In this document: positions 1 through 64,000 of the stretch, piece by piece
Numbering within the stretch: position 1 is the first letter of the stretch
How the letters are laid out: the number at the start of each line of letters is the position of its first letter
Source: Bdellovibrionota bacterium
GTDB lineage: Bacteria; Bdellovibrionota_G; JALEGL01; DATDPG01
Assembly (NCBI GenBank): GCA_035292885.1
Contig: DATDPG010000164.1
Location: 1,386 to 65,385, forward strand
Length of the DNA stretch: 64,000 bases
Reading direction: 5' to 3'
The notes under the pieces: generated by a model
The model's database searches: none
What the model was told of the DNA's origin: nothing
What the model saw: the letters and a program-made list of their open reading frames with translations, nothing else
Translations under genes and position numbers: made by a program

Positions 1-1537
1 ATCCCGCGTCCATCTGACGATTCTCCGCCAAGGCGACCAGTACCTCGCCACGGACCGGTCCACCAACGGCACCTTCGTCAACAACAAACGAATCACCAGT
101 CATGAATTGAAGCCGAACGATCAGATCCGCGTCGGCAATTGGACGATTATTTTCGGCTCCACCGTGGAAGAACCGGAGGAGAAAACCGTCGTTCTCTCCG
201 ACCGCGACCCCACTCGGGTCCTCTCCTTTCGGCCGGAAAAGAATGAGCTGGTGTTTGAGCGGGCTCTTTTGGAACGGATGGGCACCGGAACCCCTCCCTA
301 CCCCATCGGCAAATCGATCGTCACCATCGGAAAATCCAAGGCGAACGACATCGTCATCACGGACGAATTCGTTTCGACGTTTCATTGCAAGATCGAAAAC
401 CGGAAGGGAATTTTCTATCTCAAGGACCTGGGCAGCACCAACGGCACGCTGCTCAACGGGCAGAAGGTGATTGAAACCGCGCTGCCGTTCAATTCGACGA
501 TTGAAATCGGACAAACAAAGCTACGGCTCTTTTCGTTGCAGGAGGTCCGTACCGTCGAAGCGATGAAAGATTCTCAGTTCGAGGGAATTCACTCCAACAG
601 CCCCCGCATGCGGGAAGTGTTTTCCCTCATTGCGCGCGTGGCGACTTCCGACACGACCGTTCTCATCCAGGGAGAGACGGGCGCGGGCAAGGAACTTGTC
701 GCGCGGGCGCTCCACAACCAGAGCGGCCGTTCGGGAAAGTCGTTCGTGGCGATCAACTGCGGAGCGATTTCGCGGGATTTGGTGGAAAGCGAACTCTTCG
801 GCCATGAGAAAGGCGCGTTTACGTCCGCGCACCAGCAACATCGCGGAGTTTTCGAACAGGCCAACGGCGGCACCCTCTTTCTCGATGAAGTCGGCGAACT
901 TCCGCTCGACCTCCAGCCCAAATTGTTGCGCGTGCTCGAAACGGGCGAGATCAAGCGAGTCGGCGGCACGCAATTGATCGACGTGGACGTTCGCGTCGTC
1001 GCGGCCACCAATCGCGATCTCGCCGGAGAGGTCCGAAAAGGAAAATTTAGGGAGGATTTATTCTTTCGATTGTTCGTCGTGCCGATCAAGCTGCCGCCGT
1101 TGAGGGAGCGGCCCGAGGATATTCCCTTGCTGGTCAACCACTTCCTCAAACAGGAGCTCGCGTCCAGTAAATCGAGGGCGCTCAAGAAAGTGGAGCCCGC
1201 GGCGATGGACCGCCTGGTCGACTATCCCTGGCCCGGAAACATTCGGGAACTTAAGAACGTGATCAGCCGGGCGGTACTCGAATGCAAAACCGACACGATC
1301 GGCCCCGGCGACCTGCAATTCACTCCCCTGGGTGTACGCGATCTGACGGCACATGATTTTAATGAAGACGAGGGACCGGCGGCCGTTTCCCGTTCCCTCA
1401 AAGACGTGGAACGCGATCGCATCCTCACGGAACTCCGACGGAATCGTTGGAACAAGAAGGCCACGGCGAAAGTCCTCGGCATCGCGAAATCGACGCTCCA
1501 CGAGAAGATTCGAAAGTATAATATTCAGGAAGATTAG
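1..1537 (+). CDS. sigma-54-dependent Fis-family transcriptional activator with N-terminal FHA domains (5' end outside window)
   Basis: Reading frame is open from position 2 and in frame with ORF 107..1537. FHA-like segments (GNWTIIFG; TIGKSKANDIVITDEFVSTFHCKIE). AAA+ sigma54-interaction motifs GETGAGKE, GAFTSA, ESELFGHEKGAF. C-terminal Fis-type HTH (KKATAKVLGIAKSTLHEKIRKY). Confidence 0.85.
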   Translation, partial: SRVHLTILRQGDQYLATDRSTNGTFVNNKRITSHELKPNDQIRVGNWTIIFGSTVEEPEEKTVVLSDRDPTRVLSFRPEKNELVFERALLERMGTGTPPYPIGKSIVTIGKSKANDIVITDEFVSTFHCKIENRKGIFYLKDLGSTNGTLLNGQKVIETALPFNSTIEIGQTKLRLFSLQEVRTVEAMKDSQFEGIHSNSPRMREVFSLIARVATSDTTVLIQGETGAGKELVARALHNQSGRSGKSFVAINCGAISRDLVESELFGHEKGAFTSAHQQHRGVFEQANGGTLFLDEVGELPLDLQPKLLRVLETGEIKRVGGTQLIDVDVRVVAATNRDLAGEVRKGKFREDLFFRLFVVPIKLPPLRERPEDIPLLVNHFLKQELASSKSRALKKVEPAAMDRLVDYPWPGNIRELKNVISRAVLECKTDTIGPGDLQFTPLGVRDLTAHDFNEDEGPAAVSRSLKDVERDRILTELRRNRWNKKATAKVLGIAKSTLHEKIRKYNIQED

Positions 1538-1561
1538 GCGCTTCAGTCAAACATTTTTTTA

Positions 1562-1648
1562 CGTAGCGTTGCGGGTGGCGAGGCGGGGGTCCCCATTGCG
1601 AGCAAACGGCGCAGCAATGGGGGTGCACGCCGAGACCGGAGCCCGTAA
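1562..1648. terminator. long imperfect stem-loop between convergent genes (candidate bidirectional terminator)
   Basis: cgtagcgttgcggg at ~1562 pairs with cccgtaacgctacg at ~1636 (one mismatch). Lies between the + strand regulator stop and the - strand HU stop. Confidence 0.25.
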
Positions 1649-1659
1649 CGCTACGATTT

Positions 1660-1941
1660 CTACTTCAGATCTTGTTTGAGATTGGCTGAAGCCCGGAAGA
1701 CGACGGTCTTGGAAGCCGGGATCATCATCTCTTCGCCGCTCTGGGGATTTCGGCCTTTGCGCTCCTTGCGCTTCTTGACCGCGAAGGTTCCGAACCCGGG
1801 ATAGGTAAATCGTTTGCCGCGCCGAATGGCGAGCGAGAGATTATCGAACAGGCTTTCGACCAAATCGGAGGCGGCGGCCTTGGAAATGCTGCGATGTTTG
1901 TGATTGGTCGCGATCTTCTCGATCAATTCCTGTTTCGTCAT
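1660..1941 (-). CDS. HU/IHF-family nucleoid DNA-binding protein
   Basis: MTKQELIEKIA...GFGTFAV..R.GRNPQSGEE signature of HU/IHF. Start taken at the internal Met (MTKQEL) of the 110-aa ORF. Confidence 0.85.
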   Translation of the reverse strand: MTKQELIEKIATNHKHRSISKAAASDLVESLFDNLSLAIRRGKRFTYPGFGTFAVKKRKERKGRNPQSGEEMMIPASKTVVFRASANLKQDLK

Positions 1942-2061
1942 ACATCCTCCGGGAAAGCATGCGGTATACCGGAGCAAATCGACTCCTGTCAAGCAGCTCC
2001 CGCGAGATTGGCCTTCTCTTGCCCATGGAACCGGCGAATGCGATAATTCCGATCTTCACCT

Positions 2062-2574
2062 ATGAAATCACAACACCTTTTTTGGTTCTGCCTTTTCTTC
2101 ATTCTCCCATCCTGCGCGCCGAAAGAGTTCAATGAACCGGGGATCCTCCCCGCCACGTCCGAACCGACGAAGAAATCGTTCGTCGGGAGCTACGGCGACG
2201 TATGGAATGCGACCCTCTCCGCGCTTCAATCCAAGAAATATACGGTCGGCAGTGCTTCCCGCGACAGCGGCGCCATCACGACCGATTGGATTCTGGGAAA
2301 ATCGGACCGTCTGTATTCCGGATACGGCGACACGCGAATCCCGTACAACATTCGTTTCAAATTGACGCTCCACCTTCGGCCGTCGAGGTCGGGAGTGGAA
2401 GTTAAAGTGAGCAACGAGGAACAATATTATTCCGACTCCGTGACGGCAGGGACCGATTTCACCGGTTCCCTGTACCAATGGCTCCCGACGGAAAGCTCCC
2501 GCGCGAAAGAAGGCGGCCTTTTGGCGGAAATTGAAACCCAGTTGGCCGCCCGAAAAAGCGGAGCGAATAAGTAA
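2062..2574 (+). CDS. hypothetical lipoprotein
   Basis: Signal peptide with lipobox (FFILPSC). No recognisable catalytic motif. Confidence 0.45.
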   Translation: MKSQHLFWFCLFFILPSCAPKEFNEPGILPATSEPTKKSFVGSYGDVWNATLSALQSKKYTVGSASRDSGAITTDWILGKSDRLYSGYGDTRIPYNIRFKLTLHLRPSRSGVEVKVSNEEQYYSDSVTAGTDFTGSLYQWLPTESSRAKEGGLLAEIETQLAARKSGANK

Positions 2575-2589
2575 AAATACTCGGACCGG

Positions 2590-4125
2590 ATGACGTCTGC
2601 GTCCCCCACTCGCCGTTTTGGAAAATACACGCTGGTCTCCAAGCTCGGAATGGGGGGCATGGCCGAAGTCTATAAGGCGGAGTATCTAGGCAACCCCAAC
2701 ATCGTCGTCGCCATCAAGCGGATTCTTCCCCAGTTCTCCCAGGACAAAAAACTGATCAATATGCTCGTGAACGAAGCGCGGCTCACGGTCGGGCTTTCGC
2801 AACCCAACATCGTCCCCGTCCTCGATTTTGGAATCATCGATGGTGACTACTTCCTCGCCATGGAGTACGTGCGGGGAAAGGATCTCAAGTCGATCATGAT
2901 CCGGGCCAAGACCCGTAAGGCCGACCTACCGATCCCGATGGTTCTGTTCATTCTCCGCCAAGTATTGGCGGGACTCGATCACGCCCACAACAAACGGGAC
3001 AACTTCGACCGTCCCCTTCAAATCATTCATCGGGATATCTCCCCCCAAAACATCATCGTCTCGCTCTGGGGTCAGGTGAAGATTCTCGATTTCGGTATCG
3101 CCAAAGCGGCTTCGATGGCGAGTGAGACGCAGGCCGGAATCTTGAAGGGCAAATTCAGTTACATGTCGCCGGAGCAGGCCCAGGGCGAGGACGTCGACGT
3201 CCGGACCGACATTTATTCCTCGGGTATCGTTCTGTGGGAAATGCTGACGCTGGAAAGCTGCTTCCAGGCTGAAACCGACATCAAGCTGTTGGAACGGGTG
3301 CGAAACGGCGAGATCCGCGATCCATCGGCGGTGAACAAAAAGATTCCACGGGATCTCGCAGCGATCGTGATGCAGGCGTTGGAGAAAAAGCCGCGAAAGC
3401 GCTTTCAAACCGCCGCCGAGTTCGCTTCCGCTCTCGAAGCGTTTCAGAAGGACCGATTTGGCAATGTCACGGAAGCGGACCTCGCGGCTTTTGTGCGAAC
3501 CATTTTTGGGATCACACCGGATGAAGTCCCCGCCGTGGCGGCGTCCAAAAAAGTCACCGCCAAAGACCTGTTCGCGGGTGGCATCGACCAGGCCATAGCG
3601 GACACGGTGCAGGCCAGCAGTGAAGGAATTGTCCCGATCCGGCGAAAGCGCCGGCCGGCGATTCGCTGGTCTTTACCCGACTGGGTTCCGCGAATGGCCG
3701 CGGCTCTGGCGACGGTCGCACTGGTAGGCGCATTTTTTTGGAAATTTTCTCCAAAGCACCTCTTCCGGCTTTACGATCGGCAGATCGTCCGAGCCGTGTA
3801 CTGGGTGCAGCAATTTCGTACGACGGAACCAAGTGCTCAGCCGACGATTCTCGATCTGGCACTGCCCGAAGTGCCGGAACCGCTCTATGCATTACAGCTT
3901 TCGTTCGCTGTCCAAAAACAGATGAATGCGCTGCCGTTTGAGACGTTCGAGCGAGTTCGCGATCGAACGTTGGATCTTTCCTTCGACCCGCATCCCTCCG
4001 CGGCGCAGCTCAACCCCGAGCGGCCCGGGTCTTGGTCGCTGAACCAGGACGGTTATCAGATTTCGTACTCGATCCGGGATCAACCCAAAGCGATTACCAT
4101 CGAGAGCATCCAGAAGCTTCATTGA
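2590..4125 (+). CDS. Hanks-type serine/threonine protein kinase with C-terminal TM and extracytoplasmic domain
   Basis: Gly-rich loop GMGGMAEVYKA, catalytic HRDISPQNIIV, DFGIAKA, SPEQ motif. TM segment MAAALATVALVGAFFW. Confidence 0.85.
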   Translation: MTSASPTRRFGKYTLVSKLGMGGMAEVYKAEYLGNPNIVVAIKRILPQFSQDKKLINMLVNEARLTVGLSQPNIVPVLDFGIIDGDYFLAMEYVRGKDLKSIMIRAKTRKADLPIPMVLFILRQVLAGLDHAHNKRDNFDRPLQIIHRDISPQNIIVSLWGQVKILDFGIAKAASMASETQAGILKGKFSYMSPEQAQGEDVDVRTDIYSSGIVLWEMLTLESCFQAETDIKLLERVRNGEIRDPSAVNKKIPRDLAAIVMQALEKKPRKRFQTAAEFASALEAFQKDRFGNVTEADLAAFVRTIFGITPDEVPAVAASKKVTAKDLFAGGIDQAIADTVQASSEGIVPIRRKRRPAIRWSLPDWVPRMAAALATVALVGAFFWKFSPKHLFRLYDRQIVRAVYWVQQFRTTEPSAQPTILDLALPEVPEPLYALQLSFAVQKQMNALPFETFERVRDRTLDLSFDPHPSAAQLNPERPGSWSLNQDGYQISYSIRDQPKAITIESIQKLH

Positions 4126-5042
4126 GCCGGTGGAGTCTTTTTCGACTCGAACCACGCAATCCATTGTTTCGCGCAATCGTGCGGAGAGAGATTCAATTCC
4201 TTCGCCGGCGGGGCTTCCGGCACGAGTTGCGCGAGAGCGGAACATCCGCGTTCGAGCAGCACAGGATCCTCTTCTTTCAGCACGACCAAGAGCGTCTCTG
4301 CGGCCTCTTCGCCTCCGATGGAAACCAAGGCTTCCAGAATGTGTTCCCGTATCCAAAGACTCCGCCCTCGATAGAAACTCCTAGGCGACACGAGTTCCGC
4401 GCGAAGGAGGGATACCGCTTCTCGGTCCTTAAGCTCTGCCATTGCGTCGACCACGGCCGAGCGAACCACCATCGCCTTGTCCGATAAAGCTTCTCGCAAA
4501 CGTGGCGCGGCCTGCGGATCTTTCATCTTGCCGAGCGCCTGCGCCGCCGCCAATCGAACCAAAAAGAGCGGATCTTTAAGCCCTTTCTCCAAAGCCAGGC
4601 GGGCCTCTTCACCCCCTAGGCGGCCCAGAGCCATTCCGGCGATCCATCTGGACTGCCAAAGAGCCGATGCGTCGACGTAAATTTCCGCCAGCGGCGGAAC
4701 CGCCTCTTCCCCAATGGCAACCAGGTCCGAAAATTGGTTCGGATATTCGTCCCCCGGAGGAACCGAGGCGATGATTTCGCGAACCCGCTCGGCCGAACTC
4801 TTCGGCGTGGCCACGGGTGTCGCCGTAGGTTGCGGAGTCACTTTTGGGCCGGGCTTTGCCGGCGCGGGTGTGGGGGTGGGCGTCGGCGTGCTCTCTTCCG
4901 GAATCGGGAGAAACGTCTCTGGATCCCCGAAACGAATCGGCTCTTCCGATTCCTGTTGCGAAAAGCCTTTCGGGACGAAGGTCGCCAAGACGAACCCGAT
5001 GAGGCTCGCTTGAAAGATGAGTCGTTTTCTGAGATACGTCAT
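4119..5042 (-). CDS. secreted HEAT/PBS-lyase repeat protein with Pro/Thr linker
   Basis: ATG at 5042. Signal peptide MTYLRKRLIFQASLIGFVLATF. PTPTPTPAPAKPG linker. Repeated LAAAQALGKM.../VRSAVVDAMAEL HEAT-like units. The longer ORF extension upstream overlaps ispH and is rejected. Confidence 0.55.
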   Translation of the reverse strand: MTYLRKRLIFQASLIGFVLATFVPKGFSQQESEEPIRFGDPETFLPIPEESTPTPTPTPAPAKPGPKVTPQPTATPVATPKSSAERVREIIASVPPGDEYPNQFSDLVAIGEEAVPPLAEIYVDASALWQSRWIAGMALGRLGGEEARLALEKGLKDPLFLVRLAAAQALGKMKDPQAAPRLREALSDKAMVVRSAVVDAMAELKDREAVSLLRAELVSPRSFYRGRSLWIREHILEALVSIGGEEAAETLLVVLKEEDPVLLERGCSALAQLVPEAPPAKELNLSPHDCAKQWIAWFESKKTPPAQ

Positions 5043-5049
5043 GATTCGA

Positions 5050-6020
5050 TGAAAGTTCTCCTCTCCAGGCCCCGCGGATTTTGCGCCGGTGTGGTGCGCG
5101 CCATCGACACCGTTGAAATCGCGCTTCAACACTTCGGAACCCCATTGTACGTCCGCAAGGAGATTGTTCACAATCAGGCCGTCGTCGCCCAATTTCGGGC
5201 CCGAGGCGTCGAGTTCATCGATGCCCTGGACGAAGCCCCTTCCGGCAGCCTGGTGGTGTTCAGCGCCCACGGCGTATCGCCGGAGGTTCGCAAACAGGCC
5301 TCGGACCGGAACCTTCATGTCATCGACGCCACCTGCCCGCTGGTGACAAAAGTTCACGCCGAGGTCCACCGGTTCCGCAAGCAAGGGTATTCGATTCTCC
5401 TGATCGGCCACGAGGATCACGACGAAGTGCAAGGTACGTTGGGCGAGGCTCCGGAAATAATCCATGTCGTCGGCTCGGCGGAAGAGGCGGACAGAGTTCA
5501 GGTTCCCAATCCGAACAAGGTCGTCGCTCTCACACAGACGACGTTAAGCGTGGACGAGGCCAGCATCATCATCGACGCGCTTCGTAAACGGTTCCCTAAA
5601 CTGGAGACACCCGCGAAGGATGATATTTGTTACGCCACGCAGAATCGCCAAGACGCCGTAAAAGCGCTGGTCAGCCAAGGAATCCACCTGTTGCTGGTCG
5701 TCGGCTCGCAAAACAGCTCCAATTCCGTTCGACTTTGCGAGGTCGCCGAAGCCTTGGGCGTGGAGGCGCATCTCATCGATCGGGCGGCCGAAATTGACCC
5801 GAAGTGGTTAGAAGGAACGGAAGCGATCGGCCTGACGGCGGGTGCATCCGCACCCGAATATATCGTCCAGGAAGTTATCCGTTGGTTGGAACAACAGGGT
5901 GCCAAGACCGAGGAACTCGACCTCATTCAGGAAGACGTCAATTTCGCTTTGCCCACGGAGCTGACCCAATTGGTCGACAGTCAAGAGCTGCGCCTGCTTC
6001 CGACGGCGGCGGCGGGCTAA
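5050..6020 (+). CDS. ispH: 4-hydroxy-3-methylbut-2-enyl diphosphate reductase
   Basis: ATG at 5050 (MKVLLSRPRGFCAGVVRAI). Conserved IspH/LytB blocks (HNQAVV, VVFSAHGVSP, ATCPLVTKVH, VVGSQNSSNS). Confidence 0.9.
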
Positions 6021-6280
6021 AAAAGTAAACCGGGAACCCTCTTCCGAAGATTCCCGGTCCCTTCGATTCCTGACGACCCCCAACGTACCGCTGTCAGGGC
6101 AACCTCATTTCCCTCTTACTTCAAAAAAGTTGGGGACTCCCGCCAGTCTCTCCATAACCCGGAAGCCCCCGCTTCCCCGTGTTTGATCTTGTGATGTGCA
6201 GCGATTGTGCCACCGATCTTGAATTTTGAGTTTCAGTAATATCGATTAGTTACGTGGCCATCGGTGTGCAGAATGGAATC

Positions 6281-6320
6281 GTTTTGACACCGACAAAACG
6301 CACCGCTGGGTGCGTTTTGA
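6281..6320. terminator. tandem hairpins, candidate bidirectional terminator
   Basis: cgttttg/caaaacg then aaaacgcacc-gctg-ggtgcgtttt with T run. Downstream of both ispH (+) and the gamma-lyase (-). Confidence 0.3.
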
Positions 6321-6333
6321 TCCCAAACGAAAA

Positions 6334-7509
6334 CTAAAACCGAACGGAATCGTCCGCCCGATGATCAAGAGCTGCCCGAAGATCGTTCAAGAGATCGTCG
6401 GCGTGTTCAATTCCTACCGAAAGCCGGATAAATCCGTCCGTTATGCCAAGTTTTCCCCTTACGTCCGGCGGAAGGCTCGCGTGCGTCATGATGGCGGGGT
6501 GCTCAATGAGAGACTCGACACCCCCCAAACTTTCCGCGAGCGTGAAGATCTTCAGTGACGAGAGAAACTTTTTTGTCTGTTGAAGATTTAACTTGAGCCG
6601 CGCGCTGATCATTCCGCCGAAATCTTTCATCTGTTTTTTCGCCAGGGCATGTTGCGGATGGGAGGCGAGTCCGGGGTAAAACACCTGTTCCACTTTCGGA
6701 TGCTTCTCCAAGAACGTGACAATCGCTTTTGCATTGGCCGTATGCCGCTCCATCCGAAGCGCCAGCGTCTTAAGTCCCCGCAACGTAAGCCAGGCATCGA
6801 ACGGACCGGGAACGGCGCCGATCGAGTTCTGAAGAAAGCGGATCCGCTCGGCCAGAGCATCGTCGCCAACGGCCACCGCTCCACCCACGACGTCCGAATG
6901 GCCGCCGATATACTTCGTCGTGGAGTGAAGAACGATATCGGCGCCCAACGCGAGCGGATTCTGCAAATACGGACTGGCGAATGTATTGTCGACGACCGAT
7001 AAGATTTTCTTTTTGCGCGCTTTGGAACAGATCGCCTCGATGTCGATCAGTTTAAGCAAGGGGTTCGTCGGCGTCTCGATCCAGACCATTCGGGTTTTGG
7101 CCGTAACGGTGTCATCGAACGCCTTCGGATTCGTTAAATCCACGAACGAAAAGGTGTAATTTCGCCGATGCAAAACCTTTGAAAAGAGCCGGTAGGTCCC
7201 GCCGTACACGTCGTCACAACAGACGACATGACTTCCCTCCTCCAAAAGATGAAGCAGTGTCGCGGCCGCTCCCATTCCGGAAGAGAACGCGGCGCCATGC
7301 TTCCCTCCCTCCAGGGACGCCAAGCATCGTTCCAACGCTTCGCGCGTCGGATTTCGCGTCCGGGAGTAGTCGTATCCTTTGTGTTCTCCGGGAGCCGACT
7401 GAGCATATGTGCTTGTCTGGTAAATCGGCTGGATGACGGCTCCGGTGGACGGGTCGGGAGCCTGGCCCACGTGAATCGCACGGGTTTCGAAGCGGGCTTC
7501 GTCCTTCAT
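6334..7509 (-). CDS. cystathionine gamma-lyase/gamma-synthase family PLP enzyme (Cys/Met metabolism)
   Basis: N-terminus RAIHVGQ...STYAQ, PLP-lysine region HSTTKYIGGHSDVVGGAV. 4-bp overlap with the upstream CBS gene. Confidence 0.85.
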   Translation of the reverse strand: MKDEARFETRAIHVGQAPDPSTGAVIQPIYQTSTYAQSAPGEHKGYDYSRTRNPTREALERCLASLEGGKHGAAFSSGMGAAATLLHLLEEGSHVVCCDDVYGGTYRLFSKVLHRRNYTFSFVDLTNPKAFDDTVTAKTRMVWIETPTNPLLKLIDIEAICSKARKKKILSVVDNTFASPYLQNPLALGADIVLHSTTKYIGGHSDVVGGAVAVGDDALAERIRFLQNSIGAVPGPFDAWLTLRGLKTLALRMERHTANAKAIVTFLEKHPKVEQVFYPGLASHPQHALAKKQMKDFGGMISARLKLNLQQTKKFLSSLKIFTLAESLGGVESLIEHPAIMTHASLPPDVRGKLGITDGFIRLSVGIEHADDLLNDLRAALDHRADDSVRF

Positions 7510-8879
7510 TGAACTCTTGCCGAAAGGTAATCGACCAAATCGATCTTCGTGACGATCCCGACGACCTTGCCGTTATCGCTGACGATCACGATCTTTCCTT
7601 CACGGAATGCCGGACCCAATTCGCCGATCCCGGCGGTGGGATCCAAGATTTTAAAGTCCTGGTCCACGTACTTGTCGATCGCTCGATCGGCCGCCTCCAC
7701 ATCCTTCAGCATGGCATTCAAGAGGTCCACCTCGCTGATCAGGCCGACCAGTTTTCCGCGATCCAAAACCGGAAGCTGGGAAATCGAACTTTTCTTCATC
7801 ATCGCTACGACCTCTCGGACGTTGGCTCCCCGTTCCGCCGAAATGACCTTCCCGTAGCGACTTCCCAAGACGTCCCGCACCGATCCGACCGAACGCCGAT
7901 CTTCCAGGAAACGGTTTTCACGCATCCACCCGTCGTCGTAAAACTTCGAGAGGTACCGCGAACCGCTGTCCGGTAGAAGAATGAGAAACGTTTTCTTGCC
8001 GGAAAGACTCTTCGCAAACTTCAAGGCTCCCGCCACGGCGCCGCCACAAGACCCGCCCACGAAGAGTCCTTCCTTTTTCGCCAGATCGCGCGCGGTTTGA
8101 AAACATTCTTTGTCGTTCACTTGAACCATCTCATCGATCATTTTGAAGTCGATGGCCCCGGGAAGAAAGTCTTCTCCGAATCCTTCCACCTTATAAGTCG
8201 TTAAAACTTTCACCAGTTTCCCGGTTTTGAAATACTCGTAAAACACCGATCCCTCGGGGTCGACACAAAGCGATTTCATTTTCGAGTTCTTTTCTTTAAG
8301 GAATTTTGTCGTGCCGCTGATGGTTCCGCCGGTTCCGGTGGCCACGACCAAATAATCGATTTTATCTCCCATCTGATCCCAAATCTCCGGACCGGTCATT
8401 CGGTAGTGCGCCTTCGCGTTGGAAGGGTTGTGGTACTGGTTTGAGTAAAATGCGTTCGGGATTTCCTGAGAAAGACGCTTGGCGACGGAGTAATAACTGC
8501 GCGGGTCATCGGGCTCGACGGCCGTCGGCGTTGTGATGACTCGCGCTCCGAAGGCACGAAGCGCTTTGATCTTTTCGTCCGAAACTTTGTCCGGCATGAC
8601 AAAGACGCACTGGTATCCTTTCACCGCGCCGACCATCGCGAGCCCCATGCCGGTGTTTCCGGACGTACATTCGATGATCGTTCCGCCCGGCTTGAGTTCT
8701 CCCGAAGCCTCGGCGTCTTCCACGATTTGCAGAGCGATTCGATCCTTGATCGACGCCCCCGGATTCAAAAACTCCAGCTTCGCGTAGAACTTATGCGGCA
8801 TATCCGCGCCCAGTTTGTGAAGCTTTACAATCGGCGTCTGCCCCACACACTCCAAAATGTTCTCATATATCTTAGCCAC
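7506..8879 (-). CDS. cystathionine beta-synthase with C-terminal CBS (Bateman) pair
   Basis: PLP-fold II motifs (NPGASIKDR, TSGNTGMGLA, GTGGTISG). C-terminal CBS domains. Operon with the gamma-lyase (reverse transsulfuration). Confidence 0.85.
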   Translation of the reverse strand: MAKIYENILECVGQTPIVKLHKLGADMPHKFYAKLEFLNPGASIKDRIALQIVEDAEASGELKPGGTIIECTSGNTGMGLAMVGAVKGYQCVFVMPDKVSDEKIKALRAFGARVITTPTAVEPDDPRSYYSVAKRLSQEIPNAFYSNQYHNPSNAKAHYRMTGPEIWDQMGDKIDYLVVATGTGGTISGTTKFLKEKNSKMKSLCVDPEGSVFYEYFKTGKLVKVLTTYKVEGFGEDFLPGAIDFKMIDEMVQVNDKECFQTARDLAKKEGLFVGGSCGGAVAGALKFAKSLSGKKTFLILLPDSGSRYLSKFYDDGWMRENRFLEDRRSVGSVRDVLGSRYGKVISAERGANVREVVAMMKKSSISQLPVLDRGKLVGLISEVDLLNAMLKDVEAADRAIDKYVDQDFKILDPTAGIGELGPAFREGKIVIVSDNGKVVGIVTKIDLVDYLSARVQ

Positions 8880-8936
8880 GGTTGGATCTTTTATACCTCA
8901 GCCGAAATCGGAACTCATCTTTCGTCATGCGATGCG

Positions 8937-9092
8937 GAGAGAATGAGGGAGAGCCTTTGGCGACGCGGGCGTCTCGGAGGCCGTCTCATCAATGGATCTA
9001 ATGACGAGACGGCCGAGAGCCGAGCCGCCGATCGGCGCGTAAAGCCGATCGGACGGCGTCCCGCGGAACCAAAGGCTCTCCAGCATTCTCTC
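8937..9092 (-). promoter_or_regulatory. highly structured leader upstream of the CBS/gamma-lyase operon (candidate cis-regulatory RNA)
   Basis: 24-nt long-range inverted repeat (gagagaatgagggagagcctttgg / ccaaaggctctccagcattctctc). It encloses CGCGGG/CCCGCG, the CCGATCGG palindrome pair and the ggccgtctc...gagacggcc hairpin. Confidence 0.3.
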
Positions 9093-9113
9093 TTCTAACG
9101 CAACGGAGTTGGA

Positions 9114-10775
9114 CTAAGGCGAGATCGAAATATTGGCGAACGGATGCTGATCCCAAATGTTCGGCGTGTACCCTTTGACGCGCGGGGAAACCGCCACGGC
9201 GATCGCATCGTAATAAAGAGGAATCACCTCCCCTTCACCTAACAAAAGGGCTTCGGCCCGCCGCAGATTACCTTTCGCCTCCGTCCAATTCGGAGCGTTG
9301 TCCGCGGAATTGAGCAGCCGATTGAAAACTTTTCTCGACGGCCCGTCGGAACGGAAGGCGTCCAAAAATCCGAACGGCCGCTCGGGCAGGACCGACACAT
9401 CGTCCAGAGCCACTGCATATTCACCGCTCTTTATGATGTGCAGAAACTCTTCGGGCAGTTTTTCCGTCACGTTGACCGAGATTCCGAGCTCCCGCTTCCA
9501 AATAGCCGCCAAAGCCAGAGCGATTTTCCGGACATCCAACCCCTCCCGGTGGACCATCTCGAATGCGGGGGGCGGCTTGCATCCGGCCAAGGCGATCCCT
9601 TTGGTGCAATAACCGAGATCTCGAAGAATCTTCCGGGCCCCCGGCACATTGAACAGAAAACCTCGCGGAGCTTCGTAGCTCTTGATCCCCTCCGGAAGAA
9701 TCGATAGCGCGGCTTTCTGCCCTTCTTTACCCACGCTGGCCGCGAATAATTCGCGATCGATCGCCATGGCAAGCGCCATTCGAAGTTTGAGTTGACTGGT
9801 CGGCGCCCGCCGCGGATTAACGCGGAGAAAGACTGTGCTTAGATCAGGCTGGTACACCAGACCTTTTTTCGAAGCGAATTTCAAAAAATCGTTTCGCTGG
9901 ACCGAAAAATCCCGATAGCCGAACTGATCGACCTGGCCGTCCAAAAACATCTGCGTTCCTTCTTCTCGGCTGGCAACCAGATGTACGTGCACTTCACCGA
10001 GCTGGATTCTTCCGGCCCAGCGATGATGCGGATTCTTTTTGAGGATGTGAACAAGTTCCCCTTTTGCGGCCGGCAAGAAAGGCCCGCTTCCAACCCAATT
10101 CTCCGGGCGCCACCAATTTGTGGGATGTCGTTCGAGCATTTCCCGGTGAACCGGAGCCGTGGCCGGCTGTGTGAGAAAATCGAGCAAAAATGCATTAGGC
10201 GAGCTCAGGTCGAAAATCACGGTTCGGTCGCCGTCGGTCCGAATTCCCAGCTGTGCCGGGAGCATTATCGCCCCCTCGTGATAGTCCTCAGCCCCCTTGA
10301 TCGACGTCAAAAAGTCGGCCACCCAGGCGTCGGTCGATGCAGAGAGAAGTCTCCGGAGCGAATAAACGAAATCCTCGGCCTTTACCTTTTCGCCGTTCGA
10401 CCAAAAAAGATCGGCCCGAAGCAGAAATTTGATCCGAAGTCCGTCATCCGAGACCGTGTAGCTTTCGGCGGCTAGAGGTAGGACGTTCCCGGTTTGGGGA
10501 TCCCGAAAGAGAAGCGGCTCCACAAGATTCGAAACAAGCAGGAGTTCCGCGTTGGTTTCCGCGGCGACCGGATCGAATGTTTCGATCGGGCCGGCCACGG
10601 CGACGCGATAGACCCGCTTCGGTGCGCTTGCCACCGCCGGCGCGGGCGCCGGCGCCTTTTGATCGCCCGCTGCAATCGCCGCGAAACCGAGAGCTAGGCA
10701 AAATGCGTAGCCAACGATTCGAGCGCCTTGCGGGCCTTTCGGACGCGGCTCACATCTTGTTCGAGAATCGCACAT
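9114..10775 (-). CDS. ABC transporter substrate-binding protein, family 5 (peptide/nickel type), solo
   Basis: Signal peptide followed by SBP_bac_5-like length and motifs. No permease/ATPase genes adjacent. Start codon uncertain. Confidence 0.75.
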   Translation of the reverse strand: MCDSRTRCEPRPKGPQGARIVGYAFCLALGFAAIAAGDQKAPAPAPAVASAPKRVYRVAVAGPIETFDPVAAETNAELLLVSNLVEPLLFRDPQTGNVLPLAAESYTVSDDGLRIKFLLRADLFWSNGEKVKAEDFVYSLRRLLSASTDAWVADFLTSIKGAEDYHEGAIMLPAQLGIRTDGDRTVIFDLSSPNAFLLDFLTQPATAPVHREMLERHPTNWWRPENWVGSGPFLPAAKGELVHILKKNPHHRWAGRIQLGEVHVHLVASREEGTQMFLDGQVDQFGYRDFSVQRNDFLKFASKKGLVYQPDLSTVFLRVNPRRAPTSQLKLRMALAMAIDRELFAASVGKEGQKAALSILPEGIKSYEAPRGFLFNVPGARKILRDLGYCTKGIALAGCKPPPAFEMVHREGLDVRKIALALAAIWKRELGISVNVTEKLPEEFLHIIKSGEYAVALDDVSVLPERPFGFLDAFRSDGPSRKVFNRLLNSADNAPNWTEAKGNLRRAEALLLGEGEVIPLYYDAIAVAVSPRVKGYTPNIWDQHPFANISISP

Positions 10776-11107
10776 AAGTACTCATGGTGATTTTGGGAAA
10801 TTTTCTTAAAGATGTCGGGCGAAGTTCCTTTCTTCAGTTCGATCGCTTGCCAAAAGATATCTTTATCCATGCTGACCGAATGCCCGATTAAGTCGTCCGC
10901 AACGCGGTAGAGAAACTCGATCCCTTCAAACGCGCACGGTTGAACGACCAGCTGGACATTTCGTTGTTTGCCCACATTTTCGATCTCCTCCCGGTTCGGC
11001 TCGACGTCCGCCGGTTGCAAAAAAAGGACGACGCTGAACAGACGATTCGGATCCCCAAACTGGTCGAGCTTCACGCGGCCTCTCCTCGAACGATCCCGAT
11101 CGCACAA
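10694..11107 (-). CDS. hypothetical protein (overlaps both neighbours; may be shorter or spurious)
   Basis: 137-aa ORF with no recognisable motifs. Overlaps the M16 peptidase 3' end and the SBP 5' end. Confidence 0.25.
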   Translation of the reverse strand: MCDRDRSRRGRVKLDQFGDPNRLFSVVLFLQPADVEPNREEIENVGKQRNVQLVVQPCAFEGIEFLYRVADDLIGHSVSMDKDIFWQAIELKKGTSPDIFKKISQNHHEYLCAILEQDVSRVRKARKALESLATHFA

Positions 11108-13698
11108 TTTTCAAGATCGAACACGTCCGCGGCGGCGGCGCGCACCCGCTCGGGAGTAACCGCGTCGATGTACCGATCGTATTCCGTAACCGCCTGTAAC
11201 CCCCGACCGGTGATGAATTGTTGCAGATACGCGTAGGCGATCGCGCGGTTTCCCTGAAGTCCGATGGCGTGGCTGCCGCGCGTGTACGCCTTCGCCGTCC
11301 GAACCTCTTCTGCCGTGGGAGCGCGCCTCTTCGTCCGCTCCAACTCGAACATCAAGAGATCCCGTACATCTTTCTCTTTTTCCGGCGAACAGCCAACATA
11401 GGTGAAGAATGCCCCTCCGCGCATCAGGCCTATGTTGAATGCCGTGACCGTATAGGCCAGCGCCCTCCTTTCCCGGAGCTCGTGGAACAGTGACCCTCCC
11501 ATCCCCGAAAGATGGTTCCGCAGGACTTCCAATGCGAAATAACGGTCGTCCCGAAGACTGACGCCGTTGAATCCGAGGACAACCCCCGTCTGCTTCCGGT
11601 CGCGCGTTTCGACCTTTTCTCTCATTCCGCGGTTGGGAACGACGGGAAAGAGCTGCGCCCTCGGCTCCAGGTCGGCGTCGCCCGTAACCGAAAATCGCCT
11701 GCGAACCAGTTCGATCGCCCGCTCCCGTTCGACGTCCCCGACGATCGCCACAACCATTTTCTTCCACGTAAACGTCTCCGAGTACCACTCCCACAATTGT
11801 TTTCGCGAGAAGTTGCGCACCGATGCCTCCGTTCCCTGGCGGGGGAGGCCGTACGGGTGAAGGCCGAAGAGTGACTGATAGAAGAGCTCGATCGGGTATC
11901 GAAACATGTCGTCCCGAATTCTCTGAATCTTCGCCAAGGCCGACGTCCGCTCCTTTTCGATCTCGGCTTCGGGCAACGTCGGCCGAAGCATGACATCGCA
12001 GAGAAGATCCATCGCCGTTTCCAGGTTTCGAGAAAGCACGTTGGTCGAATATCCGAAAAGATCCGCCGTCGATTCCACCTGAATCGAGCTTCCCAACGAC
12101 TCCATTTCAAACGCGATTTCATCCGCCGTCCGATTTTCCGTTCCCTTGAGCGTCGAACGAAGAACGAACTGCGTGATCCCGCAGTTGTCGACCGTTTCAT
12201 CCAGACGTCCCCCGGGGAAATAGACGGCGATTGTGGCGAGAGGCAAGGCTCCCGTCCGCAGATGAAGAAGCGTCCCCCCTCCGTCCAGCGGAATGGCCTC
12301 GATCCCTCGGCCGATCGGCTCCGTCACGCCTTGGGGCAACTGAAGCTCCGGAGCCTTCGGAGCGCTCGCGGGTTTCATCACCGGACCCAGCTTTTCCACC
12401 AATCCGGAGACCCGCTTGCGCAAATTCTCGAGCCGGTCGTCCACCTTCGCACCCTGACCCACCGATTTCGGCACGTATTCCAAGAGATTCATCATGGAGA
12501 ACGCGCAATATTGCTCCGCCACGCGAACCACTTCCGCGGGCGTCACCGCTCGCATCTTCTGCACGTACTCCACCGCTTTTGGGTACCCTCCGAGCGACTC
12601 AAAAAAAGCCAATCCGTACGCCTGGCCCATCACATCCTCTCGTTCGGAAAAGAAATTGGCTTCGATGATGTTCCGGATTTTGGAGACCTCCTCGATCGAT
12701 GGAGGGTCCCGCCGAAGCCGCTCCATTTCCACCCACAGCTCCTCCTCGCAAACGGCGATCTTTTCCGGTTTGAGTTCGGCTTCCATCGTGAAAAACCCGA
12801 CGTCCTTCGACGCATAAAGCGATGATCCGATCGAATCGACGATCCCTTTTTCCTCCCGAAGCGAGCGGTAGAGACGTGAACTCCGACCCCGTCCCAAAAG
12901 CGTGCTCAAGAACGTCATGGCGTAGTAGTCCGGATGCGTGATCGGCGGAGATTGAAATCCCATCTTCACCAAAACCCGGGACAGGTCGCCCAAGAGACGG
13001 GACATCTTCGGCTCTTTTTGCACCGGTTCGACCGGCGAAACCTCGTGCCGTACGTTCCCCTCCGGCATCATTCCATACCGCCGTTCGACCTCCGCCATCA
13101 CCGATTTCTGATTCACGTCCCCCACAACGACCAATGTGATGTTGGCGGGGCGGTAATAACGATTGTAATATTCCACGACCGCATCGCGGCTGAACCGGCG
13201 AATCTCCTCTTCCCTCCCCATTCGCCACCGCCTGATTCGATGTCTTTCGAACGCCATCTCGAGAAGCTTTTCCCAAGCGTACGGATTGGGATTGTCGTAT
13301 TTTCGCTTCAGCTCCTCGATGACGACCTCCTTCTCCCGCGTCATTTCTTCGGCATCGAAGAGCGGGTTAAGCAGCGCATCGGACTGGATATCCAGCGCCT
13401 GGTTCACGCTGCCGGACGGAACCACGGTGAAATAGTACGTATGGTCGTAAATCGTCGACGCGTTTAAATACCCGCCGATCGCCTTGGTCTCCTGCGCGAT
13501 GATCCCGACGCCGCGCTTGGGCGTCCCCTTAAAGAAAAGATGTTCGATGTAGTGCGAAATTCCGGTCAGTTCGTCCGGTTCGTTGAAATATCCGACACCG
13601 ACCCAGGTCAGAACACACGCGAGAGGCAATCGGCGGTCCGGTTTTACGAGAACCGTAAGGCCGTTCCCGAGTTTTCGCTTTTCAACGCCCGTCAGCAA
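11071..13698 (-). CDS. tandem M16 (pitrilysin/insulinase) family zinc peptidase
   Basis: HxxEH inverted zincin motif (HYIEHLFFKGT) in the N-terminal unit. A second M16-like unit lacks the motif. 875 aa. Confidence 0.85.
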   Translation of the reverse strand: MLTGVEKRKLGNGLTVLVKPDRRLPLACVLTWVGVGYFNEPDELTGISHYIEHLFFKGTPKRGVGIIAQETKAIGGYLNASTIYDHTYYFTVVPSGSVNQALDIQSDALLNPLFDAEEMTREKEVVIEELKRKYDNPNPYAWEKLLEMAFERHRIRRWRMGREEEIRRFSRDAVVEYYNRYYRPANITLVVVGDVNQKSVMAEVERRYGMMPEGNVRHEVSPVEPVQKEPKMSRLLGDLSRVLVKMGFQSPPITHPDYYAMTFLSTLLGRGRSSRLYRSLREEKGIVDSIGSSLYASKDVGFFTMEAELKPEKIAVCEEELWVEMERLRRDPPSIEEVSKIRNIIEANFFSEREDVMGQAYGLAFFESLGGYPKAVEYVQKMRAVTPAEVVRVAEQYCAFSMMNLLEYVPKSVGQGAKVDDRLENLRKRVSGLVEKLGPVMKPASAPKAPELQLPQGVTEPIGRGIEAIPLDGGGTLLHLRTGALPLATIAVYFPGGRLDETVDNCGITQFVLRSTLKGTENRTADEIAFEMESLGSSIQVESTADLFGYSTNVLSRNLETAMDLLCDVMLRPTLPEAEIEKERTSALAKIQRIRDDMFRYPIELFYQSLFGLHPYGLPRQGTEASVRNFSRKQLWEWYSETFTWKKMVVAIVGDVERERAIELVRRRFSVTGDADLEPRAQLFPVVPNRGMREKVETRDRKQTGVVLGFNGVSLRDDRYFALEVLRNHLSGMGGSLFHELRERRALAYTVTAFNIGLMRGGAFFTYVGCSPEKEKDVRDLLMFELERTKRRAPTAEEVRTAKAYTRGSHAIGLQGNRAIAYAYLQQFITGRGLQAVTEYDRYIDAVTPERVRAAAADVFDLENCAIGIVRGEAA

Positions 13699-13704
13699 CT
13701 TGCG

Positions 13705-14553
13705 TCATCGTAACACGACTTGAAAATCGTGCAGATGATTTTGCCACTCCGCTTCCGTACCCCTCGCCCGCCGATCGACCAGTTTCAAAATCAAAGAAGT
13801 CGCCGGAATGACGTAAATAAAACATCCGGCGATGAAAAGGCCATACTCGCCGATCCACCAGGTCACGGTGAGAATAAACGCCAGCACACCGTAATAAAGG
13901 CCAACGCCAAAGAGACCCCGAAGCGGCCATACCCGAATCCCGCGATCTCGAAAGCCGGGCCCGAACCACCTTTTTTCGATCCGCTGATAAAGGAACATCG
14001 CCACCAAGCCGATCAGCCCCCATCCCAGGGCGTTGGAGAGCGGCACGCCGAAGTAATGTCCTTCGTATTCATAATAGTAGATTTTTCCCAAGAACCACCT
14101 CTCCCCGCGGAGCGCCGCAGGGTCGATAACGAAATCAATCATCATCATGTAGACGGAGGTTAGAAAAAGTACGCTCCAACTCCAGCGGATTCGAAACGTA
14201 TCCGCCACTTGGACGTCGCCCTTTTGAATTCGGAGCGGAGCGAGGGAAAACAGGGCGAGAGAAAACGAAGCGAACAAAAGAAACGTATACGAGAGCGAAT
14301 CCATGAACGGAACGTTGCCGATGTAGAGTTCCTGACCGCGCGTGATGCCGGTGTAATGATAGAGGCCGTAGGGGAAGCCGGTCCGCGTGGAAGAGATCTC
14401 CGACAGGAACGCGATCGCCCAAACAACGCCGAAGAACGTGAACGTCCGCCAGAGCCCCATCGAGATGATGCCGGTCAGGAGAAACGCGGCTAAAAAAGTG
14501 AACACGTACGGGCGTAAAGCGACTGTTTTGAAGAAAAGAATCAGGACATGCAT
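13705..14553 (-). CDS. polytopic membrane protein, DUF422 (carotenoid-biosynthesis-protein-like) family, tentative
   Basis: About 8 TM helices, aromatic-rich. Resemblance to PF04240-type proteins recalled from memory only. Confidence 0.45.
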   Translation of the reverse strand: MHVLILFFKTVALRPYVFTFLAAFLLTGIISMGLWRTFTFFGVVWAIAFLSEISSTRTGFPYGLYHYTGITRGQELYIGNVPFMDSLSYTFLLFASFSLALFSLAPLRIQKGDVQVADTFRIRWSWSVLFLTSVYMMMIDFVIDPAALRGERWFLGKIYYYEYEGHYFGVPLSNALGWGLIGLVAMFLYQRIEKRWFGPGFRDRGIRVWPLRGLFGVGLYYGVLAFILTVTWWIGEYGLFIAGCFIYVIPATSLILKLVDRRARGTEAEWQNHLHDFQVVLR

Positions 14554-14696
14554 GGGTCAGAATCTGCCGAACGACTGCTCAAAAAGCCCGAAAAATCGGT
14601 AGATCGACCATCCAGCCAAGAACTTAACCCGCAGGAATAGCACTGTTTTCTTTCTTACTCCGCCTTGGCACATCCCTTGTGAAAGCAGATTGAGTC

Positions 14697-15716
14697 GTGC
14701 TTAAGAATCTTTCAAGACCGGCCGCGTTGTATTCACTCCTGACGCTGATCGCATGTGGCGGCCCGGAACCGCTTCCCCCAAAAACTGGCGACCCGCAAAA
14801 TCAGGCGGCTCTTGGAACCACACCCTGTGCCGCCGGCTATCAAGGAACGGATACCGACGGCGATGAAATTCCCGACCAATGCGAACAGCTCTTGGGCACC
14901 GATCCGAACAATCCGGACTGCAATGGGAACGGTATACCGGACGGCATGGATAACCCGATCGATTGCAGCCACAAACCCGCGGATGAGTGCGACGTCGCCT
15001 GCCAGGACAATAAGAATCGGATGTACAATGAATTGGCGAATTCACTAATGCTGGGTTCTTCAGCTATGGCCAGAAGCGCCCCGGCCGGACATACCGTTTC
15101 GGTAGACAAACAACAAATGGCCTTTGGCCCGCTCAAGAACATCACACACCCAAAATTTCAACCAACTCTAAGAGGGGACTCAAAGTGCGACACCCCCAAC
15201 AACGTATTCTTCCTGGTACAAGGCAAAGTCGACGGAAAGGCCGCGACCATCGAGTTTTGCGGAGATATTGAGACAAGCAAGCTTCCCGGCGTTACGGACG
15301 CAACCGACAAAACAGCGGACCCGTTAGATGGTTCATCGCTCAAACTGTGGAAAATTGGCAATGCTGACGGCAAGAAGTTTGACCCGGGCGCACTGCAGGT
15401 CAATAACATCGATGTCACTCAAACCTTCGATAAACTCAATATCAGTGGGGCCGTCGACCCCTGTTACGGCATAACGAACGACCCAAATTGTTCGGGCAAT
15501 CACATAATTTTTCTAAATCTTCACATGGAACTCTCAAGTAGTTACAAAATAGAGTTCTCAGGAATTTATAAGAACGAGGAAGTGACGGGGAAAACGGAGA
15601 AAATTGTAAAGGATTGGGTCCGAACAGTTGACATGGCCACGAAGGCAGAGGCTTCTTACTCACCGGGATACCTCGGATTCTGGGTAAATGGACCCACAAG
15701 CGCCCCTACTTACTAG
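14697..15716 (+). CDS. secreted lipoprotein with thrombospondin-type-3-like Ca-binding repeats
   Basis: Lipobox LIACGG. DTDGDEIPD / DPNNPDCNGNGIPDGMDNPIDC Asp-rich repeats. Paralogous N-terminus to the 20562 gene. Confidence 0.5.
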   Translation: MLKNLSRPAALYSLLTLIACGGPEPLPPKTGDPQNQAALGTTPCAAGYQGTDTDGDEIPDQCEQLLGTDPNNPDCNGNGIPDGMDNPIDCSHKPADECDVACQDNKNRMYNELANSLMLGSSAMARSAPAGHTVSVDKQQMAFGPLKNITHPKFQPTLRGDSKCDTPNNVFFLVQGKVDGKAATIEFCGDIETSKLPGVTDATDKTADPLDGSSLKLWKIGNADGKKFDPGALQVNNIDVTQTFDKLNISGAVDPCYGITNDPNCSGNHIIFLNLHMELSSSYKIEFSGIYKNEEVTGKTEKIVKDWVRTVDMATKAEASYSPGYLGFWVNGPTSAPTY

Positions 15717-15760
15717 AACCGTTTCTTGCGTTCAGAAAAAATCTGGGCGATTGGTAACCA

Positions 15761-15976
15761 ATGCACGGCCTCCATCACGACATCGGGTTTCGGTATGTCG
15801 TTTTTTCCCTGATCCTTGAAGTCATTTTCCTCGGGTTCTGCACGCTCTTTGTCGGCCTCGGCGTTTCCGAGCTCAAAAAGCACAAACCCTTTCTCCCCAA
15901 CGCCGGCCTCATCGGCCTCGGCTTTTGCCTCGCGGGCTTAAGCCTTTATGTCACCAAGCTCCTGATCGAAGGTTGA
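15761..15976 (+). CDS. small membrane protein, hypothetical
   Basis: Two hydrophobic helices, 71 aa. Confidence 0.3.
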   Translation: MHGLHHDIGFRYVVFSLILEVIFLGFCTLFVGLGVSELKKHKPFLPNAGLIGLGFCLAGLSLYVTKLLIEG

Positions 15977-16011
15977 CTTCTCCCATCGCTTCCCGGAAGA
16001 TCGCGCCCATC

Positions 16012-16233
16012 GTGGCCGAGAAGAAATTTGAAAGCGCCCTCTCCGAGTTGGAATCCATCGTCTCCAAGCTCGAATCCGAAGAACTTCCGCTGGAGGACTC
16101 TTTGGAGCTCTTCGAAAAAGGGATCAAGCTCTCCCGCCTCTGCTCCAAGAAACTGGCCGAAGCCGAAAAGAAGGTCGACGCCCTGGTGGCGGAGCTGGCG
16201 AAAGATCAACCTCAAGAAACGCAAAGTAGCTAG
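16012..16233 (+). CDS. xseB: exodeoxyribonuclease VII small subunit
   Basis: GTG start. FESALSELESIVSKLESEELPLEDSLELFEKGIKL matches XseB. Confidence 0.8.
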   Translation: MAEKKFESALSELESIVSKLESEELPLEDSLELFEKGIKLSRLCSKKLAEAEKKVDALVAELAKDQPQETQSS

Positions 16234-16399
16234 TGTCCCGGGTCCGAAATAGATTGATAACGAAGGACGTCGATGCGGCCGGATGGCAAGGCGCGACGAC
16301 GATGGCGTACTTGCAAAGCTGTGCGTCGAGGAGGAGCAACACAGCCAGCCGGGATGCAGCGGCGGCCGAGTATCAAGATATTTCGGACCCGGGACACTA
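16231..16399. repeat. intergenic inverted-repeat element (about 30-bp near-perfect terminal inverted repeats around a 108-bp core); MITE-like or RNA structure
   Basis: ctagtgtcccgggtccgaaatagattgata (16230-16260) versus tatcaagatatttcggacccgggacactaa (16369-16398). The arms abut the xseB stop and the ispA GTG. Confidence 0.6.
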
Positions 16400-16402
16400 A
16401 CT

Positions 16403-17284
16403 GTGGATCTCGAAAAATATCTCGAAACCTGCCGCCGTTCCGTCGAGGGGAGACTCGAAGAATATTTCTCCACCTCTGCAGTGGCCCCCCGTCTCGTCGA
16501 GGCGATGAAATACAGTCTCTTTGCGGGGGGCAAACGTATCCGTCCGGCTCTCGCTCTTGCTGCTTGTGAAGCCGTGGGCGGAAAGAGTGACGCCGCGCTT
16601 CCCGTCGCCTGCGCACTCGAAATGATTCATACCTATTCCCTCATTCACGATGATCTGCCGACCATGGACAACGACGACTTAAGGCGGGGAAGACCGACAA
16701 ACCACAAAGTGTTTGGAGAAGGTCTCGCGATTCTGGCCGGTGACGCTTTGTTGACCGAAGCGTTTAATCTCCTGGCCGATCCCTCGTGGAACATCCCAGC
16801 CGAATGCCGCATCGACATCGTCGGAATTGTCGCCGAAGGCTCCGGCGCCAACGGCATGGTGGGAGGCCAGGTCCTCGATCTTCAGTTTGAAGGGAAAGAC
16901 GTCGGCGAAAAGGAATTGGAGCAAATTCACCGGAACAAGACCGGCAAGCTGCTTCGTGCAGCTGTTTTAGCCGGCGGCCGAGCGGGCGGTGCCGAGGGAG
17001 AATTCTTCGACAGCCTCAAACGATACGGTGAGGCGATCGGTCTGGCGTTTCAGATCGCCGACGACGTCCTCGACGTGACGGCCACAACCAAGCAGCTCGG
17101 CAAAGGGGCGGCCAAGGACCAGGACAAAAAGAAGGCCACGTACCCCGCGATCCTCGGCCTGGATGAATCCCGCCGCCGCGCCGCGAATCTGCTCGAGGAC
17201 TCACTTTTGGCTCTCAAACCTTTAGGTAAGCGCGCTGAAGCGTTAACCGCCCTCGCCCGTTACATCATCGAGCGGCGGTCGTAG
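16403..17284 (+). CDS. ispA: polyprenyl (farnesyl/geranylgeranyl) diphosphate synthase
   Basis: First DDxxD (LIHDDLPTMDNDDLRRGRPT) and second (FQIADDVLD) Asp-rich motifs. GTG start at 16403. Confidence 0.85.
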   Translation: MDLEKYLETCRRSVEGRLEEYFSTSAVAPRLVEAMKYSLFAGGKRIRPALALAACEAVGGKSDAALPVACALEMIHTYSLIHDDLPTMDNDDLRRGRPTNHKVFGEGLAILAGDALLTEAFNLLADPSWNIPAECRIDIVGIVAEGSGANGMVGGQVLDLQFEGKDVGEKELEQIHRNKTGKLLRAAVLAGGRAGGAEGEFFDSLKRYGEAIGLAFQIADDVLDVTATTKQLGKGAAKDQDKKKATYPAILGLDESRRRAANLLEDSLLALKPLGKRAEALTALARYIIERRS

Positions 17285-17322
17285 CCATTCACACTTTCTG
17301 GGACCAGAGATATGATCGGTTA

Positions 17323-17751
17323 ATGCTCGACCTAGTCGCCCGAATACTGAAGAACGACCGCACCGTCGTATTTGCCTATCTTTTTGGCTCAAGGGCAAAG
17401 CAATACCAGCATTCTCAAAGCGATTGGGATATCGCGGTATTTCTTGATCCGCCACCGAAAGACGGACCGCACGGAAAGAAATATTTGGACCTTTACCTGA
17501 AAATTTCCAAAGAACTGCGCACGGACTCCGTTGATGTCGTCATTTTGAACTGTGCCACGCCATCCTTGGCAAAGGCGGCACTAACCGGAAAGCGACTTTT
17601 CTGCAGGAACACGGCCAAATATGTTCGATATTTTGTCCAGCTCATGCACGACCTAGACGATCAGATGTACCTAGTGGACGCATACGTTCCGGCGCTTAAG
17701 AAGCGCCTTAACGAAAGGACGGGTCGTGGTCGACCGAGCACTCGTCACTGA
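17323..17751 (+). CDS. MntA-type nucleotidyltransferase antitoxin (type VII TA)
   Basis: GS..G......D.D NTase motif (FGSRAKQYQHSQSDWDIAVF). Confidence 0.8.
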   Translation: MLDLVARILKNDRTVVFAYLFGSRAKQYQHSQSDWDIAVFLDPPPKDGPHGKKYLDLYLKISKELRTDSVDVVILNCATPSLAKAALTGKRLFCRNTAKYVRYFVQLMHDLDDQMYLVDAYVPALKKRLNERTGRGRPSTRH

Positions 17752-18139
17752 ACGTCTTAAGTTGATCGACGATTATCTCCGGCTCGCGGAGCGCTTATCA
17801 CGAAACGCTCGAAAACGATTTATTGAGAATCCGGAGATCCATATGCTGGCGGAAAGAGCACTGCATCTTGCGCTTGAAGCAATGCTCGACGTATCTAGTC
17901 ATATCGTGTCGGCCCGGAATCTGGGGCCTCCGCAGAGCTATGGAGACGTGATCTTTCGTCTGGCTGAAGGGGGCGTGATTCCTGAGCGTTTGGCACATCA
18001 GTTACGGCCATGGGTAGGCATGCGCAATGTGCTCGTTCATGGATACTCAAAACTAGATCACGGCCAGGTCCATCAAGCGATTCGAAGGGATCTGTCTTCG
18101 GTACGGCGCTTTTGCGCGGCAGTCTCCAAATTGCTTTGA
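17726..18139 (+). CDS. HepT-like (DUF86) toxin
   Basis: R-x4-H-x-Y-like motif (MRNVLVHGY). Overlaps mntA by 26 nt. Stop overlaps the tlyA TTG. Confidence 0.8.
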   Translation: MVDRALVTERLKLIDDYLRLAERLSRNARKRFIENPEIHMLAERALHLALEAMLDVSSHIVSARNLGPPQSYGDVIFRLAEGGVIPERLAHQLRPWVGMRNVLVHGYSKLDHGQVHQAIRRDLSSVRRFCAAVSKLL

Positions 18140-18897
18140 GAAAAAAACGCCTCGACCAGCTCGTCCACGAACGAGGTCTCGCAGAAACGCAAGTGAAGGC
18201 GCAGGCGCTCATTATGGCGGGGGAAATCATCGTCAACGAAACCATCGCCTCCAAGGCCGGGCAACTTGTGCCGTCCGACGCAGAGATCGCTTTGCGTTTT
18301 CCCGGACCCAAATATGTCAGCCGAGGAGGCGTCAAACTTGCGGGTGCGCTCGATCACTTCAAGATCGATCTAAGCGGTTGGCATTGCCTCGATGTGGGAG
18401 CCTCGACCGGGGGATTTACCGACTGCCTTTTGCAACGAGGTGCCGCACATGTCTGTACGATCGACGTGGGAAGAGGCCAGCTCGATCCCAAGATTCGAAA
18501 CCATCCTCAAGTGACGTGGAAAGAATCGTTTCACGTGAATGAACTGACGCCGGAAACATTCGGGAGATTATTCGAACTCGCCGCCGTGGACGTCTCGTTC
18601 ATCACCCTCAAAAAAGTCCTTCGCCATGTTCTGCCCTGCCTGAAATCGGGCGGAACCCTCCTCGCGCTCATTAAGCCGCAGTTTGAGGCGCAAAAAAGAG
18701 ACGCCGTAAAGGGAGTCCTTCGGGATGAAACGAAGCGACAGGCCATTTTGGAAAAGATGAAGGAATACGCCGTAACGGACCTCGGGCTTCACGATGTGAC
18801 TCTCACCGATTCGGTTCTGCCGGGCCCCAAGGGGAACCGGGAGGCATTTCTTTGCGCTGAATGGAGAATCAAAGGTCGTGATATACTGAATTCGTGA
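18136..18897 (+). CDS. tlyA: TlyA-family rRNA 2'-O-methyltransferase
   Basis: S4-like N-terminus then SRGGVKL, DVGASTGGFTD, DVGRGQL motifs. TTG start overlapping the hepT stop. Confidence 0.85.
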   Translation: MRKKRLDQLVHERGLAETQVKAQALIMAGEIIVNETIASKAGQLVPSDAEIALRFPGPKYVSRGGVKLAGALDHFKIDLSGWHCLDVGASTGGFTDCLLQRGAAHVCTIDVGRGQLDPKIRNHPQVTWKESFHVNELTPETFGRLFELAAVDVSFITLKKVLRHVLPCLKSGGTLLALIKPQFEAQKRDAVKGVLRDETKRQAILEKMKEYAVTDLGLHDVTLTDSVLPGPKGNREAFLCAEWRIKGRDILNS

Positions 18898-19100
18898 AAT
18901 CGACGAAGGTCCTGGGCAGGCGGTCGGGAGAACTTGAAAATTCACCTGAGGCCGCGTCTCAGTGGCTGGCCACGGTAGCCGCTCTGCGAAAGGGAAAGGG
19001 AATCTGCCCCCGGGGCCTCTATCGGTTCAAAAGTTTCGATGAGGCGGATGAATGGATGATCGAGATGATGGCTCGCGAGTCTCTCGGGTCCCTACAATAG
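18894..19100 (+). CDS. small ORF translationally coupled to tlyA (GTGA overlap), possible partner of the downstream NTase
   Basis: 68-aa ORF. GTG overlaps the tlyA stop. Overlaps the NTase start by 49 nt. No recognisable motifs. Confidence 0.2.
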   Translation: MKSTKVLGRRSGELENSPEAASQWLATVAALRKGKGICPRGLYRFKSFDEADEWMIEMMARESLGSLQ

Positions 19101-19546
19101 ACGATCTCGTCCGCCTTTGCCGCCACCTAAACGAACAGAACGTGGAGTACGTCGTTATCGGTGGGTTCGCCGTGATTCACCACGGATATCTCCGGGCGAC
19201 AGCCGACATCGACCTGTTGGTTCAGAAGAAACAGGCCAACGTGGAAAAGATCAAAACGGCGATGGGTTACTTGGAAGACCAGGCTGCCCGAGATCTACTT
19301 CCGGACGATCTGTCAAAATATACGGTTGTGCGTGTGGCGGACGAGATCGTCGTGGATCTCATGGCGAAAGCTTGCGGTCATTCCTTTGAGGATTTACGCA
19401 GTCAAATCGAGGAGGTTGAATTACAGGGAGTCCGCATCCCGTACCTTACGGCAGCCGGACTCTTGAAAACCAAAGCCGGCATTCGGCCAAAGGATCAGCA
19501 GGATCGCGCTTATCTGGAGCGACTGCTCAAGTCGAAACCGAAATAG
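19052..19546 (+). CDS. nucleotidyltransferase-fold protein (Pol-beta superfamily), hypothetical
   Basis: VIGGFAVIHHGYLRATADIDLLV fits the hG[GS]...Dh[DE]h NTase signature. Confidence 0.5.
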   Translation: MDDRDDGSRVSRVPTIDDLVRLCRHLNEQNVEYVVIGGFAVIHHGYLRATADIDLLVQKKQANVEKIKTAMGYLEDQAARDLLPDDLSKYTVVRVADEIVVDLMAKACGHSFEDLRSQIEEVELQGVRIPYLTAAGLLKTKAGIRPKDQQDRAYLERLLKSKPK

Positions 19547-19560
19547 GATTCGTTAAGATT

Positions 19561-19989
19561 TCACCTTTTCGTGAGCGTTCGAACCGTCTTCATGAACGCC
19601 GGATAGTGCCTAAGGGCCGTCTTGGCTCCGGTGAACACCTTCCCGGGAGTAAGGTCGTCGATCAGGTGCGCAATGGCGTCCCGAATTCGGGCGGATGAAG
19701 CGAGGCCCGAGGCCAGCTTGGTCGATAGGACACCCCGGCGACCGAGCACCAGGAATGCATCCGGATACGTGGGCACGGTTAGTTGGTAATTTTTCTTCAG
19801 GATAATGCAGGCGACATCCACCGCCCATTCCACGAGGCGTTCGATGTGACGTTCGGTCGCCAACTGATCCATTCGGTTTCGCCGATACGCTCGCTCCCCC
19901 TTCCGGAGAATTTCTTCCATCTCCAGTAACGTGCCACGCATAAAGTCGAGCTTTCGGACGATGATCTGTTTGTCGAGTGCCGTCAGCAT
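19561..19989 (-). CDS. HepT-like (DUF86) toxin
   Basis: IRDAIAHLID motif region, 142 aa. Overlaps the upstream mntA by 7 nt. Confidence 0.8.
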   Translation of the reverse strand: MLTALDKQIIVRKLDFMRGTLLEMEEILRKGERAYRRNRMDQLATERHIERLVEWAVDVACIILKKNYQLTVPTYPDAFLVLGRRGVLSTKLASGLASSARIRDAIAHLIDDLTPGKVFTGAKTALRHYPAFMKTVRTLTKR

Positions 19990-20432
19990 GTGAGGCGTTC
20001 GTCAAGGAAGTCGTCCAGTAATTCCCGTCGCAGGCCGTCGAATTTTTCGTTGTCCATGAACTGGCGGCTGGCGAGGGAGAAGAAGCGGTCGAATTCGCCG
20101 GTCTTTCGTTCGTAGACGAGTCGGCCCTGGCAGGCGGCGAATCGGGCGATGGGGTCGGCGTGGTCCAGGAACATGACGTCAGCGTCGTCGCGGCCGAGGA
20201 GGCTTTTGAGTTCGGTGATGATTTTCCCGTGGTCGAATTTGAACTGGAAAAGAACGGCGATGTCGAGGTCGGGTTCGGGGCCTTGAAGGCCGGTGACGGC
20301 GGAGCCGAACAGGAGGACGAGGCGGGGGCGTCGGCGTTGGATCCAGGGGGAGAGCTTGCGGCGCAGTTGATGGGCTCGCACGGGAGTGCACAGTACCATG
20401 GGGGTTGGCGGGGTCAGTTTTCGCCGCGGCAT
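19983..20432 (-). CDS. MntA-type nucleotidyltransferase antitoxin
   Basis: LLFGSAVTG....PDLDIAVLF NTase motif. Confidence 0.8.
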   Translation of the reverse strand: MPRRKLTPPTPMVLCTPVRAHQLRRKLSPWIQRRRPRLVLLFGSAVTGLQGPEPDLDIAVLFQFKFDHGKIITELKSLLGRDDADVMFLDHADPIARFAACQGRLVYERKTGEFDRFFSLASRQFMDNEKFDGLRRELLDDFLDERLTC

Positions 20433-20485
20433 TTTTCGGGCAGCGGTTCCCCGATGCCGAAAAGCCGCTCATTCAACCGATCGAA

Positions 20486-20522
20486 CACAGCCAATAAAAT
20501 ATAATAATATTAAATATTTAAC
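20486..20522. promoter_or_regulatory. AT-rich island with taataatattaaata motif in a divergent promoter region
   Basis: aataaaatataataatattaaatatttaa in an otherwise GC-rich context. A near-copy is at 31101-31125. Confidence 0.3.
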
Positions 20523-20561
20523 GCTGGTCTGCCTGGCACGGATGTTGGGATACTCCTGGGT

Positions 20562-21863
20562 ATGAAGATGAAATTACAGCCGGAGGACGCCATGATTCGC
20601 CGATCGATTTCAGCACTTCAAGCAGCTGGATTGTCAATACTGCTTGTTCTCGGTGGATGTGGAAAAAATGGCGTTACGCCGACCCCCATCAACCCAAATG
20701 GCACCGGCAACAGCCTTGGCGAACAAATTACTCAAACGCTCTGTGCGGAAACGGGCGATGTCGATTCAGATGGTGATGGCATCTGCGATACCGACGAAGC
20801 GAATGACCCTACCCTAGGGCCCGATTGTGTTGACAACCCGGATTGCAACAACAACGAAACACCCGACGGCGATGAACCTTCTTGGTGGGTCAAGAATAGG
20901 AAGTACGTCTGGATGGCTTCGGCATTGGGTGCTGGTTCGGTTTACTTAGTAAAGGCGTGCGATGGAAACGGCGACGGCTGTAACTTCCTATCGAATGTGG
21001 CTGGAAAAACGGGCGACGACGTCAATAACCAGGCCGGTTGGACAACCTCCGTCATCGGGAATCTGACTGGCGGCTATGCCTATGTGAAGCTCGACAACAT
21101 GCAAGGTCGATCCACATTCAAGCTTGGATTTACGGCTAAATCCGACAAAAGGGTCGTACTCGGCGGCATTGACCTCGGCTACGACTTTGGGGGATATATC
21201 GCCGGCTTCCCGCAATTCTCTAACGGGGCCTCCTTCCAAAAGGACGCAACCGGCGCGGCTAAAGTGGACCTCCCCTTGGCGGGAGTATTCTCCGACAACC
21301 TGAAAACCAACCATCCTCTGCGTGAGTTCGGAGTGCCCTGCGTGTCAGGCTCGTCATCTCCAGGGAATGTGTTTGAAAGCATCGAACAAAAAATAAAGGA
21401 TCTCGGCTATTCAGGTTATCCCGTCATTCTCTCTTTCGTCGCCCAGGCCGACGGGAACCAAGACTGTTGGTTTGCCAAGAGCCTCCTGCCCGAATCGGTC
21501 TTCAACGCGGCGAAGCCGAGCACTCTAACACTTAAATTTCCGCCTCTCGGCAAAACCGCCGAGGCCACTTTCTCACTTCACTCCGAACACCCCGAAGTCG
21601 GAGCGGTCATCGATTCGTTCGATTTCGTAGCAAAATGGGTGGGCAAGGTCGGTGGGCCTGATCTTACGAACCCCGCTTCTGGCCTCCCAACAAACCCTGT
21701 AGAGAACTACGCCGACGGCTACCAATACTGGCCCAAGCTTGAAAAAGCACTCGGATTAAATTCCCCGCAGGTGTCGTGTTCGAATATGACTTGTTCCATA
21801 AAGAATCTCTTTTCTCCCCTTCAAAATCTTTACGCCGTATTCGAAATGACAAGGTCTCAGTAG
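20562..21863 (+). CDS. secreted lipoprotein with Asp-rich Ca-binding (TSP3-like) repeats, paralog of the 14697 gene
   Basis: Lipobox VLGGCG. DVDSDGDGICDTDEANDP, DNPDCNNNETPDGDE. Confidence 0.5.
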   Translation: MKMKLQPEDAMIRRSISALQAAGLSILLVLGGCGKNGVTPTPINPNGTGNSLGEQITQTLCAETGDVDSDGDGICDTDEANDPTLGPDCVDNPDCNNNETPDGDEPSWWVKNRKYVWMASALGAGSVYLVKACDGNGDGCNFLSNVAGKTGDDVNNQAGWTTSVIGNLTGGYAYVKLDNMQGRSTFKLGFTAKSDKRVVLGGIDLGYDFGGYIAGFPQFSNGASFQKDATGAAKVDLPLAGVFSDNLKTNHPLREFGVPCVSGSSSPGNVFESIEQKIKDLGYSGYPVILSFVAQADGNQDCWFAKSLLPESVFNAAKPSTLTLKFPPLGKTAEATFSLHSEHPEVGAVIDSFDFVAKWVGKVGGPDLTNPASGLPTNPVENYADGYQYWPKLEKALGLNSPQVSCSNMTCSIKNLFSPLQNLYAVFEMTRSQ

Positions 21864-22129
21864 CGCAAAAACGACGCGCCCAATACAAACCCATTCGTCT
21901 TATAACTTTGCTCCGGAGCGACGCGGCCAAAAATTTCGGGATGATGGCTCAAGAAAGCGTATTGCCTCTGGACCTCGCGGAAGCATTGGCTCCCTCGGTC
22001 GGATTGCAAAATCGAATTGTTCATGAATACGGCCTTCTCGACGCCCGAAATGTTTTCGCTGGCACCGAAAAAGCCCTTCAATTGTTTCCTAAATATACCG
22101 CGTCGATTCTGGGGCTCATGAAAAACTGA
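21776..22129 (+). CDS. HepT-like DUF86 domain protein, probably truncated/remnant
   Basis: Exact Rx4HxY motif (QNRIVHEYGLLD). The N-terminal part overlaps the lipoprotein 3' end, so the likely true product is under 100 aa. No MNT partner. Confidence 0.45.
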   Translation: MFEYDLFHKESLFSPSKSLRRIRNDKVSVAQKRRAQYKPIRLITLLRSDAAKNFGMMAQESVLPLDLAEALAPSVGLQNRIVHEYGLLDARNVFAGTEKALQLFPKYTASILGLMKN

Positions 22130-22688
22130 AAACCCGCGAGAGTGGCGGAAGTGCATCGGAATCGAACCGACCAACACTCGCTCGGCGGGCGTTCGCTGGT
22201 TTTGAAGACCAGGAAGGACACCAGTCCCCAGCCACTTCCGTCGCCGGAATCATTACCCTTTTTTGGGTTGCCTGAAAATAGGTCGTTCTGAAGTGTCCAT
22301 TTTGGTGTCTGCTTTTTGTCGGAAATGGCCCATTCCAGATCCGGGAACTCACCCTTGGTCGACAATCTCGTACCGCGCAAATAGCGGAGGCACGGTCCAC
22401 CAGAACACCATCATGATCGCGCTTTCGGGCACACCCGCCTTCACCCATGATATTTGTGCCGCCGAACTCGGATCCACTTTCCCTTCTTGTCCCGTTCCCA
22501 AAGCCTTCCTTTCCGTTCATCTTCCAAAGCTCCTTCAAATTCTTCATCAAATCCGCATTATTCAGAACGTCGAACGTTTCGGAAAAAGCTTCATAATCTT
22601 CCATCGGTAAAAGGGCTCCGACGGCACGACCGTCCTTCGTCAAAATATACCCCCGCCCCTCCTCTTCCATAGCGCGCACAAGCGTCAA
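22116..22688 (-). CDS. Phd/YefM-family antitoxin domain (N-terminal ~80 aa) in an ORF that reads on through the tRNA-Sec gene
   Basis: GYILTKDGRAVGALLPMEDYEAFSETFDVLNNADLMKNLKE matches the Phd/YefM fold. The C-terminal ~110 aa are low-complexity and overlap selC. No cognate toxin downstream. Confidence 0.55.
   Translation of the reverse strand: MTLVRAMEEEGRGYILTKDGRAVGALLPMEDYEAFSETFDVLNNADLMKNLKELWKMNGKEGFGNGTRRESGSEFGGTNIMGEGGCARKRDHDGVLVDRASAICAVRDCRPRVSSRIWNGPFPTKSRHQNGHFRTTYFQATQKRVMIPATEVAGDWCPSWSSKPANARRASVGRFDSDALPPLSRVFSFS
22143..22239 (-). tRNA. selC: tRNA-Sec (selenocysteine, anticodon UCA), CCA encoded
   Basis: Minus-strand sequence GGAAGTGG-CT-GGGGAC/TGGT/GTCCTT-C-CTGGT/CUUCAAA/ACCAG-long variable arm-GTCGG/TTCGATT/CCGAT-GCACTTCC-G-CCA. 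8/5-type acceptor/T geometry, 6-bp D stem with 4-nt loop, long variable arm. Architecture parallels E. coli selC. Confidence 0.7.
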
Positions 22689-22694
22689 CGGCCG

Positions 22695-23183
22695 TTATTG
22701 CTGCGGCTTCTCGGCGCCTTTCGCCAAGGCTTCGTTCGCTTCCGGATATCGCAGATCGTCCCCGCTATACCATGCCAGACGCCCGCGCGAAGTAATTGAA
22801 TACGGCCGGTCTCCGCCCGGCGCCTTATACATGAACGCGTTTCCCCACGGGTCTTTGGGAACCGAAATGCGTCCGATATATCCGTCTTGATAATATTTCT
22901 GCGGCCGCGGCGGAACGCGCGGTTGCCTCACCAGCGCATCGAGTCCCTGTTCGGTTGTCGGATAAAAGCCGTTGTCCTGCTTATATGACTCGAGCGCGAC
23001 GCTGAGCCGTTGCAATTGATCGCGCACCATGAGGCGGCGGAGACGATCGTCCTGAGACATGTAAAAGGGATTGAAACGAGCCCAGGGCACAATAAAGATT
23101 CCGGCTAACACAAGCGCGATTCCGAGAAGACCGATTCCGACGTAGGCTTTCTTGATCCGATTCATAACGGCGGAGGGTAGCAC
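22695..23183 (-). CDS. GspG-like (type II secretion pseudopilin domain) protein lacking a canonical prepilin leader
   Basis: DPWGNAFMY motif typical of T2SS_G. The N-terminal TM has no G-F-T-L-I-E class III signal. Confidence 0.55.
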   Translation of the reverse strand: MLPSAVMNRIKKAYVGIGLLGIALVLAGIFIVPWARFNPFYMSQDDRLRRLMVRDQLQRLSVALESYKQDNGFYPTTEQGLDALVRQPRVPPRPQKYYQDGYIGRISVPKDPWGNAFMYKAPGGDRPYSITSRGRLAWYSGDDLRYPEANEALAKGAEKPQQ

Positions 23184-23272
23184 CCAAGGCTCTGCTCCTC
23201 AAGCCTCCTGACGTCGGGCCAGGAACCGTAAGCATTTGATCGAAGGCCTCAATTGGATTAGGGTACACGGCC

Positions 23273-24424
23273 GTGATCGGGTTCGACCTCACCGAAGAAC
23301 AGCAACAGCTTCAACAACTTGCGCGTGACTTCGCTCAAAAGGAAATGGCCCCGAAGGCGCCCCATTACGATCAAACCGGCGAGTTTCCCAAAGAGATTCT
23401 CAAGAAGGCCTGGGAAGTCGGCCTGATGAATCACCAAATTCCCACGGAATACGGCGGACCGGGCCTCAAGTGTCTGGACGGTTGCCTGATTGCCGAGGAA
23501 ACCGGCGCGGCCTGCACGGGAATCGCCACGGCGATGGAAGCCAACATGTTGTCCGAAGCTCCGGTGATCGTCGGCGGCAACGACGAACAGAAAAAACGGT
23601 TTCTCACGCCGATGACGGAAGAGTTTAAGCTGGCGGCATACTGTGTCACCGAGCCGGCCGCCGGGTCGGACGTCCAGGGCATCAAGACAACGGCCAAGAA
23701 AGCCGGGAACGACTATGTGATCAACGGTGAAAAGATGTGGATCACTTCAGCGTCGGTGGCCTCGTGGTATTTCGTCCTCGCGTACACAGACCCCTCCAAG
23801 GGGTACAAGGGGATGTCGACATTTCTCGTCCCCGGCGAGACCGACGGCATCGTCGTCGGGAAAAAAGAAAAGAACATGGGACAGCGTTGTTCCGACACGC
23901 GAGGAATCACGTTCACCAACGTCAAAGTGAGCGAGAAAAATCGGGTGGGGAACGAAGGCGACGGATTCAAGATCGCGATGGCGGCGTTCGATCACAGCCG
24001 TCCTATTGTCGCCTCCGCGGCGGTGGGGTTGGCCCGTTCGGCCATGGAGCACGCCATCCGGTATGCCGGGGAGCGGGAGACATTCGGCGTGCCGATCGCC
24101 AAGCATCAGGCCGTCGCTTTCATGATCGCGGACATGGCCAAGGACATTGAGGCGGCGAGACTCCTCACATGGAAAGCCGCATGGACGATCGATCAGGGCC
24201 AGCGCAACACCCTCTTTGCCGCCTATGCAAAGTCTTTCGCCGCGGACACTGCGATGCGAGTGGCGACCGATGCCGTTCAAGTTTTCGGCGGCTACGGATT
24301 CAACACGGAATATCCGGTGGAAAAACTGATGCGGGACGCGAAGATCTTTCAGATTTACGAAGGAACGAGCCAGATTCAGCGGTTGATCATCGCAAAGGAA
24401 ATATTTGAGCGGAGGAAATCATGA
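23273..24424 (+). CDS. acyl-CoA dehydrogenase (short/medium-chain type)
   Basis: ACAD N/M/C domains, catalytic-region [16 protein letters not shown]. Confidence 0.9.
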
Positions 24425-25803
24425 CCGGAAAAATCACGGCAGCGCAAATCGACGAACGAATCGCCAAACACAAGGATTCCATCCTAAAGGAGTATAAGAA
24501 GATCGTGGAATCGCCCTCGGTGAGTGCCGATCCTAAGCACAAGGGGGACATTCGCAAGACCGCGGAACTGGCAAGCGACTACCTGAAGAAAGCGGGCGCG
24601 GACGTAACCATCATTGAAACTCCGGGAAATCCGGTCGTTTTTGGACACATCGAAAACAAGTCCAAAGCTCCGACCGTCGCTGTTTACAATCACCTCGACG
24701 TTCAACCTGTGTCACCCAAGGGGCAGGACGGGTGGGAACGTGAGCCTTTTCAGTTCACGGAGGAGCGGGGCCGCTTTTATTCGAGAGGCACTACCGACGA
24801 CAAAGGCCCGGCGATGGCCGCTTTTTGGGCCGCCAAGATCGCAAAAGAATTCGAGATACCGATCAACGTCGAGTTTATCTGGGAATTTGAAGAAGAAATT
24901 GGGTCTCCACATTTTGCAGAATTCTGTACGAAGGCGAAGGAGCGGATCAAAGCCCAGTCGGTGGTCGTCTCGGATACCATCTGGATAACAAAAGGCAAGC
25001 CAGCCATTCCGACCGCCTTGCGCGGCCTCGTTGCATTGGAACTACGGCTTGATCTGAACAAAAAGGATGTGCACTCCGGATTGTGCGGAGGCGTGGCCCG
25101 GAATCCCTTGGCGGAAATGTGCCAGATCATCTCTTCGTGCATCGATGCCAAGACGGGAGACATCACCATCCCGGGCATTCGAGAGACTTGGACACCGCCG
25201 AGTGAGAGGGAAGTGGCTGATTTTCTCCGGTCGGGTTTCTCAGTGACTACGTTTAAGAAGGATCATGAGCTGACCACGTTGCGAACCGAGAATACGGCCG
25301 AAGTGGCCCAGCGGATTTGGGCCATGCCGACGTTTGAAGTGCACGGAATTGCCGGCGGTTACCAAGGGCCGGGAATAAAAACTGCGATTCCTCATTCGGC
25401 AACGGCGAAGATCAGTTTGCGTTTGGTTCCGGGTCAGCAATTCAACAAGATCATTGACCTGGTGCGAACGCACGTAAAAAAGATCAACCCGGATTGCGAA
25501 GTCCTTATGCCTGAAAAGGCATATCCGGCCTACGCTGCGCCAAAGGGAATCCCCCAAATCGCCTTGGTGTCCGACGCCATGGAGTTCGCCTTCGGCGCAA
25601 AACCAGCCTTCACGCGGGAAGGGGGTTCGATCCCTGCCGTCGCCACGATGGAAGAGACCTTCAAGGTTCCTGTGGTCTTCTTGGGCTTAAGCCTGCCCGA
25701 AGACGGTTACCACTGCCCCAATGAGTCTTTCGCGTGGGAACAGCTGGCGGGAGGCATAAAAGCTTTTGTGAAATATTTCGAGCTGTTGGCTGCGAGCCGA
25801 TAG
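24421..25803 (+). CDS. M20-family metallopeptidase (dipeptidase-like)
   Basis: [16 protein letters not shown] metal-binding motifs. 460 aa. Confidence 0.8.
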
Positions 25804-25977
25804 GTCCGTCACGGGTCGCCCCTTGACCCCAAAACTCTGTGGTTCTTATAAGGATACTGGTCATATCGCGTGGGAATTTATCGGATCCTATACATCATAC
25901 GAGACCGTGAAATTGTCGTGGAAGTTTTGAGAATCCAGCATCGAAAGGAAGTCTATGAACGTTTTCGGGGGTGAAAA

Positions 25978-26253
25978 ATGCCGCAACTGGTAACGGTCAC
26001 AAAAGCGAAACAACGGCTGCTCGAACTAGCACGAAGGAACCAAGAACTCGGAGAGTCCTTCATCCTTCTCAAAAATGGAAATCCCGTGAGCGCGCTATTG
26101 CCGTTTGAGGAATATGAGGCGTTGCTGGAAACGCTCGATATCCTCGAAACAGAACCGGATATTTTGGCCAAGTTACGGGCGGCGGAGAGGGAGGTTGCCG
26201 CCGGTAGGTACACGGTCTGGAAAGGCCGACCGCAAAGGCGTAAGAAGCAATAA
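25978..26253 (+). CDS. Phd/YefM-family antitoxin (orphan)
   Basis: ILLKNGNPVSALLPFEEYEALLETLDIL; 91 aa; no toxin gene follows (nadA is next). Confidence 0.7.
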   Translation: MPQLVTVTKAKQRLLELARRNQELGESFILLKNGNPVSALLPFEEYEALLETLDILETEPDILAKLRAAEREVAAGRYTVWKGRPQRRKKQ

Positions 26254-26256
26254 TCC

Positions 26257-27264
26257 ATGGGACTGCCGCTTGATTATTTTCAGCCGGTTCCGCCCCGGCA
26301 TCTGGACCGCACGGGAATCGAACGTGACAACCGACTCGTGGAAGAAATTCAGGCACTCAAACGGGAGAAGGGAGCTTTTGTTCTTTGCCACAACTACCAA
26401 AAACCGGAGGTCCACCGTGTGGCCGATGCCGTCGGCGATTCGTACGGCCTTTCGGTGGCGGCAAAAAAAGCGGCCTGTGACATCATCGTTTTTTGCGGCG
26501 TCCGTTTCATGGCCGAGACGGCGCACATTTTAAACCCATCGAAGAAAGTTCTGCTCCCCGAAGAGATGGCCGGCTGCGGCTTGGCGGACACCATCACGGG
26601 CGATGACGTCCGGGCCTGGAAAGCCCGTTATCCGGGGAAACCGGTGGTCATGTACATCAACTGCTCCGCCGACGTGAAGGCCGAGTCCGACGCGATCTGC
26701 ACCAGCTCCAACGCTCTGCACGTTGTGGAATCGATTGAAGGCGATCCGGTCCTTTTCGGTCCAGACGCAAACTTGGCGAACTATGTAAAACAGAAGGCCA
26801 AAAAAACCGTGATCCCGTGGGACGGGTACTGCCCGGTTCACCGCGCCGTCACCCGGGAGATGCTCGAAAAAACATTGGAGCTTTTCCCCGACGCCGTCGT
26901 CATCGTCCACCCCGAATGCAATCCCGACGTGGTCGACCTCGCCGACGAAGTTCTAAGCACGAGCCAAATGCTGGAAGCGATACAACGGCGGCCGGAAAAA
27001 AAGTTCGTCGTGGGTACCGAGATCGGCTTGATTCAGAAAGCGCAGGAACTTTGTCCGGACAAAGAAATTCATCCGATCTACCGCCACAAGAGCTGCGATC
27101 AGTCGTGCGCCTGCCCCTACATGAAAGTGACCGGCCTCCGTAGCGTGCTTCGATCTCTTCAGAATGAAACATGCGTGATTACGGTTCCGGAGGAAACGCG
27201 GCTCCGTGCGTTGCGAGCCGTAAACAAAATGCTGGAAATTGGCCTGCCGAAACCACAGAGTTAA
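26257..27264 (+). CDS. nadA: quinolinate synthase
   Basis: NadA motifs (LCHNYQ, FCGVRFMAET, three-Cys cluster region). Confidence 0.9.
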   Translation: MGLPLDYFQPVPPRHLDRTGIERDNRLVEEIQALKREKGAFVLCHNYQKPEVHRVADAVGDSYGLSVAAKKAACDIIVFCGVRFMAETAHILNPSKKVLLPEEMAGCGLADTITGDDVRAWKARYPGKPVVMYINCSADVKAESDAICTSSNALHVVESIEGDPVLFGPDANLANYVKQKAKKTVIPWDGYCPVHRAVTREMLEKTLELFPDAVVIVHPECNPDVVDLADEVLSTSQMLEAIQRRPEKKFVVGTEIGLIQKAQELCPDKEIHPIYRHKSCDQSCACPYMKVTGLRSVLRSLQNETCVITVPEETRLRALRAVNKMLEIGLPKPQS

Positions 27265-27271
27265 GAAAAAA

Positions 27272-27523
27272 ATGTTCAAGACAGCCCTCCCCCTTGCATT
27301 GATTCTCGGAGTCGCCACGTGCCAACCCGTTCCGGCAGCTCGTGGCCCCGCCGTGGACCGATGCGACGTGGAGTACGAACGGTGCGTCGCCCGTTGTGAG
27401 GGGCGCGCTGGCACGGGGGATGAATCGCTTTCGGGTCCGTTCAACGAAGCCTCCGGCGCCTGTCGAAATTCCTGCCAGATCCGCATCGAGACCTGTTATT
27501 CCACGCGCAACAAGCAAAAATAA
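27272..27523 (+). CDS. small cysteine-rich lipoprotein, hypothetical
   Basis: Lipobox LGVATC. 8 Cys in a ~65-aa mature part (CDVEYERCVARCEG...CRNSCQIRIETC). Confidence 0.4.
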   Translation: MFKTALPLALILGVATCQPVPAARGPAVDRCDVEYERCVARCEGRAGTGDESLSGPFNEASGACRNSCQIRIETCYSTRNKQK

Positions 27524-27534
27524 TTCGATCGCGT

Positions 27535-29058
27535 TTAGGACTGGCGCACGAGACAAATGGGCGCAGCCTCACGGCTGAGTTCCCGGAAGCCGGGAATTCG
27601 AAATTCGCCGTCCGGAAGTTTCTTGTCGGGATTAAGGATGCCCCTGGGATCAAATGCCGCCTTGATTTCACGAAAGAGCGGCAGAAGGTCGCCCCATTGC
27701 CGGGCCATATAGTTCTTTCGAAGCAATCCGTCGCCATGTTCGCCGCTGATCGATCCCTCGAGGCGAAAAATAAGGTCGTAAACATCGTTCATCAGGGACT
27801 CGATCCGCGCCGGCAACCGGGGCTTACCTACATCGACGTTCGGATTCACGTGAATGTTCCCGTCCCCCGCATGGCCGAAAATCGCGCCGTCACAATCGTG
27901 CCGGCGGAGAATCTCGCGCAATTCGGTAACGTACGTTCCCAGGCGATCGGTCGGGACAACGCCGTCTTCGACGCAACGAAGGGGTCGCCGCGCGCCGGGT
28001 TGGGCGTGCAAAATCTTGGACGCGTCGGAACGCAGCGCCCACAAATGCTTCTGAACGTCTGAATTCTCGAGCAAGGCCGCGGCTTCCTTTCGAAGGACCG
28101 ACGGAATCTCCCCCTCCCATTCCACCCAAAGCGACGCTTGTGCAGTCGTAAGACCCAATGAATCGATAAAACCCGCGTCACCGGTTTGCATGGCTTTCAG
28201 GATGTATCGGTCGACCAACTCGATCGCCGCAGGCCGGGAACTGCGCAGCGGTTCCGCGGCCGCAACGGCGACAGAAAGGGAGTCAAACGAGAAGACCGCC
28301 GTGTTGCACTTTTCCGGAAGCGGCACGGTCGCGAGTTCGATTTCCGTCGTGAGCGCGAGCGTTCCTTCCGAGCCGACCAAGAGAGGGGTCAGATCGGTCA
28401 TCGGCGGTATTAGAGTGCTCACGTGATAACCGCTGGCGTTCTTTCTCGTCTTTGGAATCCGGCTTTCGATCCGGTTCCGGGCCGCTACGATGGATCGGAT
28501 GATCGAAGGAAAAAACGAACCGACCTCCGTACTCTCGGCGATCCGGCCGTCGGCCAGAACCAAACGCAACCGGCGGACGTGATTCCGTGTCGCCCCAAAT
28601 TTGTACGCGTGCGGGCCGGAGGCGTTGTTCGCGACCATTCCGCCCAACGTACAGTACGCCCGGCTGGAAGGATCCGGCGCAAAACGCCGGCCGGCGCCGG
28701 CTAGTTCCCGATTGAGATCCTCCAGGACGACGCCCGGTTGAACAACGGCGGAATTTTCGGAGATCGAAAGAATTCGGTTGAAGTGTCTTGAAAAATCGAC
28801 AACGAGGCCGGGGCCGATCGCTTGGCCGGCCGTGCTGGATCCTCCTCCTCGCGCGGTCAGCGGAACACCATGGCGGGAAGCGATTTGAAGCAGCGCGCGA
28901 ACATCTTCTTCGTCGGCGGGGAGGACCACCGCCAGAGGGAAAATGCTGAAAATCGATTCGTCGGTCGAATACGCGGCGCGGCGTTCTTCCTGCTCCCACA
29001 CCTCTCCGCGCAACTCCAGTCGGAGGTCACGGATCAGCGTCGCATCGGCATCCCACAT
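27535..29058 (-). CDS. FAD-linked oxidase (GlcD / D-lactate dehydrogenase family)
   Basis: PCMH-type FAD-binding domain (RGGGSSTAGQAIG) plus FAD-oxidase C-terminal domain. Confidence 0.85.
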   Translation of the reverse strand: MWDADATLIRDLRLELRGEVWEQEERRAAYSTDESIFSIFPLAVVLPADEEDVRALLQIASRHGVPLTARGGGSSTAGQAIGPGLVVDFSRHFNRILSISENSAVVQPGVVLEDLNRELAGAGRRFAPDPSSRAYCTLGGMVANNASGPHAYKFGATRNHVRRLRLVLADGRIAESTEVGSFFPSIIRSIVAARNRIESRIPKTRKNASGYHVSTLIPPMTDLTPLLVGSEGTLALTTEIELATVPLPEKCNTAVFSFDSLSVAVAAAEPLRSSRPAAIELVDRYILKAMQTGDAGFIDSLGLTTAQASLWVEWEGEIPSVLRKEAAALLENSDVQKHLWALRSDASKILHAQPGARRPLRCVEDGVVPTDRLGTYVTELREILRRHDCDGAIFGHAGDGNIHVNPNVDVGKPRLPARIESLMNDVYDLIFRLEGSISGEHGDGLLRKNYMARQWGDLLPLFREIKAAFDPRGILNPDKKLPDGEFRIPGFRELSREAAPICLVRQS

Positions 29059-29070
29059 CCCAATCGTGCT

Positions 29071-29433
29071 TTAGCGCAAGGGCGTCGGATCGGTAAAGAC
29101 GAGATAATCCCGGATCCGGCCTTCCTGCATCGAGAAATGGTTCAAAAAAGGAACCTGGACCGAACGCCCCTTGGCCAGCGTGTACTCGACGGTACCTTCG
29201 ATGAACCAGGTGTTTCCTTGATCCGCGGACCACACCTCTTCGATCGTGTGTCGAATCGTCTGAAGGGATGCGAAATATCCGGCGACGAATTTTTCAATGG
29301 CGCTTTTGCCTTGAATCATCGCTTGGCTCCCGTACCGGAACCGGGCATCCTCCGTAAGAAACGACGCAAAGGCACGGGCGTCCTTCCGGTCGATGGAATC
29401 AAATAACTCGCGAACCCAGGAAGGAACTTCCAC
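29071..29433 (-). CDS. SnoaL-like / NTF2-fold protein
   Basis: 120 aa with NTF2-like pattern. Confidence 0.6.
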   Translation of the reverse strand: MEVPSWVRELFDSIDRKDARAFASFLTEDARFRYGSQAMIQGKSAIEKFVAGYFASLQTIRHTIEEVWSADQGNTWFIEGTVEYTLAKGRSVQVPFLNHFSMQEGRIRDYLVFTDPTPLR

Positions 29434-29442
29434 GCAGATCCT

Positions 29443-29952
29443 CTATTGAATAATAACCGGTGTGCGTTCTTCGGGCCGCCGAAGGAAATGCTCTTTCTTG
29501 ATTTTCTCCTGCAGAAGGAGAAGGCCCTCGGTCAGGGCTTCCGGTCGCGGAGGGCAGCCGGGAACGTAAACGTCCACGGGAATGATCTTATCGACCCCTT
29601 TCATCACCGAATACGCGAGCGAAAAGAGGCCGCCGCATGTGGCGCAGCTTCCCATCGACAAAACGTACTTCGGCTCCGGCATCTGTTCGTACAAAAGCTT
29701 TAGACGCACGCCCATTTTGTACGTCAGTGTGCCGGCCACGATCATGAGGTCCGATTGGCGTGGCGTGGCCCGAGGAACGGATCCAAACCGGTCGATATCG
29801 GCCCGCGGGCCGCCGGTTTGCATCAGTTCAATGGCGCAACAGGCGAGGCCGAAAAGCAGATACCACTGCGAGCTGGCGCGGGACCAGTTGATCACTTCGT
29901 CCACACGCGTGGTAAAAAAATTACCGTCGATTTCTTGATGCAAGCTTTTCAT
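29443..29952 (-). CDS. NuoB-like (complex I 20-kDa / hydrogenase small-subunit-like) Fe-S protein, solo copy
   Basis: [18 protein letters not shown] cysteine motifs. No other nuo genes adjacent. Confidence 0.8.
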
Positions 29953-30007
29953 CGGGGCGCCGTTTTCTCCTATAACTATAATACGAAATCACGCAAGTCC
30001 GGGCCCG

Positions 30008-31096
30008 TCAACGGACCAAGACCAACGACCTGGTTTTACTCCCTTTTCTGCGCTCTCCGTCCTCGCCGACCAACGGAACGCGCGGGCGATCGTCGCGATG
30101 AATCATCCGAAGAAAATTCTCCTCCAACTCATTTTCGAGATCATGAATTTGCCACGGTTCCAAACCCGGGACGTCGATTTTGCCTCCCGCGATCAGGCCG
30201 TGACCGCCGCCGCTCCCTTTTCCGCGCACCAGTCGCTTCATCAATGAGCCGGCATTCTTCCGGATATTCGTCGTCCGCATGGAAAGAACGACCGCGTCTT
30301 TGTACTGGCCGACGCAGAAGGCCCAAACCATTCCCTGCATTCGAAGCATCAGATCGGCGACCTCGGGAATGATATCGGGTGTGTCGACTTCGCCCAGACG
30401 GGTGACCAGGGCGTTTCCAACGATCTGGGCGTTTTCAATGGCGTCTTGAATCCAGGAATAATAGCTCTGCGGAACGCGTGAATTAACAATCTTTCCCAGA
30501 AGTTTCTTGTTCGCGAGGGGAAAAAGCTTCATGTAACACTCGGTGTCGATCTGGTACGCCTCCCTTCCCAAGTCCTGCGTTTCGGACTTAATTCCGTAGA
30601 GAAGCGCTGTCGCGAGATTCCGGTCGATCTGAATTCCCAGCTTGAAAAGGTATTCCGCCAGAATCGACGCCGTCGCGCCGTACCCTTCACGAACATCGGC
30701 GAAGGGCACCTTTCGGGTCGGCGCGATCATCGGATGGTGATCGATGACCAGGTCCGGGATCCTTCGGGGAGGGAGAGAATTGTTTCCGGTCCCCGGCTGA
30801 GTGTCGACGAGAGCGATATGGTTGTAATCCTCGATACGGACCCGGTCGATGGGGCGGAGATTCATCCGGAGGTATTTCACCATATGGGCGTTTTCCGTCC
30901 GGCCGATAATTCCACCGTACGCCACCGTGGTGCTCGCCTGTCCGATAAAAGACGCGATCTCCCTCAACGCCGCGGCGCTGGAAATCGAATCTGGATCGGG
31001 GTGGTCGTGGGTAAGAATCAAAAACGATTCACCCTGGCGGAATTGATCAAAAAATCGCTGTAAGACCGATTCCTGGGATTTTGTCTCGTCCGGCAT
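30008..31096 (-). CDS. nrnA: DHH/DHHA1 phosphoesterase, NrnA-like nanoRNase/pAp phosphatase
   Basis: DHPDPD, DHH, GGGH motifs. Confidence 0.8.
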   Translation of the reverse strand: MPDETKSQESVLQRFFDQFRQGESFLILTHDHPDPDSISSAAALREIASFIGQASTTVAYGGIIGRTENAHMVKYLRMNLRPIDRVRIEDYNHIALVDTQPGTGNNSLPPRRIPDLVIDHHPMIAPTRKVPFADVREGYGATASILAEYLFKLGIQIDRNLATALLYGIKSETQDLGREAYQIDTECYMKLFPLANKKLLGKIVNSRVPQSYYSWIQDAIENAQIVGNALVTRLGEVDTPDIIPEVADLMLRMQGMVWAFCVGQYKDAVVLSMRTTNIRKNAGSLMKRLVRGKGSGGGHGLIAGGKIDVPGLEPWQIHDLENELEENFLRMIHRDDRPRVPLVGEDGERRKGSKTRSLVLVR

Positions 31097-31130
31097 TTAT
31101 TTAATAATACTAAATAGTTAGGGTGTAATA

Positions 31131-31712
31131 TTAAGAAAACCGTTCCTCTTTCCAAGAATCGGCGTCGTTGTGATACCCCCGAATTTCCCAATAGCCTAAC
31201 TTGTCCTTGGGTAGGAATTCAATCTCCACCACCCATTTGCAACTTTTCCAACCGTAGAGTTTTGGCACGATGAGTCGCATGGGTCCCCCGTGGTCCGGCT
31301 CTAAAGGTTTTCCGTTCCAATGCGTCGCCAGAAGTACGCCAACCCGTGCGCAAGCTTCTCGGGGGAGGGACGTGTCGTAACCTTGGTGATCGGCAAATCG
31401 AACGAACTTCGCATCTGGGTTCGGGCGGATAATTTTAGCGAATTCCGTAAAGGGCGTCCCTCTCCACCGGTTGTCAAAATTGGACCAGCGGGTGACACAG
31501 TGAAAATCGCTCATCGTCTCCGTTCTTGGCCAGGCCAGAAATTCCTCCCACGAGACATTCCGCGGGTTCTCCACAGGTCCATGCACTTTGAGGCGCCACT
31601 TCTTGGGATCGAATTCCAGCGGGGAACCTTCGTGGAGCACCGGCCACTTTTCCGAATACGTCTGACCCGGCGGCAGACGTTTTTTCAAATGATCTGGGAC
31701 TTTTTCAGGCAT
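31131..31712 (-). CDS. sulfite-oxidase-family molybdopterin-binding oxidoreductase domain protein
   Basis: HCVTRWS Mo-cofactor Cys motif. 193 aa with no dimerisation/heme domains. Confidence 0.75.
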   Translation of the reverse strand: MPEKVPDHLKKRLPPGQTYSEKWPVLHEGSPLEFDPKKWRLKVHGPVENPRNVSWEEFLAWPRTETMSDFHCVTRWSNFDNRWRGTPFTEFAKIIRPNPDAKFVRFADHQGYDTSLPREACARVGVLLATHWNGKPLEPDHGGPMRLIVPKLYGWKSCKWVVEIEFLPKDKLGYWEIRGYHNDADSWKEERFS

Positions 31713-31756
31713 GAAAGTTCGCTTAACTACGCGATATTGTATATGTTTTCACCACG

Positions 31757-33571
31757 TTGCAAGCCCTGATCCTCACACTCCTGATCTTGGCGAGCCTGGC
31801 GGGCTTCCTTCTACCACTGTTCAAGATCGTTCAACTGATGAAGAGGGCCAAAGGAACGCTGTTCCTTCAGCCGGTCGGTCCCCGTATCGGACGTTTTATC
31901 TCGGAGGTTCTCTTTCAGTCGAAGGTGATCCGAGAACGCCCCCTCCCCGGCTTTTTGCACGCCCTGGTCTATTGGGGATTCCTCGCGTTCGGGCTGGAAA
32001 CCGTGGATCACTTTGCCAGAGGATACGGGACAACCTTTCTTGGAACCGGGGCTTTCCATCAAGCGTTTTCTACGTTTGTAGCTTTTTTCGCGTTTCTGGT
32101 CCTGATCGGAATCCTGGGCCTTACGTACCGTCGCTTCGTTTTGCGACCCAAGACTCTTGGAAAATTTTCTCCCACCTCGTTGACGGTATCTGCGTTCATT
32201 TCGATCCTGATGGTCACGTACCTCGCGAAATATTTTGGATGGGTGGAGGAAGGTACCTGGGCGGGTCAGGTGAACTGGTGGCTTCATGCCCTCGTCATTC
32301 TCGCGTTTCTGGTCCTGATTCCGCAAAGCAAACACCTTCATCTCGTCTTATCTCCGGTTACAACGTTCCTAAAAGACCTGAAAATCGCTCGGATCCGGCC
32401 GCTCGATTTCGAAAAGGAGGAACTCGGCGCCGAAAAACTCTTGGATCTTCACCCGCACACGGTTCTCGGCGCGTATTCCTGCGTCGAATGCGGCCGATGC
32501 AAGGACCACTGCCCGGCCAACAGCACGGGAAAGGTTCTCGATCCGAAACAGTTCATTCTCGACCTCCGCAGGGGATACGAAACCGAGCCCGGCGGCCCGG
32601 CGGTGGGGGAGTTCGTGAATTCGGAAGCGATCTGGCAGTGCACGACATGCGGAGCCTGCACGACACAATGTCCGGTGGGGATTGAACATCTCATCCCGAT
32701 GATCGAACTGCGGCGCGGAAGCGTGATGTCGGCGGGAAAATTCCCGGCCCCGATGGCGAATCTTTTCAAGGGACTCGAAACCACCGGAAATCCTTGGTCC
32801 TACGATCCAGGAAGCGCGGAGCCATTTTTGAACAAAAACGAGGTTCCCACGTACGGCGGCCAGGAAGTTCTCTACTGGATGGGATGTATGGCGCGTTACG
32901 ACGCTCAATATCAAAAGACGTCGAAGGCGTTCATGGGACTCTTACGACAGAGTGGCGTTTCGTGGGGCGTATTGCGGAACGAGACCTGTACCGGCGATGC
33001 CGCCCGGCGCGCCGGGAACGAGTTTCTTTTTCAGCAACAAGCTCGGCAGAACATCGCTACGCTCAATGGAGCGAAGCCGAAGACGATCGTCTCCACGTGC
33101 CCCCACTGCATTTGGACAATCGAAGAATACAAGGACATGGGCCTGGATTCCTCGATTAGGGTCGTTCATCACACCGAGTTTTTGCGACCGTTTGTCGAGA
33201 ACGGAAAAATTAAGAGCCGAGACGAGACCAAAAAGCTGGTTTACCACGACCCCTGCTATTTGAGCCGTTACACCGATGCCGGCGGCGTATCCAATCCCCG
33301 CGCCGTTTTGGATCACGTGTCAAAAGACCGCGTGGAACCGACCCGGTCGGGCAGCCGCTCGTTTTGCTGCGGTGCCGGAGGCGCCATGCTCTTTACGGAG
33401 GAAAAGCAGGGGAAACGGGTCAACCACGAACGCGCGGATGAGCTGTTGGCGACCGGAGCCGAGGTCATTGCCACAGGCTGTCCGTTTTGCCGGCTGATGA
33501 TCACCGACGCAGTGCGCGATCGCGGAAAGGACAACGTCAAGGTGGCCGACATCGCGGAGATTCTGGGCTGA
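31757..33571 (+). CDS. membrane-anchored Fe-S oxidoreductase: NarI/HdrE-like di-heme b membrane domain fused to an HdrD/GlpC-like domain (2x[4Fe-4S] + CCG)
   Basis: 6 N-terminal TM helices with conserved His. CVECGRCKDHCP and CTTCGACTTQCP ferredoxin motifs. Two CCG Cys-rich domains (CPHC, CPFC). Confidence 0.75.
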   Translation: MQALILTLLILASLAGFLLPLFKIVQLMKRAKGTLFLQPVGPRIGRFISEVLFQSKVIRERPLPGFLHALVYWGFLAFGLETVDHFARGYGTTFLGTGAFHQAFSTFVAFFAFLVLIGILGLTYRRFVLRPKTLGKFSPTSLTVSAFISILMVTYLAKYFGWVEEGTWAGQVNWWLHALVILAFLVLIPQSKHLHLVLSPVTTFLKDLKIARIRPLDFEKEELGAEKLLDLHPHTVLGAYSCVECGRCKDHCPANSTGKVLDPKQFILDLRRGYETEPGGPAVGEFVNSEAIWQCTTCGACTTQCPVGIEHLIPMIELRRGSVMSAGKFPAPMANLFKGLETTGNPWSYDPGSAEPFLNKNEVPTYGGQEVLYWMGCMARYDAQYQKTSKAFMGLLRQSGVSWGVLRNETCTGDAARRAGNEFLFQQQARQNIATLNGAKPKTIVSTCPHCIWTIEEYKDMGLDSSIRVVHHTEFLRPFVENGKIKSRDETKKLVYHDPCYLSRYTDAGGVSNPRAVLDHVSKDRVEPTRSGSRSFCCGAGGAMLFTEEKQGKRVNHERADELLATGAEVIATGCPFCRLMITDAVRDRGKDNVKVADIAEILG

Positions 33572-33628
33572 CGAGCGCGGGAGGCACGATTTCCACCATT
33601 GAATCGGCATGGTAAAATAACCGGGTTC

Positions 33629-33663
33629 TTGCAGGCAGTCGGCAGCCCGCCTGCGAAATTTGG
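33629..33663 (+). terminator. rho-independent terminator-like hairpin
   Basis: ttgcaggc-agtcggcagccc-gcctgcgaa followed by aattt. Confidence 0.4.
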
Positions 33664-33699
33664 CAAAGCAGGGATTAACATCCATATTACCGCCGCATT

Positions 33700-34851
33700 A
33701 TGAAAGACGGACTCTCCAAAGAAGATCTCTTTAGCCCCGGCCTCGAAGGGATTCCGGCGTGCCATTCGAAAGTCTGCTTCATCGACGGAACGGCCGGTAT
33801 TTTGGAGTATCGCGACGTCCGAATCGAGGAATTGGCGGAACACTCGACGTTCGAAGAGACCAGTTATCTGTTGTTGAAAGGAAAGTTTCCGAAGGCAGAT
33901 GAAATGAATCAGTTCGACTGGGATCTTCGCCGGCACCGGCGGCTGAAATTCAAACTCGCCGATATCATCAAATGCCTGCCCGAAGACGGTCACCCGATGG
34001 GTGCGCTGCAGACGGCGATCGCTGCACTGGGCGTATTTCATCCGATGAAAAATGTCGCCGATCCCGAGGAGAATTATCATGCGATGCTTCGCCTGATCGC
34101 GAAAATCCCCACGATTATCGCCACGTATCATCGCGTGCGGAACAATCTCGAGCCGATGATCCCGAAAGACGAATTAAATCATGCGGCGAATTTTCTCTAC
34201 ATGCTCACCGGCCAAGAGCCGCGGGAACGCGACGCGAAGATGATGGATATCTGTCTAATTCTGCATGCCGAGCACGGCCTCAATGCCTCGACATTTTCGG
34301 GCCGCGTGACCGGATCCACGCTCGCCGATCCTTTCGCCGTCATCGCGGCGGCGATCGGCACACTTTCCGGCCCGTTGCACGGCGGCGCCAACGAAGAGGT
34401 GATCGACATGTTCCGTCAAATCGGTTCGGCCGACCGTGTCCGTCCCTACATCGAAGAGCGGATCGCTAAAAAAGAAAAGATCATGGGGCTCGGCCACCGT
34501 GTGTACAAGACCAAGGATCCCCGCGCGATAATTCTGCAAAAACTGGCGCGGCAGCTCTTTGCGGACAAGCAGGACGATCCCTTGATGGCGGTGGCGGAGG
34601 AGGTTGAGAAAGTCGCCCTCGAAAAATTGTCCGCGAAGGGGATCTATCCGAACGTCGATTTCTATTCCGGAATCGTCTACAACCAGCTCGCTATTCCCGG
34701 CGATCTCAACACCTGTTTGTTCGCCATGGCGCGGATTTCCGGATGGCTGGCTCACTGGCTGGAGCAGCTGGACGGCAATCGTCTCTACCGCCCCACGCAG
34801 ATCTACGAGGGGAGCCACCAAAAGCCGTACCCTCCGATCGATCAGCGTTAA
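33700..34851 (+). CDS. gltA: citrate synthase (short ~380-aa type)
   Basis: Citrate synthase catalytic His/Asp regions (GLGHRVYKTKDPRA, HAEHGLNAST). Confidence 0.9.
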   Translation: MKDGLSKEDLFSPGLEGIPACHSKVCFIDGTAGILEYRDVRIEELAEHSTFEETSYLLLKGKFPKADEMNQFDWDLRRHRRLKFKLADIIKCLPEDGHPMGALQTAIAALGVFHPMKNVADPEENYHAMLRLIAKIPTIIATYHRVRNNLEPMIPKDELNHAANFLYMLTGQEPRERDAKMMDICLILHAEHGLNASTFSGRVTGSTLADPFAVIAAAIGTLSGPLHGGANEEVIDMFRQIGSADRVRPYIEERIAKKEKIMGLGHRVYKTKDPRAIILQKLARQLFADKQDDPLMAVAEEVEKVALEKLSAKGIYPNVDFYSGIVYNQLAIPGDLNTCLFAMARISGWLAHWLEQLDGNRLYRPTQIYEGSHQKPYPPIDQR

Positions 34852-34875
34852 TCGGCAGGGCTCGCGCAACGGCAT

Positions 34876-34910
34876 ATTGACATGTATACGTATATGTATA
34901 CAATGTATAA
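34876..34910 (+). promoter_or_regulatory. hicAB promoter with palindromic operator
   Basis: ttgaca -35. Near-palindrome tgtatacgtatatgtataca. tataaat adjoins the ATG, giving a near-leaderless transcript. Confidence 0.35.
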
Positions 34911-35105
34911 ATGAAGGCCCGCGATCTCAAGAGGCTGCTGAGATTACGGGGATGGTGGGACACGGGTCGCGGGTCCAAGCACGAAAAATGGACCAACGGA
35001 ATTCATACGATCGCCGTGCCTCGGCATAAGGGAGTTGCGGAAGGAACCGCTCGGGCGATTCTGAAGGAAGCCGATGAGTATGGCCAAAAGGAGGAAGAGT
35101 CATGA
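34911..35105 (+). CDS. hicA: HicA toxin (mRNA interferase)
   Basis: GSKHEKW...IHTIAVPRH motif, 64 aa. Confidence 0.8.
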   Translation: MKARDLKRLLRLRGWWDTGRGSKHEKWTNGIHTIAVPRHKGVAEGTARAILKEADEYGQKEEES

Positions 35106-35530
35106 CGTTTGAAGGACGTATTTATCCCCCCGAGAAAGGGGAACGTTATTGGGAAGTAAAGATTCCGGACCTTGGGGTCTTCACGCAGGGGAAATCGGAA
35201 AAGGATGCCTACGCGATGGCGGTAGATGCCGTAGAAACAGTGGTGGATCAAAAAGGCTTTCGCGTCGAGATCCGGCCCTTTGGGGATGGTCGCTTCTTGC
35301 TTTTGGCCAAGCATCCCGCGCCTCTGATCGGAAGATGGCTGCAACGTCTTAGAACGGAAAAGGGATTAACCGTGCGACAAGCAGCCAGACGAATGGGCTC
35401 CGTTTCACCTGAAGCCTGGTCGCGATATGAATCTGGCCGGGCTTCGCCAACGATCGACAAACTCACTCAACTGCTTCGTGCCGTTGCACCGGAGGCTCAG
35501 TTCACTTGGAAGCGGTTGCGGTTAGCCTAA
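35102..35530 (+). CDS. hicB: HicB antitoxin with C-terminal XRE-type HTH
   Basis: HicB N-terminal fold plus LRTEKGLTVRQAARRMGVS HTH. 4-nt overlap with hicA. Confidence 0.8.
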   Translation: MTFEGRIYPPEKGERYWEVKIPDLGVFTQGKSEKDAYAMAVDAVETVVDQKGFRVEIRPFGDGRFLLLAKHPAPLIGRWLQRLRTEKGLTVRQAARRMGSVSPEAWSRYESGRASPTIDKLTQLLRAVAPEAQFTWKRLRLA

Positions 35531-35546
35531 AACACCCGATTTCGAG

Positions 35547-36002
35547 TTACAAGCGCGCCTGCCGATATCTCTCGCCAACATGATGATCGAATGCGGTCAA
35601 CTGTTCTGTTTTTTGAAAACCCCGCACCTGCGCACCACAATTATAGCAAACGAGAACATTGGGCAGCGTTAGGTAGAGGACAACATCGACCAGAGCCAGA
35701 GCGAAGAGAACGCCCATTCCAAGGATCCATTCCAATAAAAGTAAATAAAACGCGAACGCCAAGAAAACAATCAAAATGCCCAGCAACAGTTTCTTCGGAA
35801 CATCTTTCTGAATAAAAGCGTCAAGCGATCCGCACGACGGGCATTCCTCCCACTCCCCTTTTTGAGCAAGAGACTCGGCCATCCGGTACGTCACCGTGTG
35901 ACCCCTCTTGCATAAAAGCACACCTAAAAGAGGCGTGGTGTCGCTGATCTCGATCCAAGGAAGAACGGATTTGCACTCGCGGCAGTTGAATCGAATCCAC
36001 AT
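35547..36002 (-). CDS. zinc-ribbon plus two-TM membrane protein, hypothetical (last gene of the Nuo-like operon)
   Basis: CRECK...CKRGH and CPSCGS...CYNCG Cys pairs flanking hydrophobic helices. Confidence 0.35.
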   Translation of the reverse strand: MWIRFNCRECKSVLPWIEISDTTPLLGVLLCKRGHTVTYRMAESLAQKGEWEECPSCGSLDAFIQKDVPKKLLLGILIVFLAFAFYLLLLEWILGMGVLFALALVDVVLYLTLPNVLVCYNCGAQVRGFQKTEQLTAFDHHVGERYRQARL

Positions 36003-36003
36003 G

Positions 36004-36810
36004 TCAGGCCGGCAAAATCGTGATGGAGCTTACGTAGAGCGCCGTCCCCTCGCCCACTAATACCATCGCCAAAAGAGCGAAAAGGATTCCCGTCGTGGAT
36101 TGAGTCGATCGGATCTTCGTCGTTTCCCAAGCCATATAGGCGAGCAACAACGGCCCCAAAATCCCAAACAGGACGCGCATCGTGGAGACCGAGACGATGA
36201 AAATCGGATCGACGCGTACCTGCGGGAGAATCCACGTGGCGAGATCCGCGTTTCCTCGGTAGAGAATCACGGTCGCCGCCAGTAGAAGCGTTGTTCTTAC
36301 GATCAAGAGCAGCGCCAGCCAGGACGTGGTGCGGCGCAGTGGCCGGATCGAAAGCTGCGACGCGGAGAGATACCAGTGACCGACGTTCATCGCGACCACC
36401 GCCGCGCCCATAATAAGGCCGCCGAGGAACATTGATGTAGCGTCCCCCAGGGTGTGCCATCGAATCGGCGTATGTTGTCGCAACGGTCCAAAGATGAACA
36501 AAGCGCCCAAAACAACTGCAATCCCCAATAGAGCCCGTTCGATTCCCCGGGGAAGCGACACGACCGTCGCCGAATAGACGGCGAGTAAAAGTGAAAAAAG
36601 AATCAAAACGACAAAGGACATTCGATCCGCGCCGATCCATTGGGTGAGCAACGCCGAAGCGATTCCGAGAACCGCCGCGATTAATCCGTTCAGACGAAAG
36701 AACTTGGGTTCAACATCTTCGGGGCGGACAATGAGCATCGCACCGACGACACCGATCGCTACTTGAGCGCAAAGATGCGACGCCAACCCTCCCAGAGGAA
36801 GGATCTCCAT
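36004..36810 (-). CDS. polytopic membrane protein, hypothetical (not NuoH/L-like)
   Basis: About 8 predicted TM helices. 1-nt gap to neighbours. Confidence 0.4.
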   Translation of the reverse strand: MEILPLGGLASHLCAQVAIGVVGAMLIVRPEDVEPKFFRLNGLIAAVLGIASALLTQWIGADRMSFVVLILFSLLLAVYSATVVSLPRGIERALLGIAVVLGALFIFGPLRQHTPIRWHTLGDATSMFLGGLIMGAAVVAMNVGHWYLSASQLSIRPLRRTTSWLALLLIVRTTLLLAATVILYRGNADLATWILPQVRVDPIFIVSVSTMRVLFGILGPLLLAYMAWETTKIRSTQSTTGILFALLAMVLVGEGTALYVSSITILPA

Positions 36811-37115
36811 TACAACCTCCGCTCCGGAAGCCTCACGACGACATCCCCCAGGACGGCGGCCTGACAGGAGAGGCGCGCGGAGGGAGCCAGGTTCTGCCGG
36901 CGAAGGTGCGATGCTTCCACTTCGTGGACGGGCGATAGGTTCTCGGTCCCCTGTTCAACGATGACATAGCAGATGCCGCAAACGCACTTGCTGTCGCAAT
37001 CGTACGGAATTCCCACGAGGTGCTCTTTGGACACGTCTAGAAGCGTTCGGCCTCGGCGAACATCAATGCTCCGGTTGCCGGGAAGAAAGGTAATTTTAGC
37101 GGTGGTTACGGACAC
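36810..37115 (-). CDS. putative [2Fe-2S] ferredoxin-like protein
   Basis: GTG start 4 nt after the upstream stop. Cys cluster YDCDSKCVCGICYV plus a distal LSCQ. Confidence 0.45.
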   Translation of the reverse strand: MSVTTAKITFLPGNRSIDVRRGRTLLDVSKEHLVGIPYDCDSKCVCGICYVIVEQGTENLSPVHEVEASHLRRQNLAPSARLSCQAAVLGDVVVRLPERRL

Positions 37116-37119
37116 TAAA

Positions 37120-37494
37120 TCACTGGATCGGCGTCCGCCCCGCAAACCCTTGATCGTAACTGTGGAAAAACGAAATACTCTCTTCGTTGTACCGCCAGCA
37201 GAAGAATCCGTTGCCCGAATCGAAGTCGACGAGCCAGAGCCCCTTCGGCACAGCGCCCAATCGAGTGATGTGCGTAGCCCACCGGTCAATTTTTTTCTGA
37301 AGTTCCCGGCTCAACTGCTCGCGCTCGTCTTCGTCCAAATTGGGGGGTTCGAGGGCGTGAATCAGGGACGCCGTTTCCCGGACCGCCTGATTCGTCAGTT
37401 CCTGAACTTGCGGCAGCGCTGCCCGGGCTTCGTTCAGCGTAAACCGTTTCGGCCGGTTCAAATAAAGGACTTTGGCATTTTCAACATCATTCAT
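37120..37494 (-). CDS. conserved hypothetical protein (DUF2203-like, tentative)
   Basis: LWLVDFDSGNGFFCWRYNEESISFFH segment. 4-nt overlap with nuoI. Confidence 0.4.
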   Translation of the reverse strand: MNDVENAKVLYLNRPKRFTLNEARAALPQVQELTNQAVRETASLIHALEPPNLDEDEREQLSRELQKKIDRWATHITRLGAVPKGLWLVDFDSGNGFFCWRYNEESISFFHSYDQGFAGRTPIQ

Positions 37495-37976
37495 GGTCGC
37501 ATCGTCTCGATCGTCTGGTAATCCTCGAGCAAGAGCTGTTTTTTGAACACGACGCTCTCCCTCGACCCGGACGACATCACATGTACATTTGAAAGCCGTA
37601 TCGCGTCAACCGGGCAGGCTTCCTCGCACATCCCGCACAAAATACAACGACCCATGTCGATCACAAACTCCGCCGGAACTCGCTCCCGCTTGTCCTGATC
37701 CGAATACTCCCCGATATTGATCGTGATCGCGATGGGCGGACAGACCACTTCGCACAATTTGCACGCCACGCACTTCTCGATTCCGTTCTCCCCCATGATC
37801 AGTTCTGGATAGCCGCGGTATAGAGGTGGATAGGTCCATTTTTCTTCCGGAAATTGAAGCGTCACCTTTTTTTTGAACAGGTGCCGAAGCGTGATTCCGA
37901 GTCCCTTCACGATCGCGGGAATGTACAGGCGATCCCACCAACCGAGGCGGGGACGAGGCGCGACGACTACCGCCAT
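37491..37976 (-). CDS. nuoI: NuoI-like 2x[4Fe-4S] ferredoxin subunit
   Basis: CVACKLCEVVCP and CILCGMCEEACP motifs. Confidence 0.85.
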   Translation of the reverse strand: MAVVVAPRPRLGWWDRLYIPAIVKGLGITLRHLFKKKVTLQFPEEKWTYPPLYRGYPELIMGENGIEKCVACKLCEVVCPPIAITINIGEYSDQDKRERVPAEFVIDMGRCILCGMCEEACPVDAIRLSNVHVMSSGSRESVVFKKQLLLEDYQTIETMRP

Positions 37977-39963
37977 ACGGCTCTTTCATAATGGGCGTAC
38001 GTTCGGGTCGACTCCGGAATCTCCGTCACTTTCTTCGGGTATCCGGTCAAATCCTGGGCCAGATCCTCGTACACGGCCCCAGCCTCTTTGGGCGTGGCCG
38101 CGCCCAACAAAGCACTCAAAGCCGAAAGAAACGTTAACGGCTCATATCCCGGCGCGATCCTGCGGGTCGACCGGCGAAGTCTCTGAACGCGGCCGAACGT
38201 GTTGGTATAGGTGCCGCGCTTCTCATAGAAGGTATCGAGTGGAAGAATCCATTTTGCTTCGGGATGAGCCTCTCCCGAGCGCGTCACCCACTGACCGAAC
38301 AGGCGCATCCCCCGGGCGTATTCATCGAAAATCGGCGTCGATGGCGTCCGACCCATCCATAGCAACCCTTGGACTTTTCCCCGCTGGATCTCCTCTTCGA
38401 GATCCGAGAAAGGCCGAACGCGATCGCTCCACTGGTCGAGCATTCCGTGTGCATTCGAAGCACTCAGAAGCAGAGCTACGGAGATGCGCCGCGGGCTCCT
38501 TTGGGCGGCTGACGACAGCCACTTCTTCACCGCCGCGATATTCGGATCCGATAAAACGTGTTCCGACAAGAAAACGAATAGCGGTTGATCCGTGGATAGG
38601 ATCGGCCAGACGATCTCCTCCGCCTTGTTTTTTGCCGGTACCGTTTCGCCTTTTTCTATTCGATCGAGAGCGTGGAATACGCGTTCCAGGCGCTCCCCTT
38701 CCGCCGTCAGATGCCCCGCTTCAATATCGTCGAATCCCATGTTCTCTCCGCCGATCGTGACCATTTGGGTCCGGTGGAAATGAACCTGCCTTCGGAGGCG
38801 CAAGACCAAGACGGGATGGTCGTTCTCCAGACGTTCCCCCAGAATCAAAACGGTCGGAGCGCGATCCAGCGAGGCGGGAAAATCGGCGCGAACGGAACTC
38901 TTTCGAAGTGTCTCCCAGATCTCGATTCCGCCTCTCGACACCGGGGCGAAAACACGGCCGTTCAAAGCCGCCTTGGCCAGCGATTTCACTTGATAAAATT
39001 CCTCGTTCGTCACGGATGAATCCACGATCCACGCCAGAGATCCTTCCGGGACACGGCGGATTTCCTGCGCCAAAAGACGCGCCGTTTCTTCAACGGTCTG
39101 CGGCGCGCTGCCGTTGCCCGGGATAAGCGGCTGTTGAAGGCGTTCACCACCGACCAGAGGATCCAAACTGAAACGCCCACGATCGCAGAGCCACCATTCG
39201 TTCACGGCCGGTTCGATCCGCGGCGTCATTCGAAAAATCTTGTCTTCCTTGCGCCAGACCTGGGCGCTGCAACCCAAGCTGCACTCCCCGCAGACTGTGT
39301 CTACCGTTTTCATTTCCCACGGCCTCGCCTTGAATCGAAACTCCCGGGCCGTCAACGCGCCGACGGGACAAATATCCGCCAGGTTGCCGGTGAATCCGTT
39401 CGTGAGCTGCGCGTTTTCCGGAACAAAAATTTCGGAGCCGGCACCGCGGTTGCGAATCTGCAATTCCTCCCGGCCGGTAAAATCGCGCGAGAACCGCACG
39501 CAGCGGTTGCAGAGAATACAACGCTCTTTATCCAAAATGATGTGATCTCCGATAATTTGGTGCTTCGGCCGGTGAGTCTTCTGAAACTCAAAACGGCTGG
39601 CGAATTGGCCGGAGTCGAGCGTGAAATTTTGAAGCGGACACTCTCCGCCTTTGTCGCAAAACGGGCAGTCGAGCGGGTGATGTAGAAGAAAAAATTCCAG
39701 AACTCCTTTGCGGGCCTTTTTCACCGCATCGGATTGGGTATTCACATCGAGACCTTCCTTCACCGGAACGGTGCAGGAGGTCTGCATTTTCGGCATACCC
39801 TTGATGTCCACGAGACAGAGACGACAGCTCCCCTCGACCCCGATGCCGGGGTGATAACAGAAATGAGGGATTTCGATCCCGGCGTCGAGGCTCGCCTGAA
39901 GCAACGGCGAGCCGGCTTCCGCCTGAACAACTTTGCCGTCGATCTTGAGGTTCACTTTCGGAC

Positions 39964-39976
<13 letters not shown>
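37967..39976 (-). CDS. nuoG: NuoG-like 75-kDa Fe-S subunit
   Basis: ATG at 39976 ([14 protein letters not shown]). N-terminal 2Fe-2S Cys set, [36 protein letters not shown] molybdopterin-like domain. Confidence 0.8.
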
Positions 39977-41711
<1,735 letters not shown>

Positions 41712-41715
<4 letters not shown>

Positions 41716-42343
41716 TTGCGCCCCTTTTTACTTGAAGGGAGGTATGTCGACAACTCCTTGGCATCAAAGGGAAAACCGTGCCCCGGATGAATTTTTCCGG
41801 ATGGACCGATCCGACGAATCAACTTCCGTAGACTCTCCTCCCAAAGTACAGCGTCGTGCGGCGAACGTTCGCAAAGATCGCCGACAAACCATTGGGATTC
41901 AATATGAAAGGAAATATCTCCAATGGAATGTCCTGGAGTTTCAAGAACTTCAATTACAATATCTCCGAACGACATTACGTCTTTATCTTTCAAGAGCGAT
42001 TCCACGAGCGGCGCCTTAACACCACAAAGACCCGATTGCTCAGCTAAAGAAGGTAACTGTTGAAGCGCCGGAAGTTCGGCAACATGGGCGCCGATCTTGC
42101 AGCCGAGCCGAACAGCCGCTTCCTGGGCTCGAGCGGCATGGCGAAGATGGCCGTGCGTTAAGAGGATTGCCCGAACGCCGAGCGAATCTTGCTTTACACG
42201 AGCCAAAATCGATTCGAGGTCGCTGGCGGGATCGATCAAAATCGCCTCTTTCCTACCGGAAGCGGATACCAAATAGGTTCGAGCCGCATCCTTCGAACCA
42301 AACGATTCAACGATGATCATTCGGCTAACCCTGCCCGCCATTG
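41712..42343 (-). CDS. MBL-fold metallo-hydrolase family protein with variant HxHxRH motif (first gene of operon)
   Basis: [31 protein letters not shown]. Start taken at [12 protein letters not shown] (the longer ORF extension overlaps the divergent gene). 4-nt overlap with nuoBD. Confidence 0.55.
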
Positions 42344-42385
42344 GCGCAGCTTTCAAGTTGATCCGAGAAGAGATATGAGAACCCC

Positions 42386-42958
42386 ATGGCGACTTCATTT
42401 GCTCCCGAGCCAATTCGAAAGCAGGTTGTGGAGGCTTTTTCCGATGCGGAGGCACCGGCTTACGCCCAATTCGGCACGACCGATGCCGAGGGGAATTCCC
42501 AGATCCGGACCGTCCACTTTCATTATCTTTCCGAACTTGACGTTCTTGCATTCAATGCCCACGTCCGTTCACCGAAATGGGCCCACCTCAAAGCAAATCC
42601 GAAAGCGTCAGGCTGCTATTTCGATACGAAAAGGTTGATCCAATTTCGGTTCGAAGCCGAAGCCTGCTGTTTCGCGGACGGCGGCGGGCACGATCCGCTT
42701 CTCGATTCGATGTGGGCCAAAATCCGGCCCGACGTCCGCGCTGCCTATTGGGAGGATCAAAGCTCGTCCTCGTTTGACGTCGATCGACGGTGTTCCACGC
42801 TGGGAGTCATCGTGCTCCAACCGACGCTTTGGGACATCTGCACGATCGCCATGGAAGATTACCGAAAGGGAAGGCGCGTTCTTTACCGAAATCGCAAAGG
42901 CGTCTGGAGCGAGGAAAGAGTCTCGCTTCTCCACGGCGAAGCGCCCCCAAGCCGATAG
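42386..42958 (+). CDS. pyridoxamine 5'-phosphate oxidase-like FMN-binding split-barrel protein
   Basis: PNPOx-like pattern; 190 aa. Confidence 0.6.
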   Translation: MATSFAPEPIRKQVVEAFSDAEAPAYAQFGTTDAEGNSQIRTVHFHYLSELDVLAFNAHVRSPKWAHLKANPKASGCYFDTKRLIQFRFEAEACCFADGGGHDPLLDSMWAKIRPDVRAAYWEDQSSSSFDVDRRCSTLGVIVLQPTLWDICTIAMEDYRKGRRVLYRNRKGVWSEERVSLLHGEAPPSR

Positions 42959-43044
42959 CGGCCGCACCCGGGGAACCCTGGCCCCTCCGGGGGTGGAATT
43001 TTAGGGGCGTTTTCGGGTAATGTTTATGAACAACGAATACGACT

Positions 43045-43458
43045 ATGAAGTCCTCCCGCAGAAAGCACCCCCGAGTCAACGCAGAACTTACCGCTCAAGC
43101 CAAGCCTAATCGTCGGAATATGTTTGAAGGAAGGGTATTAAACTTAAGCGAAGGAGGCGCATTTTTAGCCACAGCTGAAAAACTGGCCGTGGGAAATGGG
43201 GTCATCCTAAACTTCACGTTGAACATAACCGGCCGCCAAAGGTCCTGCATGGTTGAAGGAAGAATTGTGTGGGCAAACACCGATCCATCCCGGGGCACGG
43301 TAGGAACAGGCATTCGTTTTGACCGTCTCTCCCCGGCAATGGTTCGATTCATACGCGACTATGTGAAGGCAGAACTCAAAGGGGAGGTAAACGCTGAAGG
43401 CACGACCACGGACTCCCAAAGCACTAAACCTCCTGTGCGAGGGCAATTGCGGGGTTGA
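43045..43458 (+). CDS. PilZ-domain protein (c-di-GMP binding)
   Basis: RxxxR (HPRVNAE) and D/NxSxGG (NLSEGGAFL) motifs. Confidence 0.7.
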   Translation: MKSSRRKHPRVNAELTAQAKPNRRNMFEGRVLNLSEGGAFLATAEKLAVGNGVILNFTLNITGRQRSCMVEGRIVWANTDPSRGTVGTGIRFDRLSPAMVRFIRDYVKAELKGEVNAEGTTTDSQSTKPPVRGQLRG

Positions 43459-43477
43459 TATCTGATGACGGAGACGA

Positions 43478-43615
43478 ACGGCTATTTCTTCAGCTTGTCG
43501 TACGAATAAGCGCCGCGCCTGGATTTGCGGCCGGGGCGCCCGTCGGCAACACGCTTCTCCAAGAATCGGCTGGGGCGAAACCGGTCCCCTCCCTTTGTGA
43601 AGAAAGTCTTTCGGC
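43478..43615. repeat. diverged direct-repeat copy of the hbd 3' end (partner at 45609-45748)
   Basis: acgaacggctatttcttcagcttgtcgtacgaataagcgccgcg... versus gcgaacggctatttctttagcttgtcgtaagaataaacgccgcg... The minus-strand ORF here ends ...GAYSYDKLKK, like the Hbd C-terminus. Confidence 0.65.
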
Positions 43616-45516
43616 GGTTCGTGCGTTGGACGGCTTGGACCGCTTTGTTGTTCGCCGGGCTCGCGGCCATTCTTGTTTCTGCGTTTTATGCCTATCGAGG
43701 AGTCGAAGAACACCGATTCGAGGGGCGAATCTGGAAGCCCTGCGGAGCGACTCTTAAGGAAGCGCTCCGGTGCTTGAAAGAGGCCGAGGCCGGTTTCCAC
43801 CAAGAAGACACCCTTGTCATCGCGCAAAAAATCCTGGCGGAGTTTGGCGACGAGCTTCCGGCTTCATCGAGAGCCGCCCTGTGGTACAAGATCGGATCCG
43901 TCCACAACAATCAGTCCCATTTTAAGCCGGCCGTCCGAGCCTTTCAGAAGTCGATCGATCTTTCGAAAAGCTCCGGAGCTTCCCTTCGGAAAGAGGCGAC
44001 GTACCGCCTCTGCGCCGCCCTGGCCTCGATGGACCGAGTCCGAGAAGCGGTGGCCTGTTATGAAGATGCCTACGAACAATACAAGTTGAAACGATTCCTC
44101 AAGGATGCGGAAGACCTTAAAGCTGGCCTCCGTCACCCTTCCGACGCGCCGGAGATAAACGTGACGCTCCGGTTCGCGAGATCCGTGGGAAGGGGAAAGT
44201 CTCTGATCGTTCGCGGAAGTTGGAACCAGAGGGGCGAGCACGACGCAGTGACCGGGTGGGCCCCCCTCCCGATGACAAAGGCCGACGACATGGATGACGA
44301 AACGTGGACGCGTGAAATCCGTCTGCGGACGGATTCGGATCTCCCTTACGTTGCGGTCGTCAGCGAGCAGGATTCTCTCCGGGCGTTTTCCTCGCGCCCG
44401 GTCGGGATCGCCACGTTTCACGCCTCCGCCGCCGCAAACCGTCGAATCGATGTCAGGCCTTATGTTTCCGGGGACCGCCGCAACGCGGATCGGCCGGCCG
44501 CAAAGAGCGACGGCCGCCGGCGGATCGTGGTTCTTTGGCCGGATTCCGGTACGTGGCTCCATTTTATGACGCTCGTTCATTCCGATCAGGCGCCGAACAC
44601 CAAAGCCTTAATGGAGTCCGGCGCATTCGGAATCCTCGACTCCGATCCGCCCATCACGAGCGTGGCTACGGAAAAGCTCACGCATTTTTCCACCACGGAG
44701 TGGAGTCTCCGGAAATGGGCGCGCCTCGGCCTACTTCAGCTCAAAGGGATTGAAATGCTCGAGTCTTTTGTCCCCGATGTTTTGCTTGAAACGCTCCTCC
44801 CCACGGGCCAGATTGCGATTTGGGATCACCTCAAGCGGCACGGGCGGTCTTCGTTAAACCTCATCTTCTCGGACCCCTATGCGTACGCCCACGACGAGGC
44901 GAGAGCGGCGGATTTGATGGCGCACGGCCTCGGTCCGATCGAACTCTATGAGAAGCGCGCGGAGGCCGCGTTTCCTGATTTCTTTGTCCGATATTTTCAC
45001 TTCGACGGAGATGCGAAGAAGCTTCGGAGGAAATTCGTTGAAACCCAATGGAAAGCGATGCACGCGCGCCGGCTGTTGGCGGAGGAAGCTATAAAAACGC
45101 GAGCGTTCGATCTGGTGATCGTACGGTACGCGAGTTTCGATCTCATCCATCATTACGGGTCGGTGCTCACGTCTTCCCAAGACACCTTCTTGGAAGACCT
45201 TCACGGGTTTTACCGTTATGCGGACGACAGCATCGGCACCCTCCGAAAACTCATGGATGCCGACGACATCTTCATCCTCTTGAGCGACCACGGGAGTCGC
45301 GACATGGTCCGCCACCACCGCGATTCTGTTTTCGCCGCCGCGGGGGACGGAATCCCCCGCAACCGCTATCTCGGGCGATCGGATATCCGTGTGTTTCCCG
45401 GATGGGTCGTCGCTCTCCTCGGCGCGCCCGCGGCGGAACATGCCGTTTTCCCGCATGACCCGGCCCTCCCGACCCCGGTGCCGTCAAAAACGAATTCTCC
45501 TCCGGGCATCCGCTAA
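43525..45516 (+). CDS. membrane-anchored protein with TPR-like region and alkaline-phosphatase-superfamily (type I phosphodiesterase-like) C-terminal domain, hypothetical
   Basis: N-terminal TM helix. IFILLSDHGSRD and VVLWPDSGTW motifs suggest an AP-fold. 5' end lies inside the hbd-tail repeat copy, so the start is uncertain. Confidence 0.45.
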   Translation: MRPGRPSATRFSKNRLGRNRSPPFVKKVFRRFVRWTAWTALLFAGLAAILVSAFYAYRGVEEHRFEGRIWKPCGATLKEALRCLKEAEAGFHQEDTLVIAQKILAEFGDELPASSRAALWYKIGSVHNNQSHFKPAVRAFQKSIDLSKSSGASLRKEATYRLCAALASMDRVREAVACYEDAYEQYKLKRFLKDAEDLKAGLRHPSDAPEINVTLRFARSVGRGKSLIVRGSWNQRGEHDAVTGWAPLPMTKADDMDDETWTREIRLRTDSDLPYVAVVSEQDSLRAFSSRPVGIATFHASAAANRRIDVRPYVSGDRRNADRPAAKSDGRRRIVVLWPDSGTWLHFMTLVHSDQAPNTKALMESGAFGILDSDPPITSVATEKLTHFSTTEWSLRKWARLGLLQLKGIEMLESFVPDVLLETLLPTGQIAIWDHLKRHGRSSLNLIFSDPYAYAHDEARAADLMAHGLGPIELYEKRAEAAFPDFFVRYFHFDGDAKKLRRKFVETQWKAMHARRLLAEEAIKTRAFDLVIVRYASFDLIHHYGSVLTSSQDTFLEDLHGFYRYADDSIGTLRKLMDADDIFILLSDHGSRDMVRHHRDSVFAAAGDGIPRNRYLGRSDIRVFPGWVVALLGAPAAEHAVFPHDPALPTPVPSKTNSPPGIR

Positions 45517-45608
45517 CGGCAGTTTCCAAAATACCCGACCGTGTTTACGTTCGATCAGGTGTCCCGGCAACTCCCCCGCTTACGGAACCACGCGATAAAT
45601 CAGAACAG

Positions 45609-45748
45609 CGAACGGCTATTTCTTTAGCTTGTCGTAAGAATAAACGCCGCGTCCCGTTTTCCGGCCGAGGCGGCCTTCGGAGACGTACTTTTCAAGTACC
45701 GGGCTCGGGCGGAAACGGTCCCCGAGAGTCTTGTGAAGGTATTTAAGG
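45609..45748. repeat. hbd 3'-end segment, the authentic copy of the 43478-43615 repeat
   Basis: See the partner repeat. About 90% identity over the first 45 nt, about 75% over 140 nt. Confidence 0.65.
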
Positions 45749-46488
45749 GTCGTCAATCGTACGTCGAGGCCGACGAGGTCGACCATTTCAAACGGTCCCA
45801 TCGGATGATTGAGACCGAGTTTGATCGCCTTATCGATATCCTCGGGCGAGGCGATCTCTTCCTCCAGCATCCGGAAGGCCTCATTTCCGATCAGGGCGTT
45901 CATTCGTGACGTGACGAATCCGGGAGATTCTTTCACGACCACGGTCTCCTTTCCCATCGCCCGAGACACTCGCCTTGCCGTTTCAATCGTCTCCTCACTC
46001 GTCGCCTCGCACGTCACGATTTCAATGAGTTTCATCTTGTGAACCGGATTGAAGAAGTGCATTCCGATGAAACGATCCGGCCGCCCGGAGGCGGCGGCCA
46101 TCTCGCCGACCGGTAATGCGGAAGTATTGGTGGCAAGAATCGCCGATTTCGGGGCGAGGGAATTCAGGCGCTCGAAGAGGTCGCGCTTCATCGTGAGATC
46201 CTCCGGAATCGCCTCGATCGCCAGATCCGCACTTCGGGCGGAAGCCTCGAAGTCGGTGACAAAAACCAAATTGCCCACAGCGCTTTTCATTCCTTCCGCC
46301 GTTACTTTTCCGACTTCGACCCCCTTTTTCAGGTTCTCTTCAATATTCGCTTTGGCCTGGGCCAGAATTTCTTCCGAAACGTCCTGAACGGTGGTGGCAA
46401 AACCACCCAACGCCGAAACATGAGCGATCCCCCGGCCCATCGTTCCGGCGCCGACTACGAGAACATTCTTGACCGGATTCGCCGTCAT
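45616..46488 (-). CDS. hbd: 3-hydroxybutyryl-CoA / 3-hydroxyacyl-CoA dehydrogenase
   Basis: NAD-binding VVGAGTMGRGIA. 3HCDH N and C domains. Confidence 0.9.
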   Translation of the reverse strand: MTANPVKNVLVVGAGTMGRGIAHVSALGGFATTVQDVSEEILAQAKANIEENLKKGVEVGKVTAEGMKSAVGNLVFVTDFEASARSADLAIEAIPEDLTMKRDLFERLNSLAPKSAILATNTSALPVGEMAAASGRPDRFIGMHFFNPVHKMKLIEIVTCEATSEETIETARRVSRAMGKETVVVKESPGFVTSRMNALIGNEAFRMLEEEIASPEDIDKAIKLGLNHPMGPFEMVDLVGLDVRLTTLKYLHKTLGDRFRPSPVLEKYVSEGRLGRKTGRGVYSYDKLKK

Positions 46489-47534
46489 GTCCGGCTGCTG
46501 GCGGAGGGAGTCAAGACGACTTTGCCGAACTGTTTCCGGTCTTCCAGCAACTTATGAGCGACTTTTACATCCTTGAGCGTCAACACGCGATCCACGACCG
46601 GATGAAGTTTTTTCTCCGGAAAGTACTTGAGAACTTCCAAAAGCTCCGCTTTCGACCCGACGTACGAACCCAAGACGGAAAGGTGGCGGGAAAATATGTA
46701 GCGGAGATCGAGCTTCACGATGGGGCCGGTGGTGGCACCGCAGGTGACCAAGCGGCCTGCTCGCGCCAGCGACAGAATGCTTTTCTCCCACGTGGCGGGA
46801 CCCACATGCTCGATCACGACCTCCACGCCTTTCTTGTCCGTCAATTTCATCACTTCGGCGTGAAAATCTTTCTTCACGTAATTGACGGTGTCGTCGGCGC
46901 CCAAATCCTGGGCCTTTGCGAGTTTCTCTTCCGTGCTCGCCGTGGCGATGACGCGCGCTCCGAAGAGTTTCGCGATTTGGATCGCCGCGATTCCGACTCC
47001 GGACCCCGCCGCCAAGACCAACACATCCTCCCCCGGCTGAACTTTCGCCCGCGCCACAAGCATGTGCCAGGCGGTCAGAAACACGAGGGGGATACTCGCG
47101 CCTTCGACGAAATTGATCCCTTGAGGCATCGGGATCACGTTCGTGGACGGAACTTTCACGTATTCGGCGCAGCCGCCGTCCCGTTTGAACCCCAGGAGCG
47201 TGTAGTCGGGGCACATGTTGTCGTTCCCCGCGAGACAATATTTGCATTCTCCGCAGCTGACTCCGGGGGAGAGAAGAACTTTGTCCCCCTTTTTGATTCC
47301 ACTGACCATGTCCCCTGTTTCATGCACTACTCCTGAAATGTCGGTGCCGGGAATCACGGGCAGCGGAATTTTAATTCCAGCAATGCCCTGCCGGGTCCAA
47401 AGGTCGAGATAATTGAGCGCACACGCCTTTACGGCAACCAAGACCTCGTTCGGTTGAATCTTGGGGTCGGGAACAGACTCGTACGTCAGGCGTTCCAACC
47501 CGCCATGTTTATGAATTCGAACCGCCTTCACGTC
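46485..47534 (-). CDS. zinc-type alcohol dehydrogenase / quinone oxidoreductase (MDR family)
   Basis: GTG start at 47534 (VKAVRIHKHGG). The ORF extension upstream overlaps the next gene and is rejected. GSGVGIAAIQIAK Rossmann motif. Confidence 0.8.
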   Translation of the reverse strand, partial: DVKAVRIHKHGGLERLTYESVPDPKIQPNEVLVAVKACALNYLDLWTRQGIAGIKIPLPVIPGTDISGVVHETGDMVSGIKKGDKVLLSPGVSCGECKYCLAGNDNMCPDYTLLGFKRDGGCAEYVKVPSTNVIPMPQGINFVEGASIPLVFLTAWHMLVARAKVQPGEDVLVLAAGSGVGIAAIQIAKLFGARVIATASTEEKLAKAQDLGADDTVNYVKKDFHAEVMKLTDKKGVEVVIEHVGPATWEKSILSLARAGRLVTCGATTGPIVKLDLRYIFSRHLSVLGSYVGSKAELLEVLKYFPEKKLHPVVDRVLTLKDVKVAHKLLEDRKQFGKVVLTPSASSRT

Positions 47535-47563
47535 GCGGAATCTACCGGATGTTCCGCGTTTTA

Positions 47564-48517
47564 CTAAGGAAGAACTTTTCGGGCGTTTTCGACCAGCATT
47601 TTTTGTTTGGCCTCTTCCGAAAGCGGAAGGGACTCGAACACCGCAAGATTCTCCGCCATATCGGGGACGCCGGGACCCGGCCAGTCCGTGCCGTAGAGAA
47701 CCTTGTCCGCGATCTCCTCCAGGCGTGGGAAATAGGAGAGCAGCGACTTCGGAGGTATGCCGGAAATGTCCATGAAGAAATTGGGGTGTCGCCGGACCAG
47801 AAAGAAACAGGTGTTCATCCAAAGCGGCCGGCCGCCGTGGGCCAGCACCACGCGGAGGTTCGGAAAATCAACGCCGATGTCGTCGCAGGTCATGGGATCT
47901 CCATACTTGTTCCTCGCGCCCGGGAAAATCGACGTCCCGGTATGGATCATGACCGGAACGCGATATTCTTCCGCCTTCCGGTAGATCACTCCAAGAGCGT
48001 GAAGACCGCCGCGGTATTCGTTCGGGAACACCAGCTGATGCGGCGGATGGATTTTGATCATCCGGATTCCCAGATCACCGCAAAGTTTGTCCATCAGATC
48101 TTGCGGGGCCGGGGAAAGGCGCGGGTGCACCGAGCCGACAGCCAAGAGCCGCGCCGGAGAGACCGAACAGAACTTTGAAACCCACGAATTCACGTCGTCG
48201 GTGAATCCCATGATGTCGGGACTCACGTAATTGACGACGCACACACGATCGATACCGACGCGGTCGATGTGATCGATAAACTCCAGTGGATCTTCTCCGT
48301 AGCGGGCGATTAAATCGGCATCGGGTCTCTTTTGCCGCATTTTCTGCAGCGCTTCCGGTTTGAACATGTACCAGGGCTGAACATGCACATGAAAATCGGT
48401 AATCCCCTCCCGTCGCCGCACCTGCGCTCCCGAAGCTTTCCGTTTCGGATTTGTCGTCTCTTTTTTCGCTTTCGTCACGCGTGGGAACAGAATAAAACAA
48501 TCGCCGATGAAAGCCAT
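47564..48517 (-). CDS. amidohydrolase-2 (PF04909-type) TIM-barrel metal-dependent hydrolase
   Basis: DFHVHV HxH motif, later His/Asp ligands (MIHTGTS, VLAHGG, GTDWP). ATG at 48517, or alternative GTG near 48477. Confidence 0.75.
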   Translation of the reverse strand: MAFIGDCFILFPRVTKAKKETTNPKRKASGAQVRRREGITDFHVHVQPWYMFKPEALQKMRQKRPDADLIARYGEDPLEFIDHIDRVGIDRVCVVNYVSPDIMGFTDDVNSWVSKFCSVSPARLLAVGSVHPRLSPAPQDLMDKLCGDLGIRMIKIHPPHQLVFPNEYRGGLHALGVIYRKAEEYRVPVMIHTGTSIFPGARNKYGDPMTCDDIGVDFPNLRVVLAHGGRPLWMNTCFFLVRRHPNFFMDISGIPPKSLLSYFPRLEEIADKVLYGTDWPGPGVPDMAENLAVFESLPLSEEAKQKMLVENARKVLP

Positions 48518-49538
48518 TCAATATTCGCGGCACGGCGGGCCGGAAGTCCTTGCCTACGTCGATCTTCCGGACCCAGTGCCCGGCCCGGGGCAGGCCGTTG
48601 TGCGTCTCAAGGCCGCCGGAATCAATCACATCGACATTCACATCCGCCGAGGCATTCCCGGAATGAAAACTCCCCTCCCCCACATCCCGGGTTGTGACGG
48701 CTCCGGGATCGTCGACGCGGTCGGCGCGGGCGTCACGAACGTTGAAGCGGGTCAGCGAGTGACCATCAATCCAGGGACCTCGTGTGGCGTATGCGAGCAG
48801 TGCGGCGCCGGAGAAAAGAGCCTATGTCACCGCTACCAAATTCTGGGAGAGCACGGCAACGGCACATATGCCGAAAAAATCGCGATCCCGGCCGTCAATG
48901 CTTTGCCGATCCCGGATTCCGTATCCTTTGAAACGGCGGCCGCGGCGCCATTGGCCTATCTAACGGCTTGGAGCATGGTCGTGTCGAAGGCTCGTGTACG
49001 AGCGGGAGATGCCGTGCTCGTCATGAGCGCCGGCTCTGGCGTCAGTACGGCGGCCATCCAAATCTGCAAGATGCTGGGCGCGAAGGTCTTTGCCACCGCG
49101 AGTACGCCGGAGAAGGCCGACCGGGCCAAAAAGGACCCGGGCGCCGACGTCGTCATCGATTACACGACGACGCCGATCGACAAAGAGATTCGAACCCTGA
49201 CGGAAAAACGGGGCGTCGACGTCATCATCGACCATGTCGGGGGTGAACAGTGGCTTCCGATGCTTCGTTCTCTTCGGAAGGGTGGAACGCTCGTCACGTG
49301 CGGAGCGACGGCCGGTTTCGAGCCGAAAGAAGATCTCCGCCAAATCTTTTTTCGGCAGCTCCGGATTTTGGGCTCGACGATGGGAAACGACGCGGAACTG
49401 CATTCAGTCCTGAAACTTGTGTTCGAAGGCCGACTGAAACCAATCATTGATAAGAGTTTCCCCCTTAAACAGGCACCCGAAGCTCATCGCCGAATGGAAG
49501 AGCGGAAGTCTTTCGGAAAAATCGTGTTGATCCCGTAG
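48507..49538 (+). CDS. quinone oxidoreductase / Zn-ADH (MDR family)
   Basis: ATG at 48507 (MKAIQYSRHGGPEVL). GSGVSTAAIQICK cofactor motif. Confidence 0.85.
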   Translation: MKAIQYSRHGGPEVLAYVDLPDPVPGPGQAVVRLKAAGINHIDIHIRRGIPGMKTPLPHIPGCDGSGIVDAVGAGVTNVEAGQRVTINPGTSCGVCEQCGAGEKSLCHRYQILGEHGNGTYAEKIAIPAVNALPIPDSVSFETAAAAPLAYLTAWSMVVSKARVRAGDAVLVMSAGSGVSTAAIQICKMLGAKVFATASTPEKADRAKKDPGADVVIDYTTTPIDKEIRTLTEKRGVDVIIDHVGGEQWLPMLRSLRKGGTLVTCGATAGFEPKEDLRQIFFRQLRILGSTMGNDAELHSVLKLVFEGRLKPIIDKSFPLKQAPEAHRRMEERKSFGKIVLIP

Positions 49539-49560
49539 ATCCGGTTTCCGCTACCGATAC
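49481..49560. repeat. 80-bp direct repeat (copy 1), 3' end of the MDR gene plus 22 bp beyond its stop
   Basis: agctcatcgccgaatggaagagcggaagtctttcggaaaaatcgtgttgatcccgtagatccggtttccgctaccgatac. 78/80 identical to 53262-53341. Confidence 0.75.
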
Positions 49561-49596
49561 GGATCTGGCGAAAGAGATCTCCTGCGAAGTTCGGCC

Positions 49597-50280
49597 TTAC
49601 CGGGATTTGGATTTTCCGGATTGTTTTACGCTGTTCGCGGGCTTGGTTAGTGTCCTGCTGCAGCAAATGGCGGTGGTCACCGTCGTCAATTTTCCGACGT
49701 GCGCTTGCACCGAAGCGATCGCATGGTTGATCGCGGTCGTCGTGGCGGCATCAACGCTCCCAATCCGAGAATTCGCGTTTTGCAACGCCGCTATCAGATT
49801 GTTGGCCGCCGTCACGGCGGTTCCCGACGTATTCGCAAAGGTTTGTGTGAGATAATTTTCAGATTTGCATTGAACGATCGTGGGATCGTTGAACGTGTCA
49901 TTTATCTCGTCGCTTACCGCCTCGGAGAGGTCCCCATCCGAATCGGTGTCTTGTTCGCTGTAGTCCGCGATCACGTTGTTTGCCGCATCCAGGGCGTCCT
50001 CCGCATACTCGCTTTCGCTGAACTCGCTGTTATGCGTATTGTCCGATTCCAAAAGCGCCAATTCATTTAGGATATCGGTCGACGTAGCCGTGGATTCGCT
50101 TATAACATCCGCCGCCTGAAGCGTCAGATCGTCGATGGCGTCCTGAGTGAGGTTCGGACATGGCTCCTGTGCCTGGGCGCCAGAGAGCGTCAACAGAAAT
50201 CCGACGCTGCACGCGATGGACGCTGCGGATGGTAGGCGTTTTCCTCTAGTCGCTTTCCGATTTTTCGCAAATGGGTTCAT
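49597..50280 (-). CDS. secreted acidic protein, hypothetical
   Basis: Signal peptide (LTLSGAQAQE). Asp/Glu/Ser-rich middle. 227 aa. Downstream of the 907-aa gene in the same operon. Confidence 0.4.
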   Translation of the reverse strand: MNPFAKNRKATRGKRLPSAASIACSVGFLLTLSGAQAQEPCPNLTQDAIDDLTLQAADVISESTATSTDILNELALLESDNTHNSEFSESEYAEDALDAANNVIADYSEQDTDSDGDLSEAVSDEINDTFNDPTIVQCKSENYLTQTFANTSGTAVTAANNLIAALQNANSRIGSVDAATTTAINHAIASVQAHVGKLTTVTTAICCSRTLTKPANSVKQSGKSKSR

Positions 50281-50296
50281 CTTTCAATCCTCCGAT

Positions 50297-53020
50297 CTAG
50301 ATGTTGCAACGACAATATTGGAAAGTATCTTTGCAGCCCGCCTTGCAGGACGCTTTGGCGTCTTTGCATTGCTGTTTGCATGCTTGTTTGGTGTCCTTGC
50401 ACGTTTGCTTGCAATCCCGCTTGGTTTGTCGGCAGGTCTGTTTGCACTCCCGTTTGTCCTGTCTACACTCCCTCCGGCACTTTCTGCGCTGCGACCCCGT
50501 GTACTGATCGCAGTTGGCGTAGCATGTGTCTTTGGTATTTACGCATGAAGTGGAGCAGCTCGCCTTTTGTGTTTCACAGGTTTGAACGCACAGACCTTTC
50601 ACAGTCTTGCAGTCGCTCTTGCAGGACTGGAACGAGTCTCTGCACCCCGTTCGGCAGGTGTGGCGATTCGGCTTACAACTTTGTTTCTGTTGGCGGTACG
50701 CGCGTTTCCGATCTTTTTTGGATACGTACGCTTGAATGCCGGAAAGATCCGATGGGGCCGTTGCCACAGGGCCGGTCCGAGGTCCGATACTTCGTTCCCA
50801 CATACGAATGAATTTCTCCGATGAATTTTCGATGTTCGTCGTGTCGATTCCGAAATTGTCGAGCTGATGTACCAGATCCGGGAGGAGCCCCTCGTGGCCG
50901 AGACCCAGGATATCGAACTCGGTCCCGACGCCGTTAAAGGACCGTTTGCATTCCGCTCGAGCCTGACAGCGGCTTTCTCTCCGGATACCGCTTCCGGAGC
51001 AGGGATCGGTTTTTCCATACGTCTCGCAGGCGTCGGTGTTTCCATACCGCGGGCGGGTCTGTGTGATGAAACCGTTAAGGTCCGTGGCGAAAGCGATGTC
51101 GACGTTTAATCCGTTGCGCCCCAAGGCATACGCTTGCGCAAATGATTTAGCGGATCCGTGACAGTCGTTCGGAACCAAGGCTGGCTGATAGTGAAGAACT
51201 TCTTCATTAGCCGTTCGAAGGCCGAAAATTCCTCCCGTCTCCTTCACAATGTCTACGATGTTCGCGGGTGTCGTTTTCTCTTCCAACTGCTTTTTTGGTG
51301 TCATGATCTCGCGGAAGTGACCGTGGGACATGAAGAGGGGGTAATAGTTTCTCGCGACGGAGATGTTATAGATTTCGTTCACAGCGTTCTCGGATACATG
51401 GGAGAGATCGATGAGCATCCCGAGATTCATCATCTCGTTGACCAGGGCGACACCGTCCGCCGTAAGGCCCTTTACGTTCTTGCAACTTGAGTCAAGATCA
51501 AAACCGAAGGGATATCGATCCGAACAGTCTGTTTCGATGTGACACGTGTCCATGAATTCGCCGATGAAGAAAACGGTGTGATGAGGGGCCGCGCCTGAAA
51601 ACTGATTGTCGAATTGGTGCACCGGCTGAACCGATCGAACGCCCAGGTCGTAAAAACGACGGAGCTCAGCCATATAGTCGGGCGCGCCTTCGAACAGGCG
51701 GGAAGCTTCAATGGCCAGGATGATCGCGAGTTTTCCCTCATGAATGATCCGCCGCGCATCTTGCGGTGTGAGCGCAATCTCGGCCCATGGGTGATTTTGA
51801 ACAAAGTTGTGCGCCATGTTGATCTCTTGTTCGACGGCGAACATCTCATCGCAGAAGGGGTTGAATAGCGTCGGCGGGTTCAGATTACACAAAAAAGCGT
51901 TATCGACGGCTGACATGACCATTAACGAAAGTCCCCGGTCGTGCGCCTGCTTTAACCACCCCTCCCAAACTTGCTGGTGAGCCGAGACATCCCAACGGGG
52001 CCAGCCGGTATACGTCGGATAGCCGAACGTTCGCAAAAGGTGAAAGCCTGTGTCTTTCCCCAAAATTTCGGAAAGTACGAAGTCCAGCACGTGGATTAAA
52101 ATCGTTGTCGCGTGAGCGCACGGATTGAGCGCTGTCAGACGCTCCAAGAACATTCGACCATGGCTAAAACCGTCGCATGGCGCGAGAGCGATATCCTCGG
52201 GTCCAGCGGCGTTTCCCCAAAGCCAGTTCCCGCCGAAGGCGAGTTCGGAAAACGTGTGAATGTGCGTATCGGCAAACCCAGGGACCGGACTCAGCGCGGC
52301 CGCTTGGTTCGACAGGGGGACGCGAAAGATCAGGTACTCTTTGTGATTAAACCCGGGATAGAATGGAGCCGACGCGTGGCTGGTGTCGTTTCCACTGTTA
52401 AACCAAATCCAATGTGCGTTGGATGAAATGGCTGGGACTACTGGAAACGGGCTCTCCACGGGAAAGGTTCCGTTGTTTACGCCCCCGATCGTCGGGATTC
52501 GCCATTTGAGATTCGTATCCGCGTCGCCGGCGATCGAGCGAATGTCCGCCGAACCGGGCCCCTGTGAGGGAAACGGCTGGTCAAGATCAATGAGAGAGGG
52601 GACCACCTGGACCAATGGGTCCCCGCTCAAAATCATCTTACGGTTGACCTGAATTTGAAACAGGAGGCCCTGCGTGCCGACATCGTCGCCCCAAGCGGTA
52701 ATGTAAAGGAAAGGATCGTTGGTAACGATGGACGCCGCGGCGGCGCTCCCGGCCGACGCATTTCCGCCGCTGACCGGCGTGATCGATCCATTGGCCGATT
52801 GGGTGAACAAGGCGAACGAGTCGAAGCCCATGACTTGAGTCTGAACATTCAGCCCCCCTCCGCCGCCAGGCCCGTTAGGGTTATGCTTCTGGGTGTTGCC
52901 AGCGACCGTCGCGGCACGGACGCCGAGACCGTTCGTGAAGGCGAATGCGACGATTAACCATCCAAGAAGGGGTAGAAAAACGCCCACGAGCGGTCTCTTC
53001 GGTTGCCGAGGAGGGCGCAT
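50297..53020 (-). CDS. large secreted protein: N-terminal unknown domain, central putative metal-dependent hydrolase-like region, C-terminal Cys/Lys 11-residue ladder (~13 repeats of C-x3-C-x6)
   Basis: Signal peptide. ...CKPNRHTCRTGCRDSFQSCKSDCKTVKGLCVQTC...CKQTCRQTKRDCKQTCKDTKQACKQQCKDAKASCKAGCKDT tail with strict 4/7 Cys spacing. Confidence 0.5.
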   Translation of the reverse strand: MRPPRQPKRPLVGVFLPLLGWLIVAFAFTNGLGVRAATVAGNTQKHNPNGPGGGGGLNVQTQVMGFDSFALFTQSANGSITPVSGGNASAGSAAAASIVTNDPFLYITAWGDDVGTQGLLFQIQVNRKMILSGDPLVQVVPSLIDLDQPFPSQGPGSADIRSIAGDADTNLKWRIPTIGGVNNGTFPVESPFPVVPAISSNAHWIWFNSGNDTSHASAPFYPGFNHKEYLIFRVPLSNQAAALSPVPGFADTHIHTFSELAFGGNWLWGNAAGPEDIALAPCDGFSHGRMFLERLTALNPCAHATTILIHVLDFVLSEILGKDTGFHLLRTFGYPTYTGWPRWDVSAHQQVWEGWLKQAHDRGLSLMVMSAVDNAFLCNLNPPTLFNPFCDEMFAVEQEINMAHNFVQNHPWAEIALTPQDARRIIHEGKLAIILAIEASRLFEGAPDYMAELRRFYDLGVRSVQPVHQFDNQFSGAAPHHTVFFIGEFMDTCHIETDCSDRYPFGFDLDSSCKNVKGLTADGVALVNEMMNLGMLIDLSHVSENAVNEIYNISVARNYYPLFMSHGHFREIMTPKKQLEEKTTPANIVDIVKETGGIFGLRTANEEVLHYQPALVPNDCHGSAKSFAQAYALGRNGLNVDIAFATDLNGFITQTRPRYGNTDACETYGKTDPCSGSGIRRESRCQARAECKRSFNGVGTEFDILGLGHEGLLPDLVHQLDNFGIDTTNIENSSEKFIRMWERSIGPRTGPVATAPSDLSGIQAYVSKKDRKRAYRQQKQSCKPNRHTCRTGCRDSFQSCKSDCKTVKGLCVQTCETQKASCSTSCVNTKDTCYANCDQYTGSQRRKCRRECRQDKRECKQTCRQTKRDCKQTCKDTKQACKQQCKDAKASCKAGCKDTFQYCRCNI

Positions 53021-53261
53021 CGGCCTCCCATGTCAAACATGACGCTCCTAGTCAAGGTAAACCTCCTAGGAAATTTCAAGAATCCGGCGGTTGTATTGGG
53101 GCGAGAATGGGTGTGGCCGAGGAGATCGATGGACTCCGCGATGTCCGAGCGATTTCGGTCAAGGTGCGAAACCACACGCTTTGGATTCGCATCGATATCC
53201 GCTTCGAGGGGCGTCTAAAAGTCTTCCTCGATCAGACGTTCGCGTTGAAAGACGCCGCGAA

Positions 53262-53341
53262 AGCTCATCGCCGAATTGAAGAGCGGAAGTCTTTCGGAAA
53301 AATCGTGTTGATCCCGTAGATCCGGTTCCCGCTACCGATAC
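53262..53341. repeat. 80-bp direct repeat (copy 2), duplicated MDR 3' end
   Basis: 78/80 identity to 49481-49560. Upstream ~65 nt still encode ...FEGRLKVFLDQTFALKDAAKAHRRIEERKSFGKIVLIP, a diverged copy of the MDR C-terminus. Abuts the relE stop. Confidence 0.75.
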
Positions 53342-53589
53342 ACTTCACTCCGATGGGCGATCTTCACGACGTCCACAACTTTGCGGGCGTCATCGACAGC
53401 ATAGACGACTCGATAAGGTCCTTGTCTCAGCCGGTATTTTTCCTCGCCTGAAAGCTTCTGCGAGCCGGGCGGCCGGGGATTCAAAGATAAGCCTTCGATT
53501 CGCGCGACGATCTGTTGAACAATTTTCTTTGGAAAACCCTCGAGCTCCTTGAGCGCCGATGGCTTGATGGAGAGACTATAATTTTCCAC
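53332..53589 (-). CDS. relE: RelE/ParE-family toxin
   Basis: 85 aa; ...YRLRQGPYRVVYAVDDARKVVDVVKIAHR typical of RelE/StbE. Confidence 0.75.
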   Translation of the reverse strand: MENYSLSIKPSALKELEGFPKKIVQQIVARIEGLSLNPRPPGSQKLSGEEKYRLRQGPYRVVYAVDDARKVVDVVKIAHRSEVYR

Positions 53590-53806
53590 TCGAGCGCAGT
53601 CTCTTCAACGCATCTTCAAACGGGAGGCTCTTCTCTTTTTTGCGCTCGTCGAACGAGGCCAGATCCTCAAGGTCCTCGGAAAGATTGAGCCGAATCACTT
53701 CGTTCACAATCTCCGACACCGATTTTTCAATCTCGGCGGCCTTGAGTTTCAGGGCTTTATGAAGGTCGCGATCAAAGTAAATGGTCGTTCTCGAAGTGTT
53801 TGCCAT
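53576..53806 (-). CDS. ribbon-helix-helix (CopG/Arc-type) antitoxin
   Basis: TTIYFDRDLHKALKLKAAEIEKSVSEIVNEVI RHH pattern. Overlaps relE by 14 nt. Confidence 0.7.
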   Translation of the reverse strand: MANTSRTTIYFDRDLHKALKLKAAEIEKSVSEIVNEVIRLNLSEDLEDLASFDERKKEKSLPFEDALKRLRSSGKL

Positions 53807-53874
53807 TAAAATTCATTAAAGCATCATAGCCTTATAACGTCAAGACGCTTGAATGTCTTAAGAATATCCCGGCC

Positions 53875-55053
53875 TTAGCGCTCAAACAAAGCGGCGATCC
53901 CCATTCCGCCGCTCACGCACAACGTGGCGATTCCGCGCTTGGCGTTCAGAATTTCCATCTCGTGAAGAAGCGTTGTGACGATACGAGCCCCCGTAGCGCC
54001 GATCGGATGACCGAGGGCGATGGCCCCGCCGGAGACATTTACCTTCGACAAATCGAGCTCGAGATGTTTGGCGCAGGCCAAAACCTGTCCCGCAAAGGCT
54101 TCGTTGAGTTCAATGAGGTCGATTTCTCTGAGCTTTAACTGCGTCTTGGCCAGAAGTTTCTCGACGGCCGAGACCGGACCGATCCCCATGATCGACGGAT
54201 CAACGCCGACCGTGGCGTGGGCCACAAGACGAGCCATCGGCTTCAGACCTAACTTCTTAGCCTTTTCCGCCGTAGTCACGATGCATGCCGCTGCGCCATC
54301 CGTAATTCCGGAGGAATTCCCGGCATGGACCGAACCGTCCTTGACGAAGACCGGGGGAAGTTTCGCCATCGATTCCACAGTGGAGTCCGGCCGGGGATGT
54401 TCATCCTTCGTGACCATCTTTATCCCGCCCTTTGCGGCGACTTCGACCGGCGCGATTTCCCGATTCCAACGGCCCGACTGATCCGCGGCGAGCCATTTTT
54501 TCTGGCTTTCGGCGGCATACGCATCTTGATCCGCCCGAGTGATCCCTTCTTGGCGGACCAGCTTCTCCGCAGTCTCCCCCATCACCATTCCGCAGAGCGG
54601 GCAAAGAAATCCATCGCGGTACATTCCGTCGACGACTTCCGAATGGCCCATCCGGTAACCCCATCGGGCGCCCGTGAGAAGGTACGGCGTGTTCGACATC
54701 GATTCCGTTCCGCCGGCTAAAACCACTTCAGCCTCGCCGGTTTGAATCGACTGAGCCGCGTTTACAATGGCCCGAAGTCCGGAGGCACAAGCCTGATTGA
54801 CCGTATACGCCGGAACCGCATCGGATAAGCCTGCGAGACGAACAATTCGGCGGGCGGTATTTGGGCCACCTCCCGCCTGTCGGGCATGGCCGAAAATACA
54901 GAGGTTTATTTTGTCAGGCGTGATTCCGGAAACGGAAATTGTGCTGCATCCGACACTTCCGCCTAGTTGCGCTGCAGACAGGGAGGCCAAACCCCCGCCG
55001 AACTTACCGATCGGCGTTCGGCCTGCCCCGACAATGACGATATCGTGGGTCAC
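53875..55053 (-). CDS. acetyl-CoA C-acetyltransferase (thiolase II)
   Basis: Thiolase active-site regions (NQACASGL, GNSSGITDGAAA, CVSGGMGIA). Confidence 0.9.
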   Translation of the reverse strand: MTHDIVIVGAGRTPIGKFGGGLASLSAAQLGGSVGCSTISVSGITPDKINLCIFGHARQAGGGPNTARRIVRLAGLSDAVPAYTVNQACASGLRAIVNAAQSIQTGEAEVVLAGGTESMSNTPYLLTGARWGYRMGHSEVVDGMYRDGFLCPLCGMVMGETAEKLVRQEGITRADQDAYAAESQKKWLAADQSGRWNREIAPVEVAAKGGIKMVTKDEHPRPDSTVESMAKLPPVFVKDGSVHAGNSSGITDGAAACIVTTAEKAKKLGLKPMARLVAHATVGVDPSIMGIGPVSAVEKLLAKTQLKLREIDLIELNEAFAGQVLACAKHLELDLSKVNVSGGAIALGHPIGATGARIVTTLLHEMEILNAKRGIATLCVSGGMGIAALFER

Positions 55054-55078
55054 ACGACCGGAGATGGCCCTTGCGGAA

Positions 55079-56518
55079 TCACGTCAAATCGACCCAAACC
55101 GTTTTCGTTTGCGTGTACATCTCCAGAGCCTGAATTCCCAATTCGCGTCCGTAGCCCGACTGCTTGTAACCTCCGAACGGCGACGCCGCATCGTACTGAT
55201 TGTACGTATTGATCCAAACGGTCCCGGCTTTCACCTTTTTTGCAAACGCGTGCGCCTTCTTGATGTCGCGCGTCCATACCGCGGAAGCCAAGCCGTAAAT
55301 CGTATCGTTCGCCTTGGCCACGGCGTCGTCCACGTCATTGAACGGAATCGTCGCCAGCACCGGACCAAAGATCTCCTCTTGAGCGATCCTCATCTTGTTG
55401 TCGACCTGATCAAAGACCGTCGGCTTCAGGTAGTACCCCTTCCCTCCGACCTTGACCGACTCTCCACCGGAGACCAATTTGGCCCCCTCTTTCTTGCCGA
55501 TGTCGATGTACTCCAGCACTTTATCCATCTGTTTCTTGGCGACGATGGCTCCCATCCGCGTCTTTGGATCCATCGGATCCGCCGGCTGCAACTTTTCAAC
55601 GCGGGACAAAAGCTTATCCATAAACTGTTCATGCACTTTCGCTTCCACAAAAAGGCGCGAACCCGCGGCGCAGACTTCGCCTTTGCCGTAGAAAATTCCG
55701 ATCGACGCCCCCTTGGCCGCGGCGTCCAGATCGGCGTCGGCAAAGACAACGTTCGGTGACTTGCCGCCCAATTCGAGGGAGATTTTCTTAAGCGTATCCG
55801 CCCCCGATTTCATGATCGACTTGCCGGTGTTGGTTTCCCCCGTAAACGCAATTTTGTCGACGCCCGGGTGATTCGCCAGAGCCATGCCGATCGTTCCGCC
55901 CGGACCGGTGATGACGTTCATCACGCCATCGGGGAGGCCGGCTTCTTGGCAGATCTCCCCGAGTTTAAGCGCCGTCAGAGGCGTCCAGGACGCCGGCTTC
56001 AGAATGACCGTATTCCCCATCGCCAGCGCCGGCGCCACCTTCCAGGCCGCTAGGAGTAACGGAAAATTCCAAGGCGTAATCGCCGCCACGACGCCGATCG
56101 GTTCGCGAAGCGTGTAATTGAACGAGTTCGGTCCGATCGGGATCGTCTCGCCGCAGAACTTCGTCGCCCAGCCCGCGTAATACTGAAAACAGTCGGCCGT
56201 TACCGGGACGTCGATGTATCGGGATTCAAAAATCGGCTTCCCGTTGTCTGCGGTCTCCAGAGAGGCGACTTCGTCGACTTTGTGCATGAGAAGCTCGCCG
56301 ATCTTCCAAACAATCTTTCCCCGATCTTTGGCGCTCATGGACCCCCAGGGCCCTTCCAATGCAGCCCGCGCCGCCTTCACCGCCCGATCCACATCCTCCA
56401 CCGTAGCCTCGGCGATATCGGTGATTTTTTCTTCCGTGGCGGGATTGATCGTGGGAAACGTCTTCCCCGACGACGAATCGACCCACTTGCCGCCGATCAA
56501 GAGTTTTCGGGCCGTCAT
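55079..56518 (-). CDS. NAD(P)+-dependent aldehyde dehydrogenase
   Basis: ELGGKSP and catalytic Cys region (GEVCAAGSR). Confidence 0.9.
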   Translation of the reverse strand: MTARKLLIGGKWVDSSSGKTFPTINPATEEKITDIAEATVEDVDRAVKAARAALEGPWGSMSAKDRGKIVWKIGELLMHKVDEVASLETADNGKPIFESRYIDVPVTADCFQYYAGWATKFCGETIPIGPNSFNYTLREPIGVVAAITPWNFPLLLAAWKVAPALAMGNTVILKPASWTPLTALKLGEICQEAGLPDGVMNVITGPGGTIGMALANHPGVDKIAFTGETNTGKSIMKSGADTLKKISLELGGKSPNVVFADADLDAAAKGASIGIFYGKGEVCAAGSRLFVEAKVHEQFMDKLLSRVEKLQPADPMDPKTRMGAIVAKKQMDKVLEYIDIGKKEGAKLVSGGESVKVGGKGYYLKPTVFDQVDNKMRIAQEEIFGPVLATIPFNDVDDAVAKANDTIYGLASAVWTRDIKKAHAFAKKVKAGTVWINTYNQYDAASPFGGYKQSGYGRELGIQALEMYTQTKTVWVDLT

Positions 56519-56519
56519 C

Positions 56520-57308
56520 TCACGCGCCTTTAAACCGCGGCGTCCGCTTCTGAATGTAGGCGTTTAAGCCTTCCTTGGCGTCATCCGACTGAAAAAGCTG
56601 TTGTTGAAGTTCGCGCTCAAGGGTTAGCGCCGACTCAAACGGTATCTCCCACCCGCTTTGGACCGACCGTTTGATCCGACCGACGGCTTTAGAAGCTTTG
56701 TTGGGCGGGCAATATTGCTTCCCGTATGCAACCACCCGGTCCAGGAATCCGTCATTCTCGTAAACCGAATTGACGATCCCGAGTTTCATCGCCTCTTCAA
56801 ATTCCATGTTCTGGCCGGAAATCATCATCTCGATGGCCTTCGACTTTCCCACGATTCTTGAAAGACGCTGCGTTCCCCCCGTTCCGGGCAGAACCCCCAG
56901 AGTTATTTCCGGAAGGCCGATTTTCCCGCCGCCTTTTTTGGCGATGCGAAGGTCGCAGGCCATGGCGATCTCAAGCCCGCCTCCCACCGTATGGCCGTTC
57001 AGCGCGGCGATCGTCAGTTTCGGCGTATGTTCCAAACGATTGAGCGTTTCGTTCGCGTGAAGGCAAAAGTAATACTTGAACGTCGGCGTCACGTCCGAAA
57101 GCATTTTGATGTTGGCTCCGGCGGAGAAGAATTTTTCGCCGTGACCGGTAAGCAGCATGACGTGCGCTTCGTCGTCCATCCGAAATTCGAGGATAGCTTT
57201 ATCCAATTCAATCATCATTTCGTGGGTATACGTATTCGCGGGAGGATCGTTCATTTCGACGATCGTCACGCCGCCGTCCTTTCGTGTGTTCACCAACGCT
57301 CCGGTCAT
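56520..57308 (-). CDS. enoyl-CoA hydratase (crotonase family)
   Basis: Crotonase fold, ALNGHTVGGGLEIAMACD. Confidence 0.9.
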   Translation of the reverse strand: MTGALVNTRKDGGVTIVEMNDPPANTYTHEMMIELDKAILEFRMDDEAHVMLLTGHGEKFFSAGANIKMLSDVTPTFKYYFCLHANETLNRLEHTPKLTIAALNGHTVGGGLEIAMACDLRIAKKGGGKIGLPEITLGVLPGTGGTQRLSRIVGKSKAIEMMISGQNMEFEEAMKLGIVNSVYENDGFLDRVVAYGKQYCPPNKASKAVGRIKRSVQSGWEIPFESALTLERELQQQLFQSDDAKEGLNAYIQKRTPRFKGA

Positions 57309-57424
57309 GTCACCTCTCCTTTGTTTTGTTCAAACGACTGCCTACTTTAATGTCGCAAAAATTCTTTACAAGTGCTTCGCAACTGACTAGGTAACTCTTT
57401 GCATCAAAACGATTTCTGTTCGTC

Positions 57425-58402
57425 ATGAGCAACCCACCGATCACCACATTCATGAAAACGCATTTTCGGCACTTCAACGCCGCTCGCGTCGTTGAAGCGT
57501 CGGAAGCGTACAAACACCACCTCGACCGGGGTGGCAAGATGTTTTTGGCCTTGGCGGGTGCGATGAGCACGGCTGAGCTGGGGATCTCGCTGGCCGAAAT
57601 GATCCGGAAAGGGAAAATTCACGCGATTTCCTGCACCGGAGCGAATCTTGAGGAAGATCTTTTCAACCTCGTCGCGCATGAACATTACGTAAAACTTCCG
57701 AACTACCGGGAGCTCACCCCGAAAGATGAGGAAAAATTATTGGGCCGGGGGCTCAACCGGGTCACGGACACCTGCATCCCGGAAGAAGAGGCGATGCGCC
57801 GAATCGAGAACATCATCGCCGACGAATGGGAAACCGCCGATAAGAAAGGGGAGTCCTATTTCCCGCACGAATTTGTCTATCGAGTTGTCAACGAAGGGAA
57901 ACTGAAAAAGAATTACCAGATCGATCCGCAAGCGAGCTGGGTTGTCGCGGCCGCCGAGAAAAACATCCCCCTCTTCGTACCCGGGTGGGAAGATTCCACG
58001 CTCGGGAATTTTTTCGCCGCCCGTTGTATTTCGAAAAAGATCAAGAATCCCCGATGCATGCGCTCCGGAATCGAGACGATGATGGAACTTTCCGACTGGT
58101 ATTCCAAAGCGAGCCGGGAGAATTCCATCGGATTTTTCCAGATTGGCGGAGGCATCGCCGGAGATTTCCCGATCTGCGTCGTCCCGATGCTTCACCAGGA
58201 TCTCAAAAAGACGAATATCCCGGTGTGGGGCTATTTCTGTCAGATCAGCGACTCGACCACGAGTTACGGTTCGTATTCCGGCGCCGTTCCGAACGAAAAG
58301 ATCACATGGGGGAAGCTCGCCTCCGACACCCCCCGATTCATCATCGAATCGGATGCCACGATCGTGGCCCCGTTGGTTTTCGCGTACGTGCTGGGTTGGT
58401 AA
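57425..58402 (+). CDS. deoxyhypusine synthase-like protein (homospermidine-synthase-like)
   Basis: DHS family pattern (AISCTGANLEEDLF, NAD-binding core); 325 aa. Confidence 0.8.
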   Translation: MSNPPITTFMKTHFRHFNAARVVEASEAYKHHLDRGGKMFLALAGAMSTAELGISLAEMIRKGKIHAISCTGANLEEDLFNLVAHEHYVKLPNYRELTPKDEEKLLGRGLNRVTDTCIPEEEAMRRIENIIADEWETADKKGESYFPHEFVYRVVNEGKLKKNYQIDPQASWVVAAAEKNIPLFVPGWEDSTLGNFFAARCISKKIKNPRCMRSGIETMMELSDWYSKASRENSIGFFQIGGGIAGDFPICVVPMLHQDLKKTNIPVWGYFCQISDSTTSYGSYSGAVPNEKITWGKLASDTPRFIIESDATIVAPLVFAYVLGW

Positions 58403-58443
58403 GCCGCTCGTTCAGCGTTTTGGCCTACGCGGCAACCCTGTCC

Positions 58444-58899
58444 TCATGCGGCACGTCGAACGTCGCTTGAAAGTAACGGTTGAACTTGAATCTGTGCTTT
58501 GACGCCGAAAACGGCGAGGGTCCTCTCCAGTGTTTCAACGGACGGATTTCCCGTACCTCGCTCCAATTTTTCATACGCCTGTCTTGAAATTCTTAACTTG
58601 TTAGCTACGAGTCGGGTCGTCCATCCCTTCTCTCGACGCAGCTTTCGCAAAAGAAGAGCGATACCAATTTCAAGAGATACGGGAATAAGATGAGTTTCCC
58701 GTTTTCTGGAGTACCGGCGAGGAACCGGCAGATCAAGACCACGGTTCAGGTCTTCGAGCAGACACCCTTCCAGCGCCTCGCGGGCCGACGTTAACGCACA
58801 ATCGAATGACTCCGCGTAGGTAAAGACATTGGGGAGGCCGGGGAAAGTTACCCGATATCCCTTTCCTTCTTTCCGAATTTTCGCCTCGAAATACATCAT
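58444..58899 (-). CDS. hicB: HicB-family antitoxin with XRE HTH
   Basis: YFEAKIRKEGKGYRVTFPGLPNVFTYAESFDCAL (HicB fold) plus C-terminal HTH. Confidence 0.7.
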   Translation of the reverse strand: MMYFEAKIRKEGKGYRVTFPGLPNVFTYAESFDCALTSAREALEGCLLEDLNRGLDLPVPRRYSRKRETHLIPVSLEIGIALLLRKLRREKGWTTRLVANKLRISRQAYEKLERGTGNPSVETLERTLAVFGVKAQIQVQPLLSSDVRRAA

Positions 58900-59114
58900 T
58901 CTCCTACCTTCCATTTGATTCCTAACTGCTTGAGGATCACCCTAACAAACGACCGTGGGAACTCTCCCACATGACTCGAAATCGGAACGGAGCGATAGCC
59001 TTCTTTCGTCATTATCCAGTGACCTCCCGATGTCCGGGCATGTTTCCAGCCGTGCTCCTCCGCCAGCTTTTTAAGATCGCGGGGTTTCAACGATGGAACT
59101 TTCATAGTATGCAA
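58896..59114 (-). CDS. hicA: HicA-family toxin
   Basis: 72 aa, HGWKHARTSGGHWIMTKEGYRSVPISSH. Confidence 0.75.
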   Translation of the reverse strand: MHTMKVPSLKPRDLKKLAEEHGWKHARTSGGHWIMTKEGYRSVPISSHVGEFPRSFVRVILKQLGIKWKVGE

Positions 59115-59159
59115 CTTTTAGGTTGCCAAGTCAAATCCACAATGACCCACCCCCTTCGC

Positions 59160-59621
59160 CTATCTCAAGCCATAGAAACAGAGAAGCGCCGCCCAACCAG
59201 AAGGCAACGTTTCCGGAGGCTTCTCCAATTCCGTTCCGTATTTGACCGCCATTTCCAAAAAATATTTGGCGTGGAAAAAAGCTTCGACAATCGGCCTTGT
59301 GTGCTGCGTCCAGTTCTGATTATGTTCGTTCGAAAACTCCTTCCCGGAAGCGCCAGCATTGAGGAGTTCTTCGAATTCCGGGGCAAGCTTGCAGTCCTCC
59401 GGAGCCATTGATCTCAACAGTTCCGAAATCTGCTGAGTTTCTTTCTGAAGAAAATAGACCTTGAACGAATGGTAGTAGAATCGATAAACCGGATCTTCGT
59501 ACCCCCAATGGGAAGCGATCTTCTCCAACTTCGCCTTTAACTCAGGCAGCTTTCTTTTCAGGTTCGCAAGGAGTTCCGCTTCCTTCTTCGCGAGACTTTC
59601 ACCGGATGCGGTCATACTCAT
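59160..59621 (-). CDS. hypothetical protein downstream of nth
   Basis: Start taken at the internal Met (MSMTASGES...) to avoid overlap with nth. No recognisable motifs. Confidence 0.3.
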   Translation of the reverse strand: MSMTASGESLAKKEAELLANLKRKLPELKAKLEKIASHWGYEDPVYRFYYHSFKVYFLQKETQQISELLRSMAPEDCKLAPEFEELLNAGASGKEFSNEHNQNWTQHTRPIVEAFFHAKYFLEMAVKYGTELEKPPETLPSGWAALLCFYGLR

Positions 59622-59652
59622 TCCGATCGGGCCCTCGTTGGCAAATGTGCTG

Positions 59653-60423
59653 TCATAGCTCCGCCGAAGGACAGAGGGAAGCGAGTTTACATTCAGGGCA
59701 CTTTGGCCGAATCGCCTTGCACAATCTCCGCCCATGCCATATGAGACGATGCGAGAACATCGTCCACTCTTCCCGCGGCACAAACCGCATCAAATCCTGC
59801 TCCACCTTTTCCGGATCGTTGTGTTTCGTTAGACCCAGCCTTCGCGCGATTCGCCCCACGTGCGTATCGACGACGACACCGTCATTCTTTCCAAACGCCG
59901 TTCCCAAAACGACGTTAGCGGTCTTCCTTCCTACTCCGGGCAACCTTACCAACTCATCCATGGTGTCGGGCACCCGCCCCCCATAGTCATCCGCTATTTT
60001 TTCGCTGGTTCCCTGAATCGACTTTGCCTTGCTTCGAAAAAACCCCGTCGAACGAATCAGATCCTCCAGTTCCTCCCGCGGAACGGAAGCAAAGTCGCGG
60101 GCCGTTTTAAATCGCCGGAACAGCTCCGGCGTGACCTTATTCACCCGTTCATCCGTGCATTGTGCGGATAAAATCGTAGAGACCAGAAGCTGCAGCGGAT
60201 TCTCATGCGTCAGCGCGCACTCCACATCCGGATACATTTCCTTTATCAATCTCAAAATTTCCTCAAGATTCGGACCACGACGAACACGCCCAACCCGAGA
60301 ACTGCGCGCGGGCGAGGCCGGAGTGAACTTTCGTCGACCTGTCCTTTTCTGGAGACGAAAGGCACTCCGGCCTCGCTGTGCAAGGCTTTCGACTTTCTGT
60401 TTAGTGCGTGCGGGTTTGGGCAA
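59653..60423 (-). CDS. nth: endonuclease III (HhH-GPD plus 4Fe-4S)
   Basis: LVRLPGVGRKTANVV HhH. C-terminal CPECKLASLCP cluster. The N-terminal Arg-rich ~50 aa and the exact start are uncertain (non-ATG start; a strong hairpin lies at 60312-60377). Confidence 0.8.
   Translation of the reverse strand: MPKPARTKQKVESLAQRGRSAFRLQKRTGRRKFTPASPARSSRVGRVRRGPNLEEILRLIKEMYPDVECALTHENPLQLLVSTILSAQCTDERVNKVTPELFRRFKTARDFASVPREELEDLIRSTGFFRSKAKSIQGTSEKIADDYGGRVPDTMDELVRLPGVGRKTANVVLGTAFGKNDGVVVDTHVGRIARRLGLTKHNDPEKVEQDLMRFVPREEWTMFSHRLIWHGRRLCKAIRPKCPECKLASLCPSAEL
60312..60377 (-). terminator. strong GC-rich hairpin at the polX/nth junction (attenuator/terminator or intra-coding structure)
   Basis: gcgaggccggagtgaactttcgtc / gacgaaaggcactccggcctcgc, ~22-bp stem, 17-nt loop. 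Confidence 0.4.
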
Positions 60424-62134
60424 GTGCCTTCTCCATGGCTGCCACCGGCAACGTATTAAACACGTCGCGCTTCGTCAGCCCCCCTTTGCGAGCCATATTG
60501 ATCCCGAATCGAATGTCCGAAAGCCCCTTCGTATCGTGCGCATCGGGATCGATCGCCAAACGAACCCTTTTTTCCTTCGCGTATCCGACGACGCGCCAAT
60601 CCAGATCGAGCCGATACGGATTGGCGTTCAATTCGACGATTTTCCCCAAATTAGCGGCGCGATCGATGATGGCGTGCAAATCAATCTTGAACGCCTCCCG
60701 ATTCAATAAAAGGCGCCCTGTCGGATGCCCCAAGATGGTGCAATAGGGATTCTCCAAGGCCCTAACGCAACGTTTCGTCATCTCTTCTTCCGGCATATTG
60801 AAGCTGGCGTGCACCGATCCAATGACGAAATCGAAGTTCTTTAACACACGGTCCGGATAATCCAGAGAACCGTCCGGAAGGATATCCGACTCCACTCCTC
60901 GGAAGATCCGAAGCTTGGGATACTTTTTCTGAAGGTGATCGAGCTCTGTGAACTGCCGATCGATATCGGCCTCTTTCAGCCCGCCGGCGTAAAAGGCGGT
61001 TTGGCTGTGCTCGGAGATTCCGATGTACTCAATATCCATCTCGGCCGCCGCGGCCACCATCTCGGCTAATGTGTTGCGCCCGTCGCTGTATGTGGAATGG
61101 ACGTGAAAAAAACCGCGGAGGTCCCCCAATTCGATCAATTCCGGAATCTTCCCTCTTTCCGCCGCTTCAATCTCGCCGTTATCCTCTCGAAGCTCGGGAG
61201 GAATGTACGCAAGCCCCAGCGCTTTGAAGATCGCCGCTTCGTCATTGCACGGAACCAGTTTCTCCCCTTTGAAGAGGCCGTACTCGTTCATCTTAAAACC
61301 CGTCTCCTTCGCCCGTGTCCGCATCGCCGTGTTGTGTTCCTTGCTTCCCGTGAAATGGTGGAGAGCGTACGGGAACTCTTTATCCGTAACGACGCGAAGG
61401 TCGCACTGAAGTCCCTTCCCCAGAATCACGCTGGACTTTGTTTCTCCATGCGCCAGCACCTGAACAACGCCCGGCATTGCAACGAACTTGTCCATCACGG
61501 CCTGCGGCTTCGTCGACGCCGCCACGATGTCGACATCTTTGACCATTTCCTTTCCACGTCGGAGACTCCCGCCCAAAGATACCCGCTCGATCTCTTTCCA
61601 TTTTTTCATCTTGTGCAGAATTCCTTCGGCGGTATCAATGACGTCGCCGTAGAGATAGCGACCGGATGCGGTATGGAGAAATTCAATCCCTTTCAAGACT
61701 TTCTCCTGCGTCTTCTGGCCGAATCCGGCGAGCTTTAACAGCCGATTCTCCCTGCATGCCTTTTCCAGTTGTTCGAGCGACTCGATGCCAAGCTCTTCGT
61801 AGAGAACTTTCACTTTCTTGGGTCCGAGTCCCTGGACCTTCAAGAGATCAAAAAGTGTTTCGGGGAACTCCTTTCGGAGCTTTTCCAGATACACAAGCTT
61901 TCCGGTCTGGGCCAACTCCGTGATCTTTTCCTTTAACGCCGCGCCGATCCCCTTCATTTCCCAAAGTCGACCGGAGCTCATCAGCGATCCGAGGTCCCCG
62001 TCCACGGATTCAAGCGTTCGGGCGCCTGCGGAATAAGCTCTGACTTTGAAAGGGTTTTCCCCTTTGAGTTCCAGGAGAACGGCGATTTCCTCGAGGGCCT
62101 CCGCGACCTGATGCCGATCCGCCTGAAGGTTCAC
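60401..62134 (-). CDS. polX: DNA polymerase X family protein with C-terminal PHP domain
   Basis: GTG start overlapping the queC stop (GTGA). PolX palm/HhH regions and PHP motif FFHVHSTYSDG. Confidence 0.85.
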   Translation of the reverse strand: MNLQADRHQVAEALEEIAVLLELKGENPFKVRAYSAGARTLESVDGDLGSLMSSGRLWEMKGIGAALKEKITELAQTGKLVYLEKLRKEFPETLFDLLKVQGLGPKKVKVLYEELGIESLEQLEKACRENRLLKLAGFGQKTQEKVLKGIEFLHTASGRYLYGDVIDTAEGILHKMKKWKEIERVSLGGSLRRGKEMVKDVDIVAASTKPQAVMDKFVAMPGVVQVLAHGETKSSVILGKGLQCDLRVVTDKEFPYALHHFTGSKEHNTAMRTRAKETGFKMNEYGLFKGEKLVPCNDEAAIFKALGLAYIPPELREDNGEIEAAERGKIPELIELGDLRGFFHVHSTYSDGRNTLAEMVAAAAEMDIEYIGISEHSQTAFYAGGLKEADIDRQFTELDHLQKKYPKLRIFRGVESDILPDGSLDYPDRVLKNFDFVIGSVHASFNMPEEEMTKRCVRALENPYCTILGHPTGRLLLNREAFKIDLHAIIDRAANLGKIVELNANPYRLDLDWRVVGYAKEKRVRLAIDPDAHDTKGLSDIRFGINMARKGGLTKRDVFNTLPVAAMEKALAQTRTH

Positions 62135-62826
62135 GGCGCCGTCGCCACTCTTAGCCGAACTGCCGCTCCGTAATCGGTCGGGTCGATGATTCCGGCCTGC
62201 TGAAACGCCTTTTGACGTTCCGCGCACTTGTTGCACTTACCACAATGGCGTCCTCCGCGAGGCTGAAGGCAGGAGAGCGTTAAATGAATCGGCCAGCGGC
62301 GGCCGCGAAGAATCACATCCGATTTCGAATACTGGCGATACGGCGCGTGGATCTCGATCGGGCGCCCCAAGGCCATGGAGACCGTACGCGCCATCTGTTC
62401 CAGGAATTTTTCGCTCGCGTCCGGGAAGGGATTCCCCCGCAACAAACCCACGAATATTTGATCGATTCCGGTGAGGGAGCAGAACGTAGCCGCGTGGGAC
62501 AAAAGCAAAAGGTTTCGGCCGGGAAGATAGACCTCCGGATCCGGGTCTTGGAATTTGGGAACCCGGGCGCCGTTGACGCTCCAATGATCGTCGCCGTACA
62601 TCTGAGCCGCTCCGAGAGTGAGTTCGGCAATCGGAGTCAGGGACGGCTCCGCCAACGAAGCCACAAAGCGTCTCAAGGCCCGAAGCTCCGCTTCCTCCCA
62701 CAAAAGCCCGCTTCGAATAAAGATCGGAGTCACCTGCGGCCAGATCTCGGCACATTCCGCCAGCAGTACGGCGCTGTCCAGACCTCCGCTCACCAGGACG
62801 GCGGCATTTCGTTTGTGCGCGGACAT
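62131..62826 (-). CDS. queC: 7-cyano-7-deazaguanine synthase
   Basis: VLVSGGLDS PP-loop. C-terminal Zn Cys cluster (CLQPRGGRHCGKCNKC). Confidence 0.9.
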   Translation of the reverse strand: MSAHKRNAAVLVSGGLDSAVLLAECAEIWPQVTPIFIRSGLLWEEAELRALRRFVASLAEPSLTPIAELTLGAAQMYGDDHWSVNGARVPKFQDPDPEVYLPGRNLLLLSHAATFCSLTGIDQIFVGLLRGNPFPDASEKFLEQMARTVSMALGRPIEIHAPYRQYSKSDVILRGRRWPIHLTLSCLQPRGGRHCGKCNKCAERQKAFQQAGIIDPTDYGAAVRLRVATAP

Positions 62827-62910
62827 TCGGCCGCTTTTTACCTCCGTTACCGAAAGAGGTCTACGGTTCAGATTTGACCGTTCCGCCTCCCCTCCGTATC
62901 GTCCGGCCGA

Positions 62911-63645
62911 ATGAATCTAAAGAAGCAGGTCGCTCTCATCACCGGAGGCGCCCGGCGGGTCGGCCGGGAAATTGCTCTGGCCCTGGCCGAACGGGGTTGC
63001 CATGTGGCGATCAGCTACCGGACGTCCAATTCCGAAGCGAATTCCACGGTGGACGATCTTCGGGAATTCGGCGTCAAGGCCCTCGCCATGAAGGCCGACG
63101 TGTCGAATAAATCGGACGTGAACCGAATGCGCGCCGACGTCGAAAAAACGATCGGGCCGGTAACGGTTTTGGTCAACAACGCGGCCATCTTTGAGAGGAC
63201 CCCATGGCCCGGTATTTCGGAAGAAAGCTGGGACCGCCATATCGACGCCAATTTGAAAGGACCGTTCCTTTGCGCGCAGGCGTTCGGACCCGGGATGGTG
63301 GAACGCAAGCTCGGAAAGATCATCAACATCGTCGATTGGGCCGCAGAACGACCCTATACAGGCTATATCCCGTACTGCGTTTCTAAAGCGGGGCTCATTT
63401 GCCTGACCAAAGCGTTGGCCAAGACCTTGGCGCCGCACGTTCAGGTGAACGCCGTAGGGCCCGGGCCGGTCATGCTGCCCGAAGATATGCCGAAGGAAGA
63501 GCGCGACGCGGTCTTGAAAGCCATTCCTCTGAAACGAGAAGGATCGCCGCGGGATGTGGCGAACGCCGTTCTTTTTCTCGTTGAGGGAACTGATTTCGCG
63601 ACAGGGTCTGTGGTTTACGTCGACGGCGGAAGGTTGATCGCATGA
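62911..63645 (+). CDS. SDR-family oxidoreductase (pteridine-reductase / FolM-like)
   Basis: TGGARRVGREIA cofactor motif, YxxxK (YCVSK), 244 aa. Stop overlaps the queD ATG. Confidence 0.85.
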   Translation: MNLKKQVALITGGARRVGREIALALAERGCHVAISYRTSNSEANSTVDDLREFGVKALAMKADVSNKSDVNRMRADVEKTIGPVTVLVNNAAIFERTPWPGISEESWDRHIDANLKGPFLCAQAFGPGMVERKLGKIINIVDWAAERPYTGYIPYCVSKAGLICLTKALAKTLAPHVQVNAVGPGPVMLPEDMPKEERDAVLKAIPLKREGSPRDVANAVLFLVEGTDFATGSVVYVDGGRLIA

Positions 63646-64000
63646 GCTACCGGGTCACGCAGCAAATTCATTTCTGTTACGGCCACCGTCTGCTCGATTA
63701 CGAGGGGAAATGCGCGCATCCGCACGGGCATAACGGCCTTGCCGAAGTCTCGTTCGAATCCGACAAGCTCGATCGCCGCGGAATGGTCCTCGACTTCACC
63801 GATATCAAACGTTTGCTCAAGAGTTGGATCGACGACACGATGGATCATCGGATGCTTTTGCGAAAAGACGACCCCCTGATCCCGTTGCTCGAAAAATTGG
63901 GAGAACCGGTTTACAAAATCGACGTGAATCCTACGGCGGAGAACATCGCGCGGGAAATTTTTGTGCACGCTCGCGAAAGAGGACTCCCGGTCGTCGAAGT
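63642..64000 (+). CDS. queD: 6-carboxy-5,6,7,8-tetrahydropterin synthase (3' end outside window)
   Basis: MSYRVTQQIHFCYGHRLLDYEGKCAHPHGHNG (Cx3HGH QueD motif). ORF runs off the window end. Confidence 0.85.
   Translation, partial: MSYRVTQQIHFCYGHRLLDYEGKCAHPHGHNGLAEVSFESDKLDRRGMVLDFTDIKRLLKSWIDDTMDHRMLLRKDDPLIPLLEKLGEPVYKIDVNPTAENIAREIFVHARERGLPVVE

Follow-up and report, generated by a model that had tools for sequence, protein, structure and literature searches.

Toxin-antitoxin (TA) genes that cluster beside the 3′ end of a tRNA gene raise the question of whether they entered the chromosome together, as one element, or piecemeal. The case considered here lies within a 64-kb stretch of DNA (the window) from an uncultured Bdellovibrionota bacterium, where an earlier note interpreted the interval 17.3–22.7 kb as a decayed integrative island at the tRNA-Sec gene, selC. 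The selC-linked pathogenicity islands of Enterobacteriaceae are an example of such tRNA-gene-associated integrative genomic islands. The features of the locus (Table 1) probably represent something else, namely separate TA cassettes lodged in the gaps of a conserved Bdellovibrionota gene cluster, combined with a lineage-specific rearrangement between selC and the lipoprotein gene lipoB.

Table 1. Features of the TA-containing region and its borders (window coordinates).
Feature	Position	Strand	Description
ispA (farnesyl-diphosphate synthase)	16404..17284	+	polyprenyl_synt domain; left border of insertion 1
Sigma-70-like promoter match	17288..17316	+	TTCACA-17-TATGAT, 10/12 matches; in 38-nt ispA-mntA1 spacer
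MntA1, minimal nucleotidyltransferase antitoxin	17323-17751	+	GSX10DXD motif (GSRAKQYQHSQSDWD)
HepT1, HEPN RNase toxin	17726-18139	+	complete Rx4HxY motif, RNVLVHGY
tlyA (rRNA 2′-O-methyltransferase)	18136-18897	+	FtsJ and S4 domains (Pfam); backbone, divides insertion 1 from insertion 2
Small ORF (68 aa), candidate partner/antitoxin of third NTase	18894-19100	+	overlaps third NTase
Third NTase (164 aa), short MenT1/AbiEii-like nucleotidyltransferase, candidate toxin	19052-19546	+	PDB and weak Pfam matches
HepT2, HEPN toxin	19561-19989	-	motif RDAIAHLI
MntA2, MNT antitoxin	19983-20432	-	intact GSX10DXD (GSAVTGLQGPEPDLD); 7-nt overlap with HepT2
lipoB, lipoprotein	20562..21863	+	lipobox LVLGGC; one Asp-rich TSP3-like DxDxDG motif
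HepT remnant, 3′ half only	21920-22129	+	matches only profile positions 59-116 or 59-120 of 120 (Pfam, NCBIfam)
selC (tRNA-Sec), intact	22143-22239	-	ARAGORN; Rfam RF01852, 69.1 bits, model positions 1-91 of 91
Phd/YefM-like remnant	22545-22688	-	Pfam 24.9-25.5 bits vs cut-off 29.8; profile positions 16-61
GspG-like pseudopilin gene	22695..23183	-	Pfam T2SSG 2.6e-25; between selC and acyl-CoA dehydrogenase gene

The backbone of the region is delineated by synteny. The ispA product is 57–67% identical to the IspA proteins of relatives and, read from the GTG start at 16404, equals them in length (293 aa), while that of tlyA, a gene in the middle of the supposed island that the earlier note overlooked, is 100% identical to a 253-aa NCBI protein. 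tlyA orthologs adjoin ispA in all relatives examined; in five of these (L082, L163, L164, L165 and L166; TlyA identity 59–66%) ispA and tlyA abut or overlap, and xseB-ispA-tlyA is followed contiguously by a gene for a lipoprotein of ~370–410 aa (5/5). The Ca-binding-repeat lipoprotein that had been counted as part of the island is itself real, but it belongs to this arrangement: lipoB has positional orthologs 3′ of tlyA in L082, L163, L164 and L165 (E 1e-9 to 1e-13) as well as a paralog, lipoA, at 14697–15716, and is a fast-evolving backbone gene rather than cargo. The interval 18.9–22.1 kb, put forward as a presence/absence block, thus contains lipoB and directly adjoins tlyA, and does not hold as such a unit. 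The accessory status of the TA genes is borne out, as tblastn of ~20 kb around the orthologous locus in each of the five relatives detected no homologs of MntA, HepT or the third NTase; even the closest relatives that offer a usable locus are remote, their TlyA being at most 68% identical. At the corresponding gaps, relatives hold variable cargo: in the tlyA|lipoB gap of L165, an IS200-like Y1 transposase, and, 3′ of lipoB, a truncated Zeta toxin with a DUF4160/DUF2442 pair in L166 and an AAA_14/DUF4143 gene in L163.

Against this background, small TA cassettes would have been inserted independently into three intergenic gaps of a cluster ordered lipoA-orf71-xseB-ispA-tlyA-lipoB. The ispA|tlyA gap (17285–18135) would have received a canonical type VII MntA1/HepT1 pair; the tlyA|lipoB gap (18898–20561), two convergent cassettes consisting of the small ORF with the MenT1-like NTase and of MntA2/HepT2; and the lipoB|selC gap (21864–22142), a HepT gene of which a dead 3′ half would remain. 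No flanking repeats that might reveal the cassettes' route of entry were found as insertion footprints. The HepT1 stop codon (TGA, 18137–18139) overlaps the TTG start of tlyA, and the GTG start of the small ORF overlaps the tlyA stop (GTGA), so that the cassettes flanking tlyA are probably co-transcribed with housekeeping genes. Of the AT-rich promoter islands described by the earlier note, an AT-rich spacer at 20490–20560 stands, but promoter-like sites number two in the region, against 3.6 expected; because this count is not above chance, the sigma-70-like match 5′ of mntA1 is merely suggestive of a promoter.

The two MntA/HepT pairs are real and, as claimed, lie on opposite strands. Their closest known system is type VII HepT/MntA (class I HEPN/MNT), represented by Shewanella oneidensis SO_3166/SO_3165 and Aphanizomenon flos-aquae HEPN/MNT (PDB 7AE9, 5YEP), with which both share an MNT gene that lies 5′ of and overlaps the DUF86/HEPN gene, as well as the GSX10DXD motif of the antitoxin; the Rx4HxY toxin motif is shared by HepT1. 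Pair 1 exceeds both NCBIfam equivalog cut-offs (MntA_antitoxin, 73.3 bits vs 60; HepT_toxin, 105 bits vs 60), with Pfam matches to Polbeta (6e-19) and HepT-like (5e-28) and a HepT1 match to PDB 7AE9 at 1e-11. By analogy with the S. oneidensis proteins (PMC7641770), HepT1 is predicted to act as an Rx4HxY HEPN RNase that cuts mRNA, and MntA1 would silence it by oligo-AMPylating the motif Tyr. Pair 2 departs from this picture. HepT2 (Pfam 1.6e-13; NCBIfam 61.0 bits vs 60) is paired with an antitoxin slightly under its equivalog cut-off (Polbeta 2.5e-10; 55.5 bits vs 60) and, in an alignment to 7AE9, retains the catalytic Arg and His while carrying Ile (ATC, 19660–19662) at the site of the AMP-acceptor Tyr. 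The same codon is present in the independent contig L081. In a tally of 151 homologs that includes HepT1, setting the latter aside leaves 150 representatives, of which 139 have R/H/Y and HepT2 is the sole R/H/I case; with its acceptor Tyr lost, HepT2 may therefore be neutralized without canonical AMPylation, or the pair may be decaying. The third HepT differs further from type VII toxins, being a half-gene with Gln at the catalytic Arg site: the exact Rx4HxY attributed to this otherwise genuine remnant is in fact Qx4HxY (QNRIVHEY; CAA codon at 22007).

Also real are the third NTase-fold ORF and its coupled small upstream ORF, which overlap. The only significant PDB relative of this NTase is MenT1 (8AN4), matched over its full length at 2.7e-5 with the single sequence and 3e-5 with a profile, and the nearest known system is accordingly M. 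tuberculosis MenAT1 (MenA1/MenT1, Rv0078B/Rv0078A) of the DUF1814/AbiEii NTase toxin superfamily. Like MenT1 (196-aa chain), the protein is a short NTase, here encoded downstream of the 68-aa ORF, and MenT1 residues T39, D41, K137, D149 and D152 align with its conserved T50, D52, K141, D148 and D151. Unlike MenT1, it scores 16.6 bits with Pfam AbiEii, below the cut-off, and its top Pfam matches, weak as is that to AbiEii, are DUF6036, DUF2204 and Aminoglyc_resit; PADLOC gives AbiEii at 2.6e-4. The MenT1 link is a candidate one, based on E ~3e-5 and the conserved motif residues. The small ORF, also an NCBI protein (HLG20513), has no match in Pfam, NCBIfam, PADLOC, PHROGs or PDB and no detectable similarity to MenA1; it has its own motif, P[RK]GLYRFKSF[DE]EA, in common with a 75-aa ORF directly upstream of an NTase homolog on an Azospira IncP plasmid. 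Small ORFs or HTH genes lie upstream of plasmid homologs of the NTase, and the 68-aa product is a candidate partner on the basis of two co-occurrences only. From work on MenAT1 (PMC10435456, PMC11375011), the predicted toxin may extend tRNA 3′-CCA ends, and its partner would bind and thereby neutralize it, and may in addition trigger autophosphorylation at Thr50.

That the region adjoins the tRNA-Sec 3′ end is correct. selC faces the TA genes with this end, 13 nt from the HepT remnant, and its junction with lipoB is confirmed by an independent JGI contig, L161, that is 100% identical to window positions 21439–23322. In relatives L167 and L169 (which share their sample or assembly with L164 and L166), selC adjoins an acyl-CoA dehydrogenase-M20 block, which marks the lipoB|selC joint as a lineage-specific rearrangement; selC would thus derive from a second ancestral block (selC…acyl-CoA dehydrogenase-M20-nadA) that was fused to lipoB. 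If a former selC-linked element left a scar, its only possible site is the 280 nt that separate the lipoprotein stop from selC. Possible, if doubtful, is the idea that an MntA/HepT element once resided at the selC 3′ end and was largely removed by a deletion or rearrangement that fused selC to lipoB, the cassettes in the other gaps having arrived separately. This would account for a remnant that lacks its 5′ half and mntA partner and sits so close to the tRNA, for a synteny break that falls exactly at the joint, for the L167 contig stopping 30 nt past the selC 3′ end, as expected of a strain-variable site, and for the differences among relatives on the selC 5′ side; however, neither a piece of an integrase nor an att repeat is left, an attL core and integrase would not fit between the tRNA and a HepT gene that runs toward it and ends 13 nt away, and the remnant could equally be a former solitary cassette. 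Such a history would be a refinement of, and compatible with, separate cassette insertion.

The same is not true of a single integrative island that spanned the whole 17.3–22.7 kb, entered at the selC 3′ end and later lost its integrase and distal att. The locus does resemble tRNA-gene-associated islands in having accessory genes on the selC 3′ side and a selC neighborhood that varies between relatives, and the TA genes lie within 5 kb, are missing from relatives and include every HepT/MntA gene of the window; unlike those islands, it has no contiguous foreign block, its cargo being interleaved in three separate gaps with housekeeping genes (tlyA and lipoB) that are syntenic backbone in five relatives, where ispA-tlyA is a tight, overlapping pair. 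There is no integrase-like ORF in the region, as had been noted, and the tRNA-Sec 3′ end, expected to recur as a direct repeat at a distal att site, has no copy anywhere in the 64 kb. Nor is the composition island-like: GC3 is 0.51–0.56 in pair 1 and 0.69–0.77 in pair 2, against 0.57–0.73 in backbone genes, and the three HepT genes are mutually 21–32% identical and the two MntAs 32%, divergence and unequal GC3 that indicate separate acquisitions. One island is therefore extremely improbable. Scarcely less so is an origin of the cassettes in the ancestor of the clade, followed by differential loss in every relative examined: TA genes are readily lost and the relatives are distant, but at least five independent clean losses would be needed, each restoring the overlapping ispA/tlyA junction, and relatives carry unrelated cargo at the corresponding gaps while the GC3 of the cassettes is unequal to each other and partly to the backbone. 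In the favored reading of separately inserted cassettes, the loci add further members to families already known, and the finding is for the most part unremarkable.

The GspG-like gene lies 5′ of selC, and tblastn found no match to it at the selC loci of L167 or L169. The Phd antitoxin reported to abut selC lies on this 5′ side as well, not on the 3′ side, and is a degraded ORF. Like Phd/YefM type II antitoxins in its central segment, it differs from them in scoring under the Pfam and TIGRFAM cut-offs, in a truncated N-terminus (profile positions 1–15 missing), and in having no stop codon before the tRNA, so that it reads through the tRNA promoter and the tRNA-Sec gene; no toxin partner was found, the other reading frames showing no toxin domain, and a protein cluster look-up returned no NCBI accession among its cluster members. 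The ORF is most likely a pseudogene, related to an orphan Phd gene (Phd2) at 25978–26253 in the window.

The genes surrounding tRNA-Sec (selC), whose order was derived from an ORF listing combined with HMM scans, are listed in the table together with the three gaps that hold accessory genes. tRNA-Sec itself is intact and, by ARAGORN and Rfam, is the sole tRNA in the window; its 3' end (22143) points toward lower coordinates. An earlier note that proposed a decayed integrative island at selC had the gene inventory largely right, with the exception of tlyA, recognizable by its FtsJ and S4 domains, which was overlooked in the middle of the supposed island.

Genes of the selC region and accessory gaps (window coordinates)
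Feature	Coordinates	Strand	Remark
xseB	ends 16233	+	
ispA	16404-17284	+	
Accessory gap 1	17285-18135		between ispA and tlyA
MntA1	17323-17751	+	
HepT1	17726-18139	+	
tlyA	18136-18897	+	housekeeping rRNA methyltransferase; FtsJ and S4 domains
Accessory gap 2	18898-20561		between tlyA and lipoB
68-aa ORF	18894-19100	+	
Third NTase	19052-19546	+	164 aa
HepT2	19561-19989	-	
MntA2	19983-20432	-	
lipoB	20562-21863	+	lipoprotein
Accessory gap 3	21864-22142		between lipoB and selC
Remnant	21920-22129	+	HepT fragment
tRNA-Sec	22143-22239	-	
Phd-like ORF	22545-22688	-	
GspG-like gene	22695-23183	-	
Acyl-CoA dehydrogenase	from 23273	+	

Two independent JGI contigs from the same organism, L081 and L161, match window positions 17039-20166 at 99.94% and 21439-23322 at 100%, respectively; because they reproduce the window, the gene order, including the joint between the lipoprotein gene lipoB and selC, is not a single-assembly artefact. 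Neither was used as a comparison genome: L081, at 99.94% identity, carries no presence/absence information, and L161 was retained solely because it independently supports the joint between lipoB and selC. The reading of L161 as an 89%-identical lipoprotein variant was rejected, since it derives from the same organism and its first 438 nt are chimeric. That stretch (1-438) consists of unrelated gene fragments fused to the 3' part of lipoB and yields a spurious 256-aa lipoprotein "variant" in the protein database.

A TlyA query against GTDB species representatives returned a best match of 51% identity and no close relative that could be used; TlyA relatives of 59-66% identity on long contigs were taken from a large protein collection with contig look-ups, and four long loci (L163-L166) were compared along with metagenome contig L082. 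In all five, xseB-ispA-tlyA is followed by a lipoprotein of ~370-410 aa, with ispA and tlyA abutting or overlapping and with 68-290 nt between tlyA and the lipoprotein gene; the exception is L165, where this gap holds an additional ORF. Further upstream, each of the four long loci has SBP_bac_5, a 126-aa ORF, peptidase M16, Caroten_synth and orf71, and an ORF resembling lipoA, the window's paralog of lipoB, is seen in L164, L165 and L166 and not in L163. The lipoproteins at the lipoB position are fast-evolving yet homologous (E 1e-9 to 1e-13). When the window's proteins were searched with tblastn, the backbone genes were found in the five relatives and no MntA, HepT or third NTase was; nor did these three have a match in 170-odd other tlyA loci (1.9 Mb in total). 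Synteny and tblastn results together indicate that the toxin-antitoxin (TA) genes are accessory and that tlyA and lipoB are backbone genes.

Most likely, separate cassettes were gained within a conserved cluster: an operon-like array would have gained a minimum of three small TA cassettes one by one, plus a remnant, and a rearrangement would have placed selC beside lipoB. Consistent with separate gain, pairwise identity is 21-32% among the three HepTs and 32% between the two MntAs, so that these are not recent duplicates, and the HepT/MntA cassettes probably arrived separately. Repeated loss of ancestral TA cassettes, which would account for relatives that keep the backbone and lack these genes, is in our view highly unlikely. 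Still less credible is a single integrative island at selC. A TA cluster beside a tRNA gene did resemble a decayed island; against this stand the interleaved backbone genes, and one block missing as a unit from relatives is not what the comparison shows, as tlyA and lipoB are syntenic in all five. With every ORF of at least 40 aa across 17.3-23.2 kb accounted for, none is recombinase-like, which bears out the note's own remark that an integrase is lacking and tells against its island. The distal att site was sought as a repeat of the tRNA-Sec 3' end, and the window contains no copy: the 3' 26-mer has no match other than itself when as many as 3 mismatches are allowed, the 15-mer matches at chance level and always on the wrong strand, and blastn-short gives matches of at most 12 nt. 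Composition, which had been cited as island-like, is heterogeneous across the cassettes, with GC3 values of 0.56 (MntA1), 0.51 (HepT1), 0.77 (MntA2), 0.69 (HepT2) and 0.49 (remnant), and 0.57-0.73 in backbone genes.

A narrower version, in which an element once linked to selC left the 280-nt remnant beside selC as a scar, is conceivable though doubtful; nothing else in the region belongs to such an element. Two repeats considered as insertion-flanking, D2 and I5, were judged to be due to chance and both lie within coding sequence. The comparison is of value chiefly as a correction: what looked like an island beside a tRNA gene is, as the relatives show, a set of independent cassettes in a tight operon, and since such cassettes sit among housekeeping genes, tRNA adjacency alone is insufficient for calling an island. 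It is common for TA genes to occupy variable gaps, and the families involved (type VII HepT/MntA, MenT/AbiEii-like NTases and Phd) are already known. Because the cassettes are packed tightly against tlyA, they are probably co-transcribed with it. In the same gaps the relatives have cargo of unrelated kinds: an IS200-like Y1 transposase separates tlyA from lipoB in L165 (10809-11465), and 3' of lipoB L166 (11992-13511) carries a Zeta toxin that is truncated, along with a DUF4160/DUF2442 pair, and L163 (12162-13400) an AAA_14/DUF4143 ATPase gene. Throughout the clade, the spacers around lipoB look like recurrent landing sites or hot spots for insertion.

Downstream of lipoB, the relatives have a sigma-54 activator and next PilZ, CtpB, M23, FtsX and FtsE, and no tRNA is found in their tlyA-lipoB loci. 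An inversion test found the relatives' CtpB-M23-FtsX-FtsE block absent from the window, where the sole match is a 42%-identical sigma-54 activator paralog (107-1537). When the selC locus was sought in relatives with the M20 peptidase as anchor, selC was found to adjoin an acyl-CoA dehydrogenase-M20-nadA block in L167 (same sample as L164) and L169 (same assembly as L166), which implies that selC is ancestrally linked to the right-hand block of the window; two further loci, L168 and L170, were rejected for this comparison as they show no synteny around M20. Judging from these loci, the 280-nt joint between lipoB and selC is a rearrangement specific to the window's lineage. The genes separating selC from the dehydrogenase vary among genomes and the tRNA of L169 is oppositely oriented; the neighbourhood of selC is variable on both sides. 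Just 5' of tRNA-Sec, a -10-like sequence, GGTAAT(G/A)A, is conserved between the window (22240-22262) and L167 (133-155); this sequence, probably the promoter of selC, falls within the read-through portion of the Phd-like ORF. L169 also carries, ~1.7 kb from selC, an 81-aa DUF6036 NTase fragment (1739-1984, 28.1 bits) with no detectable similarity to the window's third NTase.

Two features next to selC are degraded. The third HepT is the 3' half of a gene only, covering profile positions 59-120, and the exact Rx4HxY motif attributed to it reads QNRIVHEY, with Gln (CAA at 22007) at the catalytic Arg site. The supposed Phd antitoxin scores 24.9-25.5 bits against a Pfam cut-off of 29.8, is also below the TIGRFAM cut-off, lacks about the first 15 profile positions and extends through the tRNA promoter and gene; moreover, it sits 5' of selC rather than 3', translation of 22240-22700 in all frames revealed no toxin remnant beside it, and no member of its protein cluster has an NCBI accession. 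This ORF is most likely a pseudogene. An orphan Phd/YefM gene, Phd2 (25978-26253), passes the Pfam cut-off with 35.2 bits; flanked by the M20 peptidase gene and nadA, it is related to the degraded ORF, has no toxin gene beside it and is missing from the same position in L167 and L169.

Both MntA/HepT pairs have the architecture of type VII systems, with mntA upstream of a co-oriented hepT that it overlaps by 26 nt in pair 1 (MntA1/HepT1) and by 7 nt in pair 2 (MntA2/HepT2), a Polbeta domain matched in either MntA, and HEPN/DUF86 (PF01934) scores of 97.6 bits for HepT1 and 50.8 bits for HepT2 against a gathering score of 23.5. The GSX10DXD motif reads GS-RAKQYQHSQS-DWD in MntA1 and is intact in MntA2 (GS-AVTGLQGPEP-DLD). 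Relative to the NCBIfam equivalog cut-off of 60 bits for MntA_antitoxin and HepT_toxin, MntA1 (73.3), HepT1 (105.1) and HepT2 (61.0) lie above, MntA2 (55.5) and the remnant (38.3) below. HepT1, to which an A. flos-aquae HEPN toxin in the PDB is related, has a complete Rx4HxY motif (RNVLVHGY), and pair 1 is by its sequence a type VII module of textbook form. The TGA stop of HepT1 and the TTG start of tlyA overlap, and the 38-nt ispA-mntA1 spacer contains a sigma-70-like match, of a kind that is not above chance in the region.

HepT2 departs from this pattern: its motif, RDAIAHLI, keeps the catalytic Arg and His and has Ile at the position of the AMPylated Tyr (alignment to the solved HEPN toxin 7AE9). 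Compared with type VII HepT/MntA systems, HepT1 carries Rx4HxY, HepT2 has Tyr replaced by Ile and the remnant Arg by Gln. The Ile codon (ATC, 19660-19662) recurs unchanged in L081, an independent contig. When HepT1 was tallied with the 150 best representative homologs, 139 sequences were R/H/Y (138 without HepT1); R/H/I occurs in HepT2 only, against the same 150 homologs, and its nearest relatives (42-46% identity) have the Tyr. The AMPylated Tyr of Rx4HxY has a documented role as the target of MntA, and the S. oneidensis Y104A toxin is still toxic and is neutralised less well (PMC7641770). By analogy, loss of the Tyr would mean that HepT2 is either neutralised in another way or a decaying gene; MntA2/HepT2 may be a natural type VII pair whose toxin is neutralised elsewhere on the protein or by sequestration. 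HepT2 would be a natural test case for whether type VII systems strictly require AMPylation.

The third NTase matches DUF6036, DUF2204, Aminoglyc_resit and AbiEii weakly in Pfam, misses the AbiEii (PF08843) gathering score (16.6 versus 22.5 bits) and reaches only 2.6e-4 with PADLOC AbiEii. Its sole significant PDB match is MenT1 of M. tuberculosis (8AN4), over residues 19-159 of 164 (E 2.7e-5 with the single sequence, 3e-5 with a four-sequence profile); as the Pfam AbiEii cut-off was not reached, it is called MenT1-like rather than filed as a family member. NTase motif I, hG[GS]x9-13Dh[DE]h, is present as IGG-x13-DID (residues 36-54) and aligns to the MenT1 motif holding T39 and D41, and motif IV (K..R...KDxxD) is present as K141-AGI-R145-P-K147-D148-QQ-D151, aligns to K137...QD149RSD152 of MenT1 and is also kept in plasmid homologs. 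Residues T39, D41, K137, D149 and D152 of MenT1 have conserved counterparts in T50, D52, K141, D148 and D151. An AlphaFold2 model from the single sequence (mean pLDDT 43) was unusable, and viral contigs scanned with the NTase profile contained no relatives. Within the coding sequence lies a perfect 16-nt inverted repeat, GACGATCTCGTCCGCC (19100-19115) and GGCGGACGAGATCGTC (19336-19351), not expected by chance in 10 kb.

The start of this NTase is overlapped by the 68-aa ORF, whose own GTG start overlaps the tlyA stop and which has no match in Pfam, NCBIfam, PADLOC, PHROGs or PDB. Among plasmid homologs of the NTase, the best (44% identity) is encoded on pAZI09, an IncP plasmid of Azospira, where a 75-aa ORF immediately upstream has the motif P[RK]GLYRFKSF[DE]EA in common with the 68-aa ORF; their homology was identified from position and pairwise alignment, as the shared motif is too short for tblastn of the 68-aa ORF against plasmids, which gave no match. 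Two actinobacterial homologs have HTH regulator genes directly upstream. TA pairs usually have this build, a short NTase and small, exchangeable partners upstream of it, and the arrangement leads us to read the 68-aa ORF and the NTase as a candidate MenAT1-like module. MenT1, a toxin, acts by extending the 3' ends of tRNAs and is controlled by the 68-aa MenA1 through binding and induced T39 autophosphorylation (PMC10435456, PMC11375011); MenA1 and the 68-aa ORF show no similarity. The two genes may represent an undescribed MenAT-type family in which a new small protein controls a minimal MenT1-like tRNA nucleotidyltransferase, the same pair being found on a conjugative IncP plasmid. This undescribed small partner and the Tyr-less HepT2 with its intact MntA2 are two modest points of note; that the NTase cassette and MntA2/HepT2 are both mechanistic variants, not routine copies, strikes us as possible rather than probable.

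Two further features concern the backbone. lipoA (14697-15716) and lipoB (20562-21863) encode paralogous lipoproteins with Asp-rich TSP3-like motifs on either side of xseB-ispA-tlyA; with positional homologs in three (lipoA) and four (lipoB) relatives, they are 22-34% identical to these, versus 57-84% for neighbouring genes, which marks very rapid divergence, and may be surface proteins under diversifying selection. Finally, the stop of xseB and the start of ispA are separated by an element of 175 nt (16228-16402) that has terminal inverted repeats of 32 nt and folds into a single long hairpin (-97 kcal/mol, z = -10.2). Present in one copy in the window and apparently missing in relatives, in which xseB, judged by gene calls only, adjoins ispA directly or overlaps it, the element resembles a MITE- or REP-like insertion within the xseB-ispA-tlyA operon.

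Follow-up and report, generated by a model that had tools for sequence, protein, structure and literature searches.

The window, i.e., the whole stretch of 64 kb of DNA analysed here, originates from the MAG of an uncultured, deep-branching member of the Bdellovibrionota. ARAGORN calls a sole tRNA in it, namely a tRNA-SeC with anticodon tca, the gene selC, located on the minus strand (Table 1). At the same place, the Rfam family RF01852 matches 22147-22239(-) over its full length (model positions 1-91) with 69.1 bits for a gathering score of 47 (E = 4.8e-12); no other Rfam family passes its threshold anywhere in the 64 kb. From the 3' end of the tRNA outwards, the order is a HepT-like ORF, a 433-aa protein without family, an intact HepT/MntA pair, a lone nucleotidyltransferase, tlyA, another MntA/HepT pair, and finally ispA and xseB. 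On the 5' side are found the remnant of a Phd antitoxin gene, gspG, an acyl-CoA dehydrogenase gene, an M20 peptidase gene and an orphan Phd gene just before nadA. Beyond the left edge of the window lie hut genes, a PemK toxin gene (just past the edge) and rplM/rpsI, and beyond the right edge PTPS, T2SSE and folE-like genes.

Table 1. Features at and around the tRNA-Sec gene, with positions in the window.
Feature	Position	Strand	Accession or locus tag	Evidence and remarks
MntA/HepT pair, intact	17323-18139	+		
Lone nucleotidyltransferase	19052-19546	+		
MntA/HepT pair, intact	19561-20432	-		
433-aa hypothetical protein	20562-21863	+	HLG20517; VI895_11975	
Degenerate HepT-like gene, 117 aa	21776-22129	+	HLG20518	Pfam PF01934, NCBIfam; converges on tRNA 3' end
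Mechanical ORF, 190 codons (184 aa from ATG at 22670)	22116-22688	-		Runs from antitoxin remnant through spacer into tRNA; not a gene
Weak terminator-like hairpin, 5 bp	22123-22149	-		Consensus scan; uses tRNA 3' end, followed by TTTTCAGTTT
tRNA-Sec gene (selC)	22143-22239	-		97 nt including G73 and encoded CCA; ARAGORN, RF01852, compensatory changes across four tRNA-Sec sequences
Anticodon UCA (tRNA positions 35-37), inside loop CUUCAAA	22203-22205	-		Sequence, ARAGORN
Non-coding spacer upstream of tRNA	22240-22469	-		Codon scores -0.06 to -0.49 in ORF frame
50-aa hypothetical protein	22349-22501	-	HLG20519; VI895_11990	
Phd/YefM antitoxin gene remnant (ORF residues 2-73)	22470-22685	-		Pfam PF02604, phmmer
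GspG-type pseudopilin gene	22695-23165	-	HLG20520.1	Pfam T2SSG, 89 bits
Orphan Phd antitoxin	25978-26253	+		4 nt upstream of nadA

Read on the minus strand, selC has the sequence GGAAGUGGCUGGGGACUGGUGUCCUUCCUGGUCUUCAAAACCAGCGAACGCCCGCCGAGCGAGUGUUGGUCGGUUCGAUUCCGAUGCACUUCCGCCA. The acceptor strand GGAAGUGG pairs with GCACUUCC through seven Watson-Crick pairs, with a G.G opposition at layer 8, and a two-nucleotide linker separates it from a D stem of 6 bp (GGGGAC/GUCCUU, including two G.U pairs) closed by a D loop of 4 nt (UGGU). The anticodon stem (CCUGGU/ACCAGC) is composed of five pairs with a C.C on top and bears a 7-nt loop. From the anticodon stem to the T stem, the variable region extends over 23 nt and folds into 5 bp plus 3 bp. 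The T stem (GUCGG/CCGAU) comprises 5 bp, i.e., G.U, U-A, C-G, G-C and G-C, with the loop UUCGAUU, and the discriminator G73 is the G at position 94, after which the CCA is encoded. As such, the acceptor/T branch exhibits the bacterial 8/5 arrangement of 13 layers, layer 8 being the G.G mismatch. A 13-bp acceptor domain, a long variable arm and G73 are functional identity features of tRNA-Sec (PMC7609411), and all tRNA-Sec identity features are intact in the gene considered here. Minimum-free-energy folding of the single sequence does not yield a cloverleaf (z = -1.6), a common and uninformative outcome with tRNAs. The sequence of the locus is identical in four independently assembled contigs and is therefore no assembly artefact; the contigs sharing identical proteins are 99.98-100% identical to the window and add no diversity.

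The structure was further considered in an alignment of four sequences, namely the window selC, the selC of Escherichia coli and the tRNA-Sec genes of two Sericytochromatia MAGs (L017 and L019), which had come up by chance, the E. coli sequence being confirmed by its presence, under the annotation tRNA-Sec, in 5,425 of the 5,426 complete genomes of this species. When the 8/5 cloverleaf is laid on this alignment, 92% of the cells are paired and 13 of the 33 pairs differ on both sides, a support matched by none of 500 shuffles, and slid partners pair at 39-53% only. In the D stem, pairing is complete (100%) in all four sequences, with four compensatory pairs. Against RF01852, the two Sericytochromatia genes score 70.5 and 70.6 bits, and the two non-standard positions of the window selC, i.e., 8:86 (G.G) and 27:45 (C.C), are unpaired in both of them too, which makes these mismatches a trait common to the three genes and not a sign of decay. 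The two Sericytochromatia genes (L017, 21046-21141(-); L019, 17413-17508(-)) lie 6-10 kb downstream of the M20 peptidase homologue through which their loci were retrieved. The window has these two genes together as well, which is probably a coincidence. Altogether, 22143-22239(-) is a genuine, ordinary and canonical bacterial tRNA-Sec gene, a known kind of feature. An earlier note on this DNA, made from the letters alone, had already described a 97-nt minus-strand tRNA with the loop CUUCAAA, the anticodon UCA and a geometry close to that of E. coli selC, and had named ARAGORN as a check; both ARAGORN, which calls SeC exactly there, and Rfam, with a score above the gathering score, bear this out, and so do the 8/5 branch, the 6-bp D stem with its 4-nt loop, the long variable arm and the G73-CCA end.

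The same note had pointed to a 190-aa ORF laid over the tRNA, which is indeed present on the minus strand but is not a real protein. When 1.84 billion representative proteins were searched exhaustively with phmmer, the ORF retrieved itself and seven others, all seven matches being limited to residues 2-73; no homologue of its tail was found in this collection, nor any Pfam or NCBIfam match, and the frame has no relatives beyond about residue 75-90. Codon usage was expressed as a log-odds score trained on those 26 ORFs of the window that reach 300 aa or more, these training genes spanning 0.12-0.41. The score per codon of the ORF is +0.40 over aa 1-60, -0.17 over aa 61-150 and -0.38 over the tRNA. 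In a sliding window, the score lies below 0 from about codon 81 and below -0.2 over codons 91-150 (about 22420 and below). What had been described as a low-complexity tail is instead an untranslated spacer followed by the tRNA, as indicated by these non-coding scores. A real protein of 190 or 184 aa, with an antitoxin-like N-terminus and an incidental tRNA-like fold, would agree with a frame that stays open for 190 codons and with three gene-calling pipelines reporting it. Against it stand the E-value of the tRNA match given above, the tail devoid of homologue, of domain match and of coding-like codon usage, and the absence of the ORF from the NCBI calls, so that the proposal has next to no probability left and can already be regarded as effectively refuted. 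As judged from homology and codon usage, the 190-codon ORF is to be considered an artefact beginning in a decayed antitoxin gene. Among its relatives, one of 163 aa with the same truncated start (P0131) was examined as a counterpart and set aside as a simply mis-started gene, the locus having no tRNA and the upstream frame being open.

Regarding annotation, the Prodigal-type calls of ENA, JGI/IMG and Logan place over the tRNA a product of 184 aa (or 187 aa) without Pfam match, which is absent in every start variant from the NCBI annotation of the same MAG. This phantom product (22116-22670(-); P0121 and P0122) forms a cluster of its own in a large public protein collection. In the NCBI annotation, a TPA record in which the contig measures 69,385 nt and carries HLG20515-HLG20524, protein accessions follow the gene order and locus tags step by five. 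Two tags, VI895_11980 and VI895_11985, fall between those of the 433-aa and the 50-aa hypothetical proteins, with a single protein there; therefore, one protein-less gene lies between 21863 and 22349, where the tRNA is. From this numbering of accessions and tags, VI895_11985 is probably the tRNA-Sec, already annotated by PGAP in GenBank. The description of the tRNA as unannotated thus applies to the Prodigal-type calls of ENA, JGI and Logan, but not to NCBI, if the protein-less tag at the position of the tRNA is read in this way. The 50-aa product HLG20519.1, located in the spacer between the remnant and the tRNA and in another frame than the ORF, has a codon score of 0.02 and no family match, and is likely spurious as well. 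The value of the present analysis is mainly practical and lies in part here: a phantom "protein" placed over a tRNA-Sec by Prodigal-type calls has entered large protein databases.

At the start of the ORF, the similarity to Phd/YefM antitoxins that had been proposed for the first ~80 aa is real, but it is partial and below threshold, with PF02604 matching ORF residues 3-48 at 24.9 bits for a cut-off of 29.8 (profile positions 16-61 of 74); no NCBIfam match was obtained for this part. Five of the seven phmmer relatives are antitoxins of 78-99 aa, in which the match starts at residue 16-18, and therefore the copy in the window is without the ~15 N-terminal residues. The gene of one intact relative (P0134) directly follows that of a ParE toxin, as seen in three contigs; another (P0132) has no ParE neighbour. 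In the search for a cognate toxin of the remnant, the gene found upstream was that of GspG, which ends 6 nt away with its stop codon two codons ahead of the ORF and in the same frame, and nothing toxin-like was found downstream. Rather than a read-through antitoxin, as first proposed, this stretch is more aptly called a dead remnant, deprived of ~15 residues at its N-terminus, of its stop codon and of a toxin partner. In the simplest history, a deletion would have taken the toxin gene together with the 5' end of the antitoxin gene. The antitoxin stop codon would have been lost later, the frame then staying open by chance through the spacer of 230 nt and the tRNA. The remnant may as such provide a small example of toxin-antitoxin decay, where the toxin is lost first and an antitoxin stub stays.

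On the other side of the tRNA, the converging HepT-like gene is degenerate too. PF01934 matches its residues 49-107 at profile positions 59-116 of 120, i.e., the C-terminal half only, the NCBIfam model NF047751 reaches 38.3 bits for a cut-off of 60, and the codon score is 0.004. In alignment with two intact paralogues, the motif RX4HXY is replaced by QNRIVHEY, where the catalytic Arg is substituted by Gln. Over its first 29 codons, the HepT-like gene overlaps the one before it, and no adjacent MntA partner was found. The 433-aa protein encoded there is a predicted lipoprotein, and what it has in common with another one of 339 aa (14697-15716(+)) is limited to an N-terminal module rich in Cys and Asp (130 aa, 32% identity); neither of them has a Pfam or NCBIfam family. 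Further away, the junction where xseB ends and ispA starts is spanned by a 32-nt inverted repeat (16228-16259 and 16371-16402), whose arms are 111 nt apart and 91% complementary. At 50297-53020(-), a membrane-dipeptidase (M19) domain is found in a protein of 907 aa that ends in a Cys/Lys-rich tail (~130 residues of CKxxCK-like repeats) and has no NCBIfam match.

In enterobacteria, selC is a known site of genomic islands, and the tRNA had been pointed out as such an integration hotspot, with accessory DNA rich in toxin-antitoxin (TA) genes on its 3' side. The tRNA could accordingly be the edge of an old island at the 3' end of selC, the TA-rich region of ~19.0-22.1 kb being its degraded cargo, as would fit six toxin-antitoxin-related genes within 17.3-26.3 kb and a lineage-specific 433-aa protein, devoid of family, adjoining the 3' side of the tRNA. 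Against this, integrase, recombinase and transposase families are absent among the annotated genes of the window and its flanks. A second copy of the tRNA 3'-end 26-mer was not found with up to three mismatches. For a 17-mer of this end, two matches with three mismatches each occur at 52.7 and 56.4 kb, on the opposite strand and in genes, both on the 5', i.e., wrong, side and at least 30 kb from the tRNA. The GC content is flat, at 0.53-0.56 from 17 to 26 kb compared with 0.50-0.60 window-wide, and the supposed cargo is interspersed with housekeeping genes (tlyA, ispA and xseB). Toxin-antitoxin genes do lie 3' of the tRNA, as had been claimed, but they also occur 5' of it and tens of kb away among housekeeping genes, i.e., at 35102-35530(+), 53332-53806(-) and 58444-58914(-), comprising two HicB-like/HTH antitoxin-type genes and a ParE/RHH pair. 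The genome thus scatters toxin-antitoxin modules between housekeeping genes, with no sign linking them to integration at selC, which makes an old island improbable at this place. A syntenic relative of the locus was not found in the genome and metagenome collections searched. Via the M20 peptidase, the best identity among 185,579 species genomes was 54%, with no tRNA-Sec in the same position. Via the acyl-CoA dehydrogenase, the best match in metagenomes was at 76%, with a tRNA-Sec at none of 55 loci and at most one further gene shared. For GspG, the homologues retrieved were the identical protein and then proteins of at most 45% identity. In none of these loci is the gene order that of the window.

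With respect to expression, selC could be a short unit transcribed by itself, with what is left of the 3' part of a ParE/Phd module upstream and the degenerate HepT gene converging on its 3' end. A consensus scan of 21700-22800 gave no sigma-70-like promoter, although one would be expected in the spacer upstream of the tRNA. The terminator-like hairpin at the tRNA 3' end is the one site found for 1.5 expected in shuffles, and is only suggestive as a terminator. Once expressed, the tRNA-Sec would first be aminoacylated by SerRS with serine; the seryl-tRNA would then be converted to Sec-tRNA by SelA, with selenophosphate from SelD, and SelB would deliver the Sec-tRNA to those UGA codons followed by a SECIS hairpin.

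As for the partners of selC, neither selA, selB, selD nor selenoprotein genes were found in ~77 kb, i.e., the 64 kb of the window with ~8 kb on the left and ~5 kb on the right. Since sel genes are often dispersed in genomes, their absence from ~77 kb says little. In the window, a scan for pairs of same-frame ORFs split by a single TGA yielded only neighbouring genes or off-frame artefacts. Two apparent gaps were set aside, namely the one at 40-41.7 kb, which appears to be a NuoB-NuoD fusion gene, and the one at 47.5-48.5 kb, which corresponds to an amidohydrolase-like gene. The former is a 583-aa ORF (39964-41715(-)), which resembles such a fusion when judged by eye and is located in a nuo cluster, where NuoG and NuoI follow; a separate second NuoB-like gene (Oxidored_q6) is found 10 kb from it (29443-29952(-)). 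A literature search on Sec in Bdellovibrionota returned nothing useful.

Could selC be a relic in a lineage that lost Sec decoding, the gene being unused or decaying? The lack of Sec machinery and of selenoprotein genes in ~77 kb would agree with this, as would the two decaying neighbours and the two stem mismatches, and the phylum's best-known species, Bdellovibrio bacteriovorus, does not decode Sec although it carries selD and ybbB (PMC1273633). Yet the covariance score of the gene is level with that of other tRNA-Sec genes, the mismatches are shared and not private, all identity features are intact, and the absence of sel genes over a distance of this size is weak evidence given their dispersal. 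In complete genomes, moreover, selB and selC make up the gene signature of Sec decoding and selC goes with the full machinery (PMC1273633), and a relic is consequently regarded as quite unlikely. The gene could also be a tRNA-Sec-like opal suppressor or allo-tRNA inserting serine or another amino acid at UGA. Species of altered function resembling tRNA-Sec are known in metagenomes (PMC5389517), and no Sec machinery was seen nearby. The acceptor branches of such species are however of 12 bp (8/4 or 9/3) (PMC5389517) when that of the window selC has 13 layers (8/5), and its D stem of 6 bp with a D loop of 4 nt is like that of E. coli selC, which leaves an allo-tRNA extremely unlikely. A broader proposal, in which selC is kept without the Sec pathway for some other use, appears very unlikely as well; the gene would serve either as a serine-inserting UGA suppressor or as a substrate or decoy of the nearby HepT-family RNases. 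In MntA/HepT systems, the HEPN toxins act on tRNAs by trimming their 3' ends.

Taken as a whole, the locus is with high confidence explained by a canonical selC for Sec decoding, flanked by decayed toxin-antitoxin genes and overlaid by an artefact ORF. We infer that the tRNA-Sec would be expressed and used for Sec decoding, and a working Sec system in this lineage is likely. The lineage, whose neighbour proteins are only 45-76% identical to their nearest relatives, may as such be flagged as a probable Sec decoder. Genes interrupted by UGA elsewhere in the MAG should then be checked before being labelled as pseudogenes. For so distant a member of the phylum, Sec use would represent a modest extension and no surprise, and there is little new biology in the gene itself, selC being a standard and already-known kind of gene.

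Compared with known systems, the two flanking genes resemble toxin-antitoxin modules of different types. With the MntA/HepT modules of type VII, two of which are intact in the window, the HepT-like ORF has in common a C-terminal half matching the HepT family, and differs by its unmatched N-terminal half, its altered motif, its lack of MntA and its overlapped start. With the toxin-first ParE/Phd modules of type II, such as the one at the locus of the intact relative P0134, the remnant shares ORF residues 2-73 at 44-51% identity. It differs by the missing first ~15 residues, upstream ParE and stop codon, GspG being in the place of the toxin.

The tRNA gene itself has in common with E. coli selC (i) the anticodon UCA in the loop CUUCAAA, (ii) the first five acceptor pairs GGAAG/CUUCC, (iii) the 8+5 acceptor/T branch, the 6-bp D stem with a 4-nt loop and the long variable arm, and (iv) the G.U first pair of the T stem and G73 with an encoded CCA. 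The identity between the two is nonetheless only 61%, the variable arm being 2 nt longer in the window (97 compared with 95 nt in total), acceptor pair 8 being C-G in E. coli and G.G in the window, and the top pair of the anticodon stem G.U in the former and C.C in the latter; the window selC is also without adjoining island or integrase. The two Sericytochromatia tRNA-Sec genes, at 66-67% identity, belong to another phylum and another gene neighbourhood, but they have with the window selC a purine-purine mismatch at acceptor pair 8, an unpaired 27:45 and a near-equal Rfam score in common, and the anticodon stem and loop, CUGGUCUUCAAAACCAG, are identical.

Follow-up and report, generated by a model that had tools for sequence, protein, structure and literature searches.

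The 3' end of hbd, a gene of fatty-acid metabolism, occurs twice in a MAG labelled Bdellovibrionota by NCBI, once in the complete gene and once, 2 kb away, as a fragment facing a PilZ-domain gene, and the two copies enclose a single gene as direct repeats. We tentatively regard the fragment as a pseudogene, an orphaned hbd tail that would stem from a Campbell-type single crossover or an equivalent homology-anchored event, and give this reading a little less than an even chance. The copies share one reading frame and are mosaic in identity, and a second repeat pair lies at the other edge of the same four-gene core.

Two repeat pairs around a four-gene core

All positions refer to the window, i.e. 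the whole stretch of 64,000 nt that was analysed. A repeat search placed the direct repeat at 43475-43589 (copy A) and 45609-45723 (copy B), 115 nt with 77% identity, and self-BLAST of the whole window aligned the copies over 116 columns with 79.3% identity (E 9.9e-20). Both searches confirm that the end of hbd is copied together with adjoining sequence, as had been reported (about 140 bp) in a preliminary description of this DNA, and the limits given there (43478-43615) agree roughly with 43475-43589 plus an 8-mer, TTGTGAAG, that is shared at 43595-43602 and 45731-45738 with an offset of 2 nt. This 8-mer hints at a few more bases of homology; past the repeat limits no significant homology was found on either side of the hbd copies. 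The same self-BLAST revealed a second direct repeat 4 kb off, where the 3' end of adh343 (49422-49560) recurs at 53203-53341 (139 nt, E 9e-33), so that the two pairs measure 116-139 nt with 79-82% identity. The features of the locus are as follows.

43045-43458, plus strand: PilZ-domain gene (PF07238, E 3e-15), convergent with the orphan hbd tail across a 23-nt spacer
43475-43589, minus strand: copy A, orphan hbd 3' end; 35 in-frame codons, stop codon (43482-43484) and 7 nt of flank
43597-45516, plus strand: enclosed gene, probably 639 aa from GTG 43597; maximal ORF from TTG 43525, 663 aa
45517-45608: intergenic spacer of two convergent genes, the 639-aa gene and hbd, unrelated to the flank of the other copy; no Pfam fragment in six frames
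45609-45723, minus strand: copy B, 3' end of the functional hbd; last 35 codons, stop codon and 7 nt past it
45616-46488, minus strand: hbd, 3-hydroxyacyl/3-hydroxybutyryl-CoA dehydrogenase (Pfam), 290 aa
46485-49538: rest of the four-gene core between both repeat pairs (adh348, amidohydrolase, adh343)
46485-47531, minus strand: adh348
47564-48421, minus strand: amidohydrolase
48507-49538, plus strand: adh343
49422-49560, plus strand: second repeat, left copy; adh343 3' end, 12-nt spacer and last 10 nt of parE (49551-49560)
49597-53020, minus strand: genes bracketed by the second repeat, for 227-aa and 907-aa proteins
49597-50280, minus strand: 227-aa secreted-looking protein
50297-53020, minus strand: 907-aa protein with a partial M19 peptidase domain
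53203-53341, plus strand: orphan adh 3' end, contiguous with a complete parE; its ORF matches PF13602 (E 8.7e-10)
53332-53806, minus strand: ParE toxin (53332-53589) and RHH antitoxin (53576-53806), in-situ neighbours of the adh orphan

The resident Hbd contains both domains of its family (3HCDH_N, PF02737, E 1.5e-60; 3HCDH, PF00725, E 3e-34), and JGI lists its homologues as 3-hydroxybutyryl-CoA dehydrogenase. The gene is the last in the minus-strand run amidohydrolase-adh348-hbd, its start overlapping adh348. Copy A can be read without indels across 35 codons and ends ...RGAYSYDKLKK*, the end of Hbd being ...RGVYSYDKLKK*, in line with the earlier observation of a minus-strand ORF ending like Hbd. 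This ORF of 62 aa (43482-43670) matches only the C-terminal end of PF00725 (positions 61-97, E 1.4e-3). On the minus strand, the spacer at 45517-45608 could fold into a long hairpin, which is not significant. In one contig (L003) the last 14 nt diverge from the window, starting at position 45555, a stretch too short for interpretation.

The flank of adh343 consists of the resident 12-nt spacer and 10 nt of parE, with 21/22 identity to the other copy. ParE matches its profile nearly from end to end (residues 7-84 on positions 2-89 of 89), and proteins of this toxin family end ...VYR*. Since the copied parE ending is native to the toxin family, the adh orphan appears to lie in situ, which would make the tail of the working adh343 the copy.

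Contigs from other metagenome assemblies, one from ENA ERZ27254865 (41274-46172) and one from Logan SRR3989295 (41538-44760), are 100% identical to the window over the junctions; the hbd repeat structure is thus no assembly artefact. Neither a similarity below chance nor an absence of the copy elsewhere, either of which would have spoken against the preliminary description, was found. It is extremely improbable that the pairs reflect chance similarity, as the E values are 1e-19 and 9e-33, or an assembly chimera, as contigs of several assemblies are identical, or that the orphans are functional small ORFs or RNA elements instead of relics. For a functional ORF there is the open frame of 62 aa and nothing further, and residues that are invariant in the family are replaced in it. 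We rejected the idea that the orphan holds an RNA element or terminator: no Rfam family matches it, shuffled sequence folds at least as well (z +0.55 and +0.70), and neither promoter nor terminator signals exceed chance.

Divergence and mosaic identity of the gene ends

Copies A and B differ at 21% of their bases, with pS 0.55, pN 0.146 and omega of about 0.16 (binomial P of the synonymous excess 0.0015). Because this synonymous excess is strong, both tails seem to have evolved within working genes, suggesting that the copies have separate histories and that the orphan comes from a well-diverged, once-functional hbd allele. Three replacements at family-invariant residues of the orphan (GRLGRK to GRPGRK, TGRG to SRRG and GVY to GAY) probably mark slight later decay. 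Compared with 119 other homologues the resident Hbd tail is nearest to the orphan, and the ending YSYDKLKK* is common to these two alone. As the resident tail is the closest, the source of the orphan would be a related lineage and no random homologue.

The preliminary description had suggested a duplication of the target site, which does not fit copies that differ by a fifth of their bases under such constraint. Target-site duplications likewise flank inserted DNA as direct repeats, but they are 2-15 bp long and identical at formation, and the element between them has a transposase and inverted repeats at its termini. Repeats of 116-139 nt with 79-82% identity, the lack of matching terminal inverted repeats at the insert ends and the lack of a transposase in the scanned sequences do not fit insertion of a transposon or IS, and nothing indicates that a transposase or integrase duplicated the target.

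Divergence is unevenly distributed in both pairs. The terminal 43 nt of the orphan (43475-43517) are 93% identical to hbd and the inner 72 nt 68% (mismatches 3/42 vs 23/72, P 0.036), a weaker break than that of the adh pair, in which identity is 97.5% over the last 81 nt and 60% over the inner 58 nt (pS 0.81, pN 0.26 for the inner part; mismatches 2/81 vs 23/58, permutation P < 0.0002). Exact runs in the hbd pair comprise 16 nt spanning the hbd stop codon (43475-43490) and 8 nt at the inner edge. As judged from the alignments, the sharp identity breaks in both pairs are most probably recombination junctions.

This mosaic structure bears on homology-facilitated illegitimate recombination, i.e. 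xenologous displacement, in which DNA of a diverged relative would have been anchored in the gene body and joined illegitimately within the resident 3' end, orphaning the resident tail. The donor would have had the 639-aa gene beside hbd and the 227-aa and 907-aa genes beside adh, and one 9.6-kb replacement (43590-53202) may have covered both sites. Orthologue-level divergence with low omega, the abrupt stop of homology at the inner ends and the tight native junctions of both orphans with resident neighbours are consistent with such a displacement, as are the symmetry of the orphans about one core with similar small terminal decay (3/42 and 2/81) and a geometry like that of orphaned 3' ends in Rhs, CDI and T6SS effector loci (PMC5361080). 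However, displacement predicts even divergence along the repeat, leaves the resident spacer and parE piece in the adh343 flank without explanation, and does not fit the homologues of the 639-aa gene elsewhere, which are not beside hbd; we consider it unlikely. As the sole event, the single 9.6-kb replacement, attractive for its symmetry, was rejected in view of the near-identical terminal blocks and the parE fragment.

Alternatively, a local duplication, by a long staggered break or by tandem duplication and random loss, could have been followed by import from an insert-free diverged relative that overwrote the core, the orphans keeping the old allele. One import between both heterology borders would account for both mosaic breakpoints near the gene ends, the parE fragment would likewise be accounted for, and the bracketed genes, being typical in codon usage, fit a local origin. 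Yet this course of events, which we hold to be quite unlikely, requires three steps, and exchange over the 32-40% mismatch of the inner blocks is very unfavourable. Moreover, tandem duplication with random loss would leave no room for the 639-aa gene between hbd and adh348, as the hbd start overlaps adh348, and we know of no bacterial mechanism for target duplications of 116-139 nt.

The enclosed gene and searches for mobility functions

The roughly 2 kb between the hbd copies hold one gene only (ORF 43525-45516), confirming what had been described. Judged from sequence and structure prediction, its product is a conserved membrane-anchored TPR protein with a predicted alkaline-phosphatase-superfamily domain, comprising an N-terminal membrane helix, TPR-like helices, a beta domain and the NPP-like phosphatase domain. 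Three lines of evidence agree with this assignment, which had also been made beforehand: PF01663 matches residues 432-597 of the 663-aa ORF with 30.0 bits, above the cut-off of 23 (E 5e-7), the metal and nucleophile residues D316, T354, D515, H519, D564-H565-G566 and H573 are invariant in the family alignment, and the AlphaFold2 model (pLDDT 82) finds its best counterparts in the PDB among AlkP-superfamily/NPP enzymes, with 3lxq and Xac NPP 7n1s as top Foldseek matches (E 3e-5 to 1e-4, probability 1.0). The proposal that the 5' end of the gene is built on the antisense of the repeat is doubtful, as gene callers place the start at 43648 (623 aa) and homologues have short N-termini ahead of the membrane helix. 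Translation probably starts at GTG 43597, 8 nt beyond the repeat, leaving the 24-residue extension over the repeat untranslated, and the repeat is likely to form the upstream region of the gene rather than its coding 5' end.

Codon usage of the enclosed gene is the most typical in the window, and the bracketed genes of both repeats are typical for it in GC, GC3 and codon usage; a foreign origin by composition was rejected on these grounds. The homologues P0122 (39% identity) and P0123 (32%) lie in unrelated neighbourhoods, and no viral or plasmid relatives of the protein were found.

No integrase or transposase was detected in the inserts or in the scanned ORFs of the window (33 searched against Pfam, and precomputed Pfam matches for 35.6-56.5 kb), nor was any excisionase or phage/ICE gene. 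Six-frame Pfam scans of nine non-coding stretches yielded no recombinase relics and only small toxin-antitoxin genes, and no motif common to the hbd and adh repeat sites was found. The earlier suggestion of a site-specific insertion is not borne out by these searches; that DNA was inserted just downstream of hbd agrees with the geometry, one gene lying between direct repeats of the hbd 3' end.

The results also concern remains of e14- or phage 21-type elements, which would have carried a surrogate 3' end and displaced the host tail, their integrase and other genes being deleted or the recombinase acting in trans. Geometry and selective signature are like those of icd/icdC at e14, and the exact runs of 16 nt at the hbd stop and 8 nt at the inner edge are possible cores. 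On the other hand, inserts of 2.0 and 3.6 kb with cellular-type genes of typical codon usage, the missing integrase, excisionase and phage/ICE genes and the lack of a shared motif speak against this origin, which we judge rather unlikely and which would require both elements to have lost every mobile function. The parE piece in the adh copy, whereas e14 homology ends at the stop codon, points to copying from this locus and not to an evolved attP. Very unlikely, in our estimate, is a mobile cassette, recombinase-independent or served in trans, in which recombination between the repeats would release a circle that re-enters at the tail of the same gene elsewhere and regenerates repeats of about 115-140 nt, here twice within 10 kb.

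Scanning a genome collection with Hbd gave no relative above 63% identity, and in the Hbd protein search the next best match reached 65-66%; no empty site, circular form or insert-free relative was found. A metagenome scan with PilZ returned a single, identical contig of 1.2 kb, exact look-ups of Hbd, PilZ, Adh343 and ParE found identical contigs only, and all contigs from the source organism carry the insert with 100% identity. With the nearest Hbd 66% identical, the presumed polarity of the insertion is read from evidence internal to the locus.

A proposed homology-guided route and known systems

In the Campbell-type route that we tentatively favour, a circular or circularised DNA with an hbd tail of about 120 nt, which we infer to come from a related genome, would recombine by a single crossover with the hbd 3' end as homology. 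This would place the 2-kb DNA with the alkaline-phosphatase-family gene between the orphan and the body of hbd, the last ~115 nt of the gene staying behind at the original tail-to-tail junction with the PilZ gene. A complete, working hbd would result on one side, and on the other a useless tail that decayed afterwards; the same process would have acted at the 3' end of adh343, on the opposite side of the core. Near-identical terminal blocks do not follow from one crossover between diverged tails alone, so an additional step is needed to leave the terminal 43-81 nt near-identical and the inner part deeply diverged. Candidates are segregation or repair of a heteroduplex, or a later homologous import bounded by both inserts. 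Identities of 60-68% in the inner blocks are very low for RecA-type exchange and count against the Campbell-type model, which also leaves the source of a circle with both cargo and gene tail unexplained and has two independent events around one four-gene core as a coincidence.

The hbd and adh scars look like ordinary genome remodelling, not like a new kind of mobile element or molecular system. The locus would be a clean and datable footprint of the way in which accessory genes come to lie between convergent genes in a little-sampled lineage, with orphan tails that keep an older or foreign allele beside the current one and identity breaks that mark recombination junctions; with relatives, it could serve to test insertions as borders trapping homologous imports. 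For annotation, the 663-aa ORF appears too long at its 5' end, and two small ORFs, 43482-43670 and 53113-53319, represent gene fragments.

Three known systems resemble the locus. At icd in E. coli, e14 leaves an intact gene and the icdC pseudogene, which is the in-situ original (PMC13626634); over their last 165 nt, K-12 icd and icdC flank e14 in frame with 92.7% identity, pS 0.29 and pN 0.016. As with e14 and phage 21, an intact target gene is paired here with an in-frame C-terminal fragment pseudogene in direct repeats of more than 100 nt with mostly synonymous differences, these lie at the ends of the insert, and the adh orphan, like icdC, would be the in-situ original. However, e14 has a length of 15 kb and includes phage genes as well as intE and xisE, whereas no recombinase was detected within the 2.0- and 3.6-kb inserts; divergence here is deeper and mosaic, and the repeats extend 7-22 nt past the stop codon, where icd/icdC homology stops.

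Orphaned 3' ends of Rhs, CDI and T6SS loci are attributed to homology-facilitated illegitimate recombination (PMC5361080). They share with our locus an anchor in the conserved gene body, a new 3' end together with downstream gene(s), a displaced old end and the lack of a dedicated recombinase. Those genes encode polymorphic toxins under diversifying selection and form orphan arrays, in contrast to the metabolic housekeeping genes here. A displaced fragment with an abrupt non-homologous inner joint is present in our case, but even donor-type divergence is not, and a simple event of this kind would account neither for the mosaic identity nor for the parE fragment.

Finally, in E. coli, single crossovers of circular DNA with short homology produce duplications of 109-950 bp that flank the insert (PMC3240628). 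Those are laboratory events with identical homology, whereas the copies here are diverged; the 116 and 139 nt observed at hbd and adh343 fall within that range, and no site-specific enzyme is needed.

The repeated hbd tail

The preliminary description had claimed a diverged copy of the hbd 3' end and its flank below the PilZ gene, with a minus-strand reading frame ending ...GAYSYDKLKK, and both are present. A repeat search of the window returned a 115-nt direct repeat, and comparison of the 64-kb window with itself by BLAST recovered it over 116 columns with 79.3% identity (E 9.9e-20). The features concerned are:

43045-43458, PilZ gene, convergent with copy A, its stop 23 nt from copy A
43475-43589, copy A, a stray hbd 3' end (the hbd orphan)
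45609-45723, minus strand, copy B, the hbd end plus 7 nt past the stop
45616-46488, minus strand, hbd, with both 3-hydroxyacyl-CoA dehydrogenase Pfam domains

The last 35 hbd codons align codon for codon with the minus strand of copy A, in frame, without indels and with the same stop, the C-terminal endings being ...GAYSYDKLKK* in copy A and ...GVYSYDKLKK* in Hbd. Homology is lost abruptly at both edges. Other assemblies of this organism yielded contigs that match the window across the junctions with 100% identity, so the structure is not an assembly artefact. One contig, from sample ERZ27254795, agrees with the window at every base up to position 45555, 61 nt beyond the hbd stop and inside the loop of a long hairpin located between hbd and the enclosed gene; its last 14 nt (contig positions 2151-2164, AGCAGCACTGGCCA) match nothing in the window and may stem from strain variation or from an artefact at the contig end.

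Over the 35 codons the copies show 14.5 synonymous differences at 26.2 sites and 11.5 non-synonymous differences at 78.8 sites (pS 0.55, pN 0.146, omega about 0.16), a synonymous excess (binomial P 0.0015) indicating that most divergence arose while both tails sat in working genes. The orphan carries replacements at residues invariant in 120 Hbd homologues (GRLGRK to GRPGRK, TGRG to SRRG, GVY to GAY), and some drift since loss of function is apparent from its sequence. Compared with these homologues, the resident Hbd tail is its closest match (score 132; next best 108) and the only one to share the YSYDKLKK* ending, suggesting a related lineage or allele as the source. Decay of a paralogue is rejected, since a complete hbd copy sitting where the orphan lies would run into the enclosed gene. 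For the orphan region, Rfam gave no matching family, and its folding was no better than that of shuffled sequences.

The adh repeat and other features of the window

Self-BLAST of the window also revealed a 139-nt repeat with 82% identity (E 9e-33), involving the following features:

48507-49538, plus strand, adh343, a zinc-type alcohol dehydrogenase gene whose 3' end lies in the left copy
49422-49560, left copy, the adh343 tail
53203-53341, orphan adh tail, matching PF13602 (E 8.7e-10)
53332-53589, minus strand, parE

Enclosed by this repeat are two genes, one of 227 aa and one of 907 aa with a partial M19 peptidase domain. The two orphans flank a core of four genes (hbd, adh348, amidohydrolase, adh343) symmetrically on the outside, and at hbd and adh343 alike the genes inside the repeats are convergent with the gene that has the repeated tail.

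Identity within the adh pair breaks sharply after 49479 (permutation P < 0.0002): the inner 58 nt are 60% identical (23 mismatches) with saturated synonymous sites (pS 0.81, pN 0.26), whereas the last 81 nt are 97.5% identical, differing at 2 positions and at no synonymous site. The hbd pair repeats this pattern in weaker form (3/42 versus 23/72 mismatches, with the break after 43517; P 0.036), and in both pairs the near-identical part covers the end of the gene and a short flank. In the adh copies this common flank spans 22 nt: a spacer of 12 nt, then the final 10 nt of the convergent parE (codons Y-R-stop). ParE matches its Pfam profile to the last position, most of 43 ParE homologues end in ...VYR, and the Y-R-stop ending is thus native to the toxin. 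The adh orphan beside the complete parE is therefore in situ, and the tail now on adh343 is a copy from an adh-parE junction. Both a pure homology-facilitated illegitimate recombination event and a single 9.6-kb replacement fail on the mosaic identity and the parE fragment.

Toxin-antitoxin genes are unusually many in the window amid housekeeping genes (two MNT/HepT pairs, two HicA toxins, ParE/RHH). A third gene-tail relic, about 130-170 nt, immediately follows an M20 peptidase gene: a 5'-truncated ParE-like fragment with an in-frame stop, covering Pfam profile positions 46-89 of 89, after which come an intact antitoxin gene and nadA. A mechanically called 190-aa ORF, of which only the N-terminal 50 residues look real (Phd-like antitoxin), overlaps the tRNA-Sec gene and adjoins a T2SS pseudopilin gene. 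Two diverged nuoB-like segments (70% nucleotide, 50% amino acid identity) indicate, by sequence, two NADH dehydrogenase gene sets, one including a 583-aa fusion.

16228-16259 and 16371-16402, 32-nt inverted repeat, 91% complementary, around a polyprenyl synthetase gene start
17323-18039, 19561-20432, about 34.9-35.1 kb, about 58.9-59.2 kb and 53332-53806, toxin-antitoxin loci
22116-22688, 190-aa ORF
22143-22239, minus strand, tRNA-Sec gene
25804-25974, plus strand, ParE-like fragment
25978-26253, Phd/YefM-type antitoxin gene
29532-29753 and 41256-41474, nuoB-like segments
39964-41715, fusion of NuoB-type (Oxidored_q6) and 49-kDa (NuoD-type) domains
60401-62236, minus strand, PolX, a bacterial family-X DNA polymerase with PHP domain

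The enclosed gene

The gene between copies A and B had been described as encoding a membrane-anchored TPR/alkaline-phosphatase-fold protein, and several lines of evidence agree: a PF01663 match above cut-off, superfamily metal ligands and nucleophile kept in the family alignment, and an AlphaFold2 model (pLDDT 82) with a membrane helix, TPR-like helices, a beta domain and an alpha/beta domain, whose top hits in the PDB are enzymes of the alkaline-phosphatase superfamily and NPPs. A word-based search gave no match besides the protein itself; an exhaustive HMMER search yielded 206 relatives, the best two with 39% and 32% identity, similar length and unrelated neighbourhoods. No viral or plasmid relatives were found.

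That its 5' end is built on the repeat antisense is doubtful. Gene callers start it at 43648, its homologues have few residues ahead of the membrane helix, and the most plausible start, judged from the sequence, is GTG 43597 (MKKVFRRFVRW, then the helix; 639 aa), 8 nt beyond the repeat. The 24-codon extension back to TTG 43525, an arginine-rich antisense of the hbd tail, is probably not translated.

Origin of the repeats and comparison with known systems

No integrase, transposase or phage genes were found in the inserts, the scanned window ORFs or six-frame translations of nine non-coding stretches; the repeat search detected no inverted repeats at the insert ends, and no motif common to the hbd and adh repeat families was found. 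In GC content the bracketed genes are ordinary, and their codon usage is the most typical of any in the window. The collections searched contain no close relatives. The site-specific insertion with target duplication proposed beside hbd holds in part: the geometry supports insertion at the hbd 3' end, but a fresh duplication is not supported, given the omega value, nor is site specificity, as no recombinase was found in the sequences scanned.

Small gene sets would have been inserted by homology guidance at the 3' end of hbd and at that of adh343, leaving orphaned gene tails; to explain the mosaic identity, one or more additional recombination steps, or correction of a heteroduplex, would be needed. 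The same geometry is seen for the cryptic prophage e14 at icd in E. coli K-12, where icd and its pseudogene icdC are 92.7% identical over the last 165 nt (pS 0.29, pN 0.016, measured for comparison). However, the 15-kb element between icd and icdC encodes its own integrase, and a degenerate e14-type element fails here on the absence of a recombinase from the sequences scanned and the lack of a shared site. The repeats run past the stop codon, the adh repeat extending into the neighbouring gene, and this favours copying from this locus over an evolved attachment site. When circular DNA with a short homologous piece integrates by a single crossover, flanking duplications of 109-950 bp arise without a site-specific enzyme (PMC3240628), and homology-anchored insertion is known to leave orphaned 3' ends at Rhs and T6SS loci (PMC5361080). 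With these precedents, the repeats reaching past the stop and no recombinase found, we read both structures as homology-guided insertion scars, a well-preserved example, of modest interest, of a known kind of genomic scar.

Follow-up and report, generated by a model that had tools for sequence, protein, structure and literature searches.

Two structures in a 64-kb stretch of DNA from an uncultured Bdellovibrionota bacterium (hereafter, the window) are, with a probability that we put at roughly 0.6, scars left when DNA was inserted into the 3′ ends of two chromosomal protein genes by single crossover (Campbell-type). At both loci, which lie 4 kb apart, an intact housekeeping gene is followed by an insert and then by a displaced partial copy of the gene's 3′ end. 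Both inserts (3.6 and 2.0 kb) look foreign and carry secreted-protein genes only, c907 and c227 in the first case and c623 in the second.

The target of the first insertion is the gene for a 343-aa zinc-type alcohol dehydrogenase-quinone oxidoreductase (MDR; 48507-49538, plus strand), the product of which matches the Pfam families ADH_N (9e-28), ADH_zinc_N (2e-31) and ADH_zinc_N_2 (4e-27) and is labelled at NCBI as a zinc-binding dehydrogenase of a Bdellovibrionota MAG. Self-comparison of the window by repeat search, alignment and BLAST (E = 9e-33) revealed that the last 38 codons of this gene, its stop codon and the following 22 nt (49422-49560, plus strand) recur at 53203-53341 (plus strand), forming an ungapped direct repeat of 139 nt with 82% identity and a spacing of 3781. 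The terminal part of the repeat had been described in the earlier note and was recovered exactly: the 80-nt tract at 49481-49560 (plus strand) agrees with 53262-53341 at 78 of 80 positions; its exact core of 51 nt (49496-49546) is flanked by the two mismatches, G/T at 49495 (Met to Ile) and T/C at 49547. The diverged coding similarity that the same note placed ahead of the second copy is present and in frame (FEGRLKPIIDKSFPLKQAPE versus FEGRLKVFLDQTFALKDAAK) but spans 59 nt, 36 of them identical (61%), rather than about 65; the stretch upstream of it, as far as 53134, does not reach significance by itself. The second copy is a promoterless remnant, called by gene callers as a 68-70-aa ADH_zinc_N_2 ORF, from which two conserved prolines are missing; it retains the family-consensus LKDAA, whereas the intact gene has LKQAP.

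The MDR repeat is a mosaic. Mismatches are distributed very unevenly between its two parts (23/59 versus 2/80; Fisher p = 2e-8), and synonymous sites are saturated in the 59-nt part, with none changed in the 80-nt part; over the first 20 codons, pS is 0.79 and pN 0.27. It would therefore be too simple to take the 80-bp tract for the att core of a single recent event, and in-situ decay of one recent duplicate could not have given this pattern. An old in-situ duplication with decay of a single copy is, however, not statistically rejected by pN/pS, given the saturation and the small number of sites (estimated chi-square p of about 0.1 to 0.35), which counts against the scar reading.

The end of the repeat is informative about where the duplicated segment came from. 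The earlier note had the stop of the adjacent RelE/ParE-family toxin gene (53332-53589, minus strand; Pfam ParE_toxin 6e-12, PHROG RelE-like toxin 3e-18) merely abutting the second copy, but the stop and the last 7 coding nucleotides (53332-53341) lie within it, so that the first copy also bears the 10-nt relE tail (49551-49560). Indeed, the 22 nt that follow the MDR stop codon in the first copy consist of a 12-nt spacer and the antisense of the last 10 nt of relE, and the duplicated segment was therefore copied from an MDR-relE junction. The toxin gene overlaps by 14 nt a ribbon-helix-helix antitoxin candidate (53576-53806, minus strand), which shows a PHROG match to an Arc-like repressor (4e-06) and weak Pfam matches to RHH_1, RH3_dom and Omega_Repress under the curated cut-offs. 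The RelE/RHH pair does sit at the border, as proposed earlier, but outside the insert; it is part of the pre-existing target junction rather than of the cargo.

The second scar, which the earlier note had rightly recognised as another insertion of the same style, involves hbd, encoding a 290-aa 3-hydroxyacyl-CoA dehydrogenase (45616-46488, minus strand; Pfam 3HCDH_N 1.5e-60, 3HCDH 3e-34). Here, the repeat search and alignment showed that the last 35 codons, the stop codon and 7 nt beyond it (45609-45723, minus strand) are repeated at 43475-43589 (minus strand; the displaced copy reads GDRFRPSRFLEKRVADGRPGRKSRRGAYSYDKLKK followed by a stop), over 115 nt with 77% identity (E = 1e-19). The displaced copy lies 16 nt from the end of a PilZ gene. 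The divergence is of the coding type, with 16 of the 26 mismatches at third codon positions, pS of 0.55 and pN of 0.15, and the identical terminal stretch is only 16 nt. At both loci, the homology begins abruptly within the coding sequence and runs on only briefly past the stop codon, for 22 nt (MDR) or 7 nt (hbd), which speaks for the scar reading. Comparable duplications of a gene 3′ end are rare: a survey of 89 other loci (1.59 Mb in all) detected none.

The proximity of the two scars could suggest one event instead of two. The genes between them form a divergent block, in the order hbd←MDR2←amidohydrolase|MDR→, with hbd on the minus strand and MDR on the plus strand as its outer ends. An imported xenologous segment of 9.6 kb (43590-53202, comprising c623, the block, c227 and c907) might have replaced the native block, leaving the last 35 and 38 codons of the native genes as the two remnants. 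Such a replacement would account in a single step for a pair of rare scars that are separated by 4 kb and are alike in being distal and at 3′ ends, would fit the similar divergence of the two pairs and would make an integrase unnecessary. Nevertheless, both joints would have to be illegitimate and yet replace exactly the segment's own orthologues, and the 12-nt spacer and relE tail in the first copy are unexpected for a donor in which c227 follows MDR. Furthermore, identity to the relative L093 shows no discontinuity (36-80% in the flanks, 64-75% for the block genes), although this is a weak test. On balance, we regard block replacement as unlikely.

Still less probable is an origin from former tandem paralogues, that is, a second MDR and a second hbd beyond the cargo, each deleted down to its 3′ end, with later conversion of the MDR tail. 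The block does contain a divergent MDR paralogue (MDR2), and the remnants show coding-type divergence. However, the C-terminus of MDR2 is unlike the remnant, a second MDR or hbd is missing from the remnant positions in all relatives, and identity running 22 nt past the stop codon into the relE tail would not be expected of paralogues in different contexts. It would also take two independent deletions that both happened to end 35-38 codons short of a stop codon. We consider this explanation very unlikely.

The segment between the MDR repeats (49561-53202, 3642 nt) contains, as noted earlier from the open reading frames, the 907-aa and 227-aa genes, organised as a two-gene operon that points towards the MDR gene, together with its 182-nt upstream region; the signal peptides of both products were recognised by inspection only. 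The larger product, c907 (50297-53020, minus strand), combines a signal-peptide-like N-terminus, an M19-like domain of the renal dipeptidase fold (Pfam Peptidase_M19, 8e-25, residues 391-606; distant matches to PDB dipeptidases) and a C-terminal Cys/Lys-rich repeat tail. Its closest homologues, most of which come from Myxococcota, share 41-49% identity with it; one of them, P0122, shares the entire c907 architecture and is followed by a 196-aa gene that is analogous to c227, without detectable homology. The c227 gene itself (49597-50280, minus strand) encodes a small acidic protein with a signal-peptide-like N-terminus and has no significant match in Pfam, PHROG or PADLOC. The hbd-side insert (43590-45608, 2019 nt) consists of a single gene transcribed towards hbd, c623 (43645-45516, plus strand), the 623-aa product of which is predicted to be membrane-anchored or secreted, with a TPR region (weak Pfam matches) and a type-I phosphodiesterase/alkaline-phosphatase-like region (Pfam Phosphodiest 5e-07, above the cut-off). 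This protein is an orphan, with no homologue besides itself among 5.8 billion proteins. The dinucleotide signature of the first insert, at the 99th percentile of 3.6-kb windows, makes it a compositional outlier, whereas that of the second insert is typical; GC and GC3 are ordinary in both, so that any transfer was either old or from a similar genome.

The inserts are absent from related genomes. Four syntenic relatives, the nearest only 62-67% identical (67% for MDR), lack the cargo, and their gene content varies exactly at the hbd and MDR spots: the first insert is missing at the orthologous loci of all relatives examined, and the second is missing downstream of hbd in L093 and in a JGI 3300071358 contig. 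Both junctions are reproduced, at 99.9-100% identity and crossed with unique sequence on either side, in five independent assemblies, namely, three MEGAHIT k141 assemblies (ERZ27254861, ERZ27254865 and ERZ27254795) and two JGI contigs from another sample (Ga0209640). An assembly error, raised at the outset in the form of collapsed or duplicated reads and here taken to include chimeric joining, might seem reasonable for a window that derives from a metagenome-assembled genome, all the more so as short Logan contigs (k=31) break exactly in the 51-nt core, with k-1 overlaps. However, this core is below read length, and the two copies are distinct at fixed diagnostic positions. With the junctions recurring in five assemblies, we consider an artefact excluded, its probability being negligible.

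All five of these datasets carry the occupied form, so that the inserts are fixed in the populations sampled, and no dataset examined contained the site empty or with another occupant, nor a circle junction. This finding bears directly on the suggestion that the repeats are attL and attR of a small integrative cassette without an integrase. The topology is indeed that of a known integrated element (see below), and no integrase, excisionase, transposase or other recombinase gene is encoded in either insert or anywhere in the 64-kb window. Nothing, however, points to present mobility. One could argue that the near-identical copies with their 51-nt exact core are functional sites and that the insert still excises and integrates through a recombinase encoded elsewhere, which would have to act in trans; the self-contained, promoter-bearing operon, the recurrence of the two-gene module in an unrelated genome and the recorded mobilisation of CIMEs in cis or trans (PMC5704250) are all compatible with such activity. 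However, the searches of the inserts and the window returned no RNA-gene target and no terminal inverted repeats, the repeat cores contain no hairpin or dyad (attC-type hairpin z from -0.6 to +0.6), and no match occurs in viral contigs. Together with the mosaic repeat, the exclusively occupied sites and the state of the hbd twin, in which decay has gone too far for att sites that still work, these observations make an active cassette improbable. Moreover, the MDR and hbd cores have no motif in common, so that a site-specific route would call for two different recombinases, both now missing.

The closest known counterpart is prophage e14 (and phage 21) in icd of Escherichia coli, where an intact gene, an insert and a displaced partial 3′ end (the icdC pseudogene) are likewise arranged in this order, and homology begins abruptly inside the gene and ends a few nucleotides past the stop codon. 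In E. coli K-12, which we used as a control, the icd/icdC repeat spans 165 nt. Third positions account for 11 of its 12 mismatches, and 2 amino acids are changed; thus, the differences are mostly synonymous there, too. However, e14 is a 15-kb element with intE and xisE, whereas the inserts described here are much smaller and recombinase-free, their repeats are far more diverged (pS 0.5-0.8), the MDR repeat is a mosaic with a near-identical 80-nt tail, and two scars lie close together. Integron gene cassettes are similarly small, promoter-poor or single-operon cargo without a recombinase of their own, but the window has neither intI nor attI nor an attC-type hairpin, and its repeats are gene tails. 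Islands that lack an integrase and are bounded by direct repeats of gene 3′ ends are considered CIMEs or fixed former islands (PMC5704250; PMC3146451). As in CIMEs by definition, target 3′-end repeats surround a cargo-only segment without integration or transfer genes (PMC5704250), and the integrase-less ssrA islands of Dehalococcoides are similarly decayed and repeat-bounded (PMC3146451). Nevertheless, described CIMEs have related ICEs or IMEs with a common att site, in contrast to the window, where no cognate element or integrase is seen, and most of them occupy tRNA or tmRNA genes or one of a small set of conserved protein genes. The Dehalococcoides core is 20 bp, as opposed to long gene-tail copies of 115-139 nt that are partly very diverged.

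Under the Campbell-type scenario that we favour, the incoming DNA, circular or "ends-in" linear, would have carried a promoter-bearing secreted-protein gene or operon together with a diverged copy of the final 35-38 target codons and a few post-stop bases, and would have recombined with the chromosomal gene end. The donor-supplied tail would keep the target intact, leaving one partial 3′ copy stranded beyond the insert; any recombinase involved would since have been lost or have acted in trans. For MDR, the terminal 80 nt of both copies would later have been homogenised, most likely by intrachromosomal gene conversion limited to the best-conserved part; alternatively, this tract could be the identity segment of a more recent recombination. 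The MDR mosaic thus requires an extra event, a point against the scar reading, as are the missing integrase and excisionase genes, the exclusively occupied sites, the unlike cores and the ordinary GC and GC3 of the inserts. In its favour stand the absence of the cargo from relatives, the outlying dinucleotide signature of the first insert, the mostly myxococcal homologues of c907 and the rarity of such scars.

The crossover might also have been recombinase-independent from the start. Homology-facilitated illegitimate recombination and "ends-in" (Campbell-like) integration of transforming DNA were reportedly described by de Vries and Wackernagel in 2002. These processes belong to laboratory transformation with near-identical anchors, and we know of no documented case in which they generated natural gene-tail duplications with anchors this diverged. 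They resemble the scars in that no dedicated recombinase is needed, a short conserved-gene anchor directs foreign DNA beside the gene, and the ends-in mode duplicates the anchor. Accordingly, DNA of a relative with cargo beside the orthologous gene could have entered through a RecA-type single crossover or one of these routes, the conserved gene end serving as the anchor and the 80-nt tract representing a heteroduplex or conversion tract of the crossover. This would account for the missing integrase, the lack of a common core motif and the increase in identity as the best-matching, conserved C-terminal codons are approached, and the variability downstream of hbd and MDR in relatives makes cargo-bearing donors plausible. 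However, the divergence of the unlike parts far exceeds what RecA recombines efficiently, the substrate would have to be circular or ends-in, the nearest MDR (67% identical) and the nearest c907 (41%) point to no known donor lineage, and the 1.59 Mb of other genomes hold no further example. We therefore view a purely homology-driven origin as rather unlikely.

The two inserts are best read as fixed, non-autonomous remnants, similar to cis-mobilizable or decayed (CIME-like) islands, rather than as active cassettes. With no sign of a remaining ability to move, each would be the footprint of DNA that was formerly recombined into the end of a gene.

The 3′ end of the MDR gene (48507–49538, plus strand) occurs twice, as a direct, ungapped repeat of 139 nt with copies at 49422–49560 (copy 1) and 53203–53341 (copy 2) that are 82% identical and spaced 3781 nt apart according to repeat search and alignment (E = 9e-33 in a BLAST of the window against itself). 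Copy 1 comprises the final 38 MDR codons, the stop codon and 22 nt beyond it, and copy 2 is a remnant with no significant similarity upstream of 53203. Between them lies an insert (49561–53202) with two minus-strand genes, c227 (49597–50280) and c907 (50297–53020). Self-alignment confirms the near-identical repeat of the MDR 3′ end reported in the earlier note: 78/80 positions match between 49481–49560 and 53262–53341 (97.5% identity), the two mismatches being G/T at 49495 and T/C at 49547. The 59 nt ahead of this tract are only 61% identical, in frame and with the peptide preserved (FEGRLK..D..F.LK.A..AHRR). In public assemblies, the gene calls include the MDR remnant as a 68–70-aa ADH_zinc_N_2 protein (52945–53319 or 53113–53319); this ORF is a promoterless pseudogene fragment and an annotation artefact, not a gene.

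The suggestion that a second insertion of the same style lies at hbd is likewise borne out. The final 35 codons of hbd (45616–46488, minus strand) together with the stop codon and 7 nt (45609–45723) recur at 43475–43589 as a 115-nt repeat with 77% identity (E = 1e-19), enclosing an insert (43590–45608) that carries c623 (43645–45516, plus strand). The architecture is the same in both cases: in the orientation of the target gene, the order is intact gene, stop codon, insert, the upstream region of the insert, partial 3′ copy and next resident gene, namely, PilZ in the hbd case and relE in the MDR case, with the insert genes pointing towards the target. Neither target is truncated: the ORFs of MDR and hbd have their full length, and their Pfam domains are complete. 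In each case, a direct repeat of the 3′ end of the intact target brackets the insert.

Assembly error, a possibility raised previously, does not account for the MDR repeat. The window matches public contigs at 99.9–100% identity, and both junctions are spanned with unique flanks in three MEGAHIT k141 assemblies (ERZ27254861, ERZ27254865 and ERZ27254795) as well as in two JGI contigs from sample Ga0209640, i.e., in five independent contigs or assemblies. Logan k=31 contigs end or begin within the 51-nt exact core with k-1 overlaps, the pattern of a true two-copy repeat, and it is this core that disrupts short-k assemblies. The probability of an artefact is thus negligible. A SNP in the JGI contig L089, considered as a mark of ongoing conversion, was dismissed because it maps to 50080, in c227, outside the repeat.

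The relE gene (53332–53589, minus strand) had been described as having a stop codon that abuts copy 2; the adjacency holds, but the stop codon and the last seven coding bases of relE are actually inside copy 2 (53332–53341, minus strand). In copy 1, a 12-nt spacer is followed by the same 10-nt relE tail. Given that the relE tail is present also in copy 1, the source of the duplicated unit was a junction at which MDR and relE converge. This finding bears on the scenario in which a single replacement of a divergent block extending from hbd to MDR left both native tails behind. Such a replacement would cover both scars with one event, and comparison of block and flank identities to L093, the locus with the closest MDR orthologue, was uninformative as a test of it; the scenario is, however, contradicted by the relE tail in copy 1, and we consider it quite improbable.

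The differences between the copies are of the coding type. In the diverged stretches of both pairs, changes are concentrated at third codon positions: pS is 0.79 and pN 0.27 in the first 20 MDR codons, and the corresponding values for the hbd pair are 0.55 and 0.15, with 16 of the 26 changes at third positions. By contrast, the last 18 MDR codons contain no synonymous changes, and the mismatch counts of the two parts of the MDR repeat (23/59 versus 2/80; Fisher p = 2e-8) exclude a single recent duplicate that simply decayed. Family-conserved residues have been lost from both remnants, namely, two prolines in MDR (now Val and Ala) and a Leu and a Tyr in hbd (now Pro and Arg, respectively), yet the MDR remnant retains the LKDAA of the family consensus at the position of LKQAP in the intact gene. 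Compared with the nearest orthologues, the intact MDR tail matches at 29/38 positions versus 23/38 for the remnant, and the intact hbd tail at 24/33 versus 18/33. The coding-type divergence and these tail comparisons indicate that the two members of each pair are versions of a gene tail with separate histories, with the MDR pair additionally possessing a recently shared 80-nt tract. No homologue has a C-terminus that fits the MDR remnant better than that of the resident gene does. That the two versions are relics of tandem paralogues appears very improbable.

As a positive control for the anatomy of 3′-end integration, we used the E. coli K-12 record of icd and prophage e14, in which the final 165 nt of icd belong to the prophage, and the displaced original tail, icdC, is located at its far end. 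The icd/icdC pair shows 12 differences, 11 of these at third codon positions, with 2 amino-acid changes, and its homology starts abruptly within the gene and ends about 2 nt past the stop codon. Both cases in the window share this anatomy; in the copy pairs compared with this control, pN/pS is about 0.3, and homology stops just past the stop codon. The features of the e14 and phage 21 type found here are a repeat of the target 3′ end around the insert, an intact target and mainly synonymous differences. Unlike e14, which encodes intE and xisE, the inserts contain neither, and the integrase typical of this class is missing. Indeed, no integrase, excisionase or transposase is encoded by c227, c907, c623 or the ~45 large ORFs or called genes of the 64-kb window. 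An insertion driven by homology, with no recombinase involved at any stage, would leave no such gene behind, and we regard it as possible but unlikely.

Other classes of elements fare worse. No RNA gene serves as a target: the only RNA gene of the window, a tRNA-Sec (22143–22239, minus strand; detected by ARAGORN and with 69 bits in Rfam), is 27 kb away, and a tRNA or tmRNA gene island was therefore rejected. The cores contain no hairpin or dyad, and their DNA folds do not differ from those of shuffled sequences, which, together with the lack of an integrase, rules out an integron cassette or attC-like site. A transposon or insertion sequence was rejected given that there are no terminal inverted repeats at the insert ends and no transposase, and that the duplication consists of 115–139 nt of gene tail. 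The search for arm-type repeats, terminal inverted repeats or a core motif common to both cases yielded only short matches at chance level. A further direct similarity in the window, 225 nt with 71% identity between 29532–29753 and 41256–41474, links a 169-aa ORF to a 583-aa Oxidored_q6/Complex1_49kDa gene and probably reflects paralogous NuoB-type domains rather than a mobile repeat.

CIMEs are defined as elements that retain attL and attR but have lost the integration and transfer genes (PMC5704250), and integrase-less ssrA islands have been discussed as fixed or decayed islands (PMC3146451). Here, repeats are present (77% identity in the hbd pair and 97.5% over 80 nt in the MDR pair) and could represent putative functional att sites, and integration and transfer genes are absent. 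No related ICE or IME and no integrase matching the sites were detected in the window or in viral contigs, a search that covered ~64–69 kb of the genome. We propose, at a probability of roughly 60%, that each scar originated when DNA bearing a version of its own of the target's tail was inserted by a single crossover of the Campbell type. The inserts would now be recombinase-less, fixed remnants equivalent to cis-mobilizable or decayed islands (PMC5704250, PMC3146451). Neither a simple e14 model, with the foreign tail on the gene, nor a simple arm model, with the foreign tail in the remnant, explains the mosaic MDR repeat without a second step. For the 80-nt tract, the preferred explanation is gene conversion at a later time, which would have been confined to the most conserved part of the tail.

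The earlier note took the repeats for attL and attR of a small cassette without an integrase. The repeat topology and the lack of an integrase in 64 kb agree with this view; movement is another matter. The proposed comparison with an empty site, MDR directly followed by relE, found none: exact look-ups of MDR, c907 and relE returned neither an empty site nor an alternative occupant, all five datasets show the occupied arrangement, and the collections hold no closer relative (beyond the occupied locus, the best match to MDR has 67% identity and the best match to c907, 41%). A cassette that is still active, with the recombinase supplied in trans, would fit the repeat topology, but with occupied sites throughout it has little probability.

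The nearest MDR orthologues are 62–67% identical (the NCBI name of the organism is Bdellovibrionota MAG), and relatives at this distance that have no cargo are too remote to count as empty sites. Four relatives share the flanks, namely, NADH-dehydrogenase genes, a ~200-aa lactamase-B-like gene, hbd, MDR2 (an MDR paralogue) and amidohydrolase on the hbd side, and MDR followed by deoxyhypusine synthase, HhH-GPD, PolX and QueC on the other. All four lack c907, c227 and c623, and the places at which they vary are precisely those that follow hbd and MDR. The most compact relative has an overlap between hbd and a ~194-aa gene ahead of the NADH-dehydrogenase genes, indicating that the operon in the window has been interrupted. 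In L093 (Logan SRR20820740, 56 kb; 67% identity in MDR), the contig stops 73 nt past the MDR stop codon, and four different genes (AzlC, AzlD and two unknowns) are located downstream of hbd. In the relatives, too, these two places vary or resist assembly. For MDR2, the mechanical ORF 46485–47822 (445 aa) is over-extended; gene callers and orthologues support 348 aa with a start at 47531.

PNPOx-like (42386–42958) and PilZ (43045–43458) genes, both on the plus strand, interrupt a minus-strand operon that is continuous in relatives (amidohydrolase, MDR2, hbd, lactamase_B-like, NADH dehydrogenase). No hbd-tail remnant is detectable beside these genes (42386–43458), which may form an insertion layer of greater age or stem from a separate event. 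No older remnant layers were found beside PNPOx-PilZ, RHH-thiolase or ech-DHS.

The border module has the hallmarks of a predicted type II toxin-antitoxin system. RelE matches ParE_toxin above the cut-off (6e-12) and a RelE-like PHROG (3e-18), and the 76-aa gene upstream (53576–53806, minus strand), overlapping relE by 14 nt, is an RHH antitoxin candidate with weak RHH or Arc-like matches below the Pfam cut-offs. The GC content of the pair (53332–53806) is 0.49–0.52, below that of its neighbours, and the pair is absent at the corresponding position in all relatives. The pair was probably itself inserted at the 3′ end of MDR at an earlier time.

Among the cargo genes, c907 has a signal-peptide-like N-terminus, as judged by inspection, and a peptidase-M19-like domain (Pfam 8e-25, 88 bits against a cut-off of 26) aligned to profile positions 64–237 of 319 only. 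Matches to dipeptidases in the PDB are distant (E from 1e-6 to 1e-3); the profile score above the curated threshold predicts membership in the Peptidase M19 (membrane or renal dipeptidase) family. The C-terminus is a Cys/Lys-rich repeat tail; at 50297–50710 (~135 aa), this Cys/Lys(Arg)-rich repeat has spacing of the C-x3-C type with CKQTC and CRxxC units. Relatives of c907 (41–49% identity) come mostly from Myxococcota. One of these, P0122, from an organism with 33% GC, is 41% identical, has the full architecture including the tail and, downstream of it, a gene for a small acidic, secreted-looking protein, with no flanking repeat; the c907-like module of the locus L097 was found to have no flanking repeats. 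The combination of c907 and a small acidic protein looks like an uncharacterised two-gene module. No family was found for c227. The c623 protein contains TPR and a region resembling type-I phosphodiesterase or alkaline phosphatase and is the orphan of the hbd-side insert, with no homologue but itself among 5.8 billion proteins. None of the three proteins matches PHROG or PADLOC, and the viral contigs in IMG/VR contain neither the cargo nor the 50-nt core, so that a phage or defence origin of the cargo was rejected. GC and GC3 of both inserts are ordinary. The dinucleotide signature of the MDR-side insert is the most atypical in the window (99th percentile) and that of the hbd-side insert is typical.

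Scars of this kind are rare. The same search applied to 89 other loci (1.59 Mb) yielded nothing but MITE/REP-like intergenic repeats, repeats internal to proteins and a single 5′-end pseudo-copy of an MDR homologue, and in no case an insert bracketed by a duplicated gene tail; thus, two within 10 kb are unusual. That pseudo-copy, a gene-head duplication, occurs in two related Acidobacteriaceae MAGs (L011, 9502–9609 versus 9998–10104; L074, 9509–9608 versus 10003–10104) and is frameshifted, ~105 nt long and ~0.5 kb upstream of the MDR homologue. None of the 84 related loci contains a C-terminal-only MDR fragment, and MDR tails were accordingly rejected as a general att hotspot.

A more speculative possibility, to which we assign a low probability, is that the inserts are recombinase-free, "homology-addressed" cassettes in which a small secreted-protein operon with its own promoter is joined to a copy of the last ~40 codons of a conserved housekeeping gene, which would serve as an address tag. 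Recombination between the flanking tails would let such cassettes loop out; after uptake of the DNA by related Bdellovibrionota, they would re-insert through a single crossover at the end of the orthologous gene. Every cycle would re-homogenise the distal tag, which would account for the 80-nt tract.

This kind of structure is already known, and what is unusual is limited to the mosaic repeat and the pairing of two tiny scars without a recombinase: the two integrase-less scars are separated by 4 kb, and their gene-tail repeats are long and, in part, highly diverged. Only the existence of many such cassettes without any recombinase would amount to a new mode of gene mobility. To our knowledge, mobile elements of Bdellovibrionota have barely been described. 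If single-crossover insertion is the correct reading, these would be textbook-style integration scars in Bdellovibrionota, and a predator-type lineage would have gained secreted hydrolase-like genes at specific gene ends, leaving the targets undamaged.
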